64,000 nt of DNA from Lachnospiraceae bacterium (GTDB lineage: Bacteria; Bacillota; Clostridia; Lachnospirales; Lachnospiraceae): positions 3,186 to 67,185 of the forward strand of contig JAFUVF010000004.1 of the NCBI GenBank assembly GCA_017483735.1, in the 5' to 3' direction. This document shows positions 1-64,000 of this stretch, piece after piece. Every line of letters starts with the position of its first letter. Positions within the stretch are counted from its first letter, which is position 1. The notes under the pieces were generated by a model. It was given only the letters and a program-made list of their open reading frames with translations. It was not told the DNA's origin and did not search any database. Made by a program: the position numbers and the translations under genes.

Positions 1-45
1 GCTTTATACCATATGCGGCGGAAACATAGCATATTCCGCCGGACT

Positions 46-741
46 TTAGTTTATTCCTATCATATATATCCCCTTTGCATGCCCCTTTGCGAGAGATGCA
101 ATGAGCTCTGATATATTCCTTTGCGGAAGGGATGCCCTGCCGCCTGTGTAGGCATTGTGAGCGACATAGGCTTCCTCTCCCCTGTAGTCGTTTTCCTTCG
201 AAATATTTATGGTATGCACCATCTTCGTGATATCCCGCCCATCGTTGTAATATACGAGAATCAGGGTTTTACTGCGCCCTGCTACGGCTTCAAACTCCTC
301 TATATGCGTGGTGGTTTCTATCCTGTATCCTCTTTTTTTCAGATAATCCGCTATGGCCTTCGGAGATGAGCCGAATTTCCCGGAGAGGACGATTCCATCC
401 CTCTCGAATTCGACGAGCAACTCCTTAAATTCCAGAGTCCCCAGCTTCTTTAAGCTCCTGAGCGCATTGTACAGCGCTATGACCTCACAGCCGCAATAGC
501 CCACGGAATATTTTCCGTAGCGAAGATCCGAATAGTTGAACTGATCCTCGATATATCCTGAAGTCCTTGCCGTCCGTTCTTTAAGCCTGATAAGCGCCTG
601 TCTGTCGTTAAGTGCCTTTCTGAAATCCCCTTCATTTCTTTTATATGCACCATGCAGCGCCTTCCCCAGCTTTCGCAGGAATTCGTAGAAGGCGATAAAG
701 GTATCGTTTGATATGTACTTTGGAATAAAACCCTTAAGCAT
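46..741 (-). CDS. hypothetical protein, possibly a papain-like/C39-like cysteine peptidase fold
   Basis: 231-aa ORF lying 36 bp downstream of, and co-directional with, the CpaB-like gene. The motif VGYCGCEVIALYNAL offers a candidate nucleophile Cys, with His residues later (VHTINIS, AHNAY). I recognise no confident family. Confidence 0.4.
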   Translation of the reverse strand: MLKGFIPKYISNDTFIAFYEFLRKLGKALHGAYKRNEGDFRKALNDRQALIRLKERTARTSGYIEDQFNYSDLRYGKYSVGYCGCEVIALYNALRSLKKLGTLEFKELLVEFERDGIVLSGKFGSSPKAIADYLKKRGYRIETTTHIEEFEAVAGRSKTLILVYYNDGRDITKMVHTINISKENDYRGEEAYVAHNAYTGGRASLPQRNISELIASLAKGHAKGIYMIGIN

Positions 742-777
742 ACCGCTATTATACTATATTCGCAGGCACCTTTTCAA

Positions 778-1434
778 TCACTGCAGAGCCTTTACCGCTC
801 GCAGGTTTCCGCTTTCAAGTCCGGTGTAGAAGCTTTCCACATCCGCCTTCTCCATATACAGATTTATACGCTTTGCGCTCGTCCTGTTATTTCCGGCGTC
901 TATGGCTCTCCCCTCCTCATCGAAGGTCTGCACCACATATATATTGCTCCATCTAAGCCGCACATTTCCTTCCTCGTCGCTTCCATATATATGTATTCTG
1001 TCGCCTCCTCTCAGGATTCCGTTGTCGAGCTGGTATAGATCCTCCGCCTTAAGTCCCACAACCACCGGAGCCTTCATACCTTTCACGGGATCCTGATTTT
1101 CCTTAAACATACCCAGAGTCAGAATGCTTCCCTTGTCGATATCGCAGACTGCCATCATGCCCTTTATCTCCGAGGACATCCTTATCCCTGATGCAGGTAT
1201 GAGTTCATCTGCAATTTCCGTCTTCTTCATATAATTAAGTAAATTATCCTCGTCTATAACAGTTCCTGCGGGTATTGTATTTATTGCAACATACACATCC
1301 CCTGCGGAGGCCTCCGCCAATATGCTCCTTTTTGCGTACAGCATAATGATAAACACCGCTATGGCCATTATCAGCGCAAGCGACACACTCCCTATGCATA
1401 TTTCCTTGATTTTGCTTTCATTTATTCTATTCAT
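778..1434 (-). CDS. Flp pilus assembly protein CpaB/RcpC-like (N-terminal TM anchor plus SAF domain)
   Basis: 218 aa with one N-terminal TM helix (ICIGSVSLALIMAIAVFIIMLY). This is followed by a SAF-like segment (VYVAINTIPAGTVIDEDNL), as in CpaB proteins of Tad loci. It sits directly after two T2SS-F-like membrane proteins. Confidence 0.55.
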   Translation of the reverse strand: MNRINESKIKEICIGSVSLALIMAIAVFIIMLYAKRSILAEASAGDVYVAINTIPAGTVIDEDNLLNYMKKTEIADELIPASGIRMSSEIKGMMAVCDIDKGSILTLGMFKENQDPVKGMKAPVVVGLKAEDLYQLDNGILRGGDRIHIYGSDEEGNVRLRWSNIYVVQTFDEEGRAIDAGNNRTSAKRINLYMEKADVESFYTGLESGNLRAVKALQ

Positions 1435-1453
1435 TTTTTTCTCCTTTGTCTGC

Positions 1454-2293
1454 CTATTTCAATATTGATGCGTCTATAATTCCGATGATCCCTGCGGACA
1501 AAAACACCATGCAGCCCGCCAGAATAACGCCCATTCTGTACATCATCAGCTCTCCTTCAAGCTTCTGTTCCCTCCTGAAGGAAACCACATCCCTTAACTC
1601 AGACAGCTCCGCATATAACTCCTCCATCACATCCTCATTCCCCTTGCTGTCAAGCTCCCTCATCATTGTTATGCAGAAGGAATCAATGTATTCACAGTCA
1701 AAGCACTCTCTGAATGTGGTAAGCGCCGTTATTGTATCTTCACTCCTCTTAATATCCTCGGAAAGCTTGTCAAATGCGTCCCTTAGCCTTTTCATACAGG
1801 CTAACTGTTCCGTCTCCATAAGCGCCTCCCTTAAGGAGAGTCCGGAGCTGCACATATTTATGATATTTTTGTATATTCTCAAAAGTACATAGGCTATTTT
1901 CTCGTTGTCCGTGGAATTTCCGATATGCAGATACGCCAACGGAAGAAGCATCCCTGCCAGAAATCCTGCGAAGCCCATATAGATATTTACCAGCCCAAGC
2001 AGCATAAAAAGCAGCGTTCCACACAATATCTGCATTGAAAAGAAGCTCCCTATAGAAGCGTCCTTTATTCCGTGATACGACGCTCCCAGCTTCTTAAGCT
2101 TTCTTTCAAGGCGCTCAAATATTCGCACATTCCTCTGTCTGACCTCATATTCCGTCAACACACCGTTTCCGTCTATTATTCTGGTTTCCTGATTTGCTCC
2201 TGAAAAGAGAAGTCCCAGCACCAATGCAAGCCCCATTATGACAGCAGGCAGCAGGCAAAGCGCCAGCTGTAATCCCGACAAAACCATTTCCAT
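1454..2293 (-). CDS. type II secretion system F-domain membrane protein (TadC-like)
   Basis: 279 aa with N- and C-terminal TM helices flanking a helical cytoplasmic domain, the topology of TadB/TadC (GspF-like). Its start overlaps the stop of the upstream TadB-like ORF at 2293. Confidence 0.45.
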   Translation of the reverse strand: MEMVLSGLQLALCLLPAVIMGLALVLGLLFSGANQETRIIDGNGVLTEYEVRQRNVRIFERLERKLKKLGASYHGIKDASIGSFFSMQILCGTLLFMLLGLVNIYMGFAGFLAGMLLPLAYLHIGNSTDNEKIAYVLLRIYKNIINMCSSGLSLREALMETEQLACMKRLRDAFDKLSEDIKRSEDTITALTTFRECFDCEYIDSFCITMMRELDSKGNEDVMEELYAELSELRDVVSFRREQKLEGELMMYRMGVILAGCMVFLSAGIIGIIDASILK

Positions 2294-2841
2294 CAGGCAC
2301 CACCTCCGTTCCTTTCAAAGCGGATAAGCTTGACGCAGTACAAAATGATCAGTCCGAGGATAATAAAGGACAGCATTCTTCCGATAGCAGTATCAAGCAC
2401 GACATATTCCACGGGAAATCTTGCCGCAAGGGATAGAACTATTCCGCTTATGATGAGCAAAAATATTACTCCGAGCATTTCCTTTGCAGCATCAATAATG
2501 AGGAGCCTGCTTTTTCTCCTGTTCTTCATGCTCCTTCGGATATCCTTGCCATATTTACTGACGAAGCTGTTGATATCTCCTCCTCTTCTTTCCACAGCCT
2601 CCAGTCCAATGGCAAAATCATCCATGTACTGCGCCTTCAGGCTATCTGCCAGAAGTGCATACGCCTCCCGCCTTTTCATGCCCTTTTGCAGATTTCTCCC
2701 AAAATCCTCCAGAGGGCGTGATAATTCGCTCCCCATGTACTTTGCCACCTGTTCAAAGGCAAGGGGCAGGTTCTCCTCCGTGAGCTCATAATTCTGCAAA
2801 AAATCAAACAGTCTCACGGGATTGCCGTTTTCAGCAATCAT
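2293..2841 (-). CDS. type II secretion system F-domain membrane protein (TadB-like, short)
   Basis: 182 aa with a soluble helical N-terminal domain and two C-terminal TM helices. It is shorter than a typical TadB and is the first gene of the operon in this window. Confidence 0.4.
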   Translation of the reverse strand: MIAENGNPVRLFDFLQNYELTEENLPLAFEQVAKYMGSELSRPLEDFGRNLQKGMKRREAYALLADSLKAQYMDDFAIGLEAVERRGGDINSFVSKYGKDIRRSMKNRRKSRLLIIDAAKEMLGVIFLLIISGIVLSLAARFPVEYVVLDTAIGRMLSFIILGLIILYCVKLIRFERNGGGA

Positions 2842-2938
2842 AAATACTCCTTTCCGGTATTTAATTGTACGTTTATTCTCAGCCCAAATGAAAACGGTCG
2901 ATACGACCTCGAAATAGATAAACTATTTGCGTAAAGAC

Positions 2939-2968
2939 ATTATAAAACGGTTACCGACCAAAAGTCAA
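2939..2968 (-). promoter_or_regulatory. candidate sigma-70 promoter for the Tad-like operon (TTGACT-18-TATAAT)
   Basis: The minus strand reads TTGACT (2963-2968), an 18-nt spacer, then TATAAT (2939-2944). This lies about 95 nt upstream of the 2841 start. The -35 box overlaps the 3' end of the acetylesterase CDS. Confidence 0.45.
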
Positions 2969-3684
2969 TAACCGTTTTTCGCAAAAACATCATCCTCGGG
3001 AATCTCTGTAAGTATCATATCCTCATAGGGTTTCCCAAGCTCCTTTAGCCCCTCTGCTATCATACCAGCATATGTAAATGCCCCATAATATCTTAAATGC
3101 GTGTTATCCGCCTTCCCCTCCGGATGGGTAAGATACAGCCCCTCCCTAAAGTTCATATACAGCGCCTTACTCTCATCATCTCCAAGCCTTGTAAGCAAAT
3201 CCCTGCTCTTTTTGCACAGGTCTATGACCGGTACGTTTTCTTTTCCGCCGAAATCAAGCTCCGCTTCGACATAGGGCGTGTGGGCGCTTGGCTTTAGCTT
3301 TCCCGTATCATCAAAAAGGCGCCTCTCTATTGGGGTCATTATCACGGGATATGCCGATACTGCTCTGGCAGTATCCGTAAAAAACTTAAGATTATCCCTA
3401 AAGCTTGTCTGCGGATCCGTGTAGCGCAGGGAATCCTCCTTCTTTTCATCATTATGTCCGAACTGTATAAATAGGAAATCCCCCTTGCCGATACCGGCCT
3501 GAACCGGCTTAAATCTGCTCTCGTCTATGAAGCTCTTGGTGCTCCTGCCGTTCTTTGCAAGGTTTATGACCTGATACTCGGGCTTTAAAAATATGGGAAG
3601 CACCTGTCCTATCCCTGTCTGTGGGAATTTCAGATGTACATTGGTCTGAACCGTGGAATCTCCGATATAATATACTTTAGGCAT
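2965..3684 (-). CDS. rhgT: rhamnogalacturonan acetylesterase (SGNH/GDSL hydrolase, CE12-like)
   Basis: 239 aa carrying the SGNH blocks IGDSTVQ (block I), GRSTKSF (II), FGHND (III) and DNTHL (V). The overall pattern matches Bacillus RhgT/YesT. Confidence 0.8.
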   Translation of the reverse strand: MPKVYYIGDSTVQTNVHLKFPQTGIGQVLPIFLKPEYQVINLAKNGRSTKSFIDESRFKPVQAGIGKGDFLFIQFGHNDEKKEDSLRYTDPQTSFRDNLKFFTDTARAVSAYPVIMTPIERRLFDDTGKLKPSAHTPYVEAELDFGGKENVPVIDLCKKSRDLLTRLGDDESKALYMNFREGLYLTHPEGKADNTHLRYYGAFTYAGMIAEGLKELGKPYEDMILTEIPEDDVFAKNGY

Positions 3685-3704
3685 TTCCTTCTCCTTTGCG
3701 ATAC

Positions 3705-3737
3705 CAAAAATAGAGCCAACCCTTTGGCTGGCTCTAT
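3705..3737 (-). terminator. rho-independent terminator after ABC operon 1
   Basis: On the minus strand, a stem ATAGAGCCAGCC/GGTTGGCTCTAT is followed by TTTTT. It sits immediately downstream of the permease stop at 3775. Confidence 0.6.
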
Positions 3738-3774
3738 TCTATCATACTGAATTATTATCCGCAATGCACAGAAA

Positions 3775-4638
3775 TTACTCTTTTACGGCACCTATATTCA
3801 CACCTGTTACGAAATACTTCTGCAGGAACGGATACAGAGCCATGAAAGGAAGCACCGCCACTACGATAGCTGCATAGTACAGGGTATTCTGGGATACCTT
3901 GTATGCAGAGGTAGGCGTATCTCCGTCCATGACGAGGACTCTTAGGATATACTGGAAGTTTACCTGGTCTCTGTCTACGATGTAAATCTGAACAGTTGAG
4001 TAGTCGTTCCACACCGTAACCGCATACATAAGTCCGATGGATGCTAACGCTGCCTTGGAAAGGGGAAGCACTATCTTAAAGAAGATTCCCATAGGGGAGC
4101 AGCCATCTATCTTCGCCGCCTCAAAGAGAGAGCCGGGTATGCCTTCAAAGAAGTTTCTCATAAGCACAAGGTTGTAAACGTTCATACCGTGCTTGACAAC
4201 CAATATCCACATATTGTTAGTCAAATGAAGCTGTCTCATAACCAAGTACTCGGGAATCATGCCTCCGGAGAATATCATGGTAAAGAGAAGGAAGAACGCC
4301 AATGCGTTACGTCCGGGCATCTCAAACTGGCAGAGCACATAACCTCCCAGAGTACTCATAATAAGTCCGAGGAGTGTTCCCAAAACCGTGGTAATTACAG
4401 AGTTAAGGAAGGGTCTGTACAGCTTCTGTGTGCCGAAGATTGTGAGATATCCGGCAGCCGTGGGCTGTGAAGGCCAAAGCTTAAACTGGTATACACCCAC
4501 CGCATTGAAGGAATCCACTATAACCTTCCAGATAGGTATGATGACTATGAGTGCAACAATAACAAATACTATGTAGTTTACAACGTCGAAAACATGAACC
4601 TTTTTCTTGGGCTGTCTGAATTCTATATCTTTTGCCAT
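3775..4638 (-). CDS. carbohydrate ABC transporter permease (LplC/YtcP-like), copy 1
   Basis: 287 aa and multi-TM, with the EAA-type loop FEAAKIDGCSPMGIFFKIVLPL. It is a paralogue of 11510-12373. Confidence 0.9.
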   Translation of the reverse strand: MAKDIEFRQPKKKVHVFDVVNYIVFVIVALIVIIPIWKVIVDSFNAVGVYQFKLWPSQPTAAGYLTIFGTQKLYRPFLNSVITTVLGTLLGLIMSTLGGYVLCQFEMPGRNALAFFLLFTMIFSGGMIPEYLVMRQLHLTNNMWILVVKHGMNVYNLVLMRNFFEGIPGSLFEAAKIDGCSPMGIFFKIVLPLSKAALASIGLMYAVTVWNDYSTVQIYIVDRDQVNFQYILRVLVMDGDTPTSAYKVSQNTLYYAAIVVAVLPFMALYPFLQKYFVTGVNIGAVKE

Positions 4639-4652
4639 TTTTCAAGCCCTCC

Positions 4653-5612
4653 TTATATAATACCGCGTCCGCGGACTTTTTTACTTGCCCAGTTGCAGAC
4701 AAGCACGAGCATACAGCCAACAAGTGACTTGAAGAGACCAACCGCAGTCGTATATCCATAGTTGGGTATTGCGGAAAGGAAGGTCTTTCTGTATACGTAT
4801 GTGGATATAACATCAGATACATCCAACACACGGGTATTGTACATAACGAATACAGACTCGAACATATTGAGCACCTTTGCAAGATTAAGGATAAGTACGA
4901 TAAGTACTGTGTTTGCAAGGGCGGGTACTGTTACATACCATATCTTCTGCATTCTGGTTGCGCCGTCTATGTCGGCCGCCTCATAGAGCTCGGGATTGAT
5001 ACCTGAAAGTGTTGCAAGGAAGATAACTGTTCCCCAACCTGTCTCCTTCCAGATATTTACCAGATAGAACACCGGACGCCACAGTGCAGGCTCATGTAGG
5101 AAGTCAATGCTCTCCGTGATAAGCCCCCATTCCTTTAAGGTCTCATTTATCATACCTGTGGATGATGCGGAGAGGAAAAGGGTAAATATAGCCGCCGTAA
5201 CTGTCCATGACATAAAGTGGGGCAGATAGATGACCGTCTGCAAAGCCTTCTTTGCAAGTAGATTACCCATCTCATTTATAAATACCGATACGATGACAGA
5301 TGTTGCCGTCGTTATTATCAATTTCATTATTGAAAGCTGGAGCGTGTTGAAGAAGGAGCGCCAGAAGTCTGACGAATCCTTGCCGAAGAACATGCTCTGG
5401 AAATGCTTGAAGCCTACAAATTCAATTTTCTTAAGTGTGTAATCATAGAACGAATAGCGTACGCCTAACATAGGCCAATAATAAATTATAAGCACATAGA
5501 TAAGAACCGGCAGGAACATTATATAGTAGCCTCTATGGTTCCATATCCGCGTTCCTAAAGGTTTGTGACGGATAACGGTTCCGTCTTCCGTTGCGAGAAC
5601 TTTTTTACTCAT
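4653..5612 (-). CDS. sugar ABC transporter permease (LplB/YteP-like), copy 1
   Basis: 319 aa with the EAA loop YEAADIDGATRMQKIWYVTVPAL. It is a paralogue of 10533-11495. Confidence 0.9.
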   Translation of the reverse strand: MSKKVLATEDGTVIRHKPLGTRIWNHRGYYIMFLPVLIYVLIIYYWPMLGVRYSFYDYTLKKIEFVGFKHFQSMFFGKDSSDFWRSFFNTLQLSIMKLIITTATSVIVSVFINEMGNLLAKKALQTVIYLPHFMSWTVTAAIFTLFLSASSTGMINETLKEWGLITESIDFLHEPALWRPVFYLVNIWKETGWGTVIFLATLSGINPELYEAADIDGATRMQKIWYVTVPALANTVLIVLILNLAKVLNMFESVFVMYNTRVLDVSDVISTYVYRKTFLSAIPNYGYTTAVGLFKSLVGCMLVLVCNWASKKVRGRGII

Positions 5613-5663
5613 ATGTACACCCTGCCTTTTGATAGTTTTTTTACTAATACCTTTGAAAATTTT

Positions 5664-5693
5664 GTCCCGTCGGGACTCCCGAGGAGGAGTCCC
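5664..5693 (-). promoter_or_regulatory. intercistronic stem-loop between the SBP and permease genes (copy 1)
   Basis: The mRNA strand forms GGGACUCC-UCCUCG-GGAGUCCC (8-bp GC-rich stem) followed by an A/U-rich stretch. An alternative small hairpin (GUCCC/GGGAC) shares one arm with it. Confidence 0.5.
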
Positions 5694-5715
5694 AAACGGA
5701 ACGGAAAATCATAGA

Positions 5716-7374
5716 TTACTGTGCATTGAGCTCGTCAAGTATGGTCTGAGCGGTGTCGCCCCACTTTGCCTGATACTCAGCAATAGCGTCAGCGCCGGTC
5801 TTCTTGCCGGTAACAACCTCGTTCATAAGCTTGGTCTTGTCACTTACGATATCAGAGTTTACCTCGGTAAGAGTATCGGAAGCTGCTGCCTGAGGAGCAT
5901 CTACGCAGTTCTCGGTAAAGAACTTGTTACCCTTCTCAACAAGGGGATCGCTATCAACGAAGCCGTTGGTAAGAGGTGCAATAACAAGGACTGCATCAAG
6001 GTGATTCTTCTTCCAGATGGAGTTAGGATCGTTGGGAGTGGGTCTCAAGTGGAACTGACCATCCTCATACTTGTACTCCTTCTTCTTCTCAGGGTCATCA
6101 GGGTTGGTAACGAACTCCTCAGCCTTGGTAGACCAGTGAACATCCTCAGCACCATAGGTCCAGAGAGTCTGTACCTTGTCGCCGTCAAGCATGGTGTCAA
6201 GAAGTGCATCGAAGATAGCCTGCTCACGGGAATCATCTCCGTCGCCATCATCAGTGATTACCCAAACGGGAGCCTCACGGTTGATGTAGCCGCCCCAGGT
6301 ATCCTTGATCTCCTTGATAGGAGGAAGCTGTACGAGTCTGTCATCGCCGAGCTCGGAATCTACTTCCTGCTTCTCCATGTTGTCGGTAAGAGTTCTGAGC
6401 CATGTACCTGCCCAATAAGTGAACACACCTTCGGAAGTGGTCTGATCGTTGGAGAAGAACTTCTCACGAGCGATCTTTGTGGTAGCTTCCTCAGTATCCT
6501 TATCAATGAGGCCATCCTTGTATGCGGTTGCAAGTCTGTCAAGCGCATCGATGGTAGCCTGCTCCTGGAAACCGTCTACCCAAGTGCCGTCCTTCTGATA
6601 GAAAGAAGGATAAGCACCCTGCCAGAACTCGGGCATGTAGTTGATGTAAGGAGCCTCGTCAAGCTTACCGAAGCCTGCTGCGATAACGCCGGTGGTCTTT
6701 CCGTTGGAGAAAGCCTTGAGCATATTGTAGTAGTCATCATAAGTCTTGATGTCATCGATCTTAAGTCCTGCTGCATCAAGCCAAGACTGCTTTACATAGG
6801 TAACGCATCCGTTTCCGTATGTAGGAGCGAATCCATAAAGCTCTCCGGAGGAGGTCTTCATGTTCTCATTGATTGAAGGAAGAGTGATCCTTGACTGGAA
6901 CTCTGCATTTGCATATGCGTCAGCGAGGTTCCAAAGGATACCGGTTGACTGATACTGTCTGAACATGGTAGCGCTCATAATGAGTGCATCGGGATAGCTT
7001 CCGTCTCCGGGCTGTCCGGTGGTAAGAAGCTGGGATACCTTATCAGAGTATCCTGAGTGCTCAGGCTGATTGATGTGAAGCTTAATGGGATGTCCGATCC
7101 TCTCGGAAACTGCTGCTTCCCACTGCTCAACGAAAGCATCCTGTCTGTTGTCTACGTTAGCGGTTACGGTACCGTCAACTGTGATGTAGAGATCCTCAAG
7201 TACATAAGGCTCTGCCTCAGTAGTTGTGGTGTTTCCACCATCGGTGGAAGTGGTGGTGCTTCCGCTGTTGCCGGAATCAGTAGATCCACCGTTATCGGTA
7301 GAGGTACCGCCGCAGGCTGCAAGAGATGCAACCATAGCAGAAGCGAGAAGTAATGCTAATACTTTCTTCTTCAT
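5716..7374 (-). CDS. extracellular solute-binding lipoprotein (LplA/YtcQ-type, family 1), copy 1
   Basis: 552 aa with lipoprotein signal MKKKVLALLLASAMVASLAACGG and a Ser/Thr/Gly-rich linker. It is the first gene of the operon and a paralogue of 8757-10436. Confidence 0.9.
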   Translation of the reverse strand: MKKKVLALLLASAMVASLAACGGTSTDNGGSTDSGNSGSTTTSTDGGNTTTTEAEPYVLEDLYITVDGTVTANVDNRQDAFVEQWEAAVSERIGHPIKLHINQPEHSGYSDKVSQLLTTGQPGDGSYPDALIMSATMFRQYQSTGILWNLADAYANAEFQSRITLPSINENMKTSSGELYGFAPTYGNGCVTYVKQSWLDAAGLKIDDIKTYDDYYNMLKAFSNGKTTGVIAAGFGKLDEAPYINYMPEFWQGAYPSFYQKDGTWVDGFQEQATIDALDRLATAYKDGLIDKDTEEATTKIAREKFFSNDQTTSEGVFTYWAGTWLRTLTDNMEKQEVDSELGDDRLVQLPPIKEIKDTWGGYINREAPVWVITDDGDGDDSREQAIFDALLDTMLDGDKVQTLWTYGAEDVHWSTKAEEFVTNPDDPEKKKEYKYEDGQFHLRPTPNDPNSIWKKNHLDAVLVIAPLTNGFVDSDPLVEKGNKFFTENCVDAPQAAASDTLTEVNSDIVSDKTKLMNEVVTGKKTGADAIAEYQAKWGDTAQTILDELNAQ

Positions 7375-7412
7375 TTCTTTCCTCCCTGTTTAATGAATGA
7401 AATGGTATAATT
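7226..7412. repeat. IR-L: high-identity core of the inverted repeat (5' UTR/SD plus first ~50 codons of SBP1)
   Basis: The reverse complement matches 8717-8908 with about 5 substitutions, a 1-nt indel and a 3-nt indel by hand alignment. This includes a perfect run of about 96 nt from AACAGGGAGGAAAGAA through codon 27. Confidence 0.85.
7403..7411 (+). promoter_or_regulatory. inward-facing extended -10 element TGgTATAAT inside IR-L
   Basis: The plus strand reads TGGTATAAT, pointing into the recombinase cassette and antisense to the recombinase 3' end. It is the mirror copy of the element at 8718-8726. Confidence 0.4.
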
Positions 7413-7437
7413 TATGCAGGAACAATTTCCCACACAA
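7410..7437 (-). promoter_or_regulatory. candidate promoter for ABC operon 1 (TTGTGT-16-TGcATAAAT)
   Basis: On the minus strand the -35 is TTGTGT (7432-7437), followed by a 16-nt spacer ending in TGc, then the -10 ATAAAT (7410-7415). The -10 straddles the boundary between unique spacer DNA and IR-L. Confidence 0.45.
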
Positions 7438-7560
7438 TGCAATCATATCATTATTGTGTCGTTTAGGCAAGAAATTTTTGTCAAAAAGCAATAAAAAACA
7501 CTTGAAATTTACGCCGTTTTTTCGTTATTTTTTTGACAAATCCCTGACTGTCCAGAGCCA

Positions 7561-8622
7561 TTATGGAGCCAAGCCGTATTCATCATTAAGCTTTTGCGCC
7601 AACTCCCTCTGTTTTCCGGGATATAAATGCGAATATGTGTCCAAAGTGGTCTCTATCTTTTCGTGTCCCAGCCTCTCCGCAATGAGAAGCGGCGTCACGC
7701 CCATTTCTATGAGAAGTGATGCGTGGGAATGCCTGAGGTCATGCACCCTTATCCTATGAAGCTTTGCCATGTCAGCATGCCGTTTCAGCGAATATTCTAT
7801 ATGAAAGCGGCTTACTCCAAAAATTCTTCCGTCATCGGGGCAACCCTTTCTTATTATATATTCTGCAACAGCATAACACAAGAAGTCCGGCAGAGTAACC
7901 GCCCTCACGCCTTTTTTTGACTTTGGCGGAGTCGTCACATCCTGTCCCTTTATGCGTTGATATGATTTTGTTATGCTTATACTCCCCTCCTCGGTATTGA
8001 TATCATTCGGTGTCAGAGCCAGAAGCTCTCCCACTCTCATTCCTGTCCAGTACAGCAATAGGAAGATAAGCCTGTCGGCATAATCCTCATCCGAAGAAAG
8101 GGTCTTTATAAAGACTTCAAATTCTTCCCTCGTCCAAAAGTTCAGCTCCTTCGTCTTGTTATTTCCTATGCTTCCTGCCCTCCTGCACGGATTGTCATTT
8201 AGTCCGTAATACTTTTCGGCATACGAGAAAAGTGCCTTAAGCTGGCTGTTTAACTGCTTTAAATACGTGGGCGAATACTCCCTTTTAAGCATTTCGTTCT
8301 GCCAGCCTCTGATGTCCGGCGGTTTGATATCGCACAGGTACATGTTTTTAAAGTACGGTATTATGTGCTTTTCGAACAAATACCGCTTGCCCCTGACTGT
8401 ATTCACACGAAGCCGTACATCCATATCGTCAAGATACAGTCTTGCAAACTCATCAAACCTTACACTCATATATTTCTGCATGGATTCCTTGAAATTCTTT
8501 TCCCATTCAAGAGCATCCCGCTTACGCATAAATCCCCTTTTGTTTTTCTTGCGCCGAACCCCTTGCCAGTCCACATAATAGAACTGGCAGCGCCATTTCT
8601 TTCCGTCCTTGTTCGCAGACAT
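7561..8622 (-). CDS. site-specific tyrosine recombinase (phage integrase family)
   Basis: 353 aa with an N-terminal arm-type DNA-binding region (KKWRCQFYYVDWQG). The catalytic signature is present: WTGMRVGE (Arg), HDLRHSHAS (His-x-x-Arg) and LGHEKIETTLDTYSHLY (His ... Tyr). An AGGAGG sits 8 nt upstream of the ATG. Confidence 0.9.
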   Translation of the reverse strand: MSANKDGKKWRCQFYYVDWQGVRRKKNKRGFMRKRDALEWEKNFKESMQKYMSVRFDEFARLYLDDMDVRLRVNTVRGKRYLFEKHIIPYFKNMYLCDIKPPDIRGWQNEMLKREYSPTYLKQLNSQLKALFSYAEKYYGLNDNPCRRAGSIGNNKTKELNFWTREEFEVFIKTLSSDEDYADRLIFLLLYWTGMRVGELLALTPNDINTEEGSISITKSYQRIKGQDVTTPPKSKKGVRAVTLPDFLCYAVAEYIIRKGCPDDGRIFGVSRFHIEYSLKRHADMAKLHRIRVHDLRHSHASLLIEMGVTPLLIAERLGHEKIETTLDTYSHLYPGKQRELAQKLNDEYGLAP

Positions 8623-8716
8623 AATTTCCTCCTATCAAAAAATGAGAGCCAAAATGGAGCCACGGAAAAAATTGTCATAATTTAATCCGTCGATTCCCTT
8701 ATGAACCCTCGCCCCT

Positions 8717-8908
8717 AATTATACCATTTCAATTCATTATAACAGGGAGGAAAGAAATGAAGAAGAAAGTATTAGCATTACTTCTCGCTTCTGCTATGGT
8801 TGCATCTCTTGCAGCCTGCGGCGGTACCTCTACCGACAACGGTGGATCTACCGATTCCGGCAACAGCGGAAGCACCACCACCACTTCCACCGACGGTGGA
8901 AACACCAC
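8717..8908. repeat. IR-R: high-identity core of the inverted repeat (5' UTR/SD plus first ~50 codons of SBP2)
   Basis: Partner of 7226-7412; see that entry. Confidence 0.85.
8718..8726 (-). promoter_or_regulatory. extended -10 promoter TGgTATAAT inside IR-R, oriented to drive the recombinase
   Basis: The minus strand reads TGGTATAAT, about 95 nt upstream of the recombinase ATG. I found no other good promoter between it and the gene. Confidence 0.45.
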
Positions 8909-10436
8909 TACCGCAGAGCCTTACGTACTTGATGAGCTCTACGTAATCGTTGACGGTACTCTTACTGCTACCGTTGACAGCGGTCAGGATGCTTTTATTG
9001 AGCAGTGGGAGCAGCTTGTAGGCGAAAAGATCGGACATCCCATCAAGCTTACCATCGAGCAGCCCGAGCACTCCGGCTATCAGGCAACAGTATCCCAGAT
9101 ACTGTCCACCAGACAGCAGAGCGATGCGGATTATCCCGATGCAATGATAATGAGCGCATCAATGTTCAGAGAGTATCAGACCACCGGTATTCTTTGGGAT
9201 ATGGCAAACGCTTATGACAACGCTGATTTCCATGCAAATGTCCGTTTCCAGAACAACGAGTTCAACAAGGACTCCCAGGGACGTATGTATGGTATCGCAC
9301 CTACCAGAGGAAACGGATGCGTTACCTATGTAAAGCAGACCTGGCTTGACGCAGTAGGCATGAAGCTTGATGACATCAAGACCTTCGATGACTACTACAA
9401 GATGCTCAAGGCATTTGCCGAGAACGACCCCGACGGCAACGGAAAGGGCGGCACCTACGGCGCTATCGCTGCCGGCTATGCAAATATCGGCGAGGCTCCT
9501 TACATCAACTATCTTCCTGAGTTCTGGCAGGGCGCATATCCCGCAATCCTCCAGAGAGACGGCGTATGGGTTGACGGATTCCAGGAGCAGGCTACCATCG
9601 ATGCTCTTACCAGACTCCATCAGGCTTATGTTGACGGTGTAATCGATCCCGATACCGAGGAAGCTGGCACCAAGCAGGCTCGTGAGAAGTTCTGGAATGC
9701 AGATCAGAGTGTTGCATCCGGAACCTTCGCATACTGGGCAGGAACCTGGTATAACAATATTACCAACAACATGATCAAGCAGGGCATTATGGCAGAGGGA
9801 GACCAGCAGAAGGATCTTGTAATGCTTCCTCCAATCAAGGAAATTCAGGACACCTGGGGCGGACTTATCGACAGAGAGGCTCCCGTTTGGGTAATCACTG
9901 ATGACGGCGACGGCGATGATTCCCGTGAGCAGGCTATCTTTGATGCTCTCATCGAGACCATGCTCGACGGCGACAAGGTAGAGACCCTCTGGGTATACGG
10001 TGCAGAGGATGTTCACTGGTCTGTAAAGGCTGAGGATTTCGAGACTGTTACCGGAGATGACAAGAAGGTTACCGAGTATCATTATGAGGACGGACAGTTC
10101 CACTTAAAGCAGTCCCCTAATGACCCTAACTCTATCTGGTCCAAGAACCACCTTGATCCCATCCTTGTAATCGTACCCCTTACCAACGGTTATGACGATC
10201 CCAACCCCGTTGTACAGGCAGGTAACGACTTCTTCAACAAGTATGCGATTGCAGCTCCTGTTTCACCCGCAAGTGAGACTCTTACCGAGATTCAGTCCGA
10301 GCTTACCGATGCTAAGAAGGTAGCTATCAATGCGGCCGTTACCGGCGAGAAGACTCCTGAGGAGGCTGTTGCAGAGTATGTTGCAGCTTGGGGAGATACC
10401 GTTCAGGGAATTCTTGACGAGTTAAACGCTCAGTAA
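8757..10436 (+). CDS. extracellular solute-binding lipoprotein (LplA/YtcQ-type), copy 2
   Basis: 559 aa. The signal peptide and linker match copy 1 (one extra Thr). The mature domain is roughly two-thirds identical to copy 1 by eye. Confidence 0.9.
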   Translation: MKKKVLALLLASAMVASLAACGGTSTDNGGSTDSGNSGSTTTTSTDGGNTTTAEPYVLDELYVIVDGTLTATVDSGQDAFIEQWEQLVGEKIGHPIKLTIEQPEHSGYQATVSQILSTRQQSDADYPDAMIMSASMFREYQTTGILWDMANAYDNADFHANVRFQNNEFNKDSQGRMYGIAPTRGNGCVTYVKQTWLDAVGMKLDDIKTFDDYYKMLKAFAENDPDGNGKGGTYGAIAAGYANIGEAPYINYLPEFWQGAYPAILQRDGVWVDGFQEQATIDALTRLHQAYVDGVIDPDTEEAGTKQAREKFWNADQSVASGTFAYWAGTWYNNITNNMIKQGIMAEGDQQKDLVMLPPIKEIQDTWGGLIDREAPVWVITDDGDGDDSREQAIFDALIETMLDGDKVETLWVYGAEDVHWSVKAEDFETVTGDDKKVTEYHYEDGQFHLKQSPNDPNSIWSKNHLDPILVIVPLTNGYDDPNPVVQAGNDFFNKYAIAAPVSPASETLTEIQSELTDAKKVAINAAVTGEKTPEEAVAEYVAAWGDTVQGILDELNAQ

Positions 10437-10472
10437 AAGTAAACCATTTATAAAGACATTTATGTTCTGTCA

Positions 10473-10500
10473 GATATCCCGTCCTTCGGGGCGGGATATC
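10473..10500 (+). promoter_or_regulatory. intercistronic stem-loop between the SBP and permease genes (copy 2)
   Basis: GATATCCCG...CGGGATATC forms a 9-bp outer stem with a GC-rich interior, followed by TTTAAAAAAAA. It occupies the same position as the copy-1 hairpin but has an unrelated sequence. Confidence 0.5.
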
Positions 10501-10532
10501 TTTAAAAAAAACGAAAGAGATGGGTAAAGCTT

Positions 10533-11495
10533 ATGGCAAAAAACAAATTTGAAACAACCTCAAACGGAGTGCCTATAAGACACAAGCCATTAGGAATGCG
10601 TATCTGGAACAACAGAGGGTTTTATCTCATGTTTCTTCCCGTGTTTATCTTCGTTCTAATCATCAACTATTGGCCTATGTTGGGTATCCGCTATTCATTC
10701 TATGACTACACAGTAAAGAAAATGGAATGGGTGGGGCTTAAACATTTCCAGGATATGTTCTCCGGCAAAAACTCTTCTGATTTCTGGAGATCATTTTTTA
10801 ACACACTTGAACTTTCGATAATGAAATTATTGATAACGACTGCCGCATCGGTAATCGTATCCGTATTTATAAATGAAATGGGCAATCTTCTTGCCAAAAA
10901 GACATTGCAGACAGTTATCTACCTGCCTCACTTCCTTTCATGGGCGGTTACGGCAGCTATATTTACTCTGTTCCTCTCAGCTTCATCTACAGGCTTTGTA
11001 AACGAGACCTTAAAGAGCTGGGGAGTACTGGAACGAAGTATAGACTTCCTGCATCTGCCAACGTGGTGGCGGCCTATCTTCTATCTCATAAACATATGGA
11101 AAGAGACAGGATGGGGAACGGTTATATTCCTTGCCACATTATCCGGTATCAATCCGGAGCTCTACGAGGCGGCGGATATAGACGGTGCAACCAGAATGCA
11201 GAAGATATGGTATGTAACAGTACCCGCCCTTGCAAACACGGTAATTATAGTGCTTATACTGAATCTTGCAAAGGTTCTCAATATGTTCGAGTCGGTATTC
11301 GTACTTTACAACACCAGAGTTTATGATGTGTCGGACGTTATCTCCACATACATCTACAGAAAGACCTTTATGGCTGCGGTTCCCAATTACGGCTTTACCA
11401 CCGCTGTAGGTCTGTTTAAATCTATTGTGGGCGCATTCCTTGTACTCGTCTGCAACTGGGCAAGCAAAAAAATCCGCGGACGCGGAATTATATAA
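10533..11495 (+). CDS. sugar ABC transporter permease (LplB/YteP-like), copy 2
   Basis: 320 aa, very similar to 4653-5612 along its whole length. Confidence 0.9.
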   Translation: MAKNKFETTSNGVPIRHKPLGMRIWNNRGFYLMFLPVFIFVLIINYWPMLGIRYSFYDYTVKKMEWVGLKHFQDMFSGKNSSDFWRSFFNTLELSIMKLLITTAASVIVSVFINEMGNLLAKKTLQTVIYLPHFLSWAVTAAIFTLFLSASSTGFVNETLKSWGVLERSIDFLHLPTWWRPIFYLINIWKETGWGTVIFLATLSGINPELYEAADIDGATRMQKIWYVTVPALANTVIIVLILNLAKVLNMFESVFVLYNTRVYDVSDVISTYIYRKTFMAAVPNYGFTTAVGLFKSIVGAFLVLVCNWASKKIRGRGII

Positions 11496-11509
11496 GGAGG
11501 GCTTGAAAA

Positions 11510-12373
11510 ATGGCAAAGGATATAGAATTCAGAAAGCCCAAGACAAAGATACATCTTTTCGATGTTATAAACTATATAGTGTTTGTTATTGTGGCGCTTA
11601 TCGTCCTTATTCCACTGTGGAAGATTGTGGTGGATTCCTTTAATGCAGTGGGTGTATACCAGTTCAGATTCTGGCCCAACCGCCCCACGGTAGCTGGATA
11701 CCTTACGATTTTCTCCACAAATAAGCTGTACAGACCCCTTCTCAATTCCTTTATCACTACGATATTCGGAACCTTGCTGGGGCTTGTGCTCTCCACTCTC
11801 GGAGGCTATGTACTAACTCAGGAGGAAATGCCCTTCAGAAACGGGTTGTCCTATTTTCTCCTGTTTACCATGATATTCTCCGGAGGACTTATCCCCGAGT
11901 ATCTGGTAATGAGACAGCTCCACCTTGTAAACAATATGTGGATATTGGTTGTTAAGCACGGTATGAACGTTTACAACCTCGTGCTTATGAGAAACTTCTT
12001 TGAAGGCATTCCCGGCTCCCTCTTTGAGGCGGCGAAGATAGATGGCTGCTCCCCTATGGGAATCTTCTTTAAGATAGTGCTTCCCCTTTCCAAGGCAGCA
12101 TTAGCGTCCATCGGACTTATGTTTGCGGTTACCGTATGGAACGATTATTCAACGGTTCAGATCTATATAAACAACCGTGATCAGGTAAACTTCCAGTACA
12201 TTCTTCGTGTAATGGTCATGGACGGAGATACGCCGACGACACAGTATGCGGTATCACAGAATACCCTGTACTATGCGGCGATAGTCGTAGCCATCCTGCC
12301 ATTCATGGTGCTGTACCCGTTCTTGCAGAAGTATTTCGTACAGGGCGTAAATGTAGGTGCAGTAAAGGAATAA
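11510..12373 (+). CDS. carbohydrate ABC transporter permease (LplC/YtcP-like), copy 2
   Basis: 287 aa. It shares long identical protein runs with 3775-4638, for example NNMWILVVKHGMNVYNLVLMRNFFEGIPGSLFEAAKIDGCSPMGIFFKIVLPLSKAALASIGLM. Confidence 0.9.
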   Translation: MAKDIEFRKPKTKIHLFDVINYIVFVIVALIVLIPLWKIVVDSFNAVGVYQFRFWPNRPTVAGYLTIFSTNKLYRPLLNSFITTIFGTLLGLVLSTLGGYVLTQEEMPFRNGLSYFLLFTMIFSGGLIPEYLVMRQLHLVNNMWILVVKHGMNVYNLVLMRNFFEGIPGSLFEAAKIDGCSPMGIFFKIVLPLSKAALASIGLMFAVTVWNDYSTVQIYINNRDQVNFQYILRVMVMDGDTPTTQYAVSQNTLYYAAIVVAILPFMVLYPFLQKYFVQGVNVGAVKE

Positions 12374-12384
12374 TTATCAAAGCT

Positions 12385-12414
12385 AAAGGCTGCGGAACCT
12401 CCGCAGCCTTTTTT
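12385..12414. terminator. bidirectional rho-independent terminator between convergent genes
   Basis: The sequence is AAAGGCTGCGG-AACCT-CCGCAGCCTTTTTT, with an A-run on one side and a T-run on the other. It lies between the permease stop and the ispD stop. Confidence 0.75.
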
Positions 12415-13141
12415 ATATCCTTTTTTCGATTATCCTCTGCGCTATTCCCACATCCTCCGGCGTCGTTATCTTGATATTCTCATAGCTTCCGAGGGTTAGC
12501 TTTACCTTTTTATCCGTATACAGCTCGCATAACGAGGCATCATCGGTTATATTTATGCCCTCGGAAATGAGCTTATCCGCCTCATCCTCGAATTTAAAGT
12601 AGGCATCCCTTATAAGCTTATATTCAAAAACCTGCGGTGTCTGTATGTTCCAAACCCTGCTTCTGTCGGGTGTCTCCTTCACAAAGCCCTCTTCGTCCGC
12701 TATCTTTACAGTATCCTTGGAGGGCACCGCTGCGACACAGGCTCCACACTCGCGCACATCATTGTACAGCCTCTCTAACATCTCCTCATCCACAAAGGGT
12801 CTTGCCCCGTCCTGAACAAAGATATATCCATCACCTTCGATAAGTCCTTCATCCTCTATATAATGAAGCGCATTTGCTACGGAAAAATACCTCTCGCTCC
12901 CTCCGCAAGCAATACCGCAGACCTTCTTAAAGCTATGCGCCTCCACAATCTCCCTGCGTACCCTTTCGACATCCTGCGCTCCCGCTACAAGCACGATGCC
13001 TTCTATAATATTCGAGGCTTCAAATGCATTCAGGGCATACCATATGAGAGGATGCCCCGATATTTCCATATATTGCTTGGGTACAGCGCCGCCCATGCGG
13101 CTGCCGCTCCCCCCTGCGAGGATTATACCTATATTTTTCAT
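12413..13141 (-). CDS. ispD: 2-C-methyl-D-erythritol 4-phosphate cytidylyltransferase
   Basis: 242 aa with the N-terminal motif ILAGGSGSRMGGAVPKQY and IspD-like length and pattern. Confidence 0.85.
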   Translation of the reverse strand: MKNIGIILAGGSGSRMGGAVPKQYMEISGHPLIWYALNAFEASNIIEGIVLVAGAQDVERVRREIVEAHSFKKVCGIACGGSERYFSVANALHYIEDEGLIEGDGYIFVQDGARPFVDEEMLERLYNDVRECGACVAAVPSKDTVKIADEEGFVKETPDRSRVWNIQTPQVFEYKLIRDAYFKFEDEADKLISEGINITDDASLCELYTDKKVKLTLGSYENIKITTPEDVGIAQRIIEKRI

Positions 13142-13142
13142 A

Positions 13143-14174
13143 TTATCCCCCTAATTTAAGGTTCGGCACCGCATTCAGCGTGTAGTCATCCCTCACTCCC
13201 TTTATGAATTCGTAGTATCCTGCGCAGGCTATCATCGCACCATTGTCCGTGCAGAGTATGGGAGCTGGTCTGTAAAAGCTTATGCCCTGCTTTTCGCACT
13301 CCGTTTCAAATGCTTCTCTGAGCGCAAAGTTGGACGCAACGCCGCCGGCAATGGCGAATTTGTCATATCCGTATTCCTTCACAGCCCTTATCGAATGCTC
13401 CACAAGTACGTCGCATACCGCTTTCTGGAAGGAAGCCGCCACATCGGCGGTATTGACCTCCTCTCCCTTCATATTACAGCCGTTTATGTAGTTGAGCACA
13501 GCGCTCTTTAAGCCACTGAAGGAAAAATCATAATCGTTCCCTTCAACCCTGGCTCTGGGGAAGTCTATGGCATATGGATTCCCTTCCCTTGCAAGCTTAT
13601 CTATCTTCGGACCTCCGGGGTATCCCAGTCCTATAGCCCTTGCCACCTTGTCAAAGGCTTCTCCTGCAGCGTCATCCCTCGTGCGCCCTATTACCTCATA
13701 TTCTCCGTAATCCTTCACAACCACCAGATGTGAATGTCCTCCGGATGCCACAAGGCATACAAAGGGTGGCTTAAGCTGCTTATTCTCGATATAATTTGCG
13801 CTTATATGCCCTTCAATATGATGTACTCCCACAAGTGGTAGCCCCGCAGCGAAGCTCATAGCCTTGGCTTCCGCCACTCCAACAAGAAGCGGTCCCACAA
13901 GCCCCGGCCCGTAGGTAACGGCGATGGCATCCATATCCTTAAGCTCCATACACGCCGAAGCAAGCGCTTCCTTAATTACCTGATTTATGCGCTCTATGTG
14001 CTTCCTCGACGCTATCTCCGGTACCACGCCGCCGTACAGGGTGTGTATCGGTACCTGTGATGATATAATATTAGAAAGCAGCTCTCTGCCGTTTTTCACA
14101 ACAGACGCTGCCGTTTCATCACAGGATGTTTCTATTCCCAATATGTATATGTCCTTTTCGGTGCTGACATTCAT
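13143..14174 (-). CDS. tsaD: tRNA N6-adenosine threonylcarbamoyltransferase
   Basis: 343 aa with Kae1/Gcp/TsaD hallmarks ([26 protein letters not shown]). Confidence 0.95.
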
Positions 14175-14175
14175 T

Positions 14176-14871
14176 TTATTGTCCTACGTTCGGTATATTT
14201 ATCTGAACCTTGGGTATTTCAACCGTAGGTATCTCAACATTCCCTGTCTCCTGATTCTGATTAGAGGTAAGTCCTGCCTCTGCAGCCGCCTGAGCCGCCA
14301 TGAATTCGGACTCAGACTCCCAGCCGTATATCTTCCAGCGGTTGGTGCCTGACTCACGCTTCAGAAGATATACCTCCCGGATGATCTGGCTCATGCCGCC
14401 CTCAACCATGGTGTAGCTGCAGGTAAGTCTGGCATATGAAATACCGTCTATGGTAAGGGGCTCCACATTTGCCGCCTTTGGTTCCACATAATTTGTTATC
14501 CTGCGGTTCTTATTTCTGAACTCCGCAATATCACTTTTTAAATTCTGAATATAGTCCTGTTCCGGGTTATTGAGAAGCAAATCATTATCATAGAGCTCCC
14601 TTGCCTTCATCCCAAGCTCCTCAATCTCATCATCCGTACACTGCCCGTCATAGAAGCATTCCATTATCTGATGATAATATTTCATAAGCTCCTTGGGCGT
14701 TGACGGATAATCGGACTTTAAATTCCTCGAAAGGACGGACTGAATCAGAGTCATATCCACATCCGTGTTTCTGACCCTTGTCTTGTTTGAGAGATAGGCA
14801 TAATATCCCACCACCGCAAACACCAGAAGTATCAATATTACAGAAATTTTTGTCGCACCCGACTTCTTCAT
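14176..14871 (-). CDS. hypothetical membrane-anchored protein
   Basis: 231 aa with a single N-terminal TM helix ([19 protein letters not shown]) and a soluble domain. It lies inside the rnz-tsaD operon. I recognise no family. Confidence 0.6.
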
Positions 14872-14892
14872 TATTTCCTCTGTGACGGCAGA

Positions 14893-15804
14893 CTACTCAT
14901 CTGTAAAATCAAGCTCCGTTCTCCTGCCGTCCTTAGCTATTACCGTTCTGTCGAAAATCTTCCTTACAGCATCCTTAAAATTCTCCGGATGCCCCATTGA
15001 GGGACTGTAGTGTGTGAGCCACAATTCCGGCACATCCAGCTCTCTTCCTATTTCCGCCGCCTCGTACATAGTCATATGTTTTTTTTCTCTGGCATCCTTC
15101 TGCTTGTCCGCCTCGCCGTACATCCCTTCGAGAATGAGAAGGTCCGCACCTTTTCCATTCTCCATAATGCTCTCTGTAGGGCGGGTGTCCGTGGAGTAGG
15201 TTACCTTAAGACCCTTCCTTGCGCCTCCCAGCACCATGTCCGGCGTGTATACCGTTCCGTTGTCCTCTATGCTCTCCCCCTTTTGAAGCCTGCTCCAGAG
15301 CTTCATGGGAATGCCCTGTGCTTCCGCTCTCTCCCGGTCAAACCTCCCCTGTCTGTCCACTACAAGGCTATATCCATAGCATAACACATTATGGTTTACC
15401 TTGAAAGCCTCAATGCGAAAACCCTCAAAATAAAATGTATCAAATTCTCCGTCTATCTCTATGCACTCCACAAGAAAGGGGAGCTTAGGGGCGATCACTC
15501 GCAACGAACTTACCACCCTGTTTAAGCCCTTGGGGCCGATAATAGTAACAGGCTCCGTGCGGTCCGCATTTCCCATCGCAAGCAGCATCCCCGGAAGTCC
15601 GCTGACATGATCCGCATGATAGTGGGTCAGACAGATTATGTCTATGGGGTTGGGTGAAAAGCCCGCCCTGCTTAAAGCAATCTGGGTTCCCTCGCCGCAG
15701 TCTATGAGTACGTCATTGCCGTTGTACCTCATAAGAAGCGAGGTTAGCCACCTGTATGTGAGAGGCATCATACCTCCGGTTCCCAAAAGGCAAACATCTA
15801 TCAT
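14893..15804 (-). CDS. rnz: ribonuclease Z
   Basis: 303 aa metallo-beta-lactamase fold with HYHADHVSG (HxHxDH). The N-terminus MIDVCLLGTGGMMP is typical of RNase Z. Confidence 0.85.
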   Translation of the reverse strand: MIDVCLLGTGGMMPLTYRWLTSLLMRYNGNDVLIDCGEGTQIALSRAGFSPNPIDIICLTHYHADHVSGLPGMLLAMGNADRTEPVTIIGPKGLNRVVSSLRVIAPKLPFLVECIEIDGEFDTFYFEGFRIEAFKVNHNVLCYGYSLVVDRQGRFDRERAEAQGIPMKLWSRLQKGESIEDNGTVYTPDMVLGGARKGLKVTYSTDTRPTESIMENGKGADLLILEGMYGEADKQKDAREKKHMTMYEAAEIGRELDVPELWLTHYSPSMGHPENFKDAVRKIFDRTVIAKDGRRTELDFTDE

Positions 15805-15810
15805 TAAGCT

Positions 15811-16278
15811 TTAATTCCTTTTCCACATTATAAGCGCATCTTCCTTCGGCGCATCATAAAATCCAGGTCTTACTCCCTCGGACACGAAGCCATGCTTCTC
15901 GTAGAGTCCTATGGCCGGCGCATTGGATACTCTGACCTCCAGAGTATAGGCGCTTATGCCCTCCGCATCTCCGGTGCGTATCAGCTCTGAAAGCAGCGCA
16001 TCCGCAATGCCCATCCGCCTGAGGTCCTTTTTTACCATGACCTTGTCGATTTCGCCCTCTCCTGCGGCGTTTTTCAAGCCCGCAAGCCCTACGGGGCTTC
16101 CCTCATATTCCGCCGTGAGATATATGCCGTATTGAATATCTGCAAGCTCCGAAATGGCTTTTTTTGACCACGGCATACTGAAGGCTTCTTTTTCTATTTT
16201 CGCAAGCTCTTCGGCATCGGATGCAAGCATTTTCCTTATGCGAAGCTTATCCTTCATCTCATTTGGCTCTGCCTTCAC
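15811..16278 (-). CDS. rimI: ribosomal-protein-alanine N-acetyltransferase (GNAT)
   Basis: 155 aa GNAT motif (RRMGIADALL), in the conserved tsaE-tsaB-rimI context. Confidence 0.75.
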   Translation of the reverse strand: MKAEPNEMKDKLRIRKMLASDAEELAKIEKEAFSMPWSKKAISELADIQYGIYLTAEYEGSPVGLAGLKNAAGEGEIDKVMVKKDLRRMGIADALLSELIRTGDAEGISAYTLEVRVSNAPAIGLYEKHGFVSEGVRPGFYDAPKEDALIMWKRN

Positions 16279-16981
16279 GTTCGGCCTTCTCCCTCTCCGC
16301 CTGACTTACCCTGAAATACTCAGGGGCGTGCAAATCGGGATCAATGCCTTTCCCTTCTGAAAAATATATTTCTCCCAAAAGTGCAATATTGGCTCCCCTC
16401 TGTCTGTTTCGTCCTGCGGGAGCAAAGGAAAACCTTTCCTTCACATTGTCACATATATATTTTTCGTGAACAGGAGCTCCGTCTCCCAAAAATATAATCT
16501 CACGTCCAAAGGCATTTACGTTAATCAAAAGCTCCTCGACACTCACGGCACAGGGAGCCAGAAGAGCATTTAATCTGTAATCCTTTCCCATTCCTTTGAA
16601 CTCATAAATGGCAGTATATACCTGATCTCTTCTTGCATCCATAAGAGGGCATATAAGCTTCTCGCTCCCCCACATATTCATTGCGATGCCCTCCAGAGTA
16701 GGCACCTCGACAATGGGTATATCAAGTGCAAGGGCAAGCCCTTTTGCCGTAGCGCTCCCTATCCTTAGCCCCGTGAAGGACCCCGGTCCGGAGGCGACGG
16801 CTATTGCGTCCACCTTGCTTAAGTCAAGCTCGCACATACGCTTTATTTCGTCCAGCATAGGAAGAAGCGTCTGGGAGTGGGTCTTTTTGTATTCAACTGT
16901 ATACTCTGCGGTCAGCACCGAATCCGACACAAGCGCTACACTTGCCGTAAGTCCCGAGCTGTCCAGCCCTATTATCTTCAT
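16259..16981 (-). CDS. tsaB: tRNA threonylcarbamoyladenosine biosynthesis protein TsaB
   Basis: 240 aa YeaZ-like protein (IIGLDSSGLTASVALV, GPGSFTGLRIG), located between tsaE and rimI. Confidence 0.9.
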   Translation of the reverse strand: MKIIGLDSSGLTASVALVSDSVLTAEYTVEYKKTHSQTLLPMLDEIKRMCELDLSKVDAIAVASGPGSFTGLRIGSATAKGLALALDIPIVEVPTLEGIAMNMWGSEKLICPLMDARRDQVYTAIYEFKGMGKDYRLNALLAPCAVSVEELLINVNAFGREIIFLGDGAPVHEKYICDNVKERFSFAPAGRNRQRGANIALLGEIYFSEGKGIDPDLHAPEYFRVSQAEREKAEREGRAK

Positions 16982-17418
16982 TCTGCGCTTCCCGTATGCT
17001 TCACGGTAATCCTTCTGTAATCAAAGCCCTTTTCCGGCTCCTTTTCTATGGTTATGTCCGTATATCCTACGGGCAGTATCTCCGCTATGAGCTCCGCCCA
17101 CTCTATGAGTGTGATGCCTTCTCCGTAGAAGTAATCCTCATATCCTATCTCGTCCATCTCATAAACATCGCCTATGCGGTATACGTCCATATGATACAGG
17201 GGGAGTCTGCCGCTCTCATATATCTTTAGTATCGTAAAGGTTGGGGAGCTTACGTTCTCCTCAATTCCAAGTCCCTTTGCAAAGCCCTTCGTAAATACGG
17301 TCTTGCCGACACCGAGCTCCCCGTTCAGGGTATATATTTCGCCTTTTTTTGCCTCACAGCCCATTCTGTAGCCGAGCTCAAAGGTCTCCAGCTCCGAATG
17401 GCTCTCGTGGAAATCCAT
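16978..17418 (-). CDS. tsaE: tRNA threonylcarbamoyladenosine biosynthesis ATPase TsaE
   Basis: 146 aa with Walker A GELGVGKT and the SPTFT motif of YjeE/TsaE. Confidence 0.9.
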   Translation of the reverse strand: MDFHESHSELETFELGYRMGCEAKKGEIYTLNGELGVGKTVFTKGFAKGLGIEENVSSPTFTILKIYESGRLPLYHMDVYRIGDVYEMDEIGYEDYFYGEGITLIEWAELIAEILPVGYTDITIEKEPEKGFDYRRITVKHTGSAE

Positions 17419-17424
17419 ATGGCA

Positions 17425-17901
17425 TCAACCCCTTATCTTTACCTTGTCCGCAGGCATATGCGTGGAAATAAACTCAATGAGCGCCGCCGTATTGTCCTTA
17501 AGCTGCGCCTTGGGAAATATGGTCGCATTTATCCTTGATGTATATAATATTATGCTCCTGCCCGTGGATACAGCCTTTACCATATTCTTCCACTCAGCCT
17601 TCGTGACCGCCTCTCCCTGGGATATCTCCATGCCCTCATCGTCAAAAACATAATGGAGAGGCTTCTTAAATGCAGGATTTCCCGTCGCCTGTCCTGCACT
17701 CTTTATAAAAAGCGCCACAGGAAGGTACAAAAGGAGTATTATTCCCCATATTATGAACATCCATGTCCCCTTTGCCACGCCTGCAATGAAAAGAAGCGCT
17801 CCGACGGAGGTTCCCATTATCCCGCCTGCTGATGAATAATTATGTCTGAGCATATAGTCATACAGGTCTCTGGTGCCTATCTTTATATCGAATTCAAGCA
17901 T
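17425..17901 (-). CDS. YcxB-like membrane protein (hypothetical)
   Basis: 158 aa with two central TM helices and a C-terminal soluble segment. It resembles YcxB-family proteins, but the assignment is weak. Confidence 0.45.
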   Translation of the reverse strand: MLEFDIKIGTRDLYDYMLRHNYSSAGGIMGTSVGALLFIAGVAKGTWMFIIWGIILLLYLPVALFIKSAGQATGNPAFKKPLHYVFDDEGMEISQGEAVTKAEWKNMVKAVSTGRSIILYTSRINATIFPKAQLKDNTAALIEFISTHMPADKVKIRG

Positions 17902-17951
17902 ATTATCCTCTTTTTTTGTACACTAACATGTCAAGGAGCTTTCGCCCCTTG

Positions 17952-17985
17952 AAAAAAGCACCCGCCGAACAAAGCAGGTGCTTTC
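17952..17985 (-). terminator. rho-independent terminator after ribU
   Basis: On the minus strand, AAAGCACC...GGTGCTTT (8-bp stem) is followed by a T-run. Confidence 0.5.
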
Positions 17986-18044
17986 AGTCATAGATATTCT
18001 AATATAATTCCCGCAAAAAAGCAAGAGCGATATTTGCGCCCCGG

Positions 18045-18659
18045 CTATCCGTTCTGACGCTTTAATATGGGGCTTAAGGGTTTATAGATAAACATTGTAA
18101 CCAGACTCACAAGACCGCCCTTTACGAAATTAAGGGGGGCCACGCATGCTGCCACAAAGCTTAAAACGCTGTCTCCTATAAGGGGATTTACCGCCGCTCC
18201 CATGGCAATTATTGCAGATAAGTCCATTCCGTACATCTCGGCAAATTTGGGAAGCAGATATACCGCATTAAAGAACGCTCCGAAAACCGCCATTACCAGA
18301 GTTCCTGCAACGCAGCCTATGACCGCCTGCTTTTTGGTCTTCTTAAGCCCGTAAATTACTCCCGCAGGGACTATGAGGCTGCAGCCCACTGCAAAATTTG
18401 CTATCTCCCCCACAAATTTCGTGGAGGTTCCCTTGATTACCACCTTGAGCAGAACCTTCACAAGCTCAATCAGCACCCCTGCCAGAGGTCCGTATGCAAA
18501 TGCGCCTATAAGCGCAGGAAGCTCCGAAAAATCAATTTTGTAAAAGGAAGGTGCAAAGGGAATCGGAATGTCAAACAGCATAAGTATCGTTGCTATCGCA
18601 GAAAGCATACCGACGGACACTACCATTCTGGTAGTAAGAGCAGAATCATTGTTTTTCAT
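18045..18659 (-). CDS. ribU: ECF transporter S component, riboflavin transporter RibU
   Basis: Multi-TM protein of about 204 aa with RibU-like segments (FSELPALIGAFAYGP). An FMN riboswitch lies directly upstream. I chose the start at the second ATG (18659), which follows AAAGGAG; the ORF track extends it to 18674. Confidence 0.8.
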   Translation of the reverse strand: MKNNDSALTTRMVVSVGMLSAIATILMLFDIPIPFAPSFYKIDFSELPALIGAFAYGPLAGVLIELVKVLLKVVIKGTSTKFVGEIANFAVGCSLIVPAGVIYGLKKTKKQAVIGCVAGTLVMAVFGAFFNAVYLLPKFAEMYGMDLSAIIAMGAAVNPLIGDSVLSFVAACVAPLNFVKGGLVSLVTMFIYKPLSPILKRQNG

Positions 18660-18671
18660 ATTTTCTCCTTT

Positions 18672-18778
18672 CATCCGGACTGTTACCGTTGGTACCGGAA
18701 TCGCACCGGTTCAGCCTCTCGGCGGGCGGACTTTACCGCCAGTGGGGATTTGCACCCCGCCCTGAAGATATCTGTTAC
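18672..18778 (-). promoter_or_regulatory. FMN riboswitch (RFN element)
   Basis: The minus strand reads CTTCAGGGCGGGGTGCAAATCCCCACTGGCGGTAAAGTCCGCCCGCC...GGTGCGATTCCGGTACCAACGGTAACAGTCCGGATGAAAGGAG. This matches the conserved RFN core, and its 3' arm runs into the ribU SD. Confidence 0.9.
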
Positions 18779-18784
18779 ATTGTC

Positions 18785-18813
18785 AATATACACACAGGGT
18801 GTTTTGATGTCAA
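18785..18813 (-). promoter_or_regulatory. sigma-70 promoter of the FMN riboswitch-ribU unit (TTGACA-17-TATATT)
   Basis: On the minus strand, TTGACA (18808-18813) is followed by a 17-nt spacer and TATATT (18785-18790). This is immediately upstream of the riboswitch. Confidence 0.7.
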
Positions 18814-18936
18814 GAGCTATTGCATTTTCCGCAATTATATGCTACTATTTATGTGTATATCTATGTATGCATTTCGTATTGCATATATTGTGATTTAAGG
18901 ATAACGGATTCATTACACGGATGTAAGGAGGTTTGT

Positions 18937-19713
18937 ATGAGCGGAGTATCAGGAATCAACAGCAGTTACAGCGCATATTCCAATTACAGCGCAGCGCTTT
19001 CCAGCGGCAAAAAGATAAACAGCGCCGCCGACGGTGCCAGCGAGCTTGCCATCCTTGAAAAGGAGGATCGTCAGGTAAGGGGAACCGATGCCGGCACGGA
19101 GAATATGCAGGACGCAAAAAGCGCCATCAATATTGCCGACGGTGCTTTGGATGGCATAACGGATCAGCTCCAGCGTATGCGTGAGCTTGGCATAAAGGCA
19201 ATGAACGGGCTGCTTACCGATGATGACAGACAGTATATCCAGAACGAGATAGACCAGCTTAAGCAGGGCATCGCTGATGTTGCCAAGAATGCCACCTTCA
19301 ATGAGAAGCATCTTCTTGACGGCAGCGAGGAGAATTTCAACATAATGTCCGATGCCAACGGCACGACCCGTAATATGGCCAATGTGAACGGAACCCTTGA
19401 AGCATTGGGTATTGCTGATTTCGATGTGACCAGCGGAAATTTCGATCTCGGTGCTATCGACAACGCTTTAAAGACCGTAAGTCAGGGGCGTTCCACTCTC
19501 GGTGCGCAGAGCAATGCATTTGACCATGCGATAAGCTACAACAATATCGTATCCTACAATACCGTTGCCTCCCAGAGCAGAATGGGCGACACAGAGTACG
19601 GCGAGTACGTGAGCAAGCTTCAGAAGGAAAATATTTTAAATACCTATCAGGTCATGATGCAGAAGAAACGTATGGAGGATGAGCAGACCAAGGCTCACAA
19701 TATCTTCTCATAA
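18937..19713 (+). CDS. divergent short flagellin-like protein
   Basis: 258 aa from the ATG that follows AAGGAGG. The N-terminal block KINSAADGASELAILEKEDRQVRG...AINIADGALDGITDQLQRMRELGIKA and the C-terminal block GRSTLGAQSNAFDHAISYNN...ENILNTYQVMMQ align with flagellin D0/D1 helices. The canonical termini (MRINHN..., ...LSLLR) are absent. Confidence 0.65.
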   Translation: MSGVSGINSSYSAYSNYSAALSSGKKINSAADGASELAILEKEDRQVRGTDAGTENMQDAKSAINIADGALDGITDQLQRMRELGIKAMNGLLTDDDRQYIQNEIDQLKQGIADVAKNATFNEKHLLDGSEENFNIMSDANGTTRNMANVNGTLEALGIADFDVTSGNFDLGAIDNALKTVSQGRSTLGAQSNAFDHAISYNNIVSYNTVASQSRMGDTEYGEYVSKLQKENILNTYQVMMQKKRMEDEQTKAHNIFS

Positions 19714-20112
19714 ATGGATTTCAGTACAGCGGCCTACAATAATAATTCTCCCGACAGCGGAGGCAGATACAGCAGCGGAATGGCTGTCGCCTCCCTGATA
19801 ACGGGGCTTCTGTCCATCCTTATGTGCTGCACCGGATTTTTATCCATAATATTCGGTGCATTGGGCATAATATTTGCAGCACTTTCAAGAGGACGGGACA
19901 GGCGGTTTTTGGGAACGGCTGTTGCCGGGCTTATCACAGGGCTTTGCGGTCTTGTGCTCGGCATTTCCCTCACGGCATTCTCTTTCGTTTTTATGAACCG
20001 TGTAATGGAGGATCCCTCTATGAGAGAACAGCTTGATCCGATGTTTGAACAGACATACGGTATGAGCTTTGAAGAACTGATGGAACAGTTCGGATATACC
20101 TTTGACGACTGA
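19714..20112 (+). CDS. DUF4190-like small membrane protein
   Basis: 132 aa with two Gly/Leu-rich TM helices (GMAVASLITGLLSILMCC, GLITGLCGLVLGISL). The ATG directly abuts the flagellin-like stop. Confidence 0.6.
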   Translation: MDFSTAAYNNNSPDSGGRYSSGMAVASLITGLLSILMCCTGFLSIIFGALGIIFAALSRGRDRRFLGTAVAGLITGLCGLVLGISLTAFSFVFMNRVMEDPSMREQLDPMFEQTYGMSFEELMEQFGYTFDD

Positions 20113-20130
20113 AGGAACAGGTGAACGTCT

Positions 20131-20706
20131 ATGGGAATAGGAGCAATAGGAAATTCTTATTTTAATACAGGCATCCGGTTCGGTACGGCACAGGCAGCAG
20201 ATCCCGTACAGGAACGTCAGGAGCGGGAGCGCAAGGATCAGCTCGGCATAGAGAAGACTCCTGTAGAAAAGGCAAAGATGACTCCTGCCGAAAAGGACAA
20301 GGAGCATGAACGCAAGGAGCGGCTGGGCATAGATGACAAGGAGGAAACCTTAGCCGAAAAGCGTGCCAACTGTGAAACCTGCAAGCGCAGGAAGTATCAG
20401 GACGGCTCCGATGAGATGGTTTCTTTCAAGAGTGCGGCTCATGTTTCTCCCACTCAGGCTGGGGCGGCAGTCAGAGCCCACGAGCAGGAGCATGTGTCAA
20501 ATGCCTACAAAAAGGCCTTCGAAGAGGGCGGAAGGGTGCTTCGTGCATCGGTAACCATTCACACAGCCGTATGCCCCGAATGCGGGCGTACCTATGTTTC
20601 CGGCGGAACCACCCACACCTGCATAGCATCCCCCAAGGATACACCTGAGAAGGCACAGCATGCAGCAGATGCATATGCACAGTTTTCCGGAGCGAGAGCG
20701 GTTTAA
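20131..20706 (+). CDS. SprA-related / putative metalloprotease CJM1_0395-family protein
   Basis: 191 aa with CETCKRRKYQDGSDEMVSFK...AVRAHEQEHV and a second CPECG pair. This pattern is characteristic of the SprA-related family, recalled from memory. Confidence 0.55.
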   Translation: MGIGAIGNSYFNTGIRFGTAQAADPVQERQERERKDQLGIEKTPVEKAKMTPAEKDKEHERKERLGIDDKEETLAEKRANCETCKRRKYQDGSDEMVSFKSAAHVSPTQAGAAVRAHEQEHVSNAYKKAFEEGGRVLRASVTIHTAVCPECGRTYVSGGTTHTCIASPKDTPEKAQHAADAYAQFSGARAV

Positions 20707-21404
20707 TGAATTTCAGATCATCAGCGGAATTAAAGGACGAGGCAAGGGAGCTGCTTATTGGAAAATATGGCAGCTTCTTTGTAATTATAATGATAGTGAT
20801 GGCGGCGAATCTGCTTCTCGCCGCTCCGGCAAGATATATCGGTTCTTATCTAATATCCTTTCTGTTTACTATGCTGGCATCCGTGCTGCTAGGCGTTTTC
20901 AAGCCGGGGCTCTGCCTCTTCTTTCTGAATATCGCCTGTGACAGAAAGCCTCTCACTTCCGATATTTATTATGCCTTTAACAAAAGCAACCTCAAAAAGA
21001 GCCTGCTTTTGTCCTTTTATGTTGTTTTTCCGGAAATGATTCTTATGATTCCATATGGGATATTGGGCTATATGGCGGATAGGGCTTCAAGCGTTCCCCT
21101 TATGCTTGCGGCCTATGGCACTCTCGCAATAGGAGAGCTCATATACCTCCCCTACTCGCTTTTCGCTTCTCAGGCGTTTTATCTTATGCTGGATTTTCCA
21201 AGCCTTGACGCATTTGAGCTTGTAGCCTTAAGCTTTAAGAGAATGAGAGGGCATGCAGCCAGACTTTTGCTGCTTCGCTTAAGCTTTATTCCCATGTATC
21301 TTCTGGGAATATGCTCCATGGGACTTGGCTTTGTATGGATACTTGCATATGTAAATATGGCGAATGCACTATTCTTTATGGATTTGATGAAAAATCCGGC
21401 CTAA
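20706..21404 (+). CDS. DUF975-family integral membrane protein
   Basis: 232 aa, multi-TM, with an N-terminus (SAELKDEARELLIGKYGSFF) typical of DUF975. Its start overlaps the preceding stop (TAATG). Confidence 0.6.
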   Translation: MNFRSSAELKDEARELLIGKYGSFFVIIMIVMAANLLLAAPARYIGSYLISFLFTMLASVLLGVFKPGLCLFFLNIACDRKPLTSDIYYAFNKSNLKKSLLLSFYVVFPEMILMIPYGILGYMADRASSVPLMLAAYGTLAIGELIYLPYSLFASQAFYLMLDFPSLDAFELVALSFKRMRGHAARLLLLRLSFIPMYLLGICSMGLGFVWILAYVNMANALFFMDLMKNPA

Positions 21405-22525
21405 TTCTCCGATTTAACCTTATTAGATGCACTCCACTTAAGATAGCCTATAATAAACGGGTCAATGGCTCCATCTAAAACTGCATCCGCATTGGCGTTC
21501 TCCACATCCGTCCGAAGATCCTTGACCAGCTTGTAGGGCTGCAAAAAATATGAGCGTATCTGGTTTCCCCAGGCTATATCCTTAATCTCTCCCCTGATAT
21601 CCGAAAGCTTTTCTACATTTGCCTCCTTCTTAAGCATATACAGCTTGGTCTTCAGCATCTGCATGGCCTTGTCCTTGTTCTGGAACTGGCTTCTTTCGTT
21701 CTGGCACTGCACAACAACCCCCGTGGGAATATGGGTTATTCGCACTGCAGAGGAGGTCTTGTTTATATGCTGACCACCGGCACCGCTGGAGCGGTATGTG
21801 TCGATTCGCAAATCCTTATCATCAATCTCCACATCAAGGTCATCCTCTATATCCGGCATAACATCCAGCGACACAAAGGAGGTCTGCCTTTTGCCCTGTG
21901 CATTAAAGGGGGATATGCGCACAAGTCTGTGGACACCCTTTTCCGACTTTAAAAAGCCATAGGCATTCGTACCGTTTATCTGAAACTCCACGGACTTTAT
22001 GCCCGCCTCGTCTCCGTCATGGAAATCCAGAACATCTATGGAAAAGCCCTTTCTTTCAGCCCATCTGGTGTACATTCTGTAGAGCATCTGGCACCAGTCA
22101 CAGCTCTCTGTTCCGCCGGCTCCGGCATTCAGGGTAAGTATAGCATTTTTGCCGTCATATTCATCGGACAATAATGTACCTATGCGAAGGGCGTCAAACT
22201 CCTCCTTGAAGCTCTCATACTCTTCCTTTATCTCATTTACCATAGCTTCATCATTTTCTTCGTTTCCCATCTCGATTAAGGTAAAGAGATCCTCGTACTG
22301 TGCGGAGAGCTTATTCATCTCGTCCACGGTATCCTTGAGATTCTTAAGCTCCTTCATCTTGAGATTAGCCTTGTCGGCATCATCCCAGAAGCCGGGAGAC
22401 TCCATATCCATAGAAAGCTCCTCTATGCGGCGTTCCTTATTCTCCAAATCAAGAGACTCCCGCACTTCCTTAAGAGGAGTTTCATATGTAGTTAATTCGT
22501 ATTTTATATTATCTAATTCTACCAT
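21401..22525 (-). CDS. prfB: peptide chain release factor 2 (uninterrupted reading frame)
   Basis: 374 aa with the SPF tripeptide (RISPFNAQG) and the GGQ motif (SGAGGQHINK). There is no in-frame stop at the usual frameshift position. The start overlaps the secA stop (TAATG). Confidence 0.95.
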   Translation of the reverse strand: MVELDNIKYELTTYETPLKEVRESLDLENKERRIEELSMDMESPGFWDDADKANLKMKELKNLKDTVDEMNKLSAQYEDLFTLIEMGNEENDEAMVNEIKEEYESFKEEFDALRIGTLLSDEYDGKNAILTLNAGAGGTESCDWCQMLYRMYTRWAERKGFSIDVLDFHDGDEAGIKSVEFQINGTNAYGFLKSEKGVHRLVRISPFNAQGKRQTSFVSLDVMPDIEDDLDVEIDDKDLRIDTYRSSGAGGQHINKTSSAVRITHIPTGVVVQCQNERSQFQNKDKAMQMLKTKLYMLKKEANVEKLSDIRGEIKDIAWGNQIRSYFLQPYKLVKDLRTDVENANADAVLDGAIDPFIIGYLKWSASNKVKSEN

Positions 22526-25089
22526 TATTTCTTACCATGACAATTCTTATACTTCTTACCGCTTCCGCAGGGGCAGGGGTCGTTGGGATATATCTTCGCA
22601 TTCTCCCGCTTTACGGGGCCTCTTGCCGCAGAATCATCCTTGTTTGTGCCCGTGGCAACCGCCACCTGCTCTCTCTCAACCTTCTGCTCAACCCTCACAT
22701 GAAGCAGGAGCCTTACTGTATCCTCCTTGATGTTCTGGCTCATCTCATCGAACATCTCGTATCCGGTCATCCTGTATTCAACCAGAGGGTCTCTCTGACC
22801 GTAGGACTGCAGGCCTATGCCCTGACGAAGCTGCTCCATATCGTCGATGTGATCCATCCACTTTCTGTCGATTACCTTTAAAAGGATCACTCTTTCAAGC
22901 TCTCTTACCGCCTCGGATGAGGGGAACTCTGTTTCCTTGTTCTCATAGAGCTTTACCGCCTCCTCCTTTAGCTGCTGGATAAGGGCGGATTTCTTTTCCT
23001 TCTGTATGCGGCTCTTTGTCACAGGCAGCAAGGGCACAATGGGAATAAGAAGCTGATTAAGCTCATTCAAATCCCAGTCCTCATATGCGGTATCATCCCC
23101 GATTACGGTATTTACAGAGGATTCCACTATATCCGTTATCATCTTGTAGATATAGTCGCGCATGCTCTCCCCGTCCAGTACCTTCCTGCGCTCGCCGTAT
23201 ATTATCTGCCTCTGCTCACTCATAACATTGTCATATTCAAGCAGATTCTTTCTTATTGCAAAGTTATTGTTCTCTATCTTCTTCTGTGCGGTCTCTATGG
23301 ATCTGGTAAGCGATTTATGCTCTATCTCCTGTCCTTCCGGCACTCCAAGGGCGTTAAATATGGATATGAGCCTCTCCGAGCCGAACAGTCTCATCAAGTC
23401 ATCCTGCAGCGATATGTAGAACTTACTTTCGCCGGGGTCTCCCTGACGTCCCGAACGACCTCTCAGCTGATTGTCGATACGTCTGGACTCATGCCTCTCC
23501 GTGCCGATTATCTTAAGTCCTCCTGCTGCCTTTGCCTCATCATCCAGCTTGATATCAGTACCACGCCCCGCCATATTGGTGGCTATGGTAACCGCTCCGT
23601 GGATACCTGCATCCGCTACAATCTCCGCCTCCAGCTCATGGAACTTCGCATTCAATACCTTATGCTGCACTCCCACTCTTGTGAGCATCTTGGAAAGCTC
23701 CTCCGATGCCTCTATGGTAATCGTGCCCACTAACACAGGCTGTCCCTTTTCGTGCGCCTCGCACACCGCATCCACAATGGCGTTCAGCTTTTCATTCCTC
23801 GTCTTATATACCGCATCCTGCAAATCCTTACGGATAACGGGCATATTTGTGGGTATCTCCACCACGTCCATCCCGTATATCTCTCTGAACTCCGACTCCT
23901 CGGTAAGCGCCGTACCTGTCATACCGCATTTCTTTCCGAAGAGGTTGAAAAAGTTCTGGAAGGTAATGGTAGCAAGGGTCTTGCTCTCCCTCTTTACCTT
24001 CACATGCTCCTTGGCCTCTATAGCCTGATGAAGTCCGTCGGAATACCTTCTTCCCGGCATTATACGTCCCGTAAATTCGTCGACTATAAGCACCTGATCG
24101 TCCTTTACCACATAATCCTTGTCCCTGAACATCAGATTGTGCGCCCTCAAGGCAAGAATTATATTGTGCTGTATTTCAAGATTGTCCGCATCCGCAAAGT
24201 TGTCTATGTGGAAGAATTTCTCCACCTTCTCCACCCCGGCGGTGGTAAGGTTTATGACCTTATCCTTCTCATTTACTATAAAGTCCCCGGTCTCCTCCTG
24301 CACTATTCCCATTATGGCATCCATCTTGCTCATCTCGGGAATATCCTCTCCGCGGTGCATCTGTCTTGCAAGCACATCGCAGGCTTCATAGAGCGCCGTA
24401 CTCTTTCCGCTCTGTCCTGATATGATAAGAGGAGTTCTCGCCTCGTCGATAAGCACCGAGTCCACCTCGTCGATTATGCAGTAGTGAAGGTCTCTTAGTA
24501 CAAGCTGCTCCTTGTATATAACCATGTTATCTCTGAGGTAATCAAAGCCCAGCTCATTGTTTGTCACATACGTGATATCGCAGTTATACGCCTCTCTCCT
24601 CTCCTCAGGAGTCATGGAGTTTAGCACCACGCCCACGGAAAGTCCTAGGAATCTGTGAATCTGTCCCATCCATTCCGCATCACGCTTTGCAAGATAATCG
24701 TTTACCGTAACGATATGTACGCCCTTGCCCTCCAATGCATTTAAGTATGCGGGAAGAGTGGAAACGAGGGTTTTACCTTCTCCTGTTCTCATCTCGGCGA
24801 TTCTGCCCTGATGAAGGATTATTCCTCCGATAAGCTGTACCCTGTAGTGCTCCATGTCAAGAGCTCTTTTAGCGGCCTCACGCACTGTAGCGAAAGCCTC
24901 GGGAAGAAGGTCATCCAAGGTTTCCCCATCCTTAAAGCGCTTTTTGTATTCGTCCGTCTTTGCACGCAGCTCATCATTCGACAGAGCCTGCATAGACTCC
25001 CTCAGGCTCTCTATCTTCTCAACCAGAGGCTCTATTCTCTTTAGCTCTCTTGTGCTGTGTGTCCCGAATATCTTTTCCGTAAGCTTCAT
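22525..25089 (-). CDS. secA: preprotein translocase ATPase SecA
   Basis: 854 aa with Walker [13 protein letters not shown]-like DEVDS and the C-terminal zinc finger [14 protein letters not shown]. Confidence 0.97.
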
Positions 25090-25129
25090 TGTGAAATCCT
25101 CTTAATATTGACAATATCAAAGTATAATA

Positions 25130-26254
25130 CTAACACAAACCCTTTAAATAGTCCATAAAATTATCTTTGTTTTCCCTTGCAGTGGTGGTGGGACGCCCCA
25201 GATCATCTCTCGCCCCGATACCGCATTTAACCTCTATTAAACGCAAGCCCTTTTCAGCCTTCGCCCTTTCAAGCTCTCTGTCAAGAGCATCATAAGCATC
25301 CACCGATACTGCATATTTGTAGCCGCAGCCTTCGGCAATCTTTATGACATCCATGCTCCCGGCAACTGTTGGCATCCCGCCCACAGTCTCATGCGCTCCG
25401 TTATTTATAACAATATGGACGAGATTGTCCGGATTCACGCTTCCTATTACACCCAGAGCTCCCATATGCATGAGCATGGCTCCGTCTCCGTCAATGCACC
25501 ATATCCTTGTATCCGGCTTATTTATAGCAATTCCCAGCGCTATGGATGAGGAATGTCCCATAGAACCCACAGTCAGGAAATCATACTTATGACTTTTACC
25601 TCTGGCTTCTCTTATCTCAAAGAGCTCCCTGCTTGCCTTTCCTGTGGTGGATACAATAGGCTCCTCCCCTGCTGCGGTCTCGATATGCCTGATTATCTCC
25701 TCTCTCACAAGCGGACAACCGTTCTCATACTTTACCTTTTCGTCATAGGACAGCGCACCCTTCTTTACCACAAATGCCACGTCCTTTTTGTCCGAAAGCA
25801 AAGCCTTAAAGCGTTCCATTGCCTTCCTTAAATCATTTTCGCCGGTGTCCTTATCGATAACATATGCTTCTATTCCCATATCCTCAAGAAGCTTCAATGT
25901 AACCTCTCCCTGATATATGTGCTGGGGTTCGTCGTGTACTCCCGGCTCCCCTCTCCAGCCGATTATAAATATCATAGGAATACCGTAGACCTTTTCATTC
26001 AGAAGGGAGGCTACCGGATTTATGATATTTCCCTCGCCCGAATTCTGCATATACACTACGGGGACCTTTCCTGTGGCAAGATGATATCCTGCCGCAAGCC
26101 CCACACAGTTCCCCTCGTTTGCGGCGATTAAATGATGTTTTTTGTCTATCCCATATGTGTTTATGAGATAATTGCATAACGCCTTCAACTGGGAATCGGG
26201 AACTCCCGTATAAAAATCCGCACCGATTATCCCGACAAGCTCTTCAACCTTCAT
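25130..26254 (-). CDS. aepY: phosphonopyruvate decarboxylase
   Basis: 374 aa ThDP enzyme (GDGAMLMHMG...NNGAHE) with a Ppd-like N-terminus (GADFYTGVPDSQLK). It lies in a cluster with PEP mutase. Confidence 0.85.
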   Translation of the reverse strand: MKVEELVGIIGADFYTGVPDSQLKALCNYLINTYGIDKKHHLIAANEGNCVGLAAGYHLATGKVPVVYMQNSGEGNIINPVASLLNEKVYGIPMIFIIGWRGEPGVHDEPQHIYQGEVTLKLLEDMGIEAYVIDKDTGENDLRKAMERFKALLSDKKDVAFVVKKGALSYDEKVKYENGCPLVREEIIRHIETAAGEEPIVSTTGKASRELFEIREARGKSHKYDFLTVGSMGHSSSIALGIAINKPDTRIWCIDGDGAMLMHMGALGVIGSVNPDNLVHIVINNGAHETVGGMPTVAGSMDVIKIAEGCGYKYAVSVDAYDALDRELERAKAEKGLRLIEVKCGIGARDDLGRPTTTARENKDNFMDYLKGLC

Positions 26255-26973
26255 CCGAATCTATCCTCCACTGTCTTTAATTCATCCACTGTATCTATCT
26301 CAACAATTTGTTCTCCGCTTACCGGATTTATCCGCAGCTTAAGCCTGTCCAGATTGGCATCCACCACCTCATCCCAATACAGGTTTTCATGTCCCGGCCT
26401 TTTGTATGCAGCCCTTATTGCCTCTGAAAGGATTTTTGCATCATCCTTTGTAAAATAGGATACTCCAACCATATTGTAGGTGTCTGTGCCGCCCTTGCCC
26501 ACACGGGTAATCATCCCTTCATTATCAAGCTCAAACACCCAGTCGTCGGAATAGCCCTCCGTGAATCTCCCATAGTAGCAGGAGCCTTCAAGCGCCGCAT
26601 CAAATATGGAGGCGTCCCTTATATACAAATCCGCCTCACAGATAAAACAGGGACACTCCCCCATAATATCCGTTGCCGCATATATGGAGGAGATATTATT
26701 TTTTACTTCGTATTCCGTATTCTCTATGAGACTTAAGTTATCGTATTTTTCCTTCAGTACCTCAAAGGCTTCCTTCTTGTAGCCCACCACAACATATATA
26801 TGGGATACGTCTCTTTTTAGAAGCCCCTCGATAACAGTCTCTATCATTGGCTTCCCAAGTACCGGCACCATGGGCTTGGGAAGCTTTTTGGTAAGCGGCG
26901 CCATTCGGCTTCCGAAGCCCGCCGCCATAAGTATTGCAATTTCCTTTTCTTTTTCCATATCCTTAAAGCTCAT
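26251..26973 (-). CDS. LicC-like nucleotidyl(cytidylyl)transferase (candidate phosphonate-activating PntC-type enzyme)
   Basis: 240 aa with LMAAGFGSRMAPLTKKLPKPMV and LYWDEVV, which align well with S. pneumoniae LicC recalled from memory. Confidence 0.7.
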   Translation of the reverse strand: MSFKDMEKEKEIAILMAAGFGSRMAPLTKKLPKPMVPVLGKPMIETVIEGLLKRDVSHIYVVVGYKKEAFEVLKEKYDNLSLIENTEYEVKNNISSIYAATDIMGECPCFICEADLYIRDASIFDAALEGSCYYGRFTEGYSDDWVFELDNEGMITRVGKGGTDTYNMVGVSYFTKDDAKILSEAIRAAYKRPGHENLYWDEVVDANLDRLKLRINPVSGEQIVEIDTVDELKTVEDRFG

Positions 26974-28258
26974 CGATAAGACTTATAATTTCCTTAAAGG
27001 GCATAAGCATTTTGTCTGCTTCCAACGCCCTGTGACTTTTAAGTATCGTCTCCGCAGTCTGCTTCATTGCAGGGAATGCCGCCCTCATAAGCTGGTTTGC
27101 ATATATTACCACATTTATTCCGTGGCCTATAAGCTCATCCTCTGTCACGGAATTAAAGGAGGTAGGCACTACGACAATTGGCGTCTTTTTGTCCTCTTTT
27201 CTGAAGGTATCACAGAATTCAAAGATTTCTGCGGGATCCTTTTTTCTTGAATGAATCATAATGCCGTCCGCACCGGCCTTTACATAGCTTCTCGCACGGT
27301 TAAGCGCATCCTCCATTCCCTTCTCTAAGATAAGGCTCTCTATTCTGGCAATTATCATAAAATCATCCGTAAGCTGCGCCTTTTTCCCCGCACTTATCTT
27401 GGCGCAGAAGTTCTCTATGGAATCCTGTGTCTGCTCCACCTCCGTTCCAAAGAGGGAATTCTTTTTAAGTCCGGTCTTGTCCTCTATTATCACGGCGGAA
27501 ACACCTGTCCTCTCGAGGGTGCGCACATTATACACGAAATGCTCTGTAAGACCGCCCGTATCCCCGTCAAGTATAATGGGCTTTGTGGTAACCTCCATAA
27601 TATCATCTATGGTTCGGAGTCTTGATGTCATATCCACAAGCTCTATATCGGGCTTTCCCCTGTCGGTGGAATCACAGAGACTCGACACCCACATCCCGTC
27701 GAACTGATCCAGCTTCCCGTCGCCCTCAACGACAGTTTTTTCCACTATGAGTCCGGTAAGCCCGCTGTGCGCCTCCATAACCTTTACGATGGGGCAGAGC
27801 TCTATAAGCTGCTTAAGTCTCTTTCTGCGGTACTCCGGCATCGAAAGCTTTTCCTTAAGCTGGTCGTCCACCTTTTTTACATTTTCATTGTAGGTATAGC
27901 CGACCTCGACAAGCTCTCCGCCGTAGCTTTTAAGCCCTTCTATCACTCTCCCTCTTATGGAGCTTTCAGGACCGTTTTTCCAATTGTCCCCATGAAGTAT
28001 GTAATCCGGCTTAAGCTCGCTAAGGATATCTGAGTAGTTCATATCGTTCTGAACTATTACCTCGTCAACACCTTCGGTCTCCCTGTATACTTTAATTCTC
28101 TCCTCCAGAGGCAGAGTGGGAAATTTGTTGTATCTGACAAGCGCCTCGTCGGAAAGAGCCCCCACAATGACTTTGCCGTATTTCTTTGCATTGTTTATAA
28201 TATTCAGATGTCCCTCATGTATGACATCGGTACAAAAACAGGTATATGCCGTCTTCAT
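26963..28258 (-). CDS. aepX: fusion of a TagD-like cytidylyltransferase domain with phosphoenolpyruvate mutase
   Basis: 431 aa. The N-terminal ~130 aa carry the HxGH motif (DVIHEGHLNIINNAKKYG). The remainder is an isocitrate-lyase/PEP-mutase fold (GVSAVIIEDKTGLKKNSLFG). Confidence 0.85.
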   Translation of the reverse strand: MKTAYTCFCTDVIHEGHLNIINNAKKYGKVIVGALSDEALVRYNKFPTLPLEERIKVYRETEGVDEVIVQNDMNYSDILSELKPDYILHGDNWKNGPESSIRGRVIEGLKSYGGELVEVGYTYNENVKKVDDQLKEKLSMPEYRRKRLKQLIELCPIVKVMEAHSGLTGLIVEKTVVEGDGKLDQFDGMWVSSLCDSTDRGKPDIELVDMTSRLRTIDDIMEVTTKPIILDGDTGGLTEHFVYNVRTLERTGVSAVIIEDKTGLKKNSLFGTEVEQTQDSIENFCAKISAGKKAQLTDDFMIIARIESLILEKGMEDALNRARSYVKAGADGIMIHSRKKDPAEIFEFCDTFRKEDKKTPIVVVPTSFNSVTEDELIGHGINVVIYANQLMRAAFPAMKQTAETILKSHRALEADKMLMPFKEIISLIDEL

Positions 28259-28274
28259 AAAACACCCCTTTTAA

Positions 28275-29411
28275 TTATTCTTCGTTATATTTTGCGGGCA
28301 GCTTGATATCAAATTCCTCAAACGCCGCCTTCAATACCTTTGAAAATTCCGCTATATCCTTTTCGTTTATGGCTCCCAGTGCGCAAAGCCTGAAGGTTCC
28401 CTTTTTCTCTATCTTGCCCGGATATATGGTAAATCCCCTCTCGTAGCAGTAATCATGCACCTTCTCAAAATTAAAATTCTCATCATCCGGATATCTTATG
28501 GCAGAGACCAGACCTGACTGATATTTTCTGTCCACAGCCTCCTTAAGCCCCATCTCGTCCTCCATTCGGTGTATCGCTGCCATTACGGATTTGTGCCTCT
28601 CCCACTTTGCGGCTTCGCCCTCCTCAAAATATTCCTTCAAAGCCTGCTTTGCCGCATAGATGGTCTGCACCGGCGGCGTGAAATGCATCTCTCCGGTCTT
28701 TTCAAAAAATTCGTATTGCATATATAGATTGCAATAATATGAGCGCTTCGGAAAATCCTTCGACTTTTCTATTATGCTCCTCTTTCCTATGATGTAGGAA
28801 AGTCCTGTCATACCCATTATGCCCTTCTGAGCGGATGCCATACAGAAGTCCACATTGTCCTTGTTTACATCAATAGGTATCATTGCATAGCTGGAGGTGG
28901 TGTCCGTGATAAAGAAGGCGTTGTATTTGTGCGCCAGCGCCCCCACCTCTCTTATGGGATTCAAAAGCCCTGTTCCTGTCTCGTGATGCGTCATATACAC
29001 ATAGCCCACATCTGGATTTGCCTTTAAGGCGGCCTCAATCTCAGCTAATGACGGAGGCACATTTATTGGCTGTTTAAGCTCTATAAGCGGCATTCCGTAG
29101 TATTTTAACACATCACAGGCTCTGTCGCTGTAGGAGCCGTTATTTATCACAAGCGCCTTTTTGCCCTCGTCCAGAAGGGAATTGAGAGCGATATCAATGC
29201 ATATTGTTCCTGAGCCGCAGAAGAGTACTGCCGTGTATTCCTCCGTATCTCCATGCACTATGCGCACCAGGTCATCCCTCATTGGCTTCATTATGCTTTG
29301 GAATTCTTTTTCTCTCGGACATATATCCGGCACCACCTGTGCGTACTTAACAGTATCCGTGGTGGTGGAGGGTCCGGGATTAAGTAATATGTTTCGTTTA
29401 ATGCTTTCCAT
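28275..29411 (-). CDS. phnW: 2-aminoethylphosphonate--pyruvate transaminase
   Basis: About 378 aa from MESIKRNILLNPGPSTT (ATG 29409-29411, preceded by AGGGAAAGG). It is a class-V aminotransferase with SAQKGIMG (PLP lysine). The ORF track's 17-aa N-terminal extension is unlikely. Confidence 0.85.
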   Translation of the reverse strand: MESIKRNILLNPGPSTTTDTVKYAQVVPDICPREKEFQSIMKPMRDDLVRIVHGDTEEYTAVLFCGSGTICIDIALNSLLDEGKKALVINNGSYSDRACDVLKYYGMPLIELKQPINVPPSLAEIEAALKANPDVGYVYMTHHETGTGLLNPIREVGALAHKYNAFFITDTTSSYAMIPIDVNKDNVDFCMASAQKGIMGMTGLSYIIGKRSIIEKSKDFPKRSYYCNLYMQYEFFEKTGEMHFTPPVQTIYAAKQALKEYFEEGEAAKWERHKSVMAAIHRMEDEMGLKEAVDRKYQSGLVSAIRYPDDENFNFEKVHDYCYERGFTIYPGKIEKKGTFRLCALGAINEKDIAEFSKVLKAAFEEFDIKLPAKYNEE

Positions 29412-29482
29412 TTGCCTTTCCCTTTCAAAAATAATCCATATAATTATACACTTATAAGACACTCAAAACAAGGCAAATCTTC

Positions 29483-29511
29483 TTGACGGTTCATATTTAT
29501 ATTGTTAAAAT
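29483..29511 (+). promoter_or_regulatory. sigma-70 promoter for the YidC-TagF fusion gene (TTGACG-17-TAAAAT)
   Basis: TTGACG (29483-29488) is followed by a 17-nt spacer and TAAAAT (29506-29511), 36 nt upstream of the ATG. Confidence 0.6.
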
Positions 29512-29547
29512 CTATGCTATGATTTTGAGTCGACTCTAGGAGGGCAT

Positions 29548-31446
29548 ATGAGCTATATAATCGGCATATTTAAGGCAATAGTTGATTTCTGTTATTATTT
29601 GTGTAAGGACTACGGACTTGCAATAATCCTTTTTACCCTTATCAGCAAGATAATACTGATTCCGGTCTCGATATGGGTTCAGAAGAATTCCATAAAAATG
29701 GTAAAGCTTCAGCCTGAGATAAACCAGATAAAGGCAAAGTACTTCGGAGACAAGGATGCGATAGCCGACGAGGAGGGAAAGCTCTATAAAAGGGAAAATT
29801 ACAAGCCCCTTGCCACTCTTATACCCATGATAATACAGCTTGTACTCCTGATGATAGTCATAGAAGCCATAAAGGCAGGAATAGAGGATCCTAACATAGA
29901 TATGAATTCCTTCGGCGTGGATTTGAGCACCGTTCCCAACGTCGCAAAGGGTCTTTTTATCCTCTCCCCCATTCTTGCCGGACTCTCGTCCCTCATAATG
30001 TGCGTGACGCAGAATATAAGCAATGTCCTGCAGTCCGAGCAGTCCAACGCCAACAAATACGGAGTTTTGATATTTTCGGTTGCCCTCTCCTTATATCTGG
30101 GGTGGTTCGTTCCCGTGGGAGTGGCACTTTACTGGATAGCCAGCAACCTCATGTCCATTGCGCAGATGTATATCCTGAACTTTGCCATAAATCCGAAAAA
30201 GTATATTGATTATGAAGCTTTGGAGGAGTCAAAGAAGGCGCTGGCAGAGCTTGGAAGCATAGGCGAAAAGAAGCAGAATATCTTCCAAAGGCTCTCAGAC
30301 CCCAACATAAAAAGAGAGCGTGCGGATTACAAAAAATTCTTCTCAATAGTGAATAAGCACCTTGTCTTTTACTCGGAATCCGGCGGATTTTACAAATACT
30401 ATAGGGGACTCATCGAATGGCTCCTTGCAAATACAAATCTCACAATCCATTATATAACCTCCGACCCTGATGATGCTGTTTTTGAGCTTTCTGGGAAGGA
30501 AAGCAGAATTAAGCCCTACTATATCGGGGAGAAACGCCTCATAACCCTGATGATGAAGATGGATGCAGATATTGTCGCAATGACCATGCCCGATATCGAA
30601 AACTTCCACATAAAAAGAAGCTATGTGCGAAAGGATATCGAATATCTCTATATCCCCCACTATATGGACAGCGCAAATCTCACTATGAGAAAGGGGTGCC
30701 TCGACCATTATGACACTGTATTCTGCACAGGCAGGCATCAGGTTGAGGAAGCAAGAAAAACCGAAGAAGCATACAACACAAAGGAAAAGAAGCTCATAGA
30801 ATGGGGATATTGCCTTTTGGACGAAATGATAGCGGATTATGAGAGTAAGCCCCATAAGGAAAACGAGACAAAGCAGATACTTATAGCCCCCTCATGGCAG
30901 GCTGACAATATCGTGGACAGCTGTCTGGAGGATATCTTAAATGCGCTTAAGGACAAGAATTACAATATAATAGTCCGCCCCCACCCTCAGCATGTACGCC
31001 ACAGAGGTGAGTATATGGAGGCGCTCAAGGAGAAGTACAAGAGCTCTCCCAACATTGAGATACAAACCGACTTTTCTTCCAGCAGCACGGTAATGGATTC
31101 AGACCTCATTATAACGGACTGGTCCAGTATAGCCTATGAGTTTGCCTTTACAACAAAGCGTCCCGTGCTCTTCATAAATACGCCTATGAAGGTTATGAAT
31201 CCGGAGTACACAAGGATTGATACCGTTCCCATAAATATCTGGATGAGGGACAAGATAGGCGCTTCCATAGACCTTGATAAGCTTGGCACCGTAGGCGAAA
31301 AGGCTGACGAGCTCATACAAAAAACTCCCGAATACAATGAGATAATACGGGAGTTTGTAAACGAGTATGTATATAATCCCGGACACAGCGCCGAAGTAGG
31401 CGGCAAATACATAATGGAAAGTCTGATGAAGAGAAAAGCTAATTAA
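29548..31446 (+). CDS. fusion protein: N-terminal YidC/Oxa1-type membrane insertase domain plus C-terminal TagB/TagF-like glycerophosphotransferase-family domain
   Basis: 632 aa. Residues ~1-215 look like a short Gram-positive YidC (GLAIILFTLISKIILIPV...QPEINQIKAKY...ALYWIASNLMSIAQ). Residues ~270-632 carry TagF-family motifs (ILIAPSWQ, VRPHPQ, DLIITDWSSIAYEFAFTTKRPVLFI). Confidence 0.75.
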   Translation: MSYIIGIFKAIVDFCYYLCKDYGLAIILFTLISKIILIPVSIWVQKNSIKMVKLQPEINQIKAKYFGDKDAIADEEGKLYKRENYKPLATLIPMIIQLVLLMIVIEAIKAGIEDPNIDMNSFGVDLSTVPNVAKGLFILSPILAGLSSLIMCVTQNISNVLQSEQSNANKYGVLIFSVALSLYLGWFVPVGVALYWIASNLMSIAQMYILNFAINPKKYIDYEALEESKKALAELGSIGEKKQNIFQRLSDPNIKRERADYKKFFSIVNKHLVFYSESGGFYKYYRGLIEWLLANTNLTIHYITSDPDDAVFELSGKESRIKPYYIGEKRLITLMMKMDADIVAMTMPDIENFHIKRSYVRKDIEYLYIPHYMDSANLTMRKGCLDHYDTVFCTGRHQVEEARKTEEAYNTKEKKLIEWGYCLLDEMIADYESKPHKENETKQILIAPSWQADNIVDSCLEDILNALKDKNYNIIVRPHPQHVRHRGEYMEALKEKYKSSPNIEIQTDFSSSSTVMDSDLIITDWSSIAYEFAFTTKRPVLFINTPMKVMNPEYTRIDTVPINIWMRDKIGASIDLDKLGTVGEKADELIQKTPEYNEIIREFVNEYVYNPGHSAEVGGKYIMESLMKRKAN

Positions 31447-31452
31447 AAAAGG

Positions 31453-32106
31453 CTAATTAAGTATCTTTAAAAACGCCTTTGCATTCTCCTCTATATTTCC
31501 CTTGAACACCGCTGAGCCGGAGACTATGACGTTAGCTCCGGCTTTTATTATATCCGCCACATTTGTAAGCTTTATGCCGCCGTCAACCTCAATATTGAGG
31601 GCTATACCCATTTTTTCCGCAATGCCCCGAAGCTCTCTTACCTTCTCTATGCATTCCGGAATTATCTTCTGCTCTCCAAAGCCCGGCTCCACAGTCATTA
31701 CAAGCACCATATCCACAAGCTCTATAAAGGGTACAACCTCGCTTACAGGCGTCCCCGGCTTTATGGTTATACCTGCCTTTTTGCCGGCGCCTCTTATCTT
31801 TTCAATGGTGCCTCCTATATCCTGCGTACTCTCTATATGAAAGTTTATTAAGTCAGCTCCCGCCTCTGCGAAATAATCTATATAGCGCTCAGGTCTTTCT
31901 ATCATTAGGTGGGTGTCAAAAAACATATCCGATACCCTTCTTATGGATTCCATTACCGGTCTTCCGAAGGAAATGGCAGGAACAAAGCTTCCGTCCATCA
32001 CATCTATATGAAGCCATTCCGCTCCCGCTTTTTTAACCGTCTCTATATCCTGTCCCAGCTTGGCAAAATCCGCTGCAAGGATTGAGGGGGATAAAATATT
32101 TTTCAT
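31453..32106 (-). CDS. rpe: ribulose-phosphate 3-epimerase
   Basis: 217 aa with SILAADF, HIDVMDG and VDGGI motifs. Confidence 0.95.
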   Translation of the reverse strand: MKNILSPSILAADFAKLGQDIETVKKAGAEWLHIDVMDGSFVPAISFGRPVMESIRRVSDMFFDTHLMIERPERYIDYFAEAGADLINFHIESTQDIGGTIEKIRGAGKKAGITIKPGTPVSEVVPFIELVDMVLVMTVEPGFGEQKIIPECIEKVRELRGIAEKMGIALNIEVDGGIKLTNVADIIKAGANVIVSGSAVFKGNIEENAKAFLKILN

Positions 32107-32170
32107 AATATAAAACTCCTTACCTCATAGGATTTTATCAGAAGATTAAATTTAATACAACCTCGACTTG

Positions 32171-32179
32171 TGGTATAAT
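32171..32179 (+). promoter_or_regulatory. extended -10 promoter (TGgTATAAT) for the pectinesterase gene
   Basis: The plus strand reads TGGTATAAT, 37 nt upstream of ATG 32216. Confidence 0.5.
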
Positions 32180-32215
32180 TACATAAAATTCAAATATAAA
32201 GGAGGCTTATGCATA

Positions 32216-33334
32216 ATGGAAGGTATAGATATTTACGTAAATCCTAAGCTTTCGTCGGCATATCACACTATTTCCGAGGCGTTACTCGCTAATGATGCGG
32301 GCTATGATGAGGATACTGCTGAGGAAAGGATGCTCTCCGGCTTAAAGCCCGGTGAGCTTATGCAGCACGAGGTTGTGACCAACAACAAAAAGCACTTCCC
32401 GGAGGAGTATTCCGACCTCCCGAGAATGATATTTCACATTGCATCAGGCACCTACAGGGAGAGGATAGTAATTACCCGCCCCAACGTAGAATTCATCGGA
32501 GAAAGTGCGGATGACACTGTTATAATCTACGGAAAGGGCGCAAATGAGGTACTTTCCGATGGCACAAAGCGGGGAACCTTCAGAACCGCCACTGTCCGCA
32601 TAGACACCCACGATTTTGGCGCAACAAACATTTCCTTTGTGAATGATGCAGGCTACGGGCATACTGTGGGACAGGCGCTTGCCCTGTATGTGGACGGGGA
32701 CAGAAACTCTTTCACAGACTGCCGCCTCATTGCCAGTCAGGACACTCTCTTTACCGCCCCCCTTCCTAAAAAGGAAGCAAAGCCCGGAGGCTTTAAAGGT
32801 CCGGGAGAATTTACCGAGAGAGTGATCGGCAGGCATTACTTTAAAAAATGCTTCATACAGGGCGATGTGGACTTTATCTTCGGCTCCGCCATAGCTCTGT
32901 TTGAGGACTGCGAAATTTATTCCAAAAAGCCCGGAGACAGGAAGCCTCCCGAGTCCCCGGAGGATGACATTACCTACGGATATGTCACTGCGGCATCCAC
33001 CTATGAGGATATGAAATTCGGATATGTGTTTAAGAATTGCAGACTCACAAGCGACTGCCCTGATTCCACGATATATCTGGGACGTCCCTGGAGGGAATGG
33101 GCTAAGACAGTATTTATGAACTGCGAGCTGGGCTCCCACATAAAGCCCGCAGGCTGGCAGGACTGGAACAAGGATCACTCCCATTTCTTCTACGGAGAGT
33201 ACAGCTGCACAGGAGCCGGTGCCGACACCTCAAAGCGTGCTGATTTCGGGCATATTCTGGAAAAAGAGGATGTGTCGGAATACACCAATGAGAATATTTT
33301 GCAGGGCTGGAACCCTACAGCTTTTCAGGAATAA
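32216..33334 (+). CDS. pectinesterase (pectin methylesterase, CE8)
   Basis: 372 aa from MEGIDIY, after AAAGGAGG. CE8 motifs are present: GQALAL, QDTLF, GDVDFIFG and LGRPW. Confidence 0.9.
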   Translation: MEGIDIYVNPKLSSAYHTISEALLANDAGYDEDTAEERMLSGLKPGELMQHEVVTNNKKHFPEEYSDLPRMIFHIASGTYRERIVITRPNVEFIGESADDTVIIYGKGANEVLSDGTKRGTFRTATVRIDTHDFGATNISFVNDAGYGHTVGQALALYVDGDRNSFTDCRLIASQDTLFTAPLPKKEAKPGGFKGPGEFTERVIGRHYFKKCFIQGDVDFIFGSAIALFEDCEIYSKKPGDRKPPESPEDDITYGYVTAASTYEDMKFGYVFKNCRLTSDCPDSTIYLGRPWREWAKTVFMNCELGSHIKPAGWQDWNKDHSHFFYGEYSCTGAGADTSKRADFGHILEKEDVSEYTNENILQGWNPTAFQE

Positions 33335-34163
33335 TCTTAAGGCTTTTAAAGCCCTTTAATAGACCGTCATCCAATACGTCGGGGCACACATAAGTGCTCC
33401 GACTCTTTAAATATTCGCTTCCATTCTCCATACATACGGATATTCCCGCCATCTCCATCATTTCAAGGTCGTTCATTCCGTCCCCGAAGGCAATGGAATC
33501 CTCCACAGGAATACCGTAATATGCGCAGAGCTTATGTATCGCCGTTCCCTTTGAAAACTCTCTGTTTATGAGTTCTCCCACCAGCCAATTGCCTGTAACG
33601 GTGTCATCAAGGCAGAAATTAAACGTTTCTTCCACCGCTCTTCTGGCGGGAAGAAGCTGCTTGGGTTCTCTGTATATTATGAGATTTTTATACACGGGAG
33701 CGCCGTCATATTCCTCTATGGGGCGCATACCCAGCCTGTGCACCCACTCTGCTCTTTTTAGCCAGAAGCTTTCATTCCTGTCAAACCACGGAGCGCTTAC
33801 CCTGCCCAGAATGAGGGAGGCATCATCGCCGTATACCGCATCGCCGGTCTCTACGGTGCACAATACCCCTCCCTCCTTCAGGGCGTTATACTGCTTTTTA
33901 AACTCTTCGTCGGTCATGGGTCTGTCATATATTACATTCCCTTCCGCCTCGATATAGCCTCCCACACTTGCAACGACGCCGTCGTATTTGTCTCTCTCAA
34001 TGCCTGTCAGCATTCCGGTGCTTCTTCCGGTGTTTATAAACACCTTATGTCCGGCATCTCTGGCGGCTCTTATGGCTCTCATTGCGCTCTCCGGGGGCCA
34101 GACCTCTGATTTGGGAATGAGAGTCCCGTCTATATCAAGGAATATCAGCTTTTTATCTCCCAT
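33315..34163 (-). CDS. Cof-type HAD-IIB phosphatase
   Basis: 282 aa with the DIDGTL motif I and GDGMNDLEM motif IV. Confidence 0.8.
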   Translation of the reverse strand: MGDKKLIFLDIDGTLIPKSEVWPPESAMRAIRAARDAGHKVFINTGRSTGMLTGIERDKYDGVVASVGGYIEAEGNVIYDRPMTDEEFKKQYNALKEGGVLCTVETGDAVYGDDASLILGRVSAPWFDRNESFWLKRAEWVHRLGMRPIEEYDGAPVYKNLIIYREPKQLLPARRAVEETFNFCLDDTVTGNWLVGELINREFSKGTAIHKLCAYYGIPVEDSIAFGDGMNDLEMMEMAGISVCMENGSEYLKSRSTYVCPDVLDDGLLKGFKSLKIIPEKL

Positions 34164-34184
34164 TAGAATGCACTCTCTAGTTGT

Positions 34185-36062
34185 TTAAAATTTGTGTACC
34201 ATCCAGACAAAGCCATAGGGAGGAACCACTACATGCTTAGAGCTGCAGGGCTTACCCGTGACAATATCGGTGTAATCCTCATTCTCCTCTATCCATGCGG
34301 TCTGGTTCAGTCCGTCAAAGTTAAAGAGCGCAATGAGCTTCTCCCCGTTTAAGTATCTTCCGATACCGAGAACCTGATTGTTGTAGGTTTCCACAATCCA
34401 CGTATCCGCAGGGGAATCGAACACCTTATGGTTGACTCTCAATTTTTCGAGCTTCAATAAAGCCTTAAATATCCTGCCCTCTCTGGATTTCGAATCCTTC
34501 CTTTTTGCGACCTCGTCCCACTTGAGCTTTCCTCTGTGCAGGTATCTGCTGTCCGTACACTTAAGCCCATCCTCATGGTAGGTATAATCGTTTAGAGCGC
34601 CTATCTCGTCTCCGCTGTAGAGCACGGGAGGACCGCTAAGGGTAAGAAGAAATGCGTGGAGCATTATATCCATCCTTATGCCTTGATCCAGTTTGCCTTC
34701 GTTCTTTTCGTATTCCGCAGCCTCTATGCCGCAGAGGGATGCCGTGGTTCCGCAGAGTCTCGCATCGCCCAGCCTCGGGTCGTCATTGTACAATTCGCCT
34801 CTGGATTCCGAGCCGTAGATTCTGCCCTGAAAATATTCGTTCAGGAAATGCTTGTGCGCCACCTCCTCCACTCCGAACTGCGAAAGGAAGGGATAATCAA
34901 GCCCCCAGCCTATATCGTCGTGACATCTTAGGTAATTTAAGAATATGTATTCCTTCGGAAGTGAAAATACCTTTTCAAGCTGATTCTTTAAAAGCCTCAC
35001 ATCATGTGTCGCCACAGTATGCCATGTGCTTGCCATGGTTGTGACATTATAGAGCATATGGCATTCCGGCTTGTCCACGGTTCCAAAATACGGAACCACC
35101 TCCTTGGGCTCCATTACCACTTCGCCCAAAAGCAGCGTTCCGGGGGCTACAAGCTCCGTCGCTATGCGCATTATACGCACAAGAGTATGCACCTGGGGAC
35201 GGTTTCTGCAGTTCGTGTAAAGCTCCTTCCAGATATAGGGTACCGCATCAAGGCGGATTATATCCACGCCGCAGTTGCACAGATACAGCATATTCTCCGT
35301 CATATCGTTAAATACCGTGGAATTTCCATAATTTAAATCCCACTGATACGGATAGAAGGTGGTCATTACCACCTTTTGAGCGTCGGGACACCATGTGAAG
35401 TTTCCGGGGGCAGTCTGTGGGAACACCTGCGGAACGGTCTTCTCAAATTCGTAGGGAATACCCCAGCCGTCAAAGAAAAAGTATCTGTCCTGATATTCCT
35501 TCTCCCCCTGTCTCGCACGCACAGCCCACTCATGATCCTCGCTTGTGTGGTTCATGACAAAGTCGAGGCATAGGCTGATTCCCTCGCTGTGGCATTTGTC
35601 TGCAAGGCTCTTAAGCTCCTTTATGTCTCCGAGCTTCGGCTCCACATTCTTAAAATCGGATACGGCATAGCCGCCGTCGCTTCTGCCTACAGGGCTCTTT
35701 AATATGGGCATGAGATGAAGATAATTTATCCCCACCTCCTTAAGATAATCAAGGTGCTCCTCCACGCCCTTCAATGTCTCCGCAAAGCAATCCACATACA
35801 TAAGCATTCCGAGCATGTCATTGCCCTTGTACCAGTCGGGATTTTTAAGACGTTTCCTGTCAAGCTCCTTTAGGGATGCTCTTCTTTCGGAATAGTATTT
35901 ATAGAGCATTCCACAGAAATAATCAAACGCCTGCTTATCGGAATTATAGAGCTCATAATACAGCCATTTGAGCTCGTCATAATGCCGCGACATTCTTTCG
36001 TTAAAGATATCATCCCATGCTTCGTTTATCTTTTTTATCTTTTTTTCCTGCTGCTTTTTCAT
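34185..36062 (-). CDS. amylosucrase-like GH13 alpha-glucan synthase / sucrose-active enzyme
   Basis: 625 aa. It aligns along its length with Neisseria amylosucrase recalled from memory (YLHLMP...SDGGYAVSD, DFVMNHTS, GVDIIRLDAVPYIWK, CHDDIGW). Confidence 0.8.
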   Translation of the reverse strand: MKKQQEKKIKKINEAWDDIFNERMSRHYDELKWLYYELYNSDKQAFDYFCGMLYKYYSERRASLKELDRKRLKNPDWYKGNDMLGMLMYVDCFAETLKGVEEHLDYLKEVGINYLHLMPILKSPVGRSDGGYAVSDFKNVEPKLGDIKELKSLADKCHSEGISLCLDFVMNHTSEDHEWAVRARQGEKEYQDRYFFFDGWGIPYEFEKTVPQVFPQTAPGNFTWCPDAQKVVMTTFYPYQWDLNYGNSTVFNDMTENMLYLCNCGVDIIRLDAVPYIWKELYTNCRNRPQVHTLVRIMRIATELVAPGTLLLGEVVMEPKEVVPYFGTVDKPECHMLYNVTTMASTWHTVATHDVRLLKNQLEKVFSLPKEYIFLNYLRCHDDIGWGLDYPFLSQFGVEEVAHKHFLNEYFQGRIYGSESRGELYNDDPRLGDARLCGTTASLCGIEAAEYEKNEGKLDQGIRMDIMLHAFLLTLSGPPVLYSGDEIGALNDYTYHEDGLKCTDSRYLHRGKLKWDEVAKRKDSKSREGRIFKALLKLEKLRVNHKVFDSPADTWIVETYNNQVLGIGRYLNGEKLIALFNFDGLNQTAWIEENEDYTDIVTGKPCSSKHVVVPPYGFVWMVHKF

Positions 36063-36940
36063 CTGCCGGCTTCCTCCAGCGCATCAAGCGCAAGCTTGAT
36101 ACAGCCCATTATTCCCTGATCGTCATTTAAGCTTGCGGGAACAATATACTCATCCATGCTTGCAAGCTCCTTTGTCTTTAAATAACCGTTTAAATTCTCT
36201 GCCGTCTTTTCTCTTATTAACGGGAAAAGCTCCATGCGGTGCATTACTCCGCCCCCGAGTATTATCCTTTTCGGAGAGAGTATGACTATAATGTTTGCGA
36301 GAGCCTGTGCAATGTAATATGCCTCCATCTCCCATACAAGCTCGTTGTCGTACAGCTCCTTTGCGGGCCTTCCCCATCTGTCGCCGATAGCAGGGCCGCA
36401 TGCCATGCCCTCAAGACAGTTCTTATGGAAGGGACATCTCCCGGGAAAGGTATCCTTTGAATGGGGTACCATCTTCATATGTCCCAGCTCCGGATGCAGC
36501 ATGCCGTGCACAAGATTTCCTCCCGACATCACTCCTCCTCCGACGCCGGTGCCTACCGTGATGTACACGGCATCGGAGATTCCCTTTGACGAGCCGTAGG
36601 TAACCTCGCCCAAAAGCGAGCCGTTCACGTCCGTATCAAACCCCATGGGTACATTAAGAGCCGCCTTTAATTCCCCCAAAAGGTTGTAATCTCCCCAGCC
36701 CTTTTTGGGCGTGGAGGTAATGTAACCATAGGTGGGAGACGCCTTGTCCAAATCAATGGGTCCAAAGCTTGCCACTCCCAGACTTTCTATTTTCTTATCC
36801 TTGAAATAATCAATGATCTGTGGAATAGTCTCGGCGGGAATAGTAGTAGGAATAGAGACCTGCTCCGAGATACGTCCCGTTTCATCCCCTAACGCACAGA
36901 CCATTTTGGTTCCGCCGGCTTCAAGCGCACCAAGTATCAT
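36059..36940 (-). CDS. ROK-family fructokinase
   Basis: 293 aa with an N-terminal EAGGTK motif, the ROK signature and a Cys-rich zinc site (CPFHKNCLEGMACG). Confidence 0.8.
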   Translation of the reverse strand: MILGALEAGGTKMVCALGDETGRISEQVSIPTTIPAETIPQIIDYFKDKKIESLGVASFGPIDLDKASPTYGYITSTPKKGWGDYNLLGELKAALNVPMGFDTDVNGSLLGEVTYGSSKGISDAVYITVGTGVGGGVMSGGNLVHGMLHPELGHMKMVPHSKDTFPGRCPFHKNCLEGMACGPAIGDRWGRPAKELYDNELVWEMEAYYIAQALANIIVILSPKRIILGGGVMHRMELFPLIREKTAENLNGYLKTKELASMDEYIVPASLNDDQGIMGCIKLALDALEEAGR

Positions 36941-37141
36941 AATGATCCTCCGTTTCCCGTTCCACTATATTTTTCTGATTGCATATAAAGTATGTATAAA
37001 AAACACCCCTTTTGTCAAGATACTTTATTAAAAACCGTCTCTTGGCACAAAATATCAGGTCGATTTTTGTGCAATTTTCACAAATTTGGTGTGTCGTTTT
37101 TGGTAATATTGTGAAAATGTATGTCAAGCGGTTGACAGAAA

Positions 37142-37170
37142 TTTTAATGCGTGCTATTCTTGTATCATCA
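37142..37170 (+). promoter_or_regulatory. sigma-70 promoter for the sugar ABC/GH32/GH36 operon (TTGACA-17-TATTCT)
   Basis: TTGACA (37142-37147) is followed by a 17-nt spacer and TATTCT (37165-37170), about 90 nt upstream of the SBP start. Confidence 0.5.
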
Positions 37171-37261
37171 AAACGTTCCATACGTTACTGATTGCAAAAA
37201 ACATCCGGTCAGACACAAGAGGAAACAGAAGGTCAAACCTAGCAAAATGAAGGAAAGAAAA

Positions 37262-38566
37262 ATGATTAAGATGAAAAAGTTCCTTGCACTGGCGCTGAGC
37301 GCCGCAATGACAGCCGGCATACTCGCAGGCTGCGGCTCCGATGGAAGCACAAACGGCGGTTCTACCGGCGGAAGCACTTCCGGAAACGGCGCAACAATTA
37401 CCATACTCAATTCAAAGATGGAGATTCAGGAGCAGCTTGAAAAGATGGCTGAGTCCTACGGAAAGTCAAAGGGAGTCAATGTTGAGGTTTACTACTCCAG
37501 CGACACAATCGCAGCACACCTCTCCACCAGATATGCTTCCAACGAACCCTACACCATTTCAATGGTTGATGCAAAGGATGTATACTCTCTCGCAAAGGAG
37601 CACGCAGTTGACCTCTCCGGCGAGGATTGGGTAAAGGATACCACCGAGGCAATCTCAATAGACGGCAAGGTTTACGGCTTCCCCGTATGTGTTGAGGCAA
37701 GAGGAATCATCTACAATGCCGATGCCATCAAGGCGATCACGGGAAGCGACTTTGATCCTGCAAGCGTTAAGACACTTGACGATTTCAACAAGCTCCTCTC
37801 AGATTTAAAGGCAGGCGGCATGGCGGCTCCCACCGGTATAATGAAGGAGGACTGGTCCCTTGCAGCACACTTCCTTGCAGAGGTTTATGAGCAGCAGGCT
37901 GACCCCGATGCATTCATAAAGGGACTTCACGACGGCACAACCCATATGGCTGATGATGCAATCTTCAACTCCATGATGGACACCTTCGATGCATTAAAGG
38001 CAAACAACTACGCAGAGGCAAGCGCAATCTCCGCAGAGCGTGAGGTTACCGAGCAGAAGCTTGCGGAAGGCGAACTCGCATTTATGTTTGGCGGCAACTG
38101 GGACTGGTCCGTAATCAATCAGTATGACTACTCAGATAATATGGGAATCATGCCTGTACCTCAGAACGGCTCCACTGACGCAAACACCAAGCTTGTAGGC
38201 GGCGGCTCCAAGTACTTCTTCATTGATTCCTCAAGCAACACCTCCGACGAGCAGGTTCAGGCGGCAAAGGATTTCTTAAACTGGATGGTATATGATTCCG
38301 AAGGACAGAGCTTCCTTGTAAACGAGTGTGCATTAGTTCCCGCATTCTCAAATATTACCCTCGCAGTTTCAGACCCTCTCGGCGCATCCGTAAAGACCTA
38401 CGCCGACAAGGGAGCACTCATTGGAAACTACAACTATCTTCCCGATGACCACTACTCAAAGCTCGGCGCTGCATTCCAGGAGTATCTTGCAAACAAGACC
38501 GACAGAGCAGGCTTTGGCGCAGCTATTGACAGCTATTGGCAGGCAGCAACTCTCTCTGAGCACTAA
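37262..38566 (+). CDS. sugar ABC transporter substrate-binding lipoprotein (CUT1)
   Basis: About 434 aa from MIKMKKFLALALSAAMTAGILAGCGS (lipobox). The long N-terminal extension in the ORF track lacks an RBS. Confidence 0.85.
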   Translation: MIKMKKFLALALSAAMTAGILAGCGSDGSTNGGSTGGSTSGNGATITILNSKMEIQEQLEKMAESYGKSKGVNVEVYYSSDTIAAHLSTRYASNEPYTISMVDAKDVYSLAKEHAVDLSGEDWVKDTTEAISIDGKVYGFPVCVEARGIIYNADAIKAITGSDFDPASVKTLDDFNKLLSDLKAGGMAAPTGIMKEDWSLAAHFLAEVYEQQADPDAFIKGLHDGTTHMADDAIFNSMMDTFDALKANNYAEASAISAEREVTEQKLAEGELAFMFGGNWDWSVINQYDYSDNMGIMPVPQNGSTDANTKLVGGGSKYFFIDSSSNTSDEQVQAAKDFLNWMVYDSEGQSFLVNECALVPAFSNITLAVSDPLGASVKTYADKGALIGNYNYLPDDHYSKLGAAFQEYLANKTDRAGFGAAIDSYWQAATLSEH

Positions 38567-38580
38567 TCCGATTTAAATAC

Positions 38581-38608
38581 AGGGGCTGTAAAAATGCAGC
38601 CCCTTTTT
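38581..38608 (+). terminator. intercistronic attenuating terminator-like hairpin after the SBP gene
   Basis: AGGGGCTG-N9-CAGCCCCT is followed by TTTTT. Confidence 0.55.
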
Positions 38609-38636
38609 AAAAATAAAAAAAGAAAGGAAGAAAGCT

Positions 38637-39515
38637 ATGCAGAGAAACAAGATGTCATACAAGGTAAGTCAGTTTCTTATGTTCGCAGGACCGGCAGGGC
38701 TTTTGTTCGTCGGAACCGTCATAATACCCTTCCTGTACGGACTGTATCTTACCTTTACAAGCTGGGATGGAATATCCCGTACAAAGCCCTTTGTAGGCTT
38801 TGAAAACTATGCGTCCACCTTTGCCGATACCGCATATTGGCAGGCAATCGGACGCACCCTTATCTATTCGATTTTTTCCGTAATACTTATCAACATTGTG
38901 GCATTTGCCCTTGCATATCTTGTTACAAGCGGTGTTAAGGGACAGAATTTCTTCCGTGCAGGCTTCTTTATCCCCAACCTTATAGGCGGCATCGTTTTGG
39001 GTTATGTCTGGAAGTTTGTGTTTAACAGAGCTTTCGTTGCGGTTGCAGAGAGTCTGGGGCAGAGGAATGCGGCATCCCTCCTCTCCACCACAAACGGCGC
39101 AATGTTCTGTCTCATACTCGTATCGGTATGGCAGTATGCAGGATATATGATGCTCATATATGTTGCGGGCTTTATGAGCGTATCCGAGTCCCTTAAGGAA
39201 GCGGCTATGATAGACGGCTGCACGCCTGCGCAGGCAATGCAGAACGTGACCATACCTCTTATGCGCTCCAGCTTCGTACAGTGCATATTCTTAAGCATCA
39301 CACGCTGCTTTATGGTATATGATGTGAACCTCTCCCTCACAAAGGGCGAGCCCTTCAATTCATCCGTAATGGCGGCAATGCATGTGTTCAATCAGGCGTT
39401 TACTTACAAAAACTACGGAACCGGTCAGGCGGAGGCTCTGATACTCTTCGTTATATGCGCAATCGTCGGAGTAACTCAGGTCTACATCGGCAAGAAAGGG
39501 GAGGTGGCTGCATAA
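38637..39515 (+). CDS. sugar ABC transporter permease
   Basis: 292 aa MalF-type permease with the EAA loop KEAAMIDGCTPAQAMQNVTIPL. Confidence 0.9.
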   Translation: MQRNKMSYKVSQFLMFAGPAGLLFVGTVIIPFLYGLYLTFTSWDGISRTKPFVGFENYASTFADTAYWQAIGRTLIYSIFSVILINIVAFALAYLVTSGVKGQNFFRAGFFIPNLIGGIVLGYVWKFVFNRAFVAVAESLGQRNAASLLSTTNGAMFCLILVSVWQYAGYMMLIYVAGFMSVSESLKEAAMIDGCTPAQAMQNVTIPLMRSSFVQCIFLSITRCFMVYDVNLSLTKGEPFNSSVMAAMHVFNQAFTYKNYGTGQAEALILFVICAIVGVTQVYIGKKGEVAA

Positions 39516-40375
39516 TGAGCGATTCTGAAAGAGCTTTGAGAAAAAAGAAAATATCACACTTTTTTATGCTCCTTTTACTTGTCATCCTCTTCTTTTTGTT
39601 TATCTCCCCCTTCCTTTTGGTGGTTATAAACGTATTCAAGACTAAGGCTGACATTACGTCAAATCCTCTGGGGCTCATCGGCAAGCATGGCTTTACCACC
39701 AAGAACTTCCCCGAGGCAATGAGAAAGATGGATTTCTTCAAGGTATTCGGAAATTCACTGATAATTACCGTATGCGCCACAATCCTTACCATTATCTTCT
39801 CCGCAATGGCGGGCTTTGTAATGGTCAGAAACAAGTGGGTTGCCTGCAATGCTCTCTTCTCACTTATGATAGCATCCATGGTTATACCCTTCCAGGTGCT
39901 TATGGTTCCCCTGGTATCCGTATACGGCGGAATGTTTGGTGTCCTGAACCACAGGCTCACGCTGATACTTCTGCATGTGGGCTTCTCGGTGTCAATGGCT
40001 ACCTTTATGTTCCACGGCGCAATACATACAAACATCCCTCTTGAGCTGGAGGAGGCGGCATATATAGACGGCTGCACAAGATGGCAGACCTTCTGGAAGA
40101 TAGTATTTCCTCTCCTTACCCCCACGATTGCCACTGTTGCGATAATCGATGCGATGGCATTCTGGAATGACTATCTGCTTCCCAGCCTTGTGCTGCAGAA
40201 GAAGGATCTTTATACCATACCCATCGCAACCCAGAGCTTCTACGGAACCTATTCCACGGATATCGGACTCGTGATGGCTGCCCTGCTTCTGGCAATGCTG
40301 CCCATACTCGTGCTGTATATCTTCCTGCAGAAGTTTATAGTAAAGGGAGTAACCTCGGGAGCTGTAAAAGGTTAA
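39515..40375 (+). CDS. sugar ABC transporter permease
   Basis: About 286 aa from MSDSERAL (ATG overlaps the upstream stop as TAATG). The EAA loop is EEAAYIDGCTRWQTFWKIVFPL. Confidence 0.9.
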   Translation: MSDSERALRKKKISHFFMLLLLVILFFLFISPFLLVVINVFKTKADITSNPLGLIGKHGFTTKNFPEAMRKMDFFKVFGNSLIITVCATILTIIFSAMAGFVMVRNKWVACNALFSLMIASMVIPFQVLMVPLVSVYGGMFGVLNHRLTLILLHVGFSVSMATFMFHGAIHTNIPLELEEAAYIDGCTRWQTFWKIVFPLLTPTIATVAIIDAMAFWNDYLLPSLVLQKKDLYTIPIATQSFYGTYSTDIGLVMAALLLAMLPILVLYIFLQKFIVKGVTSGAVKG

Positions 40376-40393
40376 GAAAGGAAACACAGGACT

Positions 40394-41668
40394 ATGGAAA
40401 TTCAGGTGAGCGGCAGGTATCTTGCGGTACCGGTTTGGACAAACAGAGAATGCTGGGACAGATATGAGCTTACGGTAAAGGGCTTAAACTCTTCCCTATT
40501 CTATACCTTCAAGCTGCCCGCAGAGAGCGGGGATAAGGATGCACCCGACTACTACACCTACCTTCCCATGCTCGACTGTGAGGGTAATCCCGTTACAGGA
40601 AGGCTTGACCTTGACTGTGATGCACCCTATCCGGTAAAAGACAGGCTTTTCTTTACGGATACCCCGGCATTTGAGCATGAGCCGGACGCGCTTCATTATC
40701 ACGCTCCCTACGGCTCCCTGAACGACCCCAACGGACTTGTGTATTATGACGGACTTTGGCATATGTACCATCAGCACAATCCCTTTGACAATGTCTGGGG
40801 CAATATGAGCTGGGGGCATTCCGTGTCAAAGGATCTCATTCATTTTTCTTTTGCCGGGGATGTGCTCTTCCCCGACAACGAGGGTGTGATGTTCTCCGGA
40901 TGCGGGCTTGTAAACGAAAGGGGCGCTTTTTCTCTCCCTGAGAATGCCCTTCTCTTCTTCTATACACTCGCATCGGAGGAGCCCGCCCCGGGGGAGGCAG
41001 AGCCTCACAGGTTTTTCACACAGCGCCTTGCCTATTCCCTCGATAACGGTTATACTCTTATCAAATATCCCGAATGGAAGCTTGATACATATGAATCTGA
41101 GAACCGGGACCCGAAAATTTTCTGGCATAATGAGACCTCTGCATATATTATGTCACTGTTTCTCACAAAGAACCGCTTTGCAATCTTCCGTTCAGAGGAT
41201 TTAAAAAACTGGACAAAGACCTGCGAGGTCGACTATCCACCCATGTGGGAGTGTCCCGACTTGCTTAGGCTGTCCGACGAAAAATGGGCATTTATGAGTG
41301 CCGACGGCTTCTATTTCATAGGGAGCTTCGACGGCTTCAGCTTCAAACCCGAAACCGAAATGAAAAAGCTCTATGCAAACGATATGCCCTATGCGGCACA
41401 GAGCTATTCCAATACAGACGGACGCATTATAAGCGTCGCATGGCTTCGCACCGGGAATCACGGGGAGAACTGGCACGGCATGATGAGCGTGCCGAGAGAG
41501 CTTTCCCTGGGCTGTGATCCCGAAGGCTATTATATCCGCCAAAGCTTCGTACCGGAGCTTTCCGGCTTTATAAAAGAGAATAAAGACAGCTTTATCATAG
41601 AGGATGAATATATCCGTGAGACACTTGATAAGGACGGACATATGCTTCTTACAGAGCAGCTGTTTTAA
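40394..41668 (+). CDS. GH32 beta-fructofuranosidase / sucrose(-6-phosphate) hydrolase
   Basis: 424 aa with GH32 motifs LNDPNGL, WGHSVS, RDPKIFW and WECPDL. Confidence 0.85.
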   Translation: MEIQVSGRYLAVPVWTNRECWDRYELTVKGLNSSLFYTFKLPAESGDKDAPDYYTYLPMLDCEGNPVTGRLDLDCDAPYPVKDRLFFTDTPAFEHEPDALHYHAPYGSLNDPNGLVYYDGLWHMYHQHNPFDNVWGNMSWGHSVSKDLIHFSFAGDVLFPDNEGVMFSGCGLVNERGAFSLPENALLFFYTLASEEPAPGEAEPHRFFTQRLAYSLDNGYTLIKYPEWKLDTYESENRDPKIFWHNETSAYIMSLFLTKNRFAIFRSEDLKNWTKTCEVDYPPMWECPDLLRLSDEKWAFMSADGFYFIGSFDGFSFKPETEMKKLYANDMPYAAQSYSNTDGRIISVAWLRTGNHGENWHGMMSVPRELSLGCDPEGYYIRQSFVPELSGFIKENKDSFIIEDEYIRETLDKDGHMLLTEQLF

Positions 41669-41694
41669 AATAAATACTGCAGCAGGATGAAAAA

Positions 41695-42672
41695 ATGGCG
41701 ACTATCAAGGATGTGGCAAGGGAAGCGGGAGTGGCCGTAGAGACCGTTTCCAGAGTTTTGAACAACAGAGGATACATAAGCGAAAAGACAAGGGACAAGG
41801 TCTACGCCGCAATGCAGAATATAGGCTACACTCCCAACGCCTTTGCTCAGGGGCTTTCCAGACAGAATATGGACTGCATAGTGGTAATTGTTCCCCATAT
41901 TGTGCATCCGTACTTTGCAAAGGTAATATCAAGCATAGAAAACGAGGCTGCCAGAAGAGGCTACAAGACCTTTCTTTACAATTCAAACGGCGATGCCGAA
42001 AGAGAAAGCTTTGTACTGAAAATATGCCAGAGCAGCTTTATGTCCGGTGCGCTTCTCTTCTCCGCAGATATCTCCGAGGAGACCTTAAAGAGCATAAGAA
42101 TCCCCACTGTTCTTGTCGAACGGAACGCCATAGGCAATGCTGTCAGCGTGCAATGTGACAACAAAAAGGGCGGCGAGCTTGCCGCAAAGCATCTCATAAG
42201 CAAGGGCTGCCACAATCTGATAGTCTTGGGAACCCTGAACAATATAGATATGCCTGGAGACAGCAGGGACAACGAATTTGTCCGCATATGTGAGGATAAA
42301 GGGTTGAAGGTATCCAGATACCGCGCCACCTCGGAACACTATGTATCCATGGATTATCACGACATAATTATTCAGGCGCTGAATGAGAATCCAGATTGTG
42401 ACGGAATATTTGCGACCTCCGATTTGATAGCCTCACAGATAATACAGGAATGTGCAAGGAGGGGCTTAAGCATCCCAGGGGACATTAAGCTTGTGGGCTT
42501 TGATGATGTGCAGCTTGCAAGGCTTACCACCCCCACACTTACAACAATACGCCAGCCCATACACAATATTGCCGTGGCGGCGATTGAAGCAATTGAAAAG
42601 CTAAGCCGGGGGGAAAACGTAAACCGGAACATAGTTCTCCCCGTGAGCCTTATAGAGCGTGAATCCACCTGA
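41695..42672 (+). CDS. LacI-family transcriptional regulator
   Basis: 325 aa with the N-terminal HTH ATIKDVAREAGVAVETVSRVLN and a periplasmic-binding-fold C-terminal domain. Confidence 0.9.
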   Translation: MATIKDVAREAGVAVETVSRVLNNRGYISEKTRDKVYAAMQNIGYTPNAFAQGLSRQNMDCIVVIVPHIVHPYFAKVISSIENEAARRGYKTFLYNSNGDAERESFVLKICQSSFMSGALLFSADISEETLKSIRIPTVLVERNAIGNAVSVQCDNKKGGELAAKHLISKGCHNLIVLGTLNNIDMPGDSRDNEFVRICEDKGLKVSRYRATSEHYVSMDYHDIIIQALNENPDCDGIFATSDLIASQIIQECARRGLSIPGDIKLVGFDDVQLARLTTPTLTTIRQPIHNIAVAAIEAIEKLSRGENVNRNIVLPVSLIEREST

Positions 42673-42690
42673 TGAACAAAAGAGGTAATT

Positions 42691-44886
42691 ATGATAAAGC
42701 ATGACAAAAAAACCGGAATCATTACAATAAACACGAAAAACACCACCTATCAGATGCAGGCGGATACCCACGGTATTCTTCTGCATTTGTATTATGGGAG
42801 AAAAATTCATTTTGATGCTTCGCACACCATACAATATGCGGACAGGGGCTTTTCGGGAAATCCATACGACCTTGGAAGCGACAGGACTTATTCTCTGGAC
42901 GCCCTGCCGTTGGAATACCCCTTCTACGGGGAGGGGGATTACAGAAATCCCGCTCTCATAATTAAAAATGAAAAGGACGGAAGTCTGGGGCTTGACTTAA
43001 GAGTCTCTGACATAGAAATATCAAAGGGAAAATATTCCCTTAAGGGGCTTCCCGCAAGCTATGGAGCGGAAAATGAAGCGGAAACTCTCTCCGTTACCCT
43101 AAAGGATTCCATCACTGGGCTTACAGTCAGATTACTATACGGCGTGTTTGAGGGCTATGATGTCATTACAAGGGCAGTAAAGCTCACAAATGAAGGTACA
43201 GCTCCCCTTACAATAAAAAAGGCTGCCTCTGCCGCACTGGATTTTCTCTACGGCGACTACAGGCTTATAAGCTTCTACGGAAGACATGCAATGGAGCGGA
43301 ATCTCTGCGACAGCCTGATTTCTCACGGAAGATTATCCATTGGCTCTAACAGGGGAACCTCATCCCACCAATACAATCCCTTTGTCATACTTGCAGACAG
43401 TGGCACAAACGAGGACTTTGGCGGATGTATCGGCGTGCATCTTATGTACAGCGGAAGCTTTGAGATAAGCGCCGAGAAGGATCAATACGACCAGACGAGG
43501 CTTGTAGCGGGATTATCCGGCATATGCGGAGAGCTTGACTGGCTTCTGCAGCCGGGGGAGGACTTCGATACGCCGGAGGTCATACTTACATATTCCAAAG
43601 ATGGACTGACACATCTGTCACATAATACCCACTCCTTTATAAATAACTGTGTTATACGAGGAAGCTTCAAGGATAAGAGGCGCCCCATACTCATAAACAA
43701 CTGGGAGGCTACATATTTTGACTTCGACGGAGAAAGACTCATAAATATCGCAAAAGATGCCAAAAATCTGGGGATCGAGCTCTTTGTTCTCGATGACGGC
43801 TGGTTTGGAAAAAGGGAGGATGACAATACCGGCCTCGGGGATTGGAAGGTCAATACAGGCAAGCTTGGTATGACCTTGGGCGAGCTGTCCCGACGGATAA
43901 ACGAGCTTGGGCTTTCCTTCGGACTGTGGTTTGAACCGGAGGCAGTTTCAGAGGATTCTGATATGTACAGAGCCCATCCCGAATACTGTCTAAGGATTCC
44001 CTCCCGCCCTCCTGTAAGGGCAAGGTATCAGCTTATGCTGGACTTTGCGAGGCAGGAGGTTGTGGACTTCGTATACGAAATGCTCGTTGATATTTTTGAT
44101 AATGCAAATATATCCTATATGAAGTGGGATATGAACAGAAGCCTGTCGGATTTTTACTCCGATGCGCTCAGCAAAGACAGGCAGGGAGAGGTTTCTCACA
44201 GATATGTTCTCGGGGTGTATGACCTGCTTGAACGTTTGATTAAGCGCTATCCTGATATGCTTATTGAGGGCTGCAGCGGGGGTGGCGGGCGCTTTGATGC
44301 AGGTATGCTTTATTACACCCCCCAGGTCTGGTGCAGCGACAATACAGATGCCATAGACAGGCTCTTTATCCAATACGGAACCTCCTTCGGATATCCCATA
44401 TCCGCCGTGGGCTCCCATGTATCCGCCGTGCCGAACCACCAGACGGGACGTACCACTCCCTTTAACACCAGAGGCATTGTGGCAATGTCAGGCACCTTCG
44501 GCTATGAGCTTGACCCTGCGAAATTGACGGATGAGGAAAGAGAGGCTCTAAAGACCCAGATTGAACGCTTTAAGAAGGATTATGACTTAATCCGCCACGG
44601 AGATTATTACCGCCTCACATCCCCCTATTCGGACAAGGAGCTGTGCGCATGGATGTTTGTGAGCAAGGATAAGAAAACCGCAGTCATTAACGCAGTAAGC
44701 CTTAATAACCACGGTAATCCTGTCTTTAAGTATATCAACCCGAAGGGACTGATTCCGGACGCTGTCTACCACATTGAGGAATCTGACGAAGCTTATCCGG
44801 GAGATGCTTTGATGTATGCCGGTCTTCCCCTTCCGTATGCTTTGGGAGAATATGAGGGCATACAGTGGCATCTGAACCTCACATAG
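42691..44886 (+). CDS. alpha-galactosidase (GH36)
   Basis: 731 aa with FVLDDGWF, KWDMNR and EGCSGGGGRFD motifs, as in AgaA-type GH36 enzymes. Confidence 0.9.
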   Translation: MIKHDKKTGIITINTKNTTYQMQADTHGILLHLYYGRKIHFDASHTIQYADRGFSGNPYDLGSDRTYSLDALPLEYPFYGEGDYRNPALIIKNEKDGSLGLDLRVSDIEISKGKYSLKGLPASYGAENEAETLSVTLKDSITGLTVRLLYGVFEGYDVITRAVKLTNEGTAPLTIKKAASAALDFLYGDYRLISFYGRHAMERNLCDSLISHGRLSIGSNRGTSSHQYNPFVILADSGTNEDFGGCIGVHLMYSGSFEISAEKDQYDQTRLVAGLSGICGELDWLLQPGEDFDTPEVILTYSKDGLTHLSHNTHSFINNCVIRGSFKDKRRPILINNWEATYFDFDGERLINIAKDAKNLGIELFVLDDGWFGKREDDNTGLGDWKVNTGKLGMTLGELSRRINELGLSFGLWFEPEAVSEDSDMYRAHPEYCLRIPSRPPVRARYQLMLDFARQEVVDFVYEMLVDIFDNANISYMKWDMNRSLSDFYSDALSKDRQGEVSHRYVLGVYDLLERLIKRYPDMLIEGCSGGGGRFDAGMLYYTPQVWCSDNTDAIDRLFIQYGTSFGYPISAVGSHVSAVPNHQTGRTTPFNTRGIVAMSGTFGYELDPAKLTDEEREALKTQIERFKKDYDLIRHGDYYRLTSPYSDKELCAWMFVSKDKKTAVINAVSLNNHGNPVFKYINPKGLIPDAVYHIEESDEAYPGDALMYAGLPLPYALGEYEGIQWHLNLT

Positions 44887-44888
44887 GC

Positions 44889-46484
44889 TTATTTAAACAA
44901 AGTATTCAGGAGACCCCTCTTTAGTACCTGCGCTCCGGTGCTTATGAGCTGGGTCTCTATTTTTGACTTTCTTCTGGCTGCCGCCTGCTCCCTTCTTCTC
45001 TCCGCAGCCTCAGCCTCTCTCTCCTTCTTTTTCCTTGCGGCTTCCTCTTCCTTCTCCTTCTTCTTTCGCTCCGCTTCTTCTTCCTTTTCCCTCTTTTTTC
45101 TGGCTTCCTCCTCTTCCTTTGCCTTCTGCTTCTCGAACTCCTCTCTTTCCTTCTGGAGTGCAAGTCTCTCCGCTTCAAGCCTTGCAGCCTCTGCATCCTT
45201 TTCTGCCTGCGCTTCGAGTATCTCATAGGCAGATTCATTATCGACAGCCCTGTCATATTTTGACATACCGTCCGAATTCATCATACGGTTTCTGCTGCTG
45301 TCATCCGTAGGTGCCATAAGGCTCTTGGGACATATTATGGAGGTTCGCATCGCCATGGTAGGCACACCCTTCTCATCAAGGAAGGAGGTAAGGGCTTCTC
45401 CCACTCCAAGCTCCATTATCACTTCATCTGCCTTGAAAGCGGGATTTGCTCTCATGGAGCTTGCCGCTGCCTTTACCGCCTTCTGCTCGGCAGGCGTATA
45501 TGCTCTTAATGCGTGCTGCACTCTGTTTGAAAGCTGTGCCAGGACAGTATCCGGAATATCGCTGGGGGACTGTGTCACAAAATATATTCCCACGCCCTTT
45601 GAACGTATGAGCTTTACCACCTGCTCAATCTTCTGCACCAAAACCTTCGGTGCATCGGAAAACAGCATATGCGCCTCATCAAAGAAGAATACCAGCTTCG
45701 GCTTGTCCATGTCTCCCGCCTCCGGCAGGGTCTCAAAAAGCTCCGCCATCATCCAGAGTACAAACATCGCATACAACGTAGGATTGTTTACAAGCCTTGT
45801 GCAGTCAAGAAGGTTCACATAGCCTCTTCCGTTTGAATCCCTGCGTATCCAGTCAAGTATATCAAGCGCAGGCTCTCCGAAGAAAAGGTCTCCTCCCTCA
45901 GCCTCCAGAGGAAGCAATGCTCTCAAAATGCCTCCCACGGACTGGGATGAAATATTTCCGTACGTGGTAAGATAGTCCTGTCTGTGGTCATTTATATAGG
46001 TCAGAACGGCACGCAGATCCTTTAAGTCTATGAGTAACAGCCCCTTGTCATCCGCAATCCTGAATACTATGTCAAGCACACCCTCCTGCGCCGGAGAAAG
46101 ATTGAGTATCCTCGACAATAGATCCGGTCCCATATCCGATACCGTTGCACGTATGGGATGACCGCCTTCGCCGTATATATCCCAAAATACAGTGGGATAA
46201 TTCTCATATTTGAATTCATCCCTGATCCCAAACTTATCTATTCGCTTCTCCATTCCGTCGGATTTCTCTCCTGCCGATGCGATGCCCGACACATCGCCCT
46301 TTACATCGCACAAAAATACCGGCACTCCCGCATCTGAAAAGGATTCCGCCATACACTTCATTGTGATGGTCTTTCCCGTGCCGGAAGCTCCCGCAATGAG
46401 ACCGTGACGGTTCGCCATGTTGAGCTGCATATAAACTCTCTCTCCGTCCGCCAATCCCATATAAATATTACCGTTTGTGTACAT
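44889..46484 (-). CDS. HerA-like / DUF853 P-loop ATPase with a Lys/Glu-rich repetitive C-terminal tail
   Basis: About 531 aa from MYTNGNIYMG (AGGAGG 8 nt upstream). Walker A is GASGTGKT and Walker B-like is LVFFFDEAH. The C-terminal ~110 aa consist of EEEAxRKKxEK-type repeats. Confidence 0.75.
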   Translation of the reverse strand: MYTNGNIYMGLADGERVYMQLNMANRHGLIAGASGTGKTITMKCMAESFSDAGVPVFLCDVKGDVSGIASAGEKSDGMEKRIDKFGIRDEFKYENYPTVFWDIYGEGGHPIRATVSDMGPDLLSRILNLSPAQEGVLDIVFRIADDKGLLLIDLKDLRAVLTYINDHRQDYLTTYGNISSQSVGGILRALLPLEAEGGDLFFGEPALDILDWIRRDSNGRGYVNLLDCTRLVNNPTLYAMFVLWMMAELFETLPEAGDMDKPKLVFFFDEAHMLFSDAPKVLVQKIEQVVKLIRSKGVGIYFVTQSPSDIPDTVLAQLSNRVQHALRAYTPAEQKAVKAAASSMRANPAFKADEVIMELGVGEALTSFLDEKGVPTMAMRTSIICPKSLMAPTDDSSRNRMMNSDGMSKYDRAVDNESAYEILEAQAEKDAEAARLEAERLALQKEREEFEKQKAKEEEEARKKREKEEEAERKKKEKEEEAARKKKEREAEAAERRREQAAARRKSKIETQLISTGAQVLKRGLLNTLFK

Positions 46485-46503
46485 CCTAGATACCTCCTTT
46501 ATG

Positions 46504-46665
46504 TAGTGACAATTTGCGTTAGCAAATTGCATCGAGCCATTCATAATGTTACATAACCTAAATTATGGCTCGTTTCCTCCTTAATATAGTGACAATTTAC
46601 GAAGTAAATTGCATCGAGCCATTCATTATGTTACATAACCTAAATTATGGCTCGTTTCCTCCTTA
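46504..46665 (-). repeat. tandem duplication (2 x ~80 nt, period 83) of a two-hairpin element, each copy starting with AAGGAGG on the coding strand
   Basis: The copies at 46504-46583 and 46587-46665 are nearly identical. Each contains GAGCCAT...ATGGCTC and an 8-bp stem: CAATTTGC/GCAAATTG in one copy and CAATTTAC/GTAAATTG in the other. The difference is a compensatory double change. Confidence 0.85.
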
Positions 46666-46935
46666 TTCTAAAAATATTATCCTCAGCCTCTCGTTTTCCT
46701 TCATTGCGTCCCTCGCCAGCCGCTTCAGGGATTTATAATAATTCGGCAGCGCCCCTTTAAAGCTCTCACATCCCAAAAAGGTAATCTCCGTTTCCTCTCC
46801 TATGTCCGTAAGCACATCATGGAGCGCATCCAGATTTCTGCCGTAATAATCCGGCACCGGAAGCGTTTTTATTATGAGTTCGTGAAACCTGTCTCTCTCC
46901 TTTATTTTTTTCAGCTCAATCGTATACTCTTTCAT
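46663..46935 (-). CDS. barstar-family ribonuclease inhibitor
   Basis: About 90 aa from MKEYTIELKKI. The segment LPVPDYYGRNLDALHDVLTD matches the barstar signature (Y-Y-G-x-N-L-D-A-L-x-D). It overlaps the upstream RNase gene by 20 nt. Confidence 0.8.
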   Translation of the reverse strand: MKEYTIELKKIKERDRFHELIIKTLPVPDYYGRNLDALHDVLTDIGEETEITFLGCESFKGALPNYYKSLKRLARDAMKENERLRIIFLE

Positions 46936-47467
46936 ACTCCTCGTACAGCTGTGTAAAGCTCTCGTAATGATCCTCCGTATAATATACATCCCCGTCGTCG
47001 GAGTATATTATGCGTTTTGCCCCTCTTGACTTTTTGCCGAGGGTTCCAATATCACATTCCCTGTAATCATCATCCTCCGGAAGAAGTCCCTCATAATTTC
47101 CGAAATAATCTCCGCCAATGCATTTGTCCGGCGCATACTCCTTCAATGAGCCGCCCTCCCAGCCCAATGCCTTCGCTTCCTTCTTCGTGATATAATTATC
47201 CGGGAGATGTCCGTAGGTCACAATATACAATGCCACATCATCACGGCTGTCATACACGCCGTCCTCTGCTATGCTATCCATAGCTGCGACCACAGCCGTC
47301 GGAGACGTCTCTGCCGCATTCGGCTCCCGGGAAGCCTCCGGTGCTTCGGTTATCGGAATATCCGAAAGGTATTCCTCCGGAACTCCGCAGCCCGCCAATA
47401 TAAGCCCCGCAAGAATCGCCGCCAGTATATATTTAATCCTTGAAATTCCCTGCCTCATATCACACAT
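46916..47467 (-). CDS. secreted barnase-like guanyl-specific ribonuclease (lipoprotein)
   Basis: 183 aa with signal/lipobox LAGLILAGCG. The C-terminal domain YITKKEAKALGW...YRECDI...RGAKRIIYS...YYTEDHYESF matches the barnase/N1-T1 family. Confidence 0.8.
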   Translation of the reverse strand: MCDMRQGISRIKYILAAILAGLILAGCGVPEEYLSDIPITEAPEASREPNAAETSPTAVVAAMDSIAEDGVYDSRDDVALYIVTYGHLPDNYITKKEAKALGWEGGSLKEYAPDKCIGGDYFGNYEGLLPEDDDYRECDIGTLGKKSRGAKRIIYSDDGDVYYTEDHYESFTQLYEEYERVYD

Positions 47468-47472
47468 TCACT

Positions 47473-48321
47473 TTATACAACACATTCGTCATACAGCTTC
47501 TGAATATATTCCTTTACCTGAACATTATTTTCCGGCGTGGTATTTTCAAGCGTTGCATGAATAAAAGGCTTCTTTGACTTCATAAACCTTATAACGGATG
47601 AATAATCCATATTTCCCAGACCGCATCCGAGAGATGTCAGACTTTGCTTCTCCTCATCCACGACGAAATCCTTAAGATGCACCACTGCCACATCATCCCC
47701 CAGTACATCTATGGCTTCATCCACTATCTCCACCTGATTTTTATAATTGCAATAGTCAAGAAGATTGACCGGGTCAAGTATTATCTGTAAATTCGGGGAT
47801 GCAATCTCATCAAGCACCTGCCTTGCACGCCTCGGGTTATATACAATATGCTTCCAGACAGGCTCTATCGCCATTATTACGCCGAACTGCTCCGCATAAC
47901 GTACCACGGGCTTAAGGTTTTTCACAAATATTTTCAGAGCTTCATCAGTATGGCACTCCGGAACGTACTTATATTCCTCATTGGGAGCCCCCGTCTCGGT
48001 GCCTACCACACCGCAGCCCAAAAGCCCTGCAAAGCGTATATTAGCCATATACCTGTGGGTAATTGTCTTTAGCTTATCCGGATTCGGATTTGCAAGATTC
48101 AAATAGCAGCCAAGCACCGCTATATCGACATTATTTTTTTCAAAGAGCTTTTTTAAATACATGGCAAAGCCCGGTGTCAAAGCCGAATCATCGACAGGGT
48201 ACTCGTCTATTACCTTTGAAAGCGCTAAATGCCCGCAGCCAAAGCCCAGATCATGCACATCCTTTATGCGCTCCTCCAGGGGTAATTTTTTTGTGTCATG
48301 CAAACGTATTCCTAAGTTCAT
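47473..48321 (-). CDS. sugar phosphate isomerase/epimerase (xylose-isomerase-like TIM barrel)
   Basis: About 282 aa from MNLGIRLHD, after GGGAGG. The pattern is typical of an AP-endonuclease-2/xylose-isomerase-like fold. Confidence 0.7.
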   Translation of the reverse strand: MNLGIRLHDTKKLPLEERIKDVHDLGFGCGHLALSKVIDEYPVDDSALTPGFAMYLKKLFEKNNVDIAVLGCYLNLANPNPDKLKTITHRYMANIRFAGLLGCGVVGTETGAPNEEYKYVPECHTDEALKIFVKNLKPVVRYAEQFGVIMAIEPVWKHIVYNPRRARQVLDEIASPNLQIILDPVNLLDYCNYKNQVEIVDEAIDVLGDDVAVVHLKDFVVDEEKQSLTSLGCGLGNMDYSSVIRFMKSKKPFIHATLENTTPENNVQVKEYIQKLYDECVV

Positions 48322-48334
48322 CTCATCCTCCCGA

Positions 48335-49888
48335 TTATTTAATAAGCTCGTCAACACCTATGAGCTCATACTTCTCTCCGTCCTGTCCTGATATGTTCAC
48401 ATTTTCCAGAGTAAGCTTCTTTACGTTTCTCGCAAAAAGCCCTCTCCTTGAGCTCTTTTCAACTCCCTCGCTCATGGCCGGCACATCACATTTCGGATTG
48501 TCGCTGTAGCTTATATTGACATTTTTCATATATATTTCTTCAATCTTTTTCTCCGGAAGACCGTCAAAATATGCCGCCGCCACATGGCAGTTCGTACAGT
48601 CCATATTTTCAAAGACCATTTTCTTTATGACGGGCGTCCTGTCATCAACAGGATATTCATCCCTCGACTGCACGTATGGCGTCTTTCCGTCAGGATCGCA
48701 GAAATAGAAGGAATTAACCACAAGGGGTGTCATCACATTGTCGAGAGTAAGATTTTTGAAGGTCACATTCTGAATAACGGAATCCTTCCCCCTTCCTCTT
48801 CTGGTCTTTATCCTGAGCCCCCTGTCGGTGTGCCTGAAGGTGCAGTCCTCAACCGTAAGCTCCTTTACTCCGCCTCCAATCTCACTTCCCAAGGTGACGG
48901 CTCCGTGTCCGTTCTCCATCAGACATTGTCTGATATGTATATTTTCCGAGGGACGCTTAAACCTTCTTCCGGTGTAAATCTTTCCGCTCTTTACCGCTAT
49001 GCAGTCATCTCCCAGGGAGAAGCGCACTCCGGTTATCTCGACATTTCTGCAGGATTCCGGGTCAAGTCCGTCCGTGTTGGGAGAATCCGACGGATTTTCC
49101 ACACTGACATTTATAAACTTAAGATTGTCACTGAAATACGGGTGTATTGTCCATGCCGGGGAATTTGCAAACTTTACTCCCTGTACCGTGACATTATTGC
49201 AGTTGTTTATAAAGAAAAGCCTCGGTCTGAAGGCGATATTCATAACCTTGGGATTATTCCACCAGGTTTCCTTGGAGGAATTTCCGTTTATTACACCCTG
49301 ACCGTATATTTGAATATTATCCGCATTCATTCCGCAGATAATACCCGCAAACATAGGCAGGGGATTCCCCTCCCATGTGCCGAGGAAATAATCATCCTTC
49401 TCATCATAGCTCTGTATGGTTCCGGGGAAGCGCACAAATTTCTCCCTGTCGGTAAAAGCCTTAAGCTCCGCCCCCTTTGCAAGCTCTATCCGTATGTCGC
49501 TCTTTAAAAAGAGGCTGGTTATACGGTAGGTTCCTGCGGGGATAAGCACCCTCGAAGCCTTGGGACACGCCATTATTGCCCCCTGTATAAAATGTGTATC
49601 GTCGCTTACTCCGTCGCCCCTGGCGCCGAACTTCTTTACATCTATGGTCACAAATTCATAATCTGTCTTAAATGAGGTTTCTCCAAGCTTATTATCTCCG
49701 TCAAAAACCTCTATATGATAATCCGTCTCCGGCTTTAATTCAAATATTGAAAAAACGGTTGTCTCCGCTACAGCGCAGTCCTTGCCGTTTACCCTGATCC
49801 CATAAGGCTTTTTTGTAAAATATCTTCCGCCATCCTTTATCTCTATGGTTGCGCTTCTGGCGGTCTTTAGTATAATACCTATCTCCAT
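48335..49888 (-). CDS. GH28 polygalacturonase / exo-poly-alpha-galacturonosidase
   Basis: About 517 aa from MEIGIIL, after AAGGAGAAGG. GH28 motifs are present: NTDGLDP, GDDCIAVKSG, GHGAVTLGSE and RIKT. Confidence 0.85.
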   Translation of the reverse strand: MEIGIILKTARSATIEIKDGGRYFTKKPYGIRVNGKDCAVAETTVFSIFELKPETDYHIEVFDGDNKLGETSFKTDYEFVTIDVKKFGARGDGVSDDTHFIQGAIMACPKASRVLIPAGTYRITSLFLKSDIRIELAKGAELKAFTDREKFVRFPGTIQSYDEKDDYFLGTWEGNPLPMFAGIICGMNADNIQIYGQGVINGNSSKETWWNNPKVMNIAFRPRLFFINNCNNVTVQGVKFANSPAWTIHPYFSDNLKFINVSVENPSDSPNTDGLDPESCRNVEITGVRFSLGDDCIAVKSGKIYTGRRFKRPSENIHIRQCLMENGHGAVTLGSEIGGGVKELTVEDCTFRHTDRGLRIKTRRGRGKDSVIQNVTFKNLTLDNVMTPLVVNSFYFCDPDGKTPYVQSRDEYPVDDRTPVIKKMVFENMDCTNCHVAAAYFDGLPEKKIEEIYMKNVNISYSDNPKCDVPAMSEGVEKSSRRGLFARNVKKLTLENVNISGQDGEKYELIGVDELIK

Positions 49889-49898
49889 ATCCTTCTCC

Positions 49899-50345
49899 TT
49901 ATGCAAACATATATTTTTCCGCCAGCAGCAAATCCTTCTTGCAGGCTTCGTTTACCACATCCTTAAAGGCGCTTACCGCCGATGCATCAAGCCCCTCCTT
50001 AAAGCCCTTTTCATTGTCATAATAAATCAAAAGAACTTCCTTTACCTTTGTGCGGAACATATCCAGAAGCTCCCTGTAATTTTCGTATATTTCCGGGCTG
50101 AATACGGAAACTGCCGACAAGAGGAGCTTAAGGAATCCCGTGTTTTCGGAAAAATCCTTATTCTCCGACATACGAGCGCAAAGCGTCCTCATCTGCGCCA
50201 TTATGTCGGGATAGCCCGCCTTCTTGTTTTCATTGGTCTCATAAGAAATATAGGTGGCAAAAATTTCCGCCGCCTTATCAAAGCTGTCTATTTCAAATAC
50301 TCCGTCCTTATCACGGGGGAGTGCCTTTATTTCGTCGATTGTCAT
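49899..50345 (-). CDS. hypothetical protein
   Basis: About 148 aa from MTIDEIKAL, after GGAGGG. It is acidic and helical, lies in the uxaA-GH28 operon, and I recognise no family. Confidence 0.55.
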   Translation of the reverse strand: MTIDEIKALPRDKDGVFEIDSFDKAAEIFATYISYETNENKKAGYPDIMAQMRTLCARMSENKDFSENTGFLKLLLSAVSVFSPEIYENYRELLDMFRTKVKEVLLIYYDNEKGFKEGLDASAVSAFKDVVNEACKKDLLLAEKYMFA

Positions 50346-50376
50346 TGAACCCTCCAAATATTTAGGCTGTGGCTAG

Positions 50377-50441
50377 AAAAAAGCGTGGATAACCCCGCCT
50401 TATGCAAGCAAGCCTGCTTCGGCGGATTATCCACGTTTTTT
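50377..50441 (-). terminator. rho-independent (bidirectional-looking) terminator after uxaA
   Basis: AAAAAAGCGTGGATAA...TTATCCACGTTTTTT forms a long hairpin with an internal CCCCGCC/GGCGG pairing. It is flanked by an A-run and a T-run. Confidence 0.6.
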
Positions 50442-50442
50442 A

Positions 50443-51942
50443 TTATAGCGTCACACCCTGCTTAAATATCGCCATGTCGTGGAATCCGTTTATTTCTGAA
50501 CATACCCTCTCTCCGCTGGCAACTCTTACCACCTGATCAAAGAGCTTCTGTCCCTGCTCCTCCATTGTGGTCTCGGTGTCTACGAGCACACCGGCATTGA
50601 AGTCTATCCAGTTTCCCTTCTTGTTTGCAAGCCTTGAATTGGTTGCAATCTTAAGTGTGGGAACCGGCGATGCAAAAGGAGTTCCTCTTCCTGTAGTAAA
50701 CAGCACAATCTGTGCGCCGCTTGCCGCAAGCGCCGTAGATGCGACCAGATCATTGCCCGGCGCAGAAAGAAGATTGAGCCCCGGAGTGGATACCTTCTCG
50801 CCATATTTGAGCACGCCTCTTACCTTTGCGCTTCCGGATTTCTGCGTGCATCCCAAAGACTTGTCCTCCAGAGTGGAGATACCTCCCTTCTTGTTGCCCG
50901 GTGAGGGATTCTCATATATGGTCTGATTGTGGGACTTAAAATAATTTTTAAAATCATTTATGAGATTTACCGTCTTGTCGAAAAGCTCCTTGTCTGCGCA
51001 GCGGTTCATAAGTATGGTCTCTGCGCCGAACATCTCCGGAACCTCCGTGAGAATCGTGGTACCTCCCTTGGAAACCAGAAGATCCGAAAATCTTCCCACA
51101 AGAGGATTGGCGGTAATTCCCGAGAGCCCGTCGCTGCCTCCGCACTTCATACCGATGACAAGCTTGCTTACGCTTATAGGCTCCCTCTTTAAGGTGGATA
51201 CATAGTCAATCATATCCTTTATGATAGAGAGCGCTTCCTCCTTCTCATCATCCGATTCCTGACATACGAGGAATTTTACCCTCTTTTCATCATAATCTCC
51301 GAGATACCCTTTAAGCACATCAATATTGCTGTTCTCGCAGCCAAGCCCCAATACCAGCACTCCTCCCACATTGGGATGGGTTATCAGGTCAGCCAGTATC
51401 TCTCTTGTGTTCTCCTGATCATCTCCCATCTGTGAGCAGCCGTAGGGATGATCGAATGCGAAAACATCCTCGACAGAGCCCTTGATATACTGCTTTGCCT
51501 CATTTGCGATGGCTGTGGCGATATTGTTTACGCAGCCCACCGTCGGCATTATCCATATATCGTTTCTTACGCCGGCTCTCCCGTCGGGGCGCATAAAGCC
51601 CTGAAATGTCACATCCTCCGTGGTTTTTTCCTCCACCTCTACAGGCTCATAGGTGTAGGTGAGAAGCTCTCCCAGTGCAGTCTTTACATTGTGGGTGTGT
51701 ATCCACGCCCCCGCCTTTATCGGCTCCTTCGCATTTCCGATGCGGTATCCGTATTTGATCACATCTCCGCCCTCGGGAATATCGTAGAGCGCCATCTTGT
51801 GTCCTGCCGGAATTTCCTCTATTGCAGTTACCGACAGCGGCGCTCCGTTGTCATCCGTGGTCTCCACCACTCTGCCCGCAGGCAGAGTGTTCAAAGCCAC
51901 GATAACCTTGTCATTTGGATTTATCTTTAAGAAATCTTGCAT
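50443..51942 (-). CDS. uxaA: altronate dehydratase
   Basis: 499 aa with an N-terminal SAF domain and a C-terminal UxaA/GarD domain, adjacent to uxaB. Confidence 0.9.
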   Translation of the reverse strand: MQDFLKINPNDKVIVALNTLPAGRVVETTDDNGAPLSVTAIEEIPAGHKMALYDIPEGGDVIKYGYRIGNAKEPIKAGAWIHTHNVKTALGELLTYTYEPVEVEEKTTEDVTFQGFMRPDGRAGVRNDIWIMPTVGCVNNIATAIANEAKQYIKGSVEDVFAFDHPYGCSQMGDDQENTREILADLITHPNVGGVLVLGLGCENSNIDVLKGYLGDYDEKRVKFLVCQESDDEKEEALSIIKDMIDYVSTLKREPISVSKLVIGMKCGGSDGLSGITANPLVGRFSDLLVSKGGTTILTEVPEMFGAETILMNRCADKELFDKTVNLINDFKNYFKSHNQTIYENPSPGNKKGGISTLEDKSLGCTQKSGSAKVRGVLKYGEKVSTPGLNLLSAPGNDLVASTALAASGAQIVLFTTGRGTPFASPVPTLKIATNSRLANKKGNWIDFNAGVLVDTETTMEEQGQKLFDQVVRVASGERVCSEINGFHDMAIFKQGVTL

Positions 51943-53387
51943 AAAGCAGCCCTCATTCCGTTAGTTTTGATATCATCAAGGTAATTGACCACAGCGTCGG
52001 TAAGTCCGGGAACCTTGTTAAGATCCTGTCCGTGGAAATCTGCGTTTCCGAGATAGGAGGTTACAAGCGTCCTTGTATCCTTGCCGTTGTTCTCCGCAAA
52101 GAACTGCAATACCTTGGCATCATCCTTTATATTGTACTCCGCTCCGTCTCTGTGACCGATAAGCACGCCGTCACGAATCTCGGTGCCGTTGTAGAATGCC
52201 ATAAGAGCTGCAATGGAGAAGGTAAGCCTCTCGGGCAGCTTTCCGAACTTGTCCACATATCCGAGAAGGCTGGGAAGGCATCTTGCCCTCCACTTTGATA
52301 CAGAGTTTAAGGAGATATCCAAAAGCTTATGGTCAACAAAGGGATTGTCGAAACGGTTTACCACCTCGGATGCGAATGCCTTGAGCTCATCCTCGGGAAG
52401 GGTAAGCGTGGGAATTACCTCATCATAAATCGTCTTATCCATAAAGTTACGGATATCGTTGTCTCTCATGGAATCTCTCACTATGTCAAGGCCGCAAAGC
52501 CATGCCGCAAGCACAAAGGAGGTATGCGCTCCGTTTAAGATACGCACCTTTCTCTGCTTGTAGGGATGGTGGTCATCGGTAATTATCGCATTGAAATTGT
52601 CTATGGGAAGCTTCGGGAAGTCTGCGCTGATATCCTTGGGGCTCTCAATTACCCAGAGAGAGAAGGGCTCAGCCGTAACCATAATATCATCCTGATATCC
52701 CAGTCTGTCCCATTCCTTCTGCATATCTGCCGGACGTCCGGTAACGATGCGGTCAACCAGAGTTGATGTGAATACGCATGCATCCTCGACCCATGCCTTG
52801 AAGTCATCGGAGAGCTTCCAGAGGTCTATAAACTGCATTACGCACTTCTTTAAGTTTATTCCGTTGTCGTCTATGAGCTCCACGGGAAGCATAATGAGTC
52901 CCTTGGACTTGTCCCCCTTGAAGGTTTCAAATCTTCTGTACAGGAATTTGGTAAGCTTTCCGGGGAAGGTTGCGGGAGGATTCGACTCAAATTTGTCGGA
53001 ATCATCAAAAACAATTCCCGCCTCTGTAGTATTGGAAACCACGAATTTTAAAGTATCAATATCCGCCAATCCCATATACTTGTCATATTCGTTTATTGTA
53101 TCCACTGCATCCGCAACGGAGGTAACGATGCGGTCTATAATCTTTCCCTCGCCGTTTACGTTGCCCCTCAATGAAACGGTGTACTGGCAGTCCTGCTTGT
53201 GGAAATTCTCGAGATTTCCGAAAGCGATAGGCTTTATCAGCACGATATCCCCGTCGAATTTCCCCTGTTCGTTTGCAAGATCAAACATGTAGTCCACAAA
53301 AGCTCGTAAAAAATTGCCCTCTCCAAACTGTACGACCTTCACAGGTCTTTCTTTTTTGCCGGTTTTTACCTTGTTTAAGCTATCCAT
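51927..53387 (-). CDS. uxaB: tagaturonate reductase (altronate oxidoreductase)
   Basis: About 486 aa from MDSLNKV, after GGGAGG. It belongs to the mannitol-dehydrogenase family (VQFGEGNFLRAF). Confidence 0.85.
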   Translation of the reverse strand: MDSLNKVKTGKKERPVKVVQFGEGNFLRAFVDYMFDLANEQGKFDGDIVLIKPIAFGNLENFHKQDCQYTVSLRGNVNGEGKIIDRIVTSVADAVDTINEYDKYMGLADIDTLKFVVSNTTEAGIVFDDSDKFESNPPATFPGKLTKFLYRRFETFKGDKSKGLIMLPVELIDDNGINLKKCVMQFIDLWKLSDDFKAWVEDACVFTSTLVDRIVTGRPADMQKEWDRLGYQDDIMVTAEPFSLWVIESPKDISADFPKLPIDNFNAIITDDHHPYKQRKVRILNGAHTSFVLAAWLCGLDIVRDSMRDNDIRNFMDKTIYDEVIPTLTLPEDELKAFASEVVNRFDNPFVDHKLLDISLNSVSKWRARCLPSLLGYVDKFGKLPERLTFSIAALMAFYNGTEIRDGVLIGHRDGAEYNIKDDAKVLQFFAENNGKDTRTLVTSYLGNADFHGQDLNKVPGLTDAVVNYLDDIKTNGMRAALCKIS

Positions 53388-53614
53388 CTTAACCTCCCAA
53401 TCTTGGTTTAAATTAAATTTGTGCAAAAAAACCGCACTATGTGTAAATTCTACAATAAAACGGGATGTTAGTCAACTTTTATTGGTCAAATTAACCATTG
53501 GTCTGTTTTATGTCTTGAAAATATTGCTCATATCCTGTAAACTTGATACAAGTGCATTGTACGAATTTGAATTTTTTTGCATTTAAAAATAAATCACATT
53601 AAGGGAGGTATCAC

Positions 53615-55024
53615 ATGAAACCATTTATGGACAAGGATTTCCTTTTGGAAACCCCCACTGCGCAGAAGCTCTTTCATGAGTATGCGGAAAAGACACCTAT
53701 TTTGGACTATCACTGCCACATAAGCCCCAAGGAGATTGCCGAGGACAGAAAATTCGACAATATCGCACAGGTGTGGCTGGGCGGAGACCATTATAAGTGG
53801 CGCTTCATGCGTTCCTGCGGTGTCGACGAAAAGTACTGCACCGGAGACGCATCGGACTACGAGAAATTCGAGAAATGGGCAGAGTGTCTCGGAAAGGCTA
53901 TCGGTAATCCCCTCTTCCATTGGAGCCATTTAGAGCTCCAGAGGTATTTTGGATATACCGGCGCGCTCAACAAAAACACCGCAAAGGAGGTATGGGAGCT
54001 TTGCAACAAAAAGCTCGCAGAGCCTTCTATGTCTGTCCGCAACATAATCAAGCAGAGCAATGTAACCCTCATCTGCACCACGGACGACCCGATTGATTCC
54101 CTGGAGTACCACAAGCAGATAAAGGAGGATTCCAGCTTTGACGTAAAGGTGCTTCCTGCCTGGAGACCCGACAAGGCAATGAACATCGAGAAGCCCGAGT
54201 ACCTCGAATATATTGCAAAGCTCGCAGAGGTTTCCGGACTTTCCGAAATTCATACCTTTGCACAGCTAAAGGAAGCTCTTGTTAAGCGTATGGATTTCTT
54301 TGCTTCCATGGGCTGCAACGTATCCGACCACGCTCTTGAGTTTGTAATGTACTATCCCGCAAGCGACGACGAGATAGAGGCAATCTTCTTAAAGAGGCAG
54401 AACCGCATTCCTCTCACAAAGGAGGACGAGTACAAGTTCAAGACCGCATTTATGCTCTTTGTAGGCAGAGAGTACGCAAGAAGAGATTGGGGTATGCAGC
54501 TCCATTACGGCTGTAAGAGAGACAACAATGAGCTTATGTACGAAAAGCTCGGTCCCGACACAGGATACGACTGCATAAACAACTATGCTCCTTCGGCTCA
54601 GATGGCTGATTTCCTCAATGCCCTCATAAAGACCGATGAGCTTCCCAGAACAATACTTTACAGTCTGAACCCCAATGATAACGAGTCCATCGGCACAATC
54701 CTCGGATGCTTCCAGGACTCCACCGCTGTGGCAAAGATACAGCAGGGCAGCGCATGGTGGTTCAATGACCACAAGGTGGGAATGCAGAATCAGATGATAT
54801 CCCTCGCAAACTTAGGAAACCTTTCCGGCTTTGTGGGAATGCTTACCGATTCCAGAAGCTTCCTCTCCTATACCCGTCATGAGTATTTCAGAAGAATCCT
54901 CTGCAACCTTATCGGTAACTGGGTGGAGAACGGCGAGTTCCCCGAGGACTATGATACCCTCGGCGAGATTGTCAAGAACATCTCCTACTACAATGCGAAG
55001 AACTACTTTAAGTTTCCGCTGTAA
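53615..55024 (+). CDS. uxaC: glucuronate isomerase
   Basis: 469 aa with MKPFMDKDFLL...PILDYHCHISPKEI, characteristic of UxaC. Confidence 0.95.
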   Translation: MKPFMDKDFLLETPTAQKLFHEYAEKTPILDYHCHISPKEIAEDRKFDNIAQVWLGGDHYKWRFMRSCGVDEKYCTGDASDYEKFEKWAECLGKAIGNPLFHWSHLELQRYFGYTGALNKNTAKEVWELCNKKLAEPSMSVRNIIKQSNVTLICTTDDPIDSLEYHKQIKEDSSFDVKVLPAWRPDKAMNIEKPEYLEYIAKLAEVSGLSEIHTFAQLKEALVKRMDFFASMGCNVSDHALEFVMYYPASDDEIEAIFLKRQNRIPLTKEDEYKFKTAFMLFVGREYARRDWGMQLHYGCKRDNNELMYEKLGPDTGYDCINNYAPSAQMADFLNALIKTDELPRTILYSLNPNDNESIGTILGCFQDSTAVAKIQQGSAWWFNDHKVGMQNQMISLANLGNLSGFVGMLTDSRSFLSYTRHEYFRRILCNLIGNWVENGEFPEDYDTLGEIVKNISYYNAKNYFKFPL

Positions 55025-55153
55025 TTAAAGAGCTTCAGCCCCCGATTCCGCAAGAGCAGTTTTGATTTCAAAGCTGTTGTCTGTGTCTGGTTCCGAAAAC
55101 AAAAGAAGTGCGCCGAGAACACAAGACGGTCGGGGGTTGAATTATATGTAAAT

Positions 55154-55963
55154 ATGCCAACCTTCGGAAGAAAAAAAATCGAAAAGATAATAATAGAACA
55201 CGGAAAACGGGGCTATGATTCTCCCATACAGAAGGATCACAGCCACGGCTTCTTTGAGATATTCTATGTCAAGAGCGGCGAGTGCAGCTATCTTTTGAAG
55301 GATACAGTCTACAGACTGCATGCCGGAGACCTTGTATTCATCTCTCCGGGGGAGCTGCACCATGCAATCTACAATGAGGGCGACTCCGTTGAATGTGCCT
55401 TCATCTACTTTAACCGTGAGCACATACATATCAATGAGCTTAAGGAGGACGCCTCCTTTATGGGAAGCGTGCCGACAGTCTACAGAGAGGAGTTTCAAAA
55501 GCTCCTGTCGCAGATGCTTACGGAGTATTCCGGTATTGACGAGTACTCCAAGAGCTTTATCTCCTGCTATCTGTCCGAGGCGCTTTTACTTTTGATGCGG
55601 CACTCTGTGCTTAACGAGGAGGATCCTGCGCTGATAAACTCTACGGATGCCGACATTCTTCTCTCCACAAAATATATCTACAAGAATTTTAAAAAACCAC
55701 TTACTCTGGACGAGGTGGCCTCCGTTGCGTCCTTAAGCCCCACCTACTTTTCCAAAAAATTCAAGGCTACCGTCGGCATGGGCTTTAAGGAATATTTAAA
55801 CTTTGTGCGCCTAAAGCACGCACAAGCCGCACTCCTCACAACAGATTCTTCCATAACGGACATTGCTTTGGAGTACGGCTTTAACGATTCCAATTATTTC
55901 AAAGACCTCTTTAAAAAGGTTTACGGCAAATCTCCCAGAGAGTTCAGGAAATCAAATCAATAG
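55154..55963 (+). CDS. AraC-family transcriptional regulator (cupin sensor plus HTH)
   Basis: 269 aa with an N-terminal cupin-like domain and a C-terminal AraC HTH ([10 protein letters not shown]...[24 protein letters not shown]). Confidence 0.85.
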
Positions 55964-57024
55964 GAAAGAGCCTTTTCCTCTCCGTTTAAGACTCTTAAGC
56001 CTCCCTGACACAATGCGAGGAGCTCATCCTCCCCCGGATATACCGTAATGGGTGCGATAAAGCCCACCATCTTTTCTATCGCATCGCACACATCCTTGCC
56101 GTATGCGATTCCGCCCGTAAGAATAATCCTGTCAACCTTTCCTTCGAGCACGCACGCCATTGAGCCTATGTCCTTTCCGATCTGGTATACAAAGGCTTCC
56201 TTGACAGCCTTAGCCTTCTCATTGCCCTCGTTCGCACGCTTTGTGACCTCCCTCATATCGTTGGTTCCCAAATATGCATTGAAGCCGCCGGCTCCCACAA
56301 ACTTCTTCATCATTTCCTTCTCGGTATATTTGCCGGAATAGCATAGCCTGATAAGCGCTCCGCTGGGCACCGCTCCGACTCTCTCCGGCGAAAATGCGCC
56401 GTCGCCGTCAAGAGCGTTAAACACATCTACAACCTTGCCGTTTAAATGAGCGCCCACGGACACTCCGCCGCCCATATGTACCACAATGAGCCTAAGCGAA
56501 TCATATGCCTTCCCAATCTCCTTTGCATACCTCTTTGCCACAGCCTTCTGATTCAGAGCATGGAACACGGAATTTCTCTCAATATCCGGAGTTCCGGAAT
56601 ATCTTGCCACATCCGAAAGCTCATCAACCACTACCGGGTCGACAATGTACGAAGGAATACCCAGCTCGTCTCCGATTTCTCTTGCAAGTATTCCTCCAAG
56701 ATTGGAAGCATGCTGTCCCTGAACACCCACCTTCAAATCCTCAAGAAGCTCATCCGTGACAGCGTAGGTTCCGCCGGGTATGGGCTTTAACATTCCGCCC
56801 CTTCCTACAACCATATTTAGGGACTTCATATCAAAATCCTTGGACTTAAGCAGCTCAGTGATTATCTTTTTCCTGAAATCCTTCTGATCCACTATCGTGG
56901 CATAGCTTGCTATCTCCTCCGTGGAGTGACGAAGGGTTTCCTCGAAAAGTAAGGTTTCATCCTCGAATACTCCAATCTTTGTTGAGGTTGAACCGGGATT
57001 TATAATAAGACTTTTAACAGACAT
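55957..57024 (-). CDS. buk: butyrate kinase
   Basis: 355 aa ASKHA-fold protein (INPGSTSTK), located immediately downstream of ptb. Confidence 0.9.
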
Positions 57025-57036
57025 AATTTTTCTCCT

Positions 57037-57954
57037 TTATGAATTTTTCTTTATCTCTTCCGAAACTACCGCTGCCAGAGCGATTGAATTTACCTTCGTC
57101 TCGAAGGTGTCGGAGCGGCTCGTAAGGATTGCGGGCACCTTGGTTCCCGTGAGAATGCAGCCGTTCTTCACGCCGGACACCATATGCACTATAGCCTTGT
57201 ACACAAGATTTCCCGCATGGATATCCGGGAAGAGAAGCACATCCGCATCCCCCTGAATCTTTCTGTCGGTAGCTCCCTTGTGCTTTGCAGCCTCCGGGTC
57301 GATTGCAAGGTCAAGCGACAAAGGACCGTCCACAATGCAGCCCTCTATCTCTCCCCTTTCACACATCTTTGTGAGCTCGTCAGCCTCCACAGTAACAGGC
57401 ATCTTGGGGTTTACCACCTCAACTGCGGCAATTGGAGAAACCTTTGGAAGCTCCACACCGCAGGCCTTACATACGGGAAGCGTATTCTTTATGATATTAA
57501 CCTTGTCCTCCAATGTGGGATAAGTCATAAACGCTACATCCGTGAGGAATAGCAGCCTGTCAATGCCGGGGATGTCAAAAACGCACACATGAGAGAGGGG
57601 ACCGCCTGTTCTTAAGCCTACCTCCTTGTCTAGAACACTCTTTAAGAAATTCTTGCTGTCGATAAGCCCCTTCATATACATATCAGCCTTGCCGTCATGT
57701 GCAAGCTTGACCGCCTTTAAGGACGCCTCTATCATATCGGGCTCGTTGATGATCTCAAAGTCCGAAAGATCCATGTTGATGGTTTTTGCAATCTCTCTGA
57801 TTTTTGTCTCGTCGCCTACGAGGATTGCATCTGCGATTCCTCTCTCTTTTGCCGCCTTTACCGCCTCCAGCACAGCATCATCCTGCGCCACGGATACGGC
57901 AACTGTTTTCTTTTCGCACTCCTTTACCTTTGAAATAATGTCATCAAAATGCAT
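57037..57954 (-). CDS. ptb: phosphate butyryltransferase
   Basis: 305 aa of the PTA/PTB family, paired with buk. Confidence 0.85.
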   Translation of the reverse strand: MHFDDIISKVKECEKKTVAVSVAQDDAVLEAVKAAKERGIADAILVGDETKIREIAKTINMDLSDFEIINEPDMIEASLKAVKLAHDGKADMYMKGLIDSKNFLKSVLDKEVGLRTGGPLSHVCVFDIPGIDRLLFLTDVAFMTYPTLEDKVNIIKNTLPVCKACGVELPKVSPIAAVEVVNPKMPVTVEADELTKMCERGEIEGCIVDGPLSLDLAIDPEAAKHKGATDRKIQGDADVLLFPDIHAGNLVYKAIVHMVSGVKNGCILTGTKVPAILTSRSDTFETKVNSIALAAVVSEEIKKNS

Positions 57955-58011
57955 TTTTCTTTCCTCCTGCTCTGTGCATTTATATATTTATGAGCTTAAG
58001 CACTCCGCTTA

Positions 58012-58929
58012 TCACATTTTTCTGTATAATGCCTCTATATCGGCATATTTCGGAAGTCCCTCCGAAAATGCTCCGGCGCTCCCCGCCGCTATTCCCCATT
58101 TAAGCGCAGATGAATAATCCCTGCTTCTTTCATATTCCGCAATAAATCCCGCAAGCATTGAATCCCCTGCTCCTACCGAGTTTATTGCATCTCCCTTTGG
58201 TGCTTTTTCAAAATAGCTTTTCCCGTCTTCGGATGAAAGTACCGCTCCCCTGTCCGCCATGGACACAAGGACATTTTTTACGCCCCTTTTTCTGATATCT
58301 TCGGCATATTCTGCGATTACCTTTTCATCCGTCGTTATCTCTTTTCCCAAAAGGGCGCAAACCTCTATATGATTCGGCTTTATGAGATATGGCTTTGCCT
58401 CTATTGCCTCCTTTAATGCTTCATCCGAGGTGTCGATAATCACCCTCACTCTGCCACCGTGCTTTTTATGCAAATGCACCGCAATATCCCTGTATATCGT
58501 GGGCTTCACAGACTTAGGCACACTCCCCGACAGCACGAGCAAATCGCCTGCCTTCAATTCATCAAGCTGTGAATACAAAGCCTCCGTATCGTCTGTTTTT
58601 ATATCGGGTCCCTGACCGTTTATCTCAGTTTCTTTAAAACCGGTTTTAAGCTTTATATTGATTCTTGAATTTCCGTGTAAAACATCAATAAATTTCTCTC
58701 TTATGCCCTGCCCTTTTAATTCCGTCCTGATCTTTTCCCCGGTAAAGCCTGCGATAAATCCAAGAGCTATGGACTCTGTCGAAAATTCCTTAAGCACGAG
58801 CGAGACATTTATCCCCTTGCCTCCTGCAAAAAAGCTTTCCGATGTGCTCCTGTTCATCCCTCCCTCAGTAAAATTTGCGACCCGCACAACATAGTCGATG
58901 GAGGGATTCAATGTAACCGTATATATCAC
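58012..58929 (-). CDS. PfkB-family sugar kinase, 1-phosphofructokinase-like
   Basis: 305 aa beginning with a GTG start (MIYTVTLNPSIDY) and carrying GAGDSMLAGF. It is LacC/FruK-like, and the substrate is not determinable here. Confidence 0.7.
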   Translation of the reverse strand: MIYTVTLNPSIDYVVRVANFTEGGMNRSTSESFFAGGKGINVSLVLKEFSTESIALGFIAGFTGEKIRTELKGQGIREKFIDVLHGNSRINIKLKTGFKETEINGQGPDIKTDDTEALYSQLDELKAGDLLVLSGSVPKSVKPTIYRDIAVHLHKKHGGRVRVIIDTSDEALKEAIEAKPYLIKPNHIEVCALLGKEITTDEKVIAEYAEDIRKRGVKNVLVSMADRGAVLSSEDGKSYFEKAPKGDAINSVGAGDSMLAGFIAEYERSRDYSSALKWGIAAGSAGAFSEGLPKYADIEALYRKM

Positions 58930-58965
58930 AGCAATACCTTTTAAAGATTGTTAAAATATAGTCAT

Positions 58966-58994
58966 AATATAGCATATCTTTATCATTAAAACAA
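58966..58994 (-). promoter_or_regulatory. sigma-70 promoter for the kinase-ptb-buk unit (TTGTTT-17-TATATT)
   Basis: On the minus strand, TTGTTT (58989-58994) is followed by a 17-nt spacer and TATATT (58966-58971). Confidence 0.45.
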
Positions 58995-59004
58995 CTTAAT
59001 GTTT

Positions 59005-59841
59005 TTATTTGAACGTCGCCCTCAAATCTTGATTGTATGGGACTTGCGGCACCTCCTCCGCTATAATCCTCCTAAGCCTCTCAAAATTTTCCTTTGAATT
59101 GGCTGCCACAAAGGGAAATATCTTGTCTATCTGAAATCCGTCGTCATACAGACATTCCCAATACCCTCCCGCTTCCTCTATGAGAAGCGCACCCGCAGCC
59201 ACATCCCACGGGGATATCCTCATTTCAAAATAAAGCTCAACCCTGCCTGCCGCCAGCTGCGCAAGCTCCAACGCAGCCGAACCGAAGCGCCTTAAGTCGT
59301 CCGCCTCATCATATACTCTTCCGATAATATTGAGACAAGGCTTTGCAAACCTCTTGTCATACAGACTCATTGCCGAGCAGAGATGAGAATGGGCAAAATC
59401 CCTGTCGGACACGTAAAGTCTTTCGCCGTTGCAATATGCCCCACAGCCTCTTGCGCCATAAAACATTTCGTCCCTATACGGATTGTATATGATTCCCGCC
59501 TGCAACTCTCCGTTTCTGACAAGCGCAATGGATATCACGGAAGCGCCAAGATCCCTTATAAAATTCGATGTGCCGTCTATGGGGTCAATGACCCATATAT
59601 CCCTGCCCTCATGCTTCCATTCCCTGCTCTCCTCGCCTACAACCACACTTTCTGGGAGAAGCTTAAGAAGCCCCTCCGTGACATAGCTCTGCACGGCGAT
59701 ATCGGATTCTGTGACATAGTTTGAAGCATTGCCCTTCTGGGTTATCTCACTCTGCTTCGGGCGATTCTTCATTATCCCGCTGGCTTTTCTCGCTATATCG
59801 CAGACCTTCAAGGCAAGCGACAGGTTCTCGTTTTCTGCCAT
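59005..59841 (-). CDS. inositol monophosphatase family protein
   Basis: 278 aa with WVIDPIDGTSNF and the WD..AG motif (ISPWDVAAGALLI). Confidence 0.85.
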   Translation of the reverse strand: MAENENLSLALKVCDIARKASGIMKNRPKQSEITQKGNASNYVTESDIAVQSYVTEGLLKLLPESVVVGEESREWKHEGRDIWVIDPIDGTSNFIRDLGASVISIALVRNGELQAGIIYNPYRDEMFYGARGCGAYCNGERLYVSDRDFAHSHLCSAMSLYDKRFAKPCLNIIGRVYDEADDLRRFGSAALELAQLAAGRVELYFEMRISPWDVAAGALLIEEAGGYWECLYDDGFQIDKIFPFVAANSKENFERLRRIIAEEVPQVPYNQDLRATFK

Positions 59842-59844
59842 ATT

Positions 59845-60330
59845 TCATTTTCCTCCCGTAACATCAAGCTTCGACAAAAGCGCCTCGCAGCCTTCTAAAA
59901 TCTGTCTGTATACCCCCGCAAAATCCCCTGTATACCATGGGTCGTCAATATCCTCTTCCTTGTCTGCAAAATCCATCAACAGACGCACCTTTCCCTCCGG
60001 GTCTCCTCCGAGAATACGATGCATATAGCTCATATTAAGCTGCTCCATGCCTATGATATAATCCCACTTATCATAATCATCCCGGCTAAGCTGCCTTGCA
60101 CGCTTCATCGAAAGCCCCAGCTCGTTTTCCGAAGTGCCTATGCCATGCGCCATAAGCTCACGCTTCGCCGGAGGATAAACAGGATTTCCTATCTCCTCCG
60201 TGCTTGTGGCGGCGGACTCGATATGAAACTCCTCCGCTATGCCACGTTTTGCGACCATATCCTTTAGTATAAATTCTGCCATCGGGGAACGGCAGATGTT
60301 GCCCCAGCAGACGAACAGTATTCTTATCAT
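59845..60330 (-). CDS. low-molecular-weight protein-tyrosine phosphatase
   Basis: About 161 aa from MIRILFVCWGNICRSPMAE (CX5R(S) P-loop), with a DP motif later. The ORF track's upstream ATG (60345) has no RBS. Confidence 0.85.
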   Translation of the reverse strand: MIRILFVCWGNICRSPMAEFILKDMVAKRGIAEEFHIESAATSTEEIGNPVYPPAKRELMAHGIGTSENELGLSMKRARQLSRDDYDKWDYIIGMEQLNMSYMHRILGGDPEGKVRLLMDFADKEEDIDDPWYTGDFAGVYRQILEGCEALLSKLDVTGGK

Positions 60331-60471
60331 GCTCGAAAACCTCATATTTTACGTTTTTTGCACACCTTAAGCATTGGCATAAACTGATGGATTTTGATGC
60401 AAAATATCCATCAAAAGGTGCAAATCAAGGTGCAAAACCGACTTACTTGCACCTCAACTATTTCCCATGAA

Positions 60472-61746
60472 TCAGCCATTTGATGCTTCATCTCTATAGT
60501 CTGAAAAATCTCTTACATTATCAGTATCTGGCTTTGATATCTTTTCGCCGCCATCTTTGGTTATACGGGACATCTCATCAGCTGCATCCTCAAATCCTAT
60601 ATGAGTATACGTATTTAAGGTTACCCCAATGTCTGAATGTCCCATGATGTACTGTAGCGTTTTTGGATTCATACCAGCCGATGCCATACGACTGCAAAAA
60701 GTATGTCGGCAGATATGAGGTGTCACTTTAGGCATCTGCACCCTGTAGATATTGTTATACTTCTCGCAGATATGCTGGAAGTATTTCTCCCAATGCATTG
60801 CCACCATAGGATGCTCATCTTTATCCAAAAACAGAAATCCTGCATAGCCGTCCACCATTGGCTCAACCTTCGGCGTAGGACGCTTGGCTATTATACTCTT
60901 AAAACACTCAGCCACTTCCTCTGTCATAGGCACATACCTTTCTCCAGATTCGGTCTTGGTCTCTCGGATATTGTAGCCTATGCCATTATTTCTCTGTAAC
61001 TGATGATCTACATGGATTCTCATACTATCAAAATCAATATCTTTGAAGGTCAGTCCAACGAATTCTGATATTCTGAGTCCTGTATTAAAAAGAATATAGA
61101 TTCCATCATAGTATTTGCTGAAATGAGAGTCCTCTTTAACAAATCTCAGGAATTTACGTTCGTTTTCTCTCGATAATGCTTCTCTTGTCACGCTGTCATT
61201 ATAAATAACAGATGCCAGCTCAAAGGAAAACGGATTCTTTCTAACATAATCGTTATCTACAGCCATCTGAAACGCTGGTCTAAGCACACCTCTTATTGTA
61301 TGGATAGAGCTGTACCCTCTACCATTCTTCTGAAGCTGCACGAGCCACGTTTGAGCATCAAGAACTTTGACCTTATCGATCCGCTTCTTGCCAAATGAGT
61401 CTTTTTTCAAGAGATTAATGACCGTCTTATATCCAGCCTCTGTACTTGGACGAACACCCTTCTTCAGCGATACATATTTTTCAACCAAAGCTAATACTGT
61501 TAATTTGCCTCCTTCTGGAACAATCTGATCGATCATATCTGCCGCAATCTGTTTTTCGAGCTCTCTAAGTGATGGTTCCCTCTTCTTTCCAGTCGGAGTA
61601 GGATCATTATGATCAAGTCTCCAAGACCTTACATACTTAGAATCTCCAAAAGCGTCTGCATACTTAAATCTGTAACGACCACTTTTTTCCTGTATTTCAC
61701 CATTGCGTAAGATTCGACCACGATTGTCTCGTCTTTTTTCGCTCAT
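60472..61746 (-). CDS. int: Tn916-family tyrosine integrase
   Basis: 424 aa from MSEKRRDNRGRILRNGEIQEKSGRYRFKY, very close to the Int-Tn916 N-terminus recalled from memory. The C-terminal HICRHTF...GHSDIGVTLNTYTH catalytic box is present. Confidence 0.9.
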   Translation of the reverse strand: MSEKRRDNRGRILRNGEIQEKSGRYRFKYADAFGDSKYVRSWRLDHNDPTPTGKKREPSLRELEKQIAADMIDQIVPEGGKLTVLALVEKYVSLKKGVRPSTEAGYKTVINLLKKDSFGKKRIDKVKVLDAQTWLVQLQKNGRGYSSIHTIRGVLRPAFQMAVDNDYVRKNPFSFELASVIYNDSVTREALSRENERKFLRFVKEDSHFSKYYDGIYILFNTGLRISEFVGLTFKDIDFDSMRIHVDHQLQRNNGIGYNIRETKTESGERYVPMTEEVAECFKSIIAKRPTPKVEPMVDGYAGFLFLDKDEHPMVAMHWEKYFQHICEKYNNIYRVQMPKVTPHICRHTFCSRMASAGMNPKTLQYIMGHSDIGVTLNTYTHIGFEDAADEMSRITKDGGEKISKPDTDNVRDFSDYRDEASNG

Positions 61747-61847
61747 GTATATTGTCTCCTTTCTTCGATTAGAAAGGCTCCAATATGGCTTTTTAATACT
61801 ATCACAAATAGCACTCTTCTGCCATAAGAAACCGCCAGTTCTGCCAT

Positions 61848-62192
61848 TCAGATGCAAGTAGCATTATCAATGTACTCCTCAAACAGTTTTCTCTTAAACT
61901 GTGTCCGATTTCCAACAGCCAACAGATAATCTGCATTTGGATTTTCTGCAATAAGATTTCTAAGCCTTTTTTGCCCGATGCCATAATAAATTGCAGCCTC
62001 TTCAACTGATAATGTGTACCGTTCGCTCACTGGAACCTCTGGCTTTTTATGTACCGCTATGCTTTTCCTTGCAGGTATTCCCTTCACGTTATATCCTCCT
62101 CTGTAGTAGAGGATATAGCTGAGAAGGACAGACTTGCTGTTTTCAAAAATAGCATCGTTCAGATTTAATTTAGGTACTGTTAGTTCATGCAT
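61848..62192 (-). CDS. xis: excisionase-family DNA-binding protein (Xis-Tn916-like C-terminal half)
   Basis: ERYTLSVEEAAIYYGIGQKRLRNLIAENPNADYLLAVGNRTQFKRKLFEEYID parallels Xis-Tn916. I chose the ATG at 62192 as the start, after GAGGTG. The ~45-aa N-terminal extension is of unknown function. Confidence 0.75.
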   Translation of the reverse strand: MHELTVPKLNLNDAIFENSKSVLLSYILYYRGGYNVKGIPARKSIAVHKKPEVPVSERYTLSVEEAAIYYGIGQKRLRNLIAENPNADYLLAVGNRTQFKRKLFEEYIDNATCI

Positions 62193-62245
62193 ATGCTTCA
62201 CCTCTTTCTTGTACCGGACAGGCAAAGCCTGTCCGGGTATATTGT

Positions 62246-62605
62246 TTACTTGGTTTCAAAATCAAACATTGTAAATCCTATGTATAATCTCTGTAGATGC
62301 TCTGGAATATTTGTCGGTGGTGCGTCATAAATCTTAGTTGCCCTCACACTTGAATCGTTAAGATTTCTTGATGTCCCATCATCAAAATAAACCATATTTT
62401 CATACTGGAGACCGAAATGCTTATGACTTCCTACTCTCTCGTACTTCTTCAACGAAACATTAAAGACAAAATCCTGTATCTCAGCTTCAATATACTGGCA
62501 TACTCCTACTTGGTCTGGCTTAACGTGTTTCATGTTCTCCCTATTCTTTTTTAAGCGACGGGTTCGCTTTTGCTCATCCGTCAAGTTCAATGATGGTCGG
62601 CCCAT
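62246..62605 (-). CDS. hypothetical protein of the mobile element
   Basis: 119 aa from MGRPSLNLTDEQK, with AGGAGG 8 nt upstream. I recognise no family. Confidence 0.55.
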   Translation of the reverse strand: MGRPSLNLTDEQKRTRRLKKNRENMKHVKPDQVGVCQYIEAEIQDFVFNVSLKKYERVGSHKHFGLQYENMVYFDDGTSRNLNDSSVRATKIYDAPPTNIPEHLQRLYIGFTMFDFETK

Positions 62606-62621
62606 GGCGACTACCTCCTTT

Positions 62622-63773
62622 TTATAAAATGATCTGCGGTGCTTTATTGAACACCATAGATTGCTTGTAATTAGGATCTGGTCTAAACAGATCGAATTGC
62701 GGATAGTAGTAGAAACCACAATGATAACTGGCTATCCCATATCTGTTCTTTAAGCAAACAAGTTCAACTTTTCTCGGCGATTCAGCTTTAGCAGCTGCAA
62801 TAAGTGCTCTTTTCTGTGCTATTCCCTTGGCTGATGTGAATGTAGGGTCATTCAGAATCTGAAGCTGCAAGCCCCAAACAACATCGGCACTATACTCAAT
62901 GGAGCCAGACTCCTTAAAGGATTCGAAATCAATCGGAAGCATATAATTACCTCTGTTGATGGAACTAATAGCAATTACTACCGCGTTATACTTTCTTTGA
63001 AGCATCTTCAAGCGTTTGGTAATACTATCTACCTTAGTCTTATCAGTCCCTTGTGTGTTTTCTTGAATAATCTGCAAATAATCAACAATAATAACTGGTA
63101 CAGTACCTGTTGTTTTTACATAGTCTTCTACGGTTCTTTCTATAGCCGTCATATCAGTCTGGAAATCGCCTTCAATGATCGTAAACAAGTTTGTAATCTG
63201 ATCATATTTTTTTATTGCGTCCACTACTTCCTGCGTGATATCACCTTTTCGTATCTGAATAGCTGTCTTCGCGTAACTCGTGTTTTTCATATTATCCAAA
63301 GCCGTTATTCTGCTTAGCGATTTAGAAACCAATTCCAGCTCACTCTGCTCCAAAGTGAAATAAATCACAGATTCATTTGAATCCACCATCTGATCCGCTA
63401 TCTGCAACACAAATGTTGTTTTTCCTATTGAAGATCCAGCACCCAAGACATAAAAGCCTGGGTACATAGAACCAATAATAGTATCAAGATTAGAATATCC
63501 TGTTTTCTTGCCGCTGCTGGCTTTAAAAGACTGGATTTCTCCCTTAAATTGTTTTCTAAGATAGTTACTTACTGTCCTTTTATAGAATCCAGGAACATAA
63601 TTGGGTTGATTTATCGGTATACTACTATTTGGTTGTTGGATATTACTATTCATCTGTACTGTATTAATACTTGCGGCAGAAGTAGTAGTATCCATTTTTT
63701 CAGAGTGCTTTTCAAAATCATTCATTACCGAAAAAGGATCATAAGGCTCTGTTTCAATGTTTTCTTGGTTCAT
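62622..63773 (-). CDS. DnaB-like helicase C-terminal-domain (RecA-fold) ATPase
   Basis: 383 aa from MNQENIE, after GGAGGTG. Walker A is GAGSSIGKTTF and Walker B is IIVDYLQ, followed by a KaiC/DnaB-like arrangement. The N-terminal primase-binding domain of DnaB is absent. Confidence 0.7.
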   Translation of the reverse strand: MNQENIETEPYDPFSVMNDFEKHSEKMDTTTSAASINTVQMNSNIQQPNSSIPINQPNYVPGFYKRTVSNYLRKQFKGEIQSFKASSGKKTGYSNLDTIIGSMYPGFYVLGAGSSIGKTTFVLQIADQMVDSNESVIYFTLEQSELELVSKSLSRITALDNMKNTSYAKTAIQIRKGDITQEVVDAIKKYDQITNLFTIIEGDFQTDMTAIERTVEDYVKTTGTVPVIIVDYLQIIQENTQGTDKTKVDSITKRLKMLQRKYNAVVIAISSINRGNYMLPIDFESFKESGSIEYSADVVWGLQLQILNDPTFTSAKGIAQKRALIAAAKAESPRKVELVCLKNRYGIASYHCGFYYYPQFDLFRPDPNYKQSMVFNKAPQIIL

Positions 63774-63937
63774 GACTTTCACCTCCTTCCCGAAGCATAT
63801 TGTGATTATGATTAAACAACATAAGGCGGTTGGCTTGTAGTACAAGCAACCGCCCCTATTCTTTTATAAATATATACAAAAAGAGACACCCCACCAGCCA
63901 GCATGTTTACTGGCTTTGCAGAATGTCCCTGTGCGTT

Positions 63938-63995
63938 TTATTACATGTTATTTGCGTCTTATTACACGTTATTGTTGCTATATTACAACTTAAAT
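63938..63995. repeat. iteron-like direct repeats (period ~21 nt) upstream of the DnaB-like gene
   Basis: The repeats are TTATTACATGTTATTTG, TTATTACACGTTATTGTTG and TATATTACAACTTA. They run up to the end of the window. Confidence 0.55.
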
Positions 63996-64000
63996 TATAA

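Follow-up and report, generated by a model that had tools for sequence, protein, structure and literature searches.

The locus studied here lies in a 64,000-nt stretch of DNA (hereafter the window) from a rumen Butyrivibrio-like bacterium, in which two ABC importer operons are inverted around a central tyrosine integrase gene. ORF calls and Pfam place the left (L-type) operon at 3775-7374 on the minus strand, with genes for a lipoprotein substrate-binding protein (SBP_L, 5716-7374) and two permeases (4653-5612 and 3775-4638) and with a GDSL esterase gene following next (2965-3684), while the right (R-type) operon occupies 8757-12373 on the plus strand, with SBP_R at 8757-10436, permeases at 10533-11495 and 11510-12373, and a bidirectional terminator at its 3' end that it has in common with ispD. 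A preliminary description of this DNA had reported such mirror-image SBP-permease-permease operons with an integrase between them, and all six transporter ORFs as well as the integrase ORF were recovered at the same positions. Because the layout recurs in 10 long contigs built with different assemblers, the arrangement is no assembly artefact.

Evaluating the encoded proteins revealed two importers of the CUT1 kind, each with a lipoprotein SBP and two MalF/MalG-type permeases, and the BPD_transp_1 domain was present in all four permeases. The SBPs returned no Pfam match; both have a lipoprotein signal (LAAC) and, among PDB entries, are similar to oligosaccharide-binding proteins of the AlgQ1/AlgQ2 type (E about 6e-8), and source names read "aldouronate transport system substrate-binding protein". 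Global protein identity between the L and R copies is 68.0% for the SBPs and 83.1% and 85.7% for permeases 1 and 2, where the earlier estimates by eye had been about two-thirds for the mature SBPs and about 85-90% for the permeases. The operons are like the LplABC / YtcQ-YteP-YtcP-type importers (aldouronate/pectic) in pairing a large lipoprotein SBP with two BPD_transp_1 permeases, in having no ATPase in the operon, and in the genes that adjoin their orthologues (uxaC, uxaA, lacI, GDSL esterase and GH43). They differ in that the SBPs match no Pfam SBP model and in that the window holds two diverged copies, head to head.

Orthologues of the L-type operon (71-81% identical) occur in many Butyrivibrio, where LacI-UxaC-UxaA genes stand beside SBP-permease-permease-GDSL-GH43. 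Orthologues of the R-type operon are rare (72-74% identical), and those of L096 and L102 follow ispD directly, in the orientation opposite to that in the window and with the order ispD, promoter, SBP. Against the interpretation in the preliminary description, the orthologous operons of other species stand single, with neither partner operon nor integrase. The GDSL esterase is a weak match to PaeY, below the family cut-off. Judged from gene neighbourhoods, the importer substrates are probably pectic or uronate-containing oligosaccharides, and the earlier proposal of pectic substrates appears reasonable given the LacI-UxaC-UxaA, GDSL esterase and GH43 neighbours of the orthologues.

The central gene (7561-8622, minus strand) is intact in the window and encodes a tyrosine integrase of 353 aa with Arm-DNA-bind_4, Phage_int_SAM_3 and Phage_integrase domains. 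All catalytic residues are present in this allele (R196, the K234-237 hairpin, H294-x-x-R297, H320 and Y330), which bears out the intact R...HxxR...H...Y signature claimed for it and speaks against a catalytically dead enzyme. In most other assemblies, a T7 run at 7912-7918 (codons K235-K237; A7 on the coding strand) has become T8, and the resulting frameshift, seen in L083, L084 and L085-L087, is the commoner allele; in L103 the integrase is truncated at codon 58. The 90% identity cluster of the integrase has seven members, all at this locus, and a search of 5.8 billion proteins gave no relative in the range from 57% to 92% identity, which points to a single, recent acquisition and not to a conserved system.

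Some integrative mobilizable elements (IMEs) of Firmicutes insert at the guaA 3' end, and the nearest relatives of the window integrase (47-57% identical, with the same domain architecture; 80 loci, >100 proteins) are integrases of such guaA-targeting IMEs. NikA, AAA_25 or Mob_Pre genes accompany 77 of the 80 related loci, and inverted repeats flank the integrase at none of the 80. The likeness extends to an arm-type motif, TGGCTC-N5-TGGCTC on the integrase-coding strand, which 58 of the 80 IME loci contain and which has the same direction with respect to the integrase gene as in the window. Its distance from the guaA core is fixed at the left end in 49 loci and at the right end in 10, and it stands 58-59 nt and 104-105 nt inside the ends at guaA. 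Read as GAGCCA-N5-GAGCCA on the plus strand, this motif occurs twice in the 64 kb against 0.29 occurrences expected, and the two copies flank the integrase at both ends: GAGCCATTATGGAGCCA (7555-7571) overlaps the stop codon, and GAGCCAAAATGGAGCCA (8646-8662), a direct repeat of the first, lies 23 nt upstream of the start. Other parts of an IME were missing, with no NikA-like, AAA_25 or Mob_Pre gene in the 64-kb window by tblastn, no excisionase or phage gene in its ORF lists, and no copy in the window of the core GAGTTYGARTAA, duplicated at the guaA 3' end in IMEs, at up to 3 mismatches in 15. The window integrase differs from guaA IMEs in having no relaxase, NikA or AAA_25 gene, in standing away from guaA without a guaA-like core, and in being reduced to 1.1 kb. 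The earlier view that this does not look like the edge of an ordinary prophage or ICE holds as regards the missing mobilization, excisionase and phage genes, but is weakened by the IME integrases among the relatives and the arm-type motifs beside the gene, which does look like part of a mobile element and, more exactly, like a decaying leftover of one.

At their 5' ends, the genes for SBP_L and SBP_R share a 141-nt inverted repeat that has 2 mismatches and 96 nt of perfect identity, against a background of 65-75%. Its left arm (7250-7390, perfect at 7295-7390) contains the RBS, start codon, signal peptide, lipobox and Ser/Thr/Gly linker of SBP_L, and its right arm (8741-8881, perfect at 8741-8836) the 5' end of SBP_R; looser similarity extends inward to 7413 and 8716, and the repeat implied by the invertible part proposed earlier (7413-8716) is real. 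Comparison of the paralogues revealed 99% identity at 7283-7382, where most other 100-nt intervals reach 53-76%, as well as a second near-identical tract in permease 2 (4016-4219, minus strand; partner 11929-12132) that is 204 nt long and 96.1% identical between the operons, with an 80-nt perfect run. Both tracts are closer between paralogues than to orthologues (96.1% versus 80-82% in permease 2; 96-99% versus ≤86% in the 5' tract) on a diverged background, as is seen in ectopic gene conversion. Because the orthologues are only 80-82% identical in the permease 2 tract, we read this tract as gene conversion within the window genome, and with homologous conversion active there, the 5' repeat needs no dedicated recombinase. 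In Salmonella, gene conversion between tufA and tufB is RecA-dependent, and occasional reciprocal exchange inverts the intervening DNA. The importer operons resemble that pair as inverted paralogues with mosaic tracts closer within the genome than to orthologues; the DNA to be inverted is here just 1.35 kb and carries a promoter, however, so that an exchange would act directly on regulation.

The repeats bound a discrete candidate invertible segment of 1350 bp (7391-8740) that comprises a promoter region, the integrase and both arm-type motifs. The segment holds the sole copy of the operon promoter conserved among orthologues, in its left inner flank only (7442-7470, minus strand; TTGCCT, 17 nt, TG-n-TATGAT, by promoter scan and alignment), where it faces SBP_L in the window orientation. 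The same -35 and extended -10 align in all L- and R-type orthologues, and alignment with these orthologues revealed no equivalent in the right inner flank. There, the only promoter-like element facing SBP_R, as read from the sequence, is TGTCATAAT (8673-8681, plus strand), an extended -10 without a usable -35 that falls below the pass mark of the promoter scan. In silico, the segment thus carries a predicted promoter whose target depends on orientation. Since the flank at 7391-7553 is homologous to the region upstream of the R-type operon in L102, and since L096 and L102 keep the order ispD-promoter-SBP, the flipped state would restore the ancestral pairing.

Promoter invertons are known from E. 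coli (fimS with FimB-FimE), Clostridioides difficile (RecV switches) and Bacteroides (Mpi/PS promoters), and they typically use 9-30 bp intergenic sites. The locus is like these in having a promoter segment between inverted repeats with a tyrosine recombinase in cis, the orientation of which segment would decide the gene transcribed. It differs in that its repeats are long (96-141 nt) and inside coding sequence, in that it would toggle two alternative operons instead of turning one operon on and off, and in that the recombinase belongs with the arm-domain IME integrases, is broken in many cases and falls outside the known invertase families. The preliminary description had likened the locus to hsdS shufflons, with which it shares inverted paralogous coding segments, long repeats within genes, and a gene for a tyrosine recombinase that lies between the segments or next to them. 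This comparison did not survive, and an hsdS-type shufflon or other gene-altering inversion was rejected, because the exchanged parts (RBS, signal peptide and linker) are identical and inversion leaves the coding sequence unaltered, as shown by the unchanged SBP_L of L103. With the crossover in identical 5' ends, no new protein would arise and the promoter alone would move.

Among 11 junction-spanning contigs, the segment is oriented as in the window in 10 (same strain) and flipped in one. The flipped contig, L103, is a 2.46-kb contig of a variant strain from sample SAMN15829990 that sits among strains about 99.9% identical and has an exact flipped junction, with its first 2270 nt equal to the predicted flipped sequence, the crossover inside the 96-nt perfect stretch, and two private SNPs (6153 and 8697), one on either side of the junction. 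Its last 189 nt are unrelated DNA, such that a chimeric scaffold is possible. The preliminary description had proposed to look for the flipped locus in related genomes, and a single short contig with a foreign 3' end shows it. The agreement of the other 10 contigs suggests that any flipping is rare or strongly selected. In L002 and L084, two Logan contigs assembled at k=31, the sequence breaks off 30 nt inside each repeat arm.

The explanation that we favor, at roughly even credence, is an orphan IME integrase within a promoter segment that is invertible between the repeats, probably by homologous recombination rather than by the integrase. It draws on what was observed: the repeat, the homology of the promoter, the descent of the integrase from an IME, the conversion tracts and the single flipped contig. 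Head-to-head CUT1-type paralogues would exchange sequence by homologous gene conversion, and conversion would have made their 5' ends (R-type 5'UTR plus signal peptide) near-identical, creating the 141-nt inverted repeat, and the integrase in the segment would be the remnant of a guaA-type IME reduced to the gene and two arm-type motifs. Reciprocal recombination within the repeat would then invert the segment and move the conserved promoter between operons: in the common state it would drive the L-type operon and leave the R-type operon with at most a weak extended -10 promoter, and in the flipped state it would drive the R-type operon, the ancestral pairing. We infer that the inversion does take place and alters expression, and that host homologous recombination, not the integrase, probably catalyses it; the integrase is broken in most strains.

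A static locus, with an inert integrase remnant, a repeat that is a conversion tract only and each operon transcribed from whichever promoter faces it, seems to us somewhat unlikely. L103 would then be a mis-join across the repeat, and this contig is indeed short and ends in unrelated DNA, which makes at least one of its junctions suspect; gene conversion alone would also explain the near-identical tracts, and the 10 long contigs in one orientation come from several samples and assemblers. The private SNPs of L103 (6153 and 8697) nevertheless flank the junction and argue for a distinct strain, as opposed to a mis-path through dominant-strain reads, and, compared with L096 and L102, the R-type promoter beside the L-type gene in the window requires that an exchange across the repeat has already happened once.

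Rather unlikely, in our view, is a phase-variable switch driven by the integrase itself, in which a domesticated IME enzyme acts through the two arm-type sites and through core sites within the repeat arms, inverts the promoter segment and so toggles importers with different SBPs, with the A7/A8 run possibly toggling the recombinase. The gene does lie inside the repeat-bounded segment, as in cis-encoded invertases, its catalytic residues are intact in the window strain, and it was kept compactly with both arm motifs when every other IME gene was lost. That two independent deletions should leave the integrase exactly flanked by arm motifs is odd for random decay and hints at retained function, and its position exactly between the repeats is a priori unlikely to arise by chance. 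Spacing also resembles that of the IMEs, as the upstream arm motif lies 55-78 nt from the inner edge of the repeat (IME arm-to-core distance 58-59 nt) and, by our own reading, 10 of 15 positions of the IME core are matched 56 nt from the motif (p about 0.03); the presence of a flipped contig among strains about 99.9% identical fits as well. Yet none of the 80 closest relatives, all IME integrases, lies between inverted repeats, the gap in relatives from 57% to 92% bespeaks a one-off recent acquisition, the frameshifted allele outnumbers the intact one, and the integrase of the flipped strain is truncated. Moreover, a guaA-like core is absent at up to 3 mismatches, the L103 crossover falls outside the core-like sequence, no directionality factor gene is nearby, the arm motifs are direct repeats (excision geometry), and 10 of 11 contigs share one orientation. 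Quite unlikely is the fuller version, in which a recently captured IME integrase (gene and two arm-type sites) was co-opted to invert a promoter cassette between two nutrient ABC importers whose main difference is the SBP, and is itself switched by A7/A8 slippage, providing bet-hedging over the oligosaccharide imported. A still-mobile 1.1-kb mini integrative element (integrase plus arm motifs), excisable and unrelated to the repeats, is very improbable: direct-repeat arm motifs immediately bracket the full-length ORF, but beyond them neither core sites nor a target duplication can be recognised, no second copy or empty site turned up (7/7 cluster members are at this locus), and most strains have a frameshift in the gene.

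Gene families close to predicted programmed inversions include fewer ABC substrate-binding proteins than expected (ratios 0.36-0.41; Milman et al. 2023, PMC9881135), and importers would accordingly be an unusual target. Should both the flip and integrase catalysis fail to hold, what remains is two ordinary paralogous operons with an orphan integrase in the middle. If the integrase is the catalyst, the locus would represent a rare early stage of integrase domestication, and if the co-option reading is true, it would be a snapshot of a mobile-element integrase domesticated into an invertase and the first case in a Gram-positive gut or rumen bacterium where the choice of ABC importer is phase-variable. 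A real flip that alters expression would show how a promoter switch can arise by accident, from gene conversion between head-to-head paralogues and a mobile-element remnant, and given a real flip, a rumen fibre degrader could alternate between importers with different SBPs.

The ORF map and Pfam domains bore out the arrangement proposed from the sequence, in which two importer operons are mirror images around one integrase gene. The left, L-type operon (substrate-binding protein SBP_L at 5716-7374, permeases at 4653-5612 and 3775-4638) lies wholly on the minus strand, the right, R-type operon (SBP_R at 8757-10436, permeases at 10533-11495 and 11510-12373) wholly on the plus strand, and the 353-aa integrase (7561-8622, minus strand) is the single ORF between them. 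All four permeases carry BPD_transp_1. SBP_L and SBP_R had zero Pfam model matches; both start with a lipoprotein signal peptide and weakly resemble AlgQ1 and AlgQ2, which bind oligosaccharides, with homologues named 'aldouronate transport system substrate-binding protein' in several sources. Global protein identity between left and right was 68.0% for the binding proteins, in line with the two-thirds judged by eye in the preliminary description, and 85.7% for permease 2, within the 85-90% judged for the permeases, while permease 1 fell short of that range at 83.1%. In the 39-nt spacer between the converging right-operon permease 2 and ispD (12374-12412), one hairpin (GGCTGCGGA...TCCGCAGCC) with an A-run/T-run on either side is likely a bidirectional terminator.

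The strongest feature of the locus is the inverted repeat that both SBP genes share at their 5' ends, with 141-nt arms differing by 2 mismatches (7250-7390 and 8741-8881), a perfect 96-nt core (7295-7390 and 8741-8836) and looser similarity extending inward as far as 7413 and 8716. Each arm spans ~40 nt of the 5'UTR end, the RBS, start codon, signal peptide, lipobox and Ser/Thr/Gly linker, and the arms enclose 1350 bp (7391-8740). Comparison of operon with operon revealed a mosaic identity profile, mostly 53-76% per 100 nt outside a set of near-identical tracts, namely a 5' tract (7259-7413 and 8716-8873, 96.2% identity), a permease-2 tract (4016-4219 and 11929-12132; 204 nt, 96.1%, with an 80-nt perfect run) and shorter tracts of 93-96% (e.g., 4897-4982, 4600-4700 and 6206-6278). 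Because orthologues from five species are just 80-82% identical in the permease-2 tract, the similarity of the paralogues there points to gene conversion from one inverted operon to the other, that is, concerted evolution in this genome by homologous recombination. Strain SNPs in permease 2 were rejected as fresh conversions from the paralogue, as 4 of 10 match it, which is indistinguishable from chance. The 5' repeat is the longest among several conversion tracts and needs no dedicated recombinase, and RecA-type recombination should manage with a 96-nt perfect repeat. The reading that we put at about an even chance is that homologous recombination accounts for both inversion and conversion, and that the integrase is a bystander orphaned from an integrative mobilizable element (IME).

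Orientation was assessed on same-strain contigs that exact-protein look-ups recovered from several samples, assembled with two or more assemblers. The flipped state was absent from the long contigs, all 10 of which (99.3-99.99% identical over 12-16 kb) had the window orientation, and present as an exact junction in L103, a 2459-nt contig of a variant strain (sample SAMN15829990) that was the sole one to differ. Nucleotides 1-2270 of L103 read as window 5413-7390 joined to 8740-8449 in reverse complement, with the crossover inside the 96-nt perfect stretch and only two differences from the predicted flip, at 6153 and 8697. As these SNPs lie one on either side of the junction and are absent from every other assembly, a distinct strain is favored over a mis-path through the reads of the dominant strain. 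The contig is short, and its remainder (2271-2459) is unrelated DNA that starts at integrase codon 58 and contains, on the opposite strand, a gene's 3' end; the product (C-terminus ...SDHLPVCADITF / ...RIDQILVSGDITVKCYRIIDDQLKKLHFESDHLPVCADITF, then stop) appears from its motifs to resemble the endonuclease/exonuclease/phosphatase (EEP) family. This foreign end is either a true rearrangement truncating the integrase or a scaffold chimera. We consider the flipped state fairly likely to be real; the reading of the locus as static and L103 as chimeric, which the uniform long contigs and the foreign end would suit and the private SNPs on both sides of the junction speak against, is distinctly less probable. 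Two Logan k=31 contigs (L002 and L084) were set aside as orientation evidence since they break 30 nt inside each arm, as expected of any repeat. A 28-mer from the perfect repeat had 0 matches in JGI metagenomes, data that by protein searches contain neither this strain nor R-type SBPs. Relative to the window, same-strain contig L085 has ~90 of its 116 differences concentrated in 1.2 kb of ispD/tsaD (12590-13778), a pattern suggesting that this stretch was imported by recombination from a diverged strain.

The enclosed segment carries a predicted promoter. When the sequences upstream of L- and R-type orthologues in five other species were aligned with the two inner flanks in the window, one promoter proved common to all orthologues (TTGCCA or TTGCAA, 17 nt, TG-extended -10), of which the window holds a single predicted copy at 7470-7442 (minus strand), pointing at SBP_L. 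In the same alignment the right inner flank (8663-8740) had no counterpart of this promoter, just TGTCATAAT at 8673-8681. The entire left inner flank (7391-7553) has its homologue upstream of an R-type SBP gene in another species (L102), and the RBS context within the repeat is likewise R-type. In L102 and a second such locus (L096), the R-type operon follows ispD directly, with the promoter between ispD and the SBP gene; in the window, tsaE, tsaB, rimI, tsaD and ispD also adjoin the right operon, which is reversed there and parted from its ancestral promoter. In the window, then, an R-type promoter is wired to the L-type operon, and inverting 7391-8740 would bring back the ancestral promoter-operon pairing. 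Each inner repeat extension also holds a perfect extended -10 (TGGTATAAT) facing the central segment (7403-7411, plus strand; 8718-8726, minus strand), neither with a recognizable -35; the right one could be the integrase promoter, and the left one would yield antisense transcription across the operon promoter and integrase. Upstream of the conserved promoter, the near-palindrome TTTGWCAAA occurs at 7477-7485 and 7532-7540, possibly as a putative operator; two window matches are within chance, and the homologous region of L102 holds comparable TTTGTCAAA-like sequences.

The integrase (Arm-DNA-bind_4, Phage_int_SAM_3 and Phage_integrase domains) retains its catalytic residues in the window (R196, the K234-237 hairpin, H294-x-x-R297, H320 and Y330), in keeping with the recombinase signature that had been read as intact. 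Its 90% cluster has 7 members, all from this one species and a single ruminant-gut study; the next relatives are 47-57% identical, and the protein search returned none between 57% and 92%, a gap that argues against a conserved family of such switches. A search of one genome per GTDB species for orthologous integrases in comparable settings was likewise negative, the best match being 55% identical. Among the 80 closest loci, 77 have NikA-like, AAA_25 or Mob_Pre genes beside the integrase, which makes those loci IMEs, and none has inverted repeats around the integrase or a related SBP or permease nearby. The family is widespread in Lachnospiraceae; its elements measure 7-12 kb, carry NikA-like, AAA_25 and Mob_Pre genes and sit at the stop codon of guaA, with core GAGTTYGARTAA (e.g., L008, 5470-5565 and 12725-12860). 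The target is the 3' end of guaA, not an RNA gene, and Rfam and tRNA scans of the window locus and three IME loci found no RNA gene or riboswitch.

These IMEs carry TGGCTC-N5-TGGCTC on the integrase-coding strand near their termini: in 49 loci a copy is 58-59 nt in from the left end, and in 10 loci one is 104-105 nt in from the right. We interpret the motif as tandem putative arm-type sites for the N-terminal arm-binding domain. One locus (L064, 3037-3245) has three copies, with a right flank common to copies 1 and 3, which suggests two IMEs of the guaA family in tandem at one site. The 64-kb window has exactly 2 copies, against 0.29 expected, 23 nt upstream of the integrase start (8646-8662) and overlapping its stop codon (7555-7571), as direct repeats oriented as in the IMEs. 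The view that the recombinase stood apart from mobile elements thus has to be revised: with its arm motifs kept, and neither mobilization genes of the family nor a guaA-like core found in the window, it is an IME reduced to an integrase and two arm sites. That this remnant is a still-mobile mini-element, as the flanking direct repeats might suggest, is very improbable. A 10/15 core-like match 56 nt from the upstream arm motif was discarded as an exchange site, being marginally significant, with the L103 crossover outside it.

Across 7000-9100 the assemblies differ only by T7 to T8 at 7912-7918 (A7 to A8 on the coding strand, codons K235-K237), and T8 frameshifts the integrase and splits its catalytic domain. 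The T8 allele (L083, L085 with three similar contigs, L086, L087 and Logan contig L084; four samples) is commoner than intact T7 (the window, L001, L088 and L002), and the truncation at codon 58 in L103 is a third state. Three alleles among near-identical strains, with one orientation in all except L103, are more in keeping with relaxed selection than with an indispensable switch enzyme; the integrase appears to be decaying, or at least dispensable, and slippage at the A7/A8 run may be reversible. Recombinase-driven phase variation, as originally envisaged, is therefore not established: the intact window copy would permit integrase-catalyzed switching, and IME kinship, the 0 of 80 repeat-flanked relatives, the frameshifts and the conversion tracts weigh against it, so that we regard it as unlikely.

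In Butyrivibrio, orthologues of the L-type operon (71-81% identical) are common and occur singly, laid out LacI-UxaC-UxaA / SBP-perm-perm-GDSL-GH43, with no partner operon or integrase at those loci; R-type orthologues are rare and likewise single. The suggested pectic or uronate oligosaccharide substrates would fit the neighboring uxaC, uxaA, GDSL esterase and GH43 genes. At locus L106 (1-7581), an SBP that shares 72% identity with the R-type protein is found in the LacI-UxaC-UxaA context typical of L-type, so the L/R split is not cleanly tied to genomic location. The remaining window is ordinary-looking chromosome, including secA and a sucrose/raffinose utilization cluster, with no tRNA genes or IME-family mobilization genes. 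That cluster (37151-44886; an SBP_bac_8 binding protein, two permeases, GH32, a LacI regulator and a GH36 alpha-galactosidase) probably serves raffinose- or sucrose-type oligosaccharides, and a HerA-like helicase gene (44889-46544) follows directly.

Among the orthologue loci compared, the head-to-head operon pair with an integrase between is found in this species only. In a systematic survey (PMC9881135), predicted programmed inversions had fewer ABC binding proteins nearby than expected, so a true switch here would be unusual. Both the arrangement itself and its capacity to move a promoter from one importer to the other are real, and such a swap has probably taken place at least once in nature.

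Follow-up and report, generated by a model that had tools for sequence, protein, structure and literature searches.

Why do two operons whose bodies diverged long ago begin with nearly the same DNA, and could that shared DNA let one operon take over the promoter of the other? The locus lies in a rumen Lachnospiraceae bacterium, in which two head-to-head sugar-transporter operons have near-identical start regions of ~190 bp. A sequence-only reading of the window (the whole 64-kb stretch of DNA analysed) had taken these inverted repeats for the crossover sites of an inversion system. Our analysis partly supports this interpretation. The repeats have been homogenised by recombination and can mediate an inversion by which a promoter changes operons; they probably did so in the past. 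An inversion system is plausible, and programmed integrase-driven switching, for which the locus presents a candidate architecture, is unlikely (Table 1).

Table 1. Features of the locus, in positions of the window
Feature	Positions	Strand	Details
Left operon	3775–7374	-	SBP_L 5716–7374, P1_L 4653–5612, P2_L 3775–4638
P2 homogenised patch, EAA-loop region	4015–4195	-	Partner 11954–12133; 97–98% identical, 80-nt perfect run, pS 0.09–0.18
IR_L (left inverted repeat)	7226–7412	-	187 nt; alignment, pS 0.04
Perfect 96-nt repeat core, left copy	7295–7390	-	Partner 8741–8836
Candidate invertible segment between repeats	7413–8716	.	1,304 nt
Ancestral SBP upstream region (left-operon sense)	7413–7545	-	Far-upstream element, promoter, first 23 nt of leader with 5' hairpin
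Promoter P	7442–7470	-	TTGCCT (7470–7465), 17-nt spacer, TGaTATGAT (-10 at 7447–7442); consensus scan
Arm-type motif, copy 1	7554–7571	-	+ strand AGAGCCATTATGGAGCCA; integrase sense TGGCTCCATAATGGCTCT; overlaps integrase stop codon; 141 nt from IR_L
Tyrosine recombinase	7561–8622	-	353 aa; Arm-DNA-bind_4, SAM-like and catalytic domains (Pfam); PDB relatives
T7 homopolymer (A7 in integrase sense)	7912–7918	.	T8 allele frameshifts integrase after 263 aa
Arm-type motif, copy 2	8645–8662	-	+ strand AGAGCCAAAATGGAGCCA; 24 nt upstream of integrase ATG; 54 nt from IR_R
Palindrome AAATTGTCATAATTT	8669–8683	+	Extended -10-like TGTCATAAT (8673–8681); faces SBP_R, without -35; read from sequence
IR_R (right inverted repeat)	8717–8908	+	192 nt; same module as IR_L, at SBP_R start; alignment
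Perfect 96-nt repeat core, right copy	8741–8836	+	Partner 7295–7390
Right operon	8757–12373	+	SBP_R 8757–10436, P1_R 10533–11495, P2_R 11510–12373
P2 homogenised patch, partner copy	11954–12133	+	Partner 4015–4195

Near-identical 5' ends on two diverged operons

Both operons are old paralogous SBP-permease-permease (carbohydrate ABC-importer) sets, and their bodies show saturated synonymous divergence. The left operon is L-type (77–85% amino-acid identity to Butyrivibrio-type orthologs) and is followed, as at orthologous loci, by a GDSL lipase gene; the right operon is R-type (77–79% to the loci L133, L139 and L140). Relatives carry a canonical single-copy locus, ordered TsaD, IspD, promoter, SBP, P1, P2, GDSL, compared with which the right operon and an integrase module are the extra material here. 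No recombinase was found at any related single-copy locus examined.

Global alignment recovered the inverted repeats at the positions first proposed. IR_L comprises the final 38 nt of the 5'UTR, the RBS, the start codon, the lipoprotein signal peptide (lipobox LAAC) and the S/T/G/N-rich linker of SBP_L. Its reverse complement differs from IR_R by three substitutions, all T/C (8837, 8852 and 8894), two 1-nt indels, both within the 5'UTR (8731 and 8740), and a single 3-nt indel (8873–8875). The earlier hand count comes close: its 3-nt indel stands, its roughly five substitutions fall to three and its one 1-nt indel becomes two. The perfect run of about 96 nt reported from AACAGGGAGG through codon 27 is exactly 96 nt long. 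The remainder of both 3.6-kb arms is 55–85% identical in 60-nt windows, and at 78% identity such a run has a chance of ~0.78^96 per position, or roughly 1e-7 over the whole arm.

Across SBP codons 1–30, pS is only 0.04 (Nei-Gojobori); it then rises through 0.12, 0.21 and 0.41 to 0.5–0.7 deeper in the arms, in line with the divergence just beyond the repeat that had been described. The identity therefore lies at the level of DNA and not of protein, and the near-identical tract also takes in 40 nt of noncoding leader. The 5' ends might be kept alike solely by selection on the signal peptide and the region of translation initiation, and the peptide is conserved in orthologs at the protein level (MKKKVL..AMVASLAACG). 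Yet among orthologs encoding that same peptide, 11–30 of 69 signal-peptide nucleotides are different, and identity at synonymous sites and in the leader already refutes this explanation, as had been argued from the sequence; we consider it extremely improbable. The repeat is also not a generic signal-peptide module, since the 64-kb window contains just two copies of a 48-mer from its core and the other lipoprotein genes there, such as the gene at 37271, lack the repeat sequence.

It is scarcely credible that the repeat was collapsed or mis-joined during assembly. The source is metagenomic and Logan k=31 contigs do end at the repeat, with L002 and L004 consisting of exactly the segment between the repeats plus 30 nt (k-1) of perfect core per side. 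Against this, seven assemblies share the sequence and its arrangement; they come from no fewer than three biosamples and were built by two pipelines (scaffold_* and megahit k141). A k of 141 reaches across the perfect core of 96 nt, and the arms are just 75–80% identical, hence no palindromic chimera.

The sliding-window identity check proposed with the original observation identified the repeats as the strongest peak between the arms, yet not the sole one. P2 contains a homogenised patch in its EAA-loop region, P1 codons 211–255 have a pS of about 0.3 with a 53-nt perfect run, and the P1/P2 junction (4615–4704 versus 11444–11533) is 92–97% identical. Gene type is unchanged on either side of the P2 patch, so that patch is a non-crossover product, and two additional differences in the other haplotype (12043 and 12094) indicate recent conversion there. 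Since the P2 and P1 low-pS patches sit 3–4 kb away from any recombinase, ordinary gene conversion is enough to account for the repeat identity, and homogenisation does not by itself identify a site of site-specific crossover, contrary to what the sequence-only reading expected. Nor does conservative site-specific recombination, which acts at a fixed point, homogenise 190 nt on its own. What held of that claim is DNA-level exchange between the two copies at the exact borders of the recombinase segment, where the inner edges of the repeats are sharp (7412 and 8717).

These patches, with their non-crossover character and recent conversion, favour a possible but doubtful reading in which gene conversion is the whole story. 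The segment would be the leftover of an integrative mobilizable element (IME) decaying between the operons, and the repeat one of several RecA-dependent non-crossover tracts, its inner edge sharp because homology ends at the insertion. There would be no biologically relevant inversion, and the right operon would owe its transcription to a promoter carried by the cassette or to some other one that has gone unrecognised.

An IME-type integrase and one ancestral promoter between the repeats

From left to right, the segment contains the upstream region with its promoter, arm motif 1, the integrase gene in its entirety, arm motif 2 and a 54-nt arm. The integrase has its catalytic residues in place (R196, H294, R297, H320 and Y330) and keeps 92/92 columns invariant among 24 IME integrases, including R/H-x-x-R/H/Y and the arm-binding domain. 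Its nearest relatives are ~55% identical and all belong to mobile elements, namely IMEs with xis, rep and relaxase genes; none above 57% identity was found among 5.8 billion proteins. The 64 kb contain just two copies of the 18-nt motif AGAGCCAnnATGGAGCCA, which flank the integrase gene in direct orientation. At motif 1 the C-terminal tail of the integrase departs from IME integrases, its C-terminus being fused into the motif.

The guaA-targeting Lachnospiraceae IMEs (L005–L012 and L049–L128; integrases about 55% identical) share the integrase family and domain architecture. They also share a TGGCTC(T/C)nnnnTGGCTC arm-type motif near both ends, always in the integrase sense, at distances of 59 nt (left att core) and about 104 nt (right att core), compared with 54 and 141 nt to the repeat edges here. 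In contrast, the present segment lacks xis, NikA-like, RepA-like and relaxase genes, does not lie at guaA, and is flanked by inverted repeats of 190 nt rather than a direct 12-nt core. Comparison of the repeats with the att core GAGTTTGAGTAA of these elements gave no significant match, and no core site was definable within the repeats.

The uniformly IME-borne relatives and the recombinase-free single-copy loci fit a decaying leftover. Gene conversion alone, however, leaves unexplained why two precise deletions removed all other IME genes and spared the integrase ORF, its RBS and both arm motifs. Retention of every family-invariant residue, with no relative above that 57% ceiling, argues for long residence under constraint, and the integrase and right operon equal the host in GC and GC3; both points speak against it.

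Promoter P is the only clear, ancestral-type promoter of the locus. In the present orientation it reads into SBP_L, and its position and spacing match those of promoters at orthologous single-copy operons. The ancestral upstream region is colinear over its whole length with the L139 intergenic region between IspD and SBP (score 31; 0/200 shuffles), a score above all 70 ortholog pairs at 60–70% SBP identity (maximum 23) and all 34 at 75–80% (maximum 27.5). The 5' hairpin was identified by folding the leader. Upstream of SBP_R the region has no counterpart, homology there beginning at -40. The right operon is nonetheless under purifying selection: all 15 of its 15 SNPs between two haplotypes are synonymous, so an operon without the ancestral promoter is maintained by selection.

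The upstream region and the repeat are nearest to R-type L139, the SBP_L body is L-type, and the SBP_R body is R-type. A promoter, UTR and repeat of right type joined to a left-type gene body hint at a past inversion across the repeats, as this discordance is what one crossover within them would leave; gene conversion alone does not explain it. The right-type promoter match comes from one locus, being seen with L139 and not with L133 or L140. Host-genome kinship was considered as a cause of the L139-like upstream region and does not account for the resemblance.

At the other end of the segment, the palindrome AAATTGTCATAATTT could be a candidate cassette-borne promoter, an operator, or a piece of the integrase promoter region. 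Its putative extended -10, TGTCATAAT, was not called in the consensus promoter scan; pointing at SBP_R, it could drive the right operon without any inversion, as the reading by gene conversion alone would have it.

Orientation and integrase alleles across assemblies

The opposite orientation was not found in any of the seven assemblies (the window, L001, L003, L129, L130, L131 and L132), all of which are colinear. None breaks at the repeat; the assemblers bridged it, so one orientation is dominant per sample. The integrase is intact in three of the seven. The frameshifting T8 allele is present in the other four (L003, L129, L131 and L132) and in Logan contig L004 (4 runs), which makes the integrase dispensable. 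Both the single orientation and the commonness of the frameshift favour gene conversion alone.

They also bear on an active, integrase-catalysed phase-variation switch, in which a domesticated integrase would bind the arm sites plus one core site per repeat and flip the segment often, each cell expressing one or the other SBP lipoprotein and permease set. The architectural evidence is the same as for the explanation we prefer, and purifying selection on a right operon with no ancestral promoter of its own and the Vpma/Xer1 precedent (below) add to it. We nevertheless judge such a switch unlikely. The second orientation is unseen even in the three integrase-intact assemblies, the assemblies run unbroken through the repeat, and frameshifted alleles are frequent; the repeats are about 10 times the typical recombinase-site length, with no core site identified, and site-specific exchange would not homogenise 190 nt. 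An inversion system thus stays plausible, but active recombinase-driven inversion is opposed by orientation and frameshift counts, by the mobile-element setting of all the nearest integrases and by the lack of att-core similarity in the repeats.

Proposed promoter hand-over and comparison with known systems

The explanation we prefer, to which as a whole we give an even chance, is that recombination between the repeats both homogenises them and inverts the promoter-bearing segment between the operons. The repeats would be the homologous 5' ends of two old head-to-head paralogous importer operons, with inter-copy recombination holding about 190 nt near-identical; in sequence type the tract would belong to the right-hand lineage, and its inner end would be sharp because homology stops there. 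Between them would lie a stripped-down IME module (54-nt arm, arm-type site, integrase and second arm-type site) and then the upstream region and promoter, the only ones of ancestral type at the locus. A crossover, whether catalysed by the integrase, with a core site at the repeat or within it, or by RecA using 96–141 nt of perfect homology, would invert the segment and hand promoter and 5' leader to the other operon. The non-crossover outcome of the same exchange would be gene conversion, keeping the repeats identical. Crossover and non-crossover share intermediates, hence conversion in inverted repeats implies some inversion, which tells against gene conversion alone.

The present state would be a right-type promoter, leader and signal peptide on a left-type body, with the promoter-less right operon abutting the integrase arm, an arrangement most readily understood as the outcome of one or more such inversions. 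From these sequence features we infer that inversion occurred or still occurs, that the integrase or RecA is responsible, and that only the promoter-linked operon is expressed.

Counted against the preferred explanation were the one orientation everywhere, the frameshifted integrase, the P2 and P1 patches and the absence of att-core similarity, together with a promoter argument built on L139 alone, the candidate TGTCATAAT and the depletion of SBPs among programmed inversions.

In the Salmonella Hin/fljBA H-segment, an inverted-repeat-bounded segment of about 1 kb contains a recombinase gene and an outward promoter, and orientation decides the promoter target. The present segment likewise unites recombinase gene and outward promoter. 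Hin, however, is a serine recombinase that uses 26-bp hix sites and an enhancer for ON/OFF control of one operon, and its repeats lie outside the regulated coding sequence; here the promoter would pass between two paralogous operons, and the repeats include coding sequence. In the SusC/SusD promoter-swap shufflons of Bacteroides, inverted paralogous copies near a tyrosine recombinase offer alternative downstream parts to a single transcribed 5' part. Gene-altering programmed inversions resemble our locus in having inverted paralogous copies near a tyrosine recombinase and one transcribed 5' part with alternative downstream parts (PMC9881135), whereas both copies here have a complete 5' end (RBS, start codon and signal peptide), the single-copy part being confined to the promoter and the opening 23 nt of leader. 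Among predicted programmed inversions, ABC substrate-binding proteins are depleted (odds ratios about 0.36–0.41; Milman et al. 2023, PMC9881135).

The closest known parallel, which speaks for the preferred explanation, is the experimentally established Vpma system of Mycoplasma agalactiae, where one promoter serves several lipoprotein genes with a common 5'UTR and signal peptide, next to a tyrosine recombinase; there, and in M. bovis Vsp, Xer1 acts on sites within the conserved 5' region, and the resulting inversion places a different gene under the promoter (PMC2268961). Our locus shares the conserved 5'UTR and signal peptide, the one promoter and the tyrosine recombinase gene. It differs in having only two targets, which are whole three-gene ABC-importer operons rather than stand-alone surface antigens, an IME-type integrase with arm-binding domain and arm-type sites rather than an Xer-like enzyme, and a repeat of about 190 nt rather than a 21–72-nt site; all seven assemblies of our locus show one orientation.

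Because the only promoter and the arm-type sites lie within the segment, inversion would have a clear functional consequence: if the segment flips, the only clear promoter of the locus passes from one operon to the other. Were this an active switch, it would serve to hedge bets over the range of substrates or to escape phage or antibody.

Paired importer operons and their near-identical 5' ends

Positions 3775-12373 hold two inverted copies of a three-gene operon, each with genes for one large lipoprotein substrate-binding protein (SBP) and a pair of BPD_transp_1 permeases, P1 and P2 (see the table of features). All four permeases carry PF00528 and match UgpA/E-, MalF/G- and GlcT/U-like proteins, and the SBPs are remote relatives of AlgQ1/AlgQ2 and further family-1 oligosaccharide binders. 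Relatives are named 'putative aldouronate transport' in their source databases (JGI), and at one related locus (L140) the operon adjoins UxaC/uxaC and UxaA/uxaA. Neither operon contains an ATPase gene. From the SBP kinship, the names of the relatives and the uxaC/uxaA neighbours, we therefore assign both operons to carbohydrate importers of the LplABC type without an ATPase gene of their own, with the LplABC/AlgQ-like large SBP that marks CUT1-type carbohydrate ABC importers.

Features of the locus (window coordinates)
Feature	Position	Strand	Remarks
P2_L	3775-4638	-	left operon permease
P1_L	4653-5612	-	left operon permease
SBP_L	5716-7374	-	left operon SBP
IR_L	7226-7412	-	left inverted repeat
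Arm motif 1	7554-7571		overlaps integrase stop codon; 141 nt to repeat edge
Integrase ORF	7561-8622	-	353 aa; Arm-DNA-bind_4, SAM-like and phage-integrase domains
Arm motif 2	8645-8662		24 nt upstream of integrase ATG; 54 nt to repeat edge
Near-perfect palindrome AAATTGTCATAATTT	8669-8683		between arm motif 2 and IR_R
Extended -10-like element TGTCATAAT	8673-8681		within the palindrome; faces SBP_R
IR_R	8717-8908	+	right inverted repeat
SBP_R	8757-10436	+	right operon SBP
P1_R	10533-11495	+	right operon permease
P2_R	11510-12373	+	right operon permease
P2 patch	4015-4195 / 11954-12133		EAA-loop region; 80-nt perfect run; pS 0.09-0.18
P1/P2 junction patch	4615-4704 / 11444-11533		92-97% identical
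P1 patch	4885-5004 / 11144-11263		codons 211-255; 53-nt perfect run; pS ~0.3

The two SBP genes begin within inverted repeats that span the leader end, ribosome-binding site (RBS), lipoprotein signal peptide and linker. Aligned as its reverse complement, the left repeat differs from the right by three T/C substitutions and three indels, of which two, in the leader, are of 1 nt and one is of 3 nt, and the longest perfect run is 96 nt (7295-7390 = 8741-8836). Arm against arm, 60-nt windows are 55-85% identical overall, and the left and right proteins share 68% (SBPs), 83% (P1) and 86% (P2) of their residues. Synonymous divergence (pS, Nei-Gojobori) is 0.04 in SBP codons 1-30 and then climbs through 0.12, 0.21 and 0.41 to 0.5-0.7. 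The sequence-only reading had set near-identical repeats of ~190 bp against diverged arms, and the alignment, the 96-nt run and the pS profile confirm that picture. In line with its argument, they also rule out selection on the peptide as the source of the identity, which extends into 40 nt of non-coding leader. The repeat core occurs twice in the window and is not found in the window's other lipoprotein genes, which speaks against a generic signal-peptide module. The repeats are, in short, homogenised at the DNA level and sited at the ends of the segment that they bound. Separately, a lipoprotein gene at 37271-38566 (MKKFLALALSAAMTAGILAGCGSDGSTNGGSTGG...), probably encoding an SBP, has a similar G/S/T-rich linker with no DNA identity to the repeat.

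An identity peak at the repeats had been predicted as the mark of crossover sites; the peak is present but not unique. Troughs of pS fall at SBP codons 1-45, P2 codons 151-210 and P1 codons 211-255, and the P2 patch carries two additional differences, at 12043 and 12094, in the other haplotype of the locus, so conversion at this patch was recent. Mosaic tracts with near-zero synonymous divergence amid saturated paralogs are the pattern of RecA-type gene conversion. Since patches of raised identity also occur in P2, P1 and the P1/P2 junction, mosaic gene conversion acts along the arms, remote from any recombinase, and ordinary homologous recombination suffices for the repeat identity. Conversion may be all that has happened here, with the integrase module an inert remnant; we regard this reading as possible and give it about a third of our confidence.

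A stripped integrase module beside a single ancestral promoter

The only ORF between the repeats encodes an integrase with a catalytic domain (PF00589, E=5e-23), an N-terminal arm-type DNA-binding domain (PF14657, E=2e-9) and a SAM-like core-binding domain (PF14659, E=8e-17). Alignment with 24 relatives and PDB integrases shows R196, H294, R297, H320 and Y330 of the R..H-x-x-R..H/W..Y signature to be conserved. All 92 positions invariant across 24 integrases of integrative mobilizable elements (IMEs) are kept, those of the arm-binding N-terminus included. Outside the same locus the closest relatives are 50-57% identical, and every one with context available is an IME integrase; a protein scan of metagenome contigs with the integrase likewise returned just IME integrases, at ~55% identity.

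The related IMEs carry Xis, Int, NikA-like, RepA-like, AAA_25 and relaxase/Mob genes and insert at the guaA 3' end. In contrast to these elements, the segment has no accessory genes (excisionase, replication/NikA-like, relaxase), its edges are the inverted 190-nt repeats in the SBP genes instead of guaA-type direct att-core repeats, and neither repeats nor edges resemble the IME att core GAGTTTGAGTAA beyond shuffles. What it does share with them is family-specific arm-type motifs near both ends, in the integrase sense. Across the 64 kb the 18-nt motif AGAGCCAnnATGGAGCCA has exactly two copies, directly oriented and each exact over the 16 specified bases. Its family form, TGGCTC(T/C)nnnnTGGCTC, was found in 53 of 80 related IME loci, invariably in the integrase sense, 59 nt inside the left att core; at the IME loci where the right end is visible (L060, L064, L069), a right-end motif lies ~104 nt before the repeated core. 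The C-terminal tail of the window integrase diverges from every IME integrase exactly at the start of motif 1. Arm, motif, integrase and motif remain while the other IME genes are gone, and 7554-8716 (1,163 nt) is thus a stripped IME module in which the integrase ORF survives together with its RBS and the two arm-type sites. The integrase and the right operon match the host in GC and GC3. Because the integrase is kept with both arm sites, has no close mobile relatives and retains all family-invariant residues, we argue that the module is not just debris, or at least was not until recently.

Two side observations concern the motif. Related guaA-type IMEs (L005, L008, L069) show tandem copies or remnants, core-plus-motif units recurring away from guaA, and one of them (L008) has an additional degenerate motif, TGGCTACATTTTGGCTACA, ~190 nt upstream of the core. 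Within the window, the stems of a hairpin between P2_L and the GDSL lipase gene (AATAGAGCCAaccctttGGCTGGCTCTATT, 3709-3738) hold AGAGCCA / TGGCTCT, the arm-motif half-sites in inverted arrangement; the hairpin is probably a terminator and the likeness coincidental.

The sole consensus promoter facing either SBP gene, TTGCCT-17-TGaTATGAT (minus strand, 7470-7442), lies inside the segment and matches the promoters of orthologous single-copy operons in position and spacing. Read in the left sense, 7413-7545 aligns colinearly over its whole length with the stretch between IspD and SBP at a single-operon locus, L139, the two having in common a far-upstream element, the -35, the -10 and a 5' leader hairpin (local score 31, equalled by 0 of 200 shuffles). 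Upstream of SBP_R, no homology to anything was found beyond -40, the repeat edge. With promoter homology on the left side and none for SBP_R, there is one ancestral promoter for two operons. Judged from this layout, inversion of the segment would shift the sole ancestral promoter between two maintained operons.

One caveat is that the extended -10-like element could serve as a promoter for SBP_R; the palindrome around it is a candidate promoter, operator or accessory-protein site. A supposed rightward promoter remnant at 7499-7531 (ACTTGAAATTT..TATTTT) was rejected: it has no homology to the left promoter, and L139 shows 7413-7545 to be a single left-sense upstream region. An 11-nt perfect inverted repeat, TTTGTCAAAAA / TTTTTGACAAA (7477-7487 and 7530-7540, 42 nt between arms), occurs in the part of the upstream region that separates the promoter from the integrase stop codon, and one arm is kept in L139 (ATTTGTCAAAAA). 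Eight Butyrivibrio operons of the type closer to SBP_L (L013, L014, L016, L018-L020, L027, L041) carry a cre-like TGAAA(G/A)(C/T)GCTTACA between promoter and RBS; the window leader is without it, so its catabolite control may differ from theirs. An Rfam scan of 3000-13500 returned nothing relevant.

Locus history and orientation in sampled populations

Relatives of the SBPs fall into two orthogroups. The L-type, from many Butyrivibrio and other Lachnospiraceae, is 77-85% identical to SBP_L and 62-66% to SBP_R; the R-type (L133, L139, L140) shares 77-79% with SBP_R and 64-67% with SBP_L. Every relative carries one operon, in the canonical order TsaD-IspD-promoter-SBP-P1-P2-GDSL lipase, and a GTDB species scan together with closer relatives (L133, L139, L140, L141) gave single-copy operons with no recombinase. 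In the window the GDSL gene follows P2_L, as is canonical, and IspD adjoins the right operon, which is inverted, at its 3' end; this operon and the integrase module are therefore extra material.

Gene type and upstream type disagree across the repeat, the upstream region and the repeat being closest to R-type L139. In the signal-peptide DNA, 58 of 69 positions agree with L139 (39-54 with other loci). No ortholog pair reaches the upstream score of 31, either among the 70 with 60-70% SBP identity (maximum 23) or among the 34 with 75-80% (maximum 27.5), and by IspD the L139 host is no nearer to the window organism than other hosts are. The R-type loci L133 and L140 have no upstream similarity to the window, and missing similarity to L-type upstream regions was not counted, because calibration showed such regions to be usually unalignable at 75-85% SBP identity. 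The type discordance hints at a past inversion, and the simplest, suggestive reading of the history has two steps. In an earlier state, promoter, leader and right operon would have been contiguous, with the integrase arm meeting the native left gene at -40; a single crossover of one 5' end with the other would then have produced the present arrangement. We treat this history as suggestive since it draws on one locus, L139. A 'two-inversion swap' with the P2 patch as second crossover was discarded, as the opposite-type P2 3' ends that it predicts are not seen; gene type is unchanged across the P2 patch, which is therefore a non-crossover tract.

Seven assemblies of the locus (window, L001, L003, L129-L132), which cover at least three biosamples and come from two assembly pipelines, are colinear and in one orientation, with no difference inside either repeat. 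The k=31 Logan contigs L002 and L004 consist of the segment plus 30 nt of core per side and are orientation-blind. When JGI metagenome contigs were scanned for exact pattern matches to the cassette end, so as to reveal the other orientation, there were 0 matches, and exact look-ups of the integrase, SBP_L, SBP_R and P0121 returned the same locus only, each time in the same orientation.

There are two haplotypes. The integrase is intact in the window, L001 and L130 and frameshifted in L003, L129, L131, L132 (4 of 7 assemblies) and Logan contig L004 (four runs), where T7->T8 at 7912-7918 (A7 in the integrase sense) shifts the frame after 263 aa and truncates the integrase ahead of its catalytic residues. 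This polymorphism could be simple decay or a slippage-prone 'lock'. All 15 right-operon SNPs between haplotypes are synonymous, so the promoter-less right operon is maintained by selection. Read as conversion tracts from the paralog, the haplotype SNPs gave a mixed result, the P2 patch excepted. Two clusters lie beside the operons: six to seven haplotype SNPs in a 45-nt stretch inside the GDSL lipase gene (3173-3217), three of them non-synonymous, look like a short imported recombination tract; and L129 has 116 differences from the window, ~80 of which fall within ~1.1 kb at 12710-13778 (IspD and TsaD), a recombination import adjoining the right operon in that strain, identity outside it being >99.8%.

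An active, integrase-driven switch is a special case of promoter hand-over by inversion, and we hold it improbable: orientation is uniform in all assemblies, integrase-intact ones included, the frameshift allele is common, and the arms have equivalent conversion tracts at other places. The evidence therefore falls short of demonstrating high-frequency phase variation driven by the integrase. As for the inversion system proposed from the sequence alone, its homogenised repeats at the segment ends stand, and its second orientation was not seen in the seven assemblies.

Comparison with known switches and significance

The locus resembles promoter switches in which the recombinase lies within the segment, such as Hin, and like invertible switches it has inverted repeats enclosing a recombinase. 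The closest logic is that of the Vpma/Vsp systems of Mycoplasma, with one promoter, a common 5'UTR and signal peptide, and a tyrosine recombinase alongside (PMC2268961). As there, a conserved 5'UTR and lipoprotein signal peptide are common to the target genes in the window. What sets the locus apart from Vpma/Vsp and Hin is that entire sugar-importer operons are the targets, that its recombinase belongs to the IME integrases and has arm sites, and that the repeat is ~190 nt long; compared with a proven invertible switch, one orientation rather than both is seen across seven assemblies. ABC substrate-binding proteins are depleted among predicted programmed inversions in a large survey (PMC9881135).

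On balance, we put at even chances that the repeats are substrates of a promoter hand-over inversion, whatever the enzyme, that is infrequent in the populations sampled. A bolder reading, which we think unlikely, is that an IME cut down to its integrase and two arm sites was exapted as a chromosomal switch. Its attachment junction would lie in the 5' end common to two operons, one native and the other acquired horizontally; integrase inversion would reversibly hand a single promoter/leader/signal-peptide module across, and the slippage-prone A7 tract would lock the state. Were this so, the locus would offer a worked example of an integrating element becoming an invertase system, and phase variation of nutrient-uptake specificity, or of a phage-used surface lipoprotein, in rumen Lachnospiraceae.

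If the segment stays fixed, the locus is still a clear example from nature of inverted paralogs undergoing mosaic gene conversion, with a mobile-element insertion as the boundary, and a caution that near-identical inverted repeats beside a recombinase are insufficient evidence for an inversion system. If it does flip, a gut or rumen Firmicute would have a switch that hands the promoter over from one complete carbohydrate importer to another. Its driver would be a mobile-element integrase still with its arm sites, a concrete intermediate between integrase and invertase, and phase variation would reach beyond surface antigens and restriction systems to include nutrient uptake.

Follow-up and report, generated by a model that had tools for sequence, protein, structure and literature searches.

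A putative flippable promoter cassette with its own arm-binding tyrosine recombinase between two paralogous sugar-importer operons of a rumen Butyrivibrio-like bacterium

We found two mirror-image sugar-uptake operons flanking one recombinase gene in a stretch of 64,000 nucleotides (the window, meaning all of the DNA that was analysed) from a rumen bacterium described here as Butyrivibrio-like. The arrangement suggests an either/or switch in which the flipping of a small cassette would determine whether one importer operon or the other is expressed, a reading that we consider plausible and a little better than evenly probable. Mutually exclusive importer expression remains the best reading because the cassette has a single predicted outward promoter, repeats that seem to have been homogenised and an intact recombinase, and because one public contig appears to show it in the flipped state. 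Our literature search turned up no account of this locus, nor of any inversion switch in Butyrivibrio.

Two importer operons around one recombinase gene

Each of the operons codes for a large lipoprotein substrate-binding protein (SBP1 and SBP2, both with the lipobox LAAC) and two MalF/MalG-type permeases (Table 1), the composition of a CUT1-type carbohydrate ABC importer of the LplABC or aldouronate-like sort. All four permeases carry the Pfam domain BPD_transp_1 and have UgpA/UgpE/MalF/MalG-like matches, and there is no ATPase gene within operon 1 or operon 2. The gene order of operon 1 is identical in the orthologous operons of Butyrivibrio, and SBP1 is 75-83% identical to Butyrivibrio proteins that the sources name putative aldouronate-transport binding proteins; it also bears a weak resemblance to the PDB entries for AlgQ1/AlgQ2 and for binding proteins of family 1. 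Outside the part encoded by the repeats, SBP1 and SBP2 are 67% identical at the protein level. Operon 2 does not look like a dead copy despite being without a promoter in this orientation, since its reading frames are intact and the differences between lineages are all synonymous (4/4). An Rfam search of positions 7000-9100 gave no match.

Table 1. Features of the predicted switch and its flanking operons (positions in the window)
Feature	Position	Strand	Remarks
Operon 1, distal genes (ABC permeases, GDSL esterase)	2965..5612	-	Permeases 5612..4653 and 4638..3775, esterase 3684..2965; Pfam BPD_transp_1, Lipase_GDSL
SBP1, operon 1 lipoprotein substrate-binding protein	5716..7374	-	552 aa
IR-L, left repeat arm	7216..7412		SBP1 codons 1 to ~53, ribosome-binding site, 38 nt of 5'UTR
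Perfect 96-nt block	7295..7390 (left), 8741..8836 (right)		Ribosome-binding site, ATG, signal-peptide codons 1-26
Inward TGGTATAAT in IR-L, candidate element	7403..7411	+	Score 8.6; antisense to the recombinase, face-to-face with P_out
Originally proposed hybrid promoter, TTGTGT-16-ATAAAT	TTGTGT 7437-7432, ATAAAT 7415-7410	-	16-nt spacer ends in TGc
P_out, predicted operon promoter, TTGCCT-17-TGaTATGAT	7470-7442	-	Score 13.6; overlooked in the original prediction
AT-rich hairpin, TTTGTCAAAAA ... TTTTTGACAAA	7477..7540		Between recombinase stop codon and P_out
Arm-type motif copy 2, TGGCTCCATAATGGCTCT on the recombinase sense strand	7554..7571	-	Overlaps recombinase stop codon
Tyrosine recombinase	7561..8622	-	353 aa; Pfam PF14657 (arm-binding), PF14659 (SAM-like core-binding), PF00589 (catalytic)
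A7 tract inside the recombinase gene	7913..7919	-	A8 in sister lineage
Arm-type motif copy 1, TGGCTCCATTTTGGCTCT on the sense strand	8645..8662	-	23 nt upstream of recombinase ATG
TGtCATAAT, sole promoter-like site facing operon 2	8673..8681	+	No -35; score 5.4 against a shuffle mean of 6.4
IR-R, right repeat arm	8717..8918		Perfect block 8741-8836
Predicted recombinase promoters, TGGTATAAT (8726-8718) and TGTTATAAT (8744-8736)	8718..8744	-	Scores 10.0 and 8.8
Operon 2	8757..12373	+	SBP2 8757..10436 (559 aa); permeases 10533..11495 and 11510..12373

An intact recombinase taken from a mobile element

The gene between the operons codes for a tyrosine recombinase with matches to the catalytic and arm-binding domains at E = 4.8e-23 and E = 1.8e-9, respectively. 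Alignment with its relatives shows that the catalytic set of the pattern R...K...HxxR...H/W...Y (R196, H294-x-x-R297, H320, Y330) has been kept along with all the family-invariant residues, and the recombinase is intact. The N-terminal arm-binding domain is highly conserved with the relatives and, together with distant arm-type sites, makes this a predicted arm-binding (heterobivalent) integrase. The protein has no more than 57% identity to any other outside its own cluster. The same domain architecture is found, at ~50-57% identity, in the integrases of guaA elements (integrative mobilisable elements that, in Lachnospiraceae, are inserted at the guaA 3' end), and the arm motif TGGCTC-N5-TGGCTC is common to these relatives and to this recombinase. 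The nearest proteins (P0003 and P0004) are found in mobile-element contexts; the recombinase gene has been taken from a mobile element.

The elements of the relatives are ~8-10 kb long, with HTH regulators, NikA-like, AAA_25 and Mob_Pre genes and direct repeats GAGTTyGArTAA at their ends. Here, unlike in guaA elements, the integrase and the arm motifs stand alone, between inverted repeats and away from guaA. We rejected the cassette as a guaA-targeting mobilisable element, given that it has no mobilisation or regulator genes, no adjacent guaA and repeats that are inverted. An assignment to the FimB/FimE type was also discarded (34.5 bits against a cut-off of 221 for NCBIfam PRK09870, and 26.4 against 222 for PRK09871). 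FimB and FimE, which act on fimS in E. coli, are short invertases of the tyrosine class that lack an arm-binding domain, whereas the recombinase described here is ~150 aa longer and has one.

Not every lineage has kept the gene in frame. In a sister lineage (L083, L085, L086 and L087) the A8 tract produces a frameshift upstream of the catalytic His/Arg/Tyr, and one further contig (L084) has one extra base across the cassette. Flanking inverted repeats are absent from all 80 of the closest relatives of the recombinase (one-genome-per-species contigs, with a positive control run), and in 35 loci related to the SBPs, taken from genomes and JGI metagenomes, there is neither a recombinase nor a second SBP copy; no second species with the arrangement appeared in either set.

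Inverted repeats and orientation of the cassette

The cassette is a discrete segment bounded by inverted repeats, as in an inverton, with arms of ~200 nt each. The arms share 141 nt at 99% identity; further in come two 1-nt indels and then an inner end of 15 nt that matches perfectly, so that ~165 nt of repeat are 99-100% identical between them. The linker after the lipobox Cys is the same in SBP1 and SBP2, yet hypervariable among orthologues, and the mature parts of the two proteins are only 67% identical, which argues from the sequences that the repeat identity is the result of homogenisation and not of selection. The inverted repeats of the original prediction do flank the cassette, are long and appear to be kept identical in this way.

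A public contig of 2.46 kb (L096) has SBP1 joined to the 5' end of the recombinase gene, which would be the flipped state. In a three-way alignment with both arms it agrees with the left arm at 7279 and 7294 but has the indels of the right arm from 7390/7391 inward, placing the crossover inside the perfect 96-nt block and outside the inner repeat. With the crossover there, the bases of the inner repeat move with the cassette, as do both indels and the TGGTATAAT elements; no promoter is split, and no hexamer has to be completed anew. The last 189 nt of the contig are unrelated DNA joined at codon 58 of the recombinase (a chimeric tail), and the same marker pattern would result if a de Bruijn assembly at low coverage had been mis-joined through the 96-nt block. 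About 10 independent assemblies of the strain cluster are all in the orientation of the window, against this single flipped contig. Exact look-ups of the recombinase and its fragments, SBP1 (as the 552- and 539-aa calls) and SBP2 recovered no flipped contig other than this one; the Logan contigs L002 and L084 end inside the repeat and are uninformative on orientation.

With every long contig in one orientation, a chimeric tail on the flipped one, a recombinase that is frameshifted in one lineage and an arrangement confined to one strain cluster, the locus might be a static remnant, an integrase trapped by a one-off inverted duplication that does not flip now and never did as a programme. Operon 1 would then be on and operon 2 silent or driven from elsewhere, and the flipped contig would be an assembly artefact. 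We consider this explanation unlikely. A one-off duplication sits poorly with a repeat that has stayed 99-100% identical over ~165 nt, including the otherwise hypervariable linker, while the remainder diverged to 67% protein identity, nor does it fit a recombinase retaining all family-invariant residues and both arm motifs, or an operon 2 in which only synonymous differences are found.

Arm-type motifs and candidate core sites

The motif TGGCTC-N5-TGGCTC occurs only twice in the 64 kb, one copy on each side of the recombinase gene. The same motif is found at both ends of the related elements, where the distance from motif to core is 58-59 nt in 52/52 loci and 104-105 nt in 9/9. Here, 54 nt lie between the inner edge of IR-R and arm motif 1. 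None of the sequences that we compared with the family core was a convincing core site. GAATTGAAATGG, in the inner repeat, matches GAGTTyGArTAA at 7/12 positions and lies 61 nt from motif 1 (58-59 in the family), but it has an indel between the arms and falls inside the crossover point of the flipped contig. CCGCCGCAGG, in the 96-nt block, resembles the CCGCCGAGG of the family at the wrong distance, and the dyad CATTTCTTTC-N13-GAATGAAATG has too long a spacer.

This geometry bears on which machinery would flip the cassette. RecA-dependent recombination between the identical blocks of 96-141 nt, as in Campylobacter fetus sap, could toggle the promoter with the integrase as a mere passenger; indeed, the sole mapped crossover is in the long identical block and not in the short inner repeat, where the arm-to-core geometry puts the core, and it is near that expected position that the two 1-nt indels distinguish the arms. 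We nevertheless find this improbable. A full-length, catalytically complete integrase and both of its arm motifs lie exactly between the repeat edges, a local dyad around the ribosome-binding site in the repeat could be a core, and blocks of 96-141 nt are short for RecA to drive inversion efficiently. Flipping by the integrase is our preferred reading of the cassette.

Promoters at the two ends of the cassette

Promoters were predicted by a position-weight scan, with dinucleotide shuffles of each site's own region as the null. On the operon 1 side, the predicted promoter P_out is in the top 0.007% of window positions, and its score is reached by 1.1% of the shuffles (p ~0.011). It lies wholly in unique cassette DNA, 67 nt upstream of the ATG of SBP1 and 30 nt further in than the hybrid site proposed originally. 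Most homologous operons elsewhere have a conserved TTGCAA-17-TG-TAAAGT 62-72 nt (mode 67) upstream of the ATG, and P_out shares both its architecture and its 67-nt distance with this promoter of other organisms. The comparative evidence therefore points to P_out as the promoter of operon 1, and the segment contains an outward-facing promoter by both prediction and comparison.

The other end is different. The original prediction had noted CCTAAT at 8714-8719, which is there, and no promoter towards operon 2, which also stands, the best site in that direction not being above chance (Table 1). By prediction and comparison, the promoter asymmetry between the two cassette ends is clear. When the unique ends were compared with each other and with the upstream regions of relatives, no alignable similarity was found beyond the position of the promoter.

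Both arms also carry the inward-facing TGGTATAAT elements reported originally (Table 1), and these extended -10 elements could drive antisense transcription over the cassette in the direction of operon 2. A single terminator-like site lies on the plus strand (8187-8207); it is weak and does not exceed chance. On the minus strand, the stretch from the recombinase to operon 1 has no predicted intrinsic terminator, and the AT-rich hairpin found there is neither canonical nor convincing as one. From the strength of the inward elements and the weakness of the plus-strand site it could be argued that the cassette flips with no on/off control, both operons being transcribed in both states (for instance, from the inward extended -10) and orientation tuning only their levels or the expression of the recombinase. 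This seems quite improbable to us, since antisense untranslated transcription over 1.3 kb would presumably be a poor way to drive an operon and the two ends have such a clear promoter asymmetry.

The original prediction had a different promoter for operon 1, an outward extended -10 completed only at one cassette end, with the -35 and half of the -10 in unique DNA (7437-7413) and the other half in the first bases of the repeat, along with a stationary, repeat-borne recombinase promoter. All its motifs are found at the coordinates given, and the hybrid site does span the inner edge of IR-L (7412|7413). However, its ATAAAT matches TATAAT at 3/6 positions and lacks the -11 A, and even in the best register (TTGTGT-17-TAAATT) its score of 7.3, although in the top 0.2% of window positions, is below the mean best score of shuffles of its region (8.3), i.e., not above chance. 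With the conserved family promoter mapping to P_out, and with an observed crossover that splits no hexamer and carries the inner repeat along with the cassette, this model is very improbable.

The recombinase promoter does seem to lie within the repeat, as originally proposed, but it is not stationary: it travels with the cassette and so stays with the recombinase gene. Besides TGGTATAAT, we identified TGTTATAAT as a second candidate missed before, present in the recombinase-proximal arm only owing to a 1-nt indel. The recombinase ATG has a good ribosome-binding site (AGGAGG) ahead of it. The sequence TGNTATAAT has 8 copies in the 64-kb window against 3.2 expected, and 3/8 are within this switch.

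A model for the switch

In the mechanism that we propose, a unit of ~1.35 kb, with its ends somewhere within the two copies of the 96-nt block, would act as a flippable, one-directional transcription cassette. Its contents, namely the recombinase gene with its promoters in the inner part of the right repeat, and P_out, would all fire one way. In the orientation of the window the cassette would fire into operon 1, while operon 2 would meet the promoterless end upstream of the recombinase; a flip would place P_out, and any read-through from the recombinase gene, before operon 2. Because the exchange would take place inside sequence that is the same in both arms, neither protein would be changed and no new junction would be created. 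The recombinase, a member of the guaA-element integrase family, would have lost the rest of its element, and since it keeps both arm-type sites, it probably builds a lambda-Int-like complex on inverted core sites. We infer that it is the recombinase that performs the flip, that this happens often and in both directions, and that expression follows orientation.

A more specific version, which we put forward tentatively as having somewhat less than an even chance, is that a stripped guaA-element integrase, together with its arm sites, has been domesticated to drive a chromosomal toggle that moves one native promoter between paralogous importers of plant oligosaccharides. Some lineages would then have been "locked" by inactivation of the recombinase, either by the A7-to-A8 frameshift (in the orientation of the window) or by truncation at codon 58 (in the flipped contig).

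Comparison with known inversion systems

One close parallel is the sap locus of Campylobacter fetus, where, as in our model, an invertible segment with a single outward promoter separates paralogues that point in opposite directions, the inverted repeats are formed by the identical 5' regions of these genes, and the flip picks a paralogue without changing the proteins. According to what Dworkin and Blaser are said to have described in 1996-97, sap inversion has ~600 bp of homology, is largely RecA-dependent and has no dedicated recombinase in the segment. Here, in contrast, the recombinase gene and its arm sites are the main content of the cassette, and the targets are nutrient importers instead of the surface antigens of a pathogen. 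The H segment of Salmonella, with Hin, is likewise a promoter-bearing invertible segment with its own recombinase gene and two alternative products. Hin, however, is a serine recombinase and the choice between FljB and FliC works via a co-transcribed repressor, whereas here the promoter itself would physically move between two operons.

The invertible promoters of gut bacteria and the RecV switches of Clostridioides difficile (cwpV, flgB, cmrRST and pdcB), in which control may also come after initiation, at flgB with Rho (PMC7446863; PMC9286219; PMC5903667), have in common with this cassette a short segment between inverted repeats whose orientation sets, or here would set, the expression of the neighbouring operon. 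A tyrosine recombinase does the flipping there, as it would here, and some such switches are found in Firmicutes. They are nonetheless on/off switches for one operon, with repeats of ~20-30 bp and a recombinase usually encoded elsewhere, unlike the present cassette, with its ~200-nt repeats that include coding sequence, its internal recombinase and two operons that would alternate.

The known cases of phase variation by inversion mostly concern surface antigens, restriction specificity and, in Bacteroides, outer-membrane nutrient receptors. If our reading is correct, this kind of control would extend to sugar importers of the cytoplasmic membrane, as metabolic bet-hedging in a fibre-degrading Firmicute of the rumen, with the bet placed on diet instead of surface antigens. 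Genes for ABC binding proteins are depleted among predicted programmed inversions (ratios 0.36-0.41; PMC9881135), and arm-binding integrases are regarded as a hallmark of mobile elements (PMC8138268). The cassette would provide a clear example of such an integrase put to new use, as a chromosomal invertase that still has intact arm sites, and its compact size (~1.35 kb) would make it useful for dissecting the role of arm sites in inversion.

Among systems for nutrient uptake, the SusC/SusD shufflon of Bacteroides fragilis, with Tsr-type invertases, reportedly also uses inversion to pick alternative uptake proteins (Nakayama-Imaohji and coworkers are said to have described it in 2009). Its products, however, are outer-membrane TonB-dependent transporters of Bacteroidetes, and there the promoter is fixed and the 5' ends of the genes are swapped, which is not the case here.

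Importer operons and inverted repeats

Operons 1 and 2 are divergent, paralogous carbohydrate ABC importers with a tyrosine recombinase gene in between. Their substrate-binding lipoproteins, SBP1 and SBP2, are homologous to Butyrivibrio proteins named in the sources as putative aldouronate-transport binding proteins and weakly resemble AlgQ1/AlgQ2; the host belongs to the Lachnospiraceae and is a Butyrivibrio-like rumen bacterium. SBP1 and SBP2 are 67% identical, and the DNA of the two operons beyond the repeats is 71 to 85% identical. In other Butyrivibrio, orthologous single-copy operons (L089, positions 6930-7000; also L091 and L092) carry a cre-like site (ATGAAAACGCTTACA) in the 5'UTR and adjoin LacI, uxaC, altronate dehydratase, and GH43 genes. 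Site and neighbors are absent from the window's operons, which suggests that the usual sugar-responsive control has been lost in them.

Features of the candidate invertible locus
Feature	Coordinates	Strand	Remarks
SBP1	7374..5716	-	operon 1
Operon 1 permeases	5612..4653 and 4638..3775	-	
GDSL esterase	3684..2965	-	operon 1
Inverted repeat arms	7216-7412 and 8717-8918		
Tyrosine recombinase, 353 aa	8622..7561	-	Arm-DNA-bind_4, SAM-like, Phage_integrase domains
Arm-type motif, upstream copy			TGGCTCCATTTTGGCTCT on sense strand, 23 nt before recombinase ATG
Arm-type motif, downstream copy			TGGCTCCATAATGGCTCT on sense strand, spans recombinase stop codon
SBP2	8757..10436	+	operon 2
Operon 2 permeases	10533..11495 and 11510..12373	+	

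Going inward, the repeat consists of a 141-nt stretch mismatched at two positions (7279 and 7294), two 1-nt indels, and a perfect 15-nt inner end (TGAAATGGTATAATT). A perfect 96-nt block within the 141 nt (7295-7390 = 8741-8836) contains the ribosome-binding site, the ATG, and codons 1-26 (signal peptide). Since SBP1 and SBP2 have an identical linker behind the lipobox cysteine, a segment that is hypervariable among orthologues, the identity of the repeats reflects homogenization or recent exchange rather than selection acting on the peptide. Around the ribosome-binding site of each arm (7372-7404 and 8725-8759) there is also a local dyad, CATTTCTTTC-N13-GAATGAAATG, which in the mRNA would pair the AUG region with the upstream 5'UTR and whose hairpin differs between arms owing to the two indels; it may act in translation or represent the recombinase core.

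Orientation of the cassette

The window's orientation of the cassette, the candidate invertible unit between the operons, is common to about ten assemblies of the strain cluster (99.9 to 100% identical). The other orientation was found in a single contig, L096 (2,459 nt; ENA ERZ28655154, sample SAMN15829990), in which operon 1 is followed by SBP1, the repeat, and directly by the recombinase upstream region and first 58 codons. In a three-way alignment L096 has the left-arm bases at 7279 and 7294 and the right-arm version from the first indel toward the inner end; this places the exchange point inside the 96-nt block, so that the inner repeat, the indels, and the extended -10 elements move with the cassette. 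The SBP proteins would be unaltered by the flip because the exchange falls in identical sequence.

L096 also has two further substitutions relative to the window, and its last 189 nt (2271-2459), joined at recombinase codon 58, are unrelated DNA that reads, in reverse complement, as the 3' end of an EEP-family gene (…FESDHLPVCADITF*). This tail may come from chimeric assembly or from a genuine rearrangement that inactivates the recombinase in the flipped state, and a de Bruijn-graph mis-join via the 96-nt repeat at low coverage would give the same marker pattern. Given the substitutions, the tail, and the possible mis-join, we take L096 as moderate evidence for flipping, not as proof. A rival reading takes the locus as a static relic and L096 as an artefact. 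We consider this unlikely; the reading frames of operon 2 are intact and its inter-lineage differences synonymous (four of four), so that it is under maintaining selection despite having no promoter here, in agreement with periodic expression.

An A7 tract in the recombinase gene (7913-7919) is A8 in a sister lineage, a frameshift that truncates the recombinase before the catalytic His/Arg/Tyr. Several independent assemblies carry A8 (L083, L085-L087), and the Logan contig L084 likewise has one extra base; this lineage has the window's orientation and four synonymous changes in operon 2. The recombinase of L096 is truncated too, and, speculatively, both may be natural "locked" variants.

Recombinase and comparison with known systems

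Among 5.8 billion proteins, none beyond its own cluster is more than 57% identical to the recombinase. Its relatives are integrases of integrative mobilizable elements that carry HTH regulators and NikA-like, AAA_25, and Mob_Pre genes, located mostly at the 3' end of guaA (…KPPGTIEFE*) with the core GAGTTyGArTAA; flanking inverted repeats were found at 0 of 80 relatives' loci (a positive control was run). All family-invariant residues are kept in the window's recombinase, including R196, H294xxR297, H320, and Y330, as is the N-terminal arm-binding domain. An 18-nt direct repeat lies on both sides of the gene, and the pair TGGCTC-N5-TGGCTC occurs in the 64 kb only as these two flanking copies. 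In most relatives' loci the pair is found at both element ends, 58-59 nt from the core in 52/52 loci and 104-105 nt in 9/9, and such fixed distances are the signature expected of arm-type sites. In the window the motifs lie 54 and 142 nt from the inner repeat edges and the repeats are inverted, which makes the cassette look like a mobilizable element reduced to an integrase and both arms, with recombination sites inverted and not direct. No recombinase core site was identified in the window.

This family of elements at the 3' end of guaA is widespread in Lachnospiraceae (L003-L082; e.g., L008 at 5548 and 12725). Their att architecture is very constant (core GAGTTyGArTAA, with TGGCTC-N5-TGGCTC 58-59 nt inside on the left and 104-105 nt on the right), and they form tandem arrays in L064 (3037, 3229, 13818). 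A contig labelled Parabacteroides distasonis (L004, CAVAKZ010000092.1) has a Lachnospiraceae-type mobilizable-element integrase with arm motifs, reflecting either bin contamination or inter-phylum transfer.

In its proposed function the cassette is closest to the Campylobacter fetus sap promoter inversion, where one promoter sits on an invertible segment between opposed paralogues whose identical 5' ends serve as repeats; it is also akin to invertible promoters in general. What sets the cassette apart is the arm-binding integrase encoded within it, its arm sites kept, the nature of its targets (ABC sugar importers), and its host, a rumen Firmicute. Arm-binding tyrosine recombinases are regarded as the mobile-element class, known invertases being "simple" recombinases (PMC8138268), and predicted programmed inversions are depleted of ABC binding-protein genes (PMC9881135). 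The genomes, metagenomes, and literature searched yielded no similar locus, and the present evidence is in silico and from one strain cluster. Flipping by RecA-dependent homologous recombination, as in sap, would make the integrase a passenger; with the invariant residues and both arm motifs kept we find this quite unlikely.

Promoters and polarity of the cassette

Promoters were scanned with a sigma-A-type weight matrix whose scores are approximate, and chance level was taken from the best scores in dinucleotide shuffles of the same region. Of all sites in the intergenic DNA, TTGCCT-17-TGaTATGAT (7470-7442, minus strand) is the strongest; its score of 13.6 is in the top 0.007% of window positions and is reached by 1.1% of shuffles. 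Thirty homologous operons of other organisms were compared, and in most of them a conserved TTGCAA-17-TG-TAAAGT scores best, at 62-72 nt (mode 67) before the ATG. The site at 7470-7442 is built in the same way and sits exactly 67 nt ahead of SBP1, which argues that it is the native family promoter, wholly in unique cassette DNA; we regard this comparative match as decisive for the predicted position.

Toward operon 2 the best site, TGtCATAAT (8673-8681), has no -35 element and scores 5.4 against a shuffle mean of 6.4, so operon 2 does look promoterless in this orientation, as originally predicted. The inward TGGTATAAT elements proposed for the arms are present and rare, the 64 kb having eight copies of TGNTATAAT (3.2 expected), three of them at this locus. 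The recombinase-proximal arm has a second inward element (TGTTATAAT, 8744-8736), the product of one indel. That flipping occurs without on/off control, through inward promoters reading across the cassette, seems very unlikely. All good promoter-like sites in the cassette have the same direction, in the order recombinase promoters, recombinase gene, operon promoter. Since, in addition, no minus-strand terminator is predicted ahead of operon 1, the cassette would form a polar transcription module, driving operon 1 in the window's state and operon 2 when flipped.

The original prediction, whose quoted motifs are all found in the sequence, had placed the outward promoter across the inner edge of the left arm (7410-7437, TTGTGT-16-ATAAAT), to be split and re-completed by inversion. 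This promoter is weak (best-register score 7.3, below the shuffle mean best of 8.3; its ATAAAT lacks the -11 A), and the exchange in L096 leaves nothing split at the repeat edge, so that geometry is removed and the model is hardly tenable.

An 11-bp AT-rich inverted repeat (TTTGTCAAAAA / TTTTTGACAAA, 42 nt apart; 7477-7540), which is not a canonical terminator, is found in the stretch from the recombinase stop codon to the operon promoter. At both cassette ends outward and inward promoter-like sites stand face to face (7403-7470 and 8673-8726), and only about 17-23 nt separate their predicted starts. On the left a strong outward site faces a weaker inward one, and on the right it is the other way round, which suggests that promoter occlusion adds to the polarity of the cassette.
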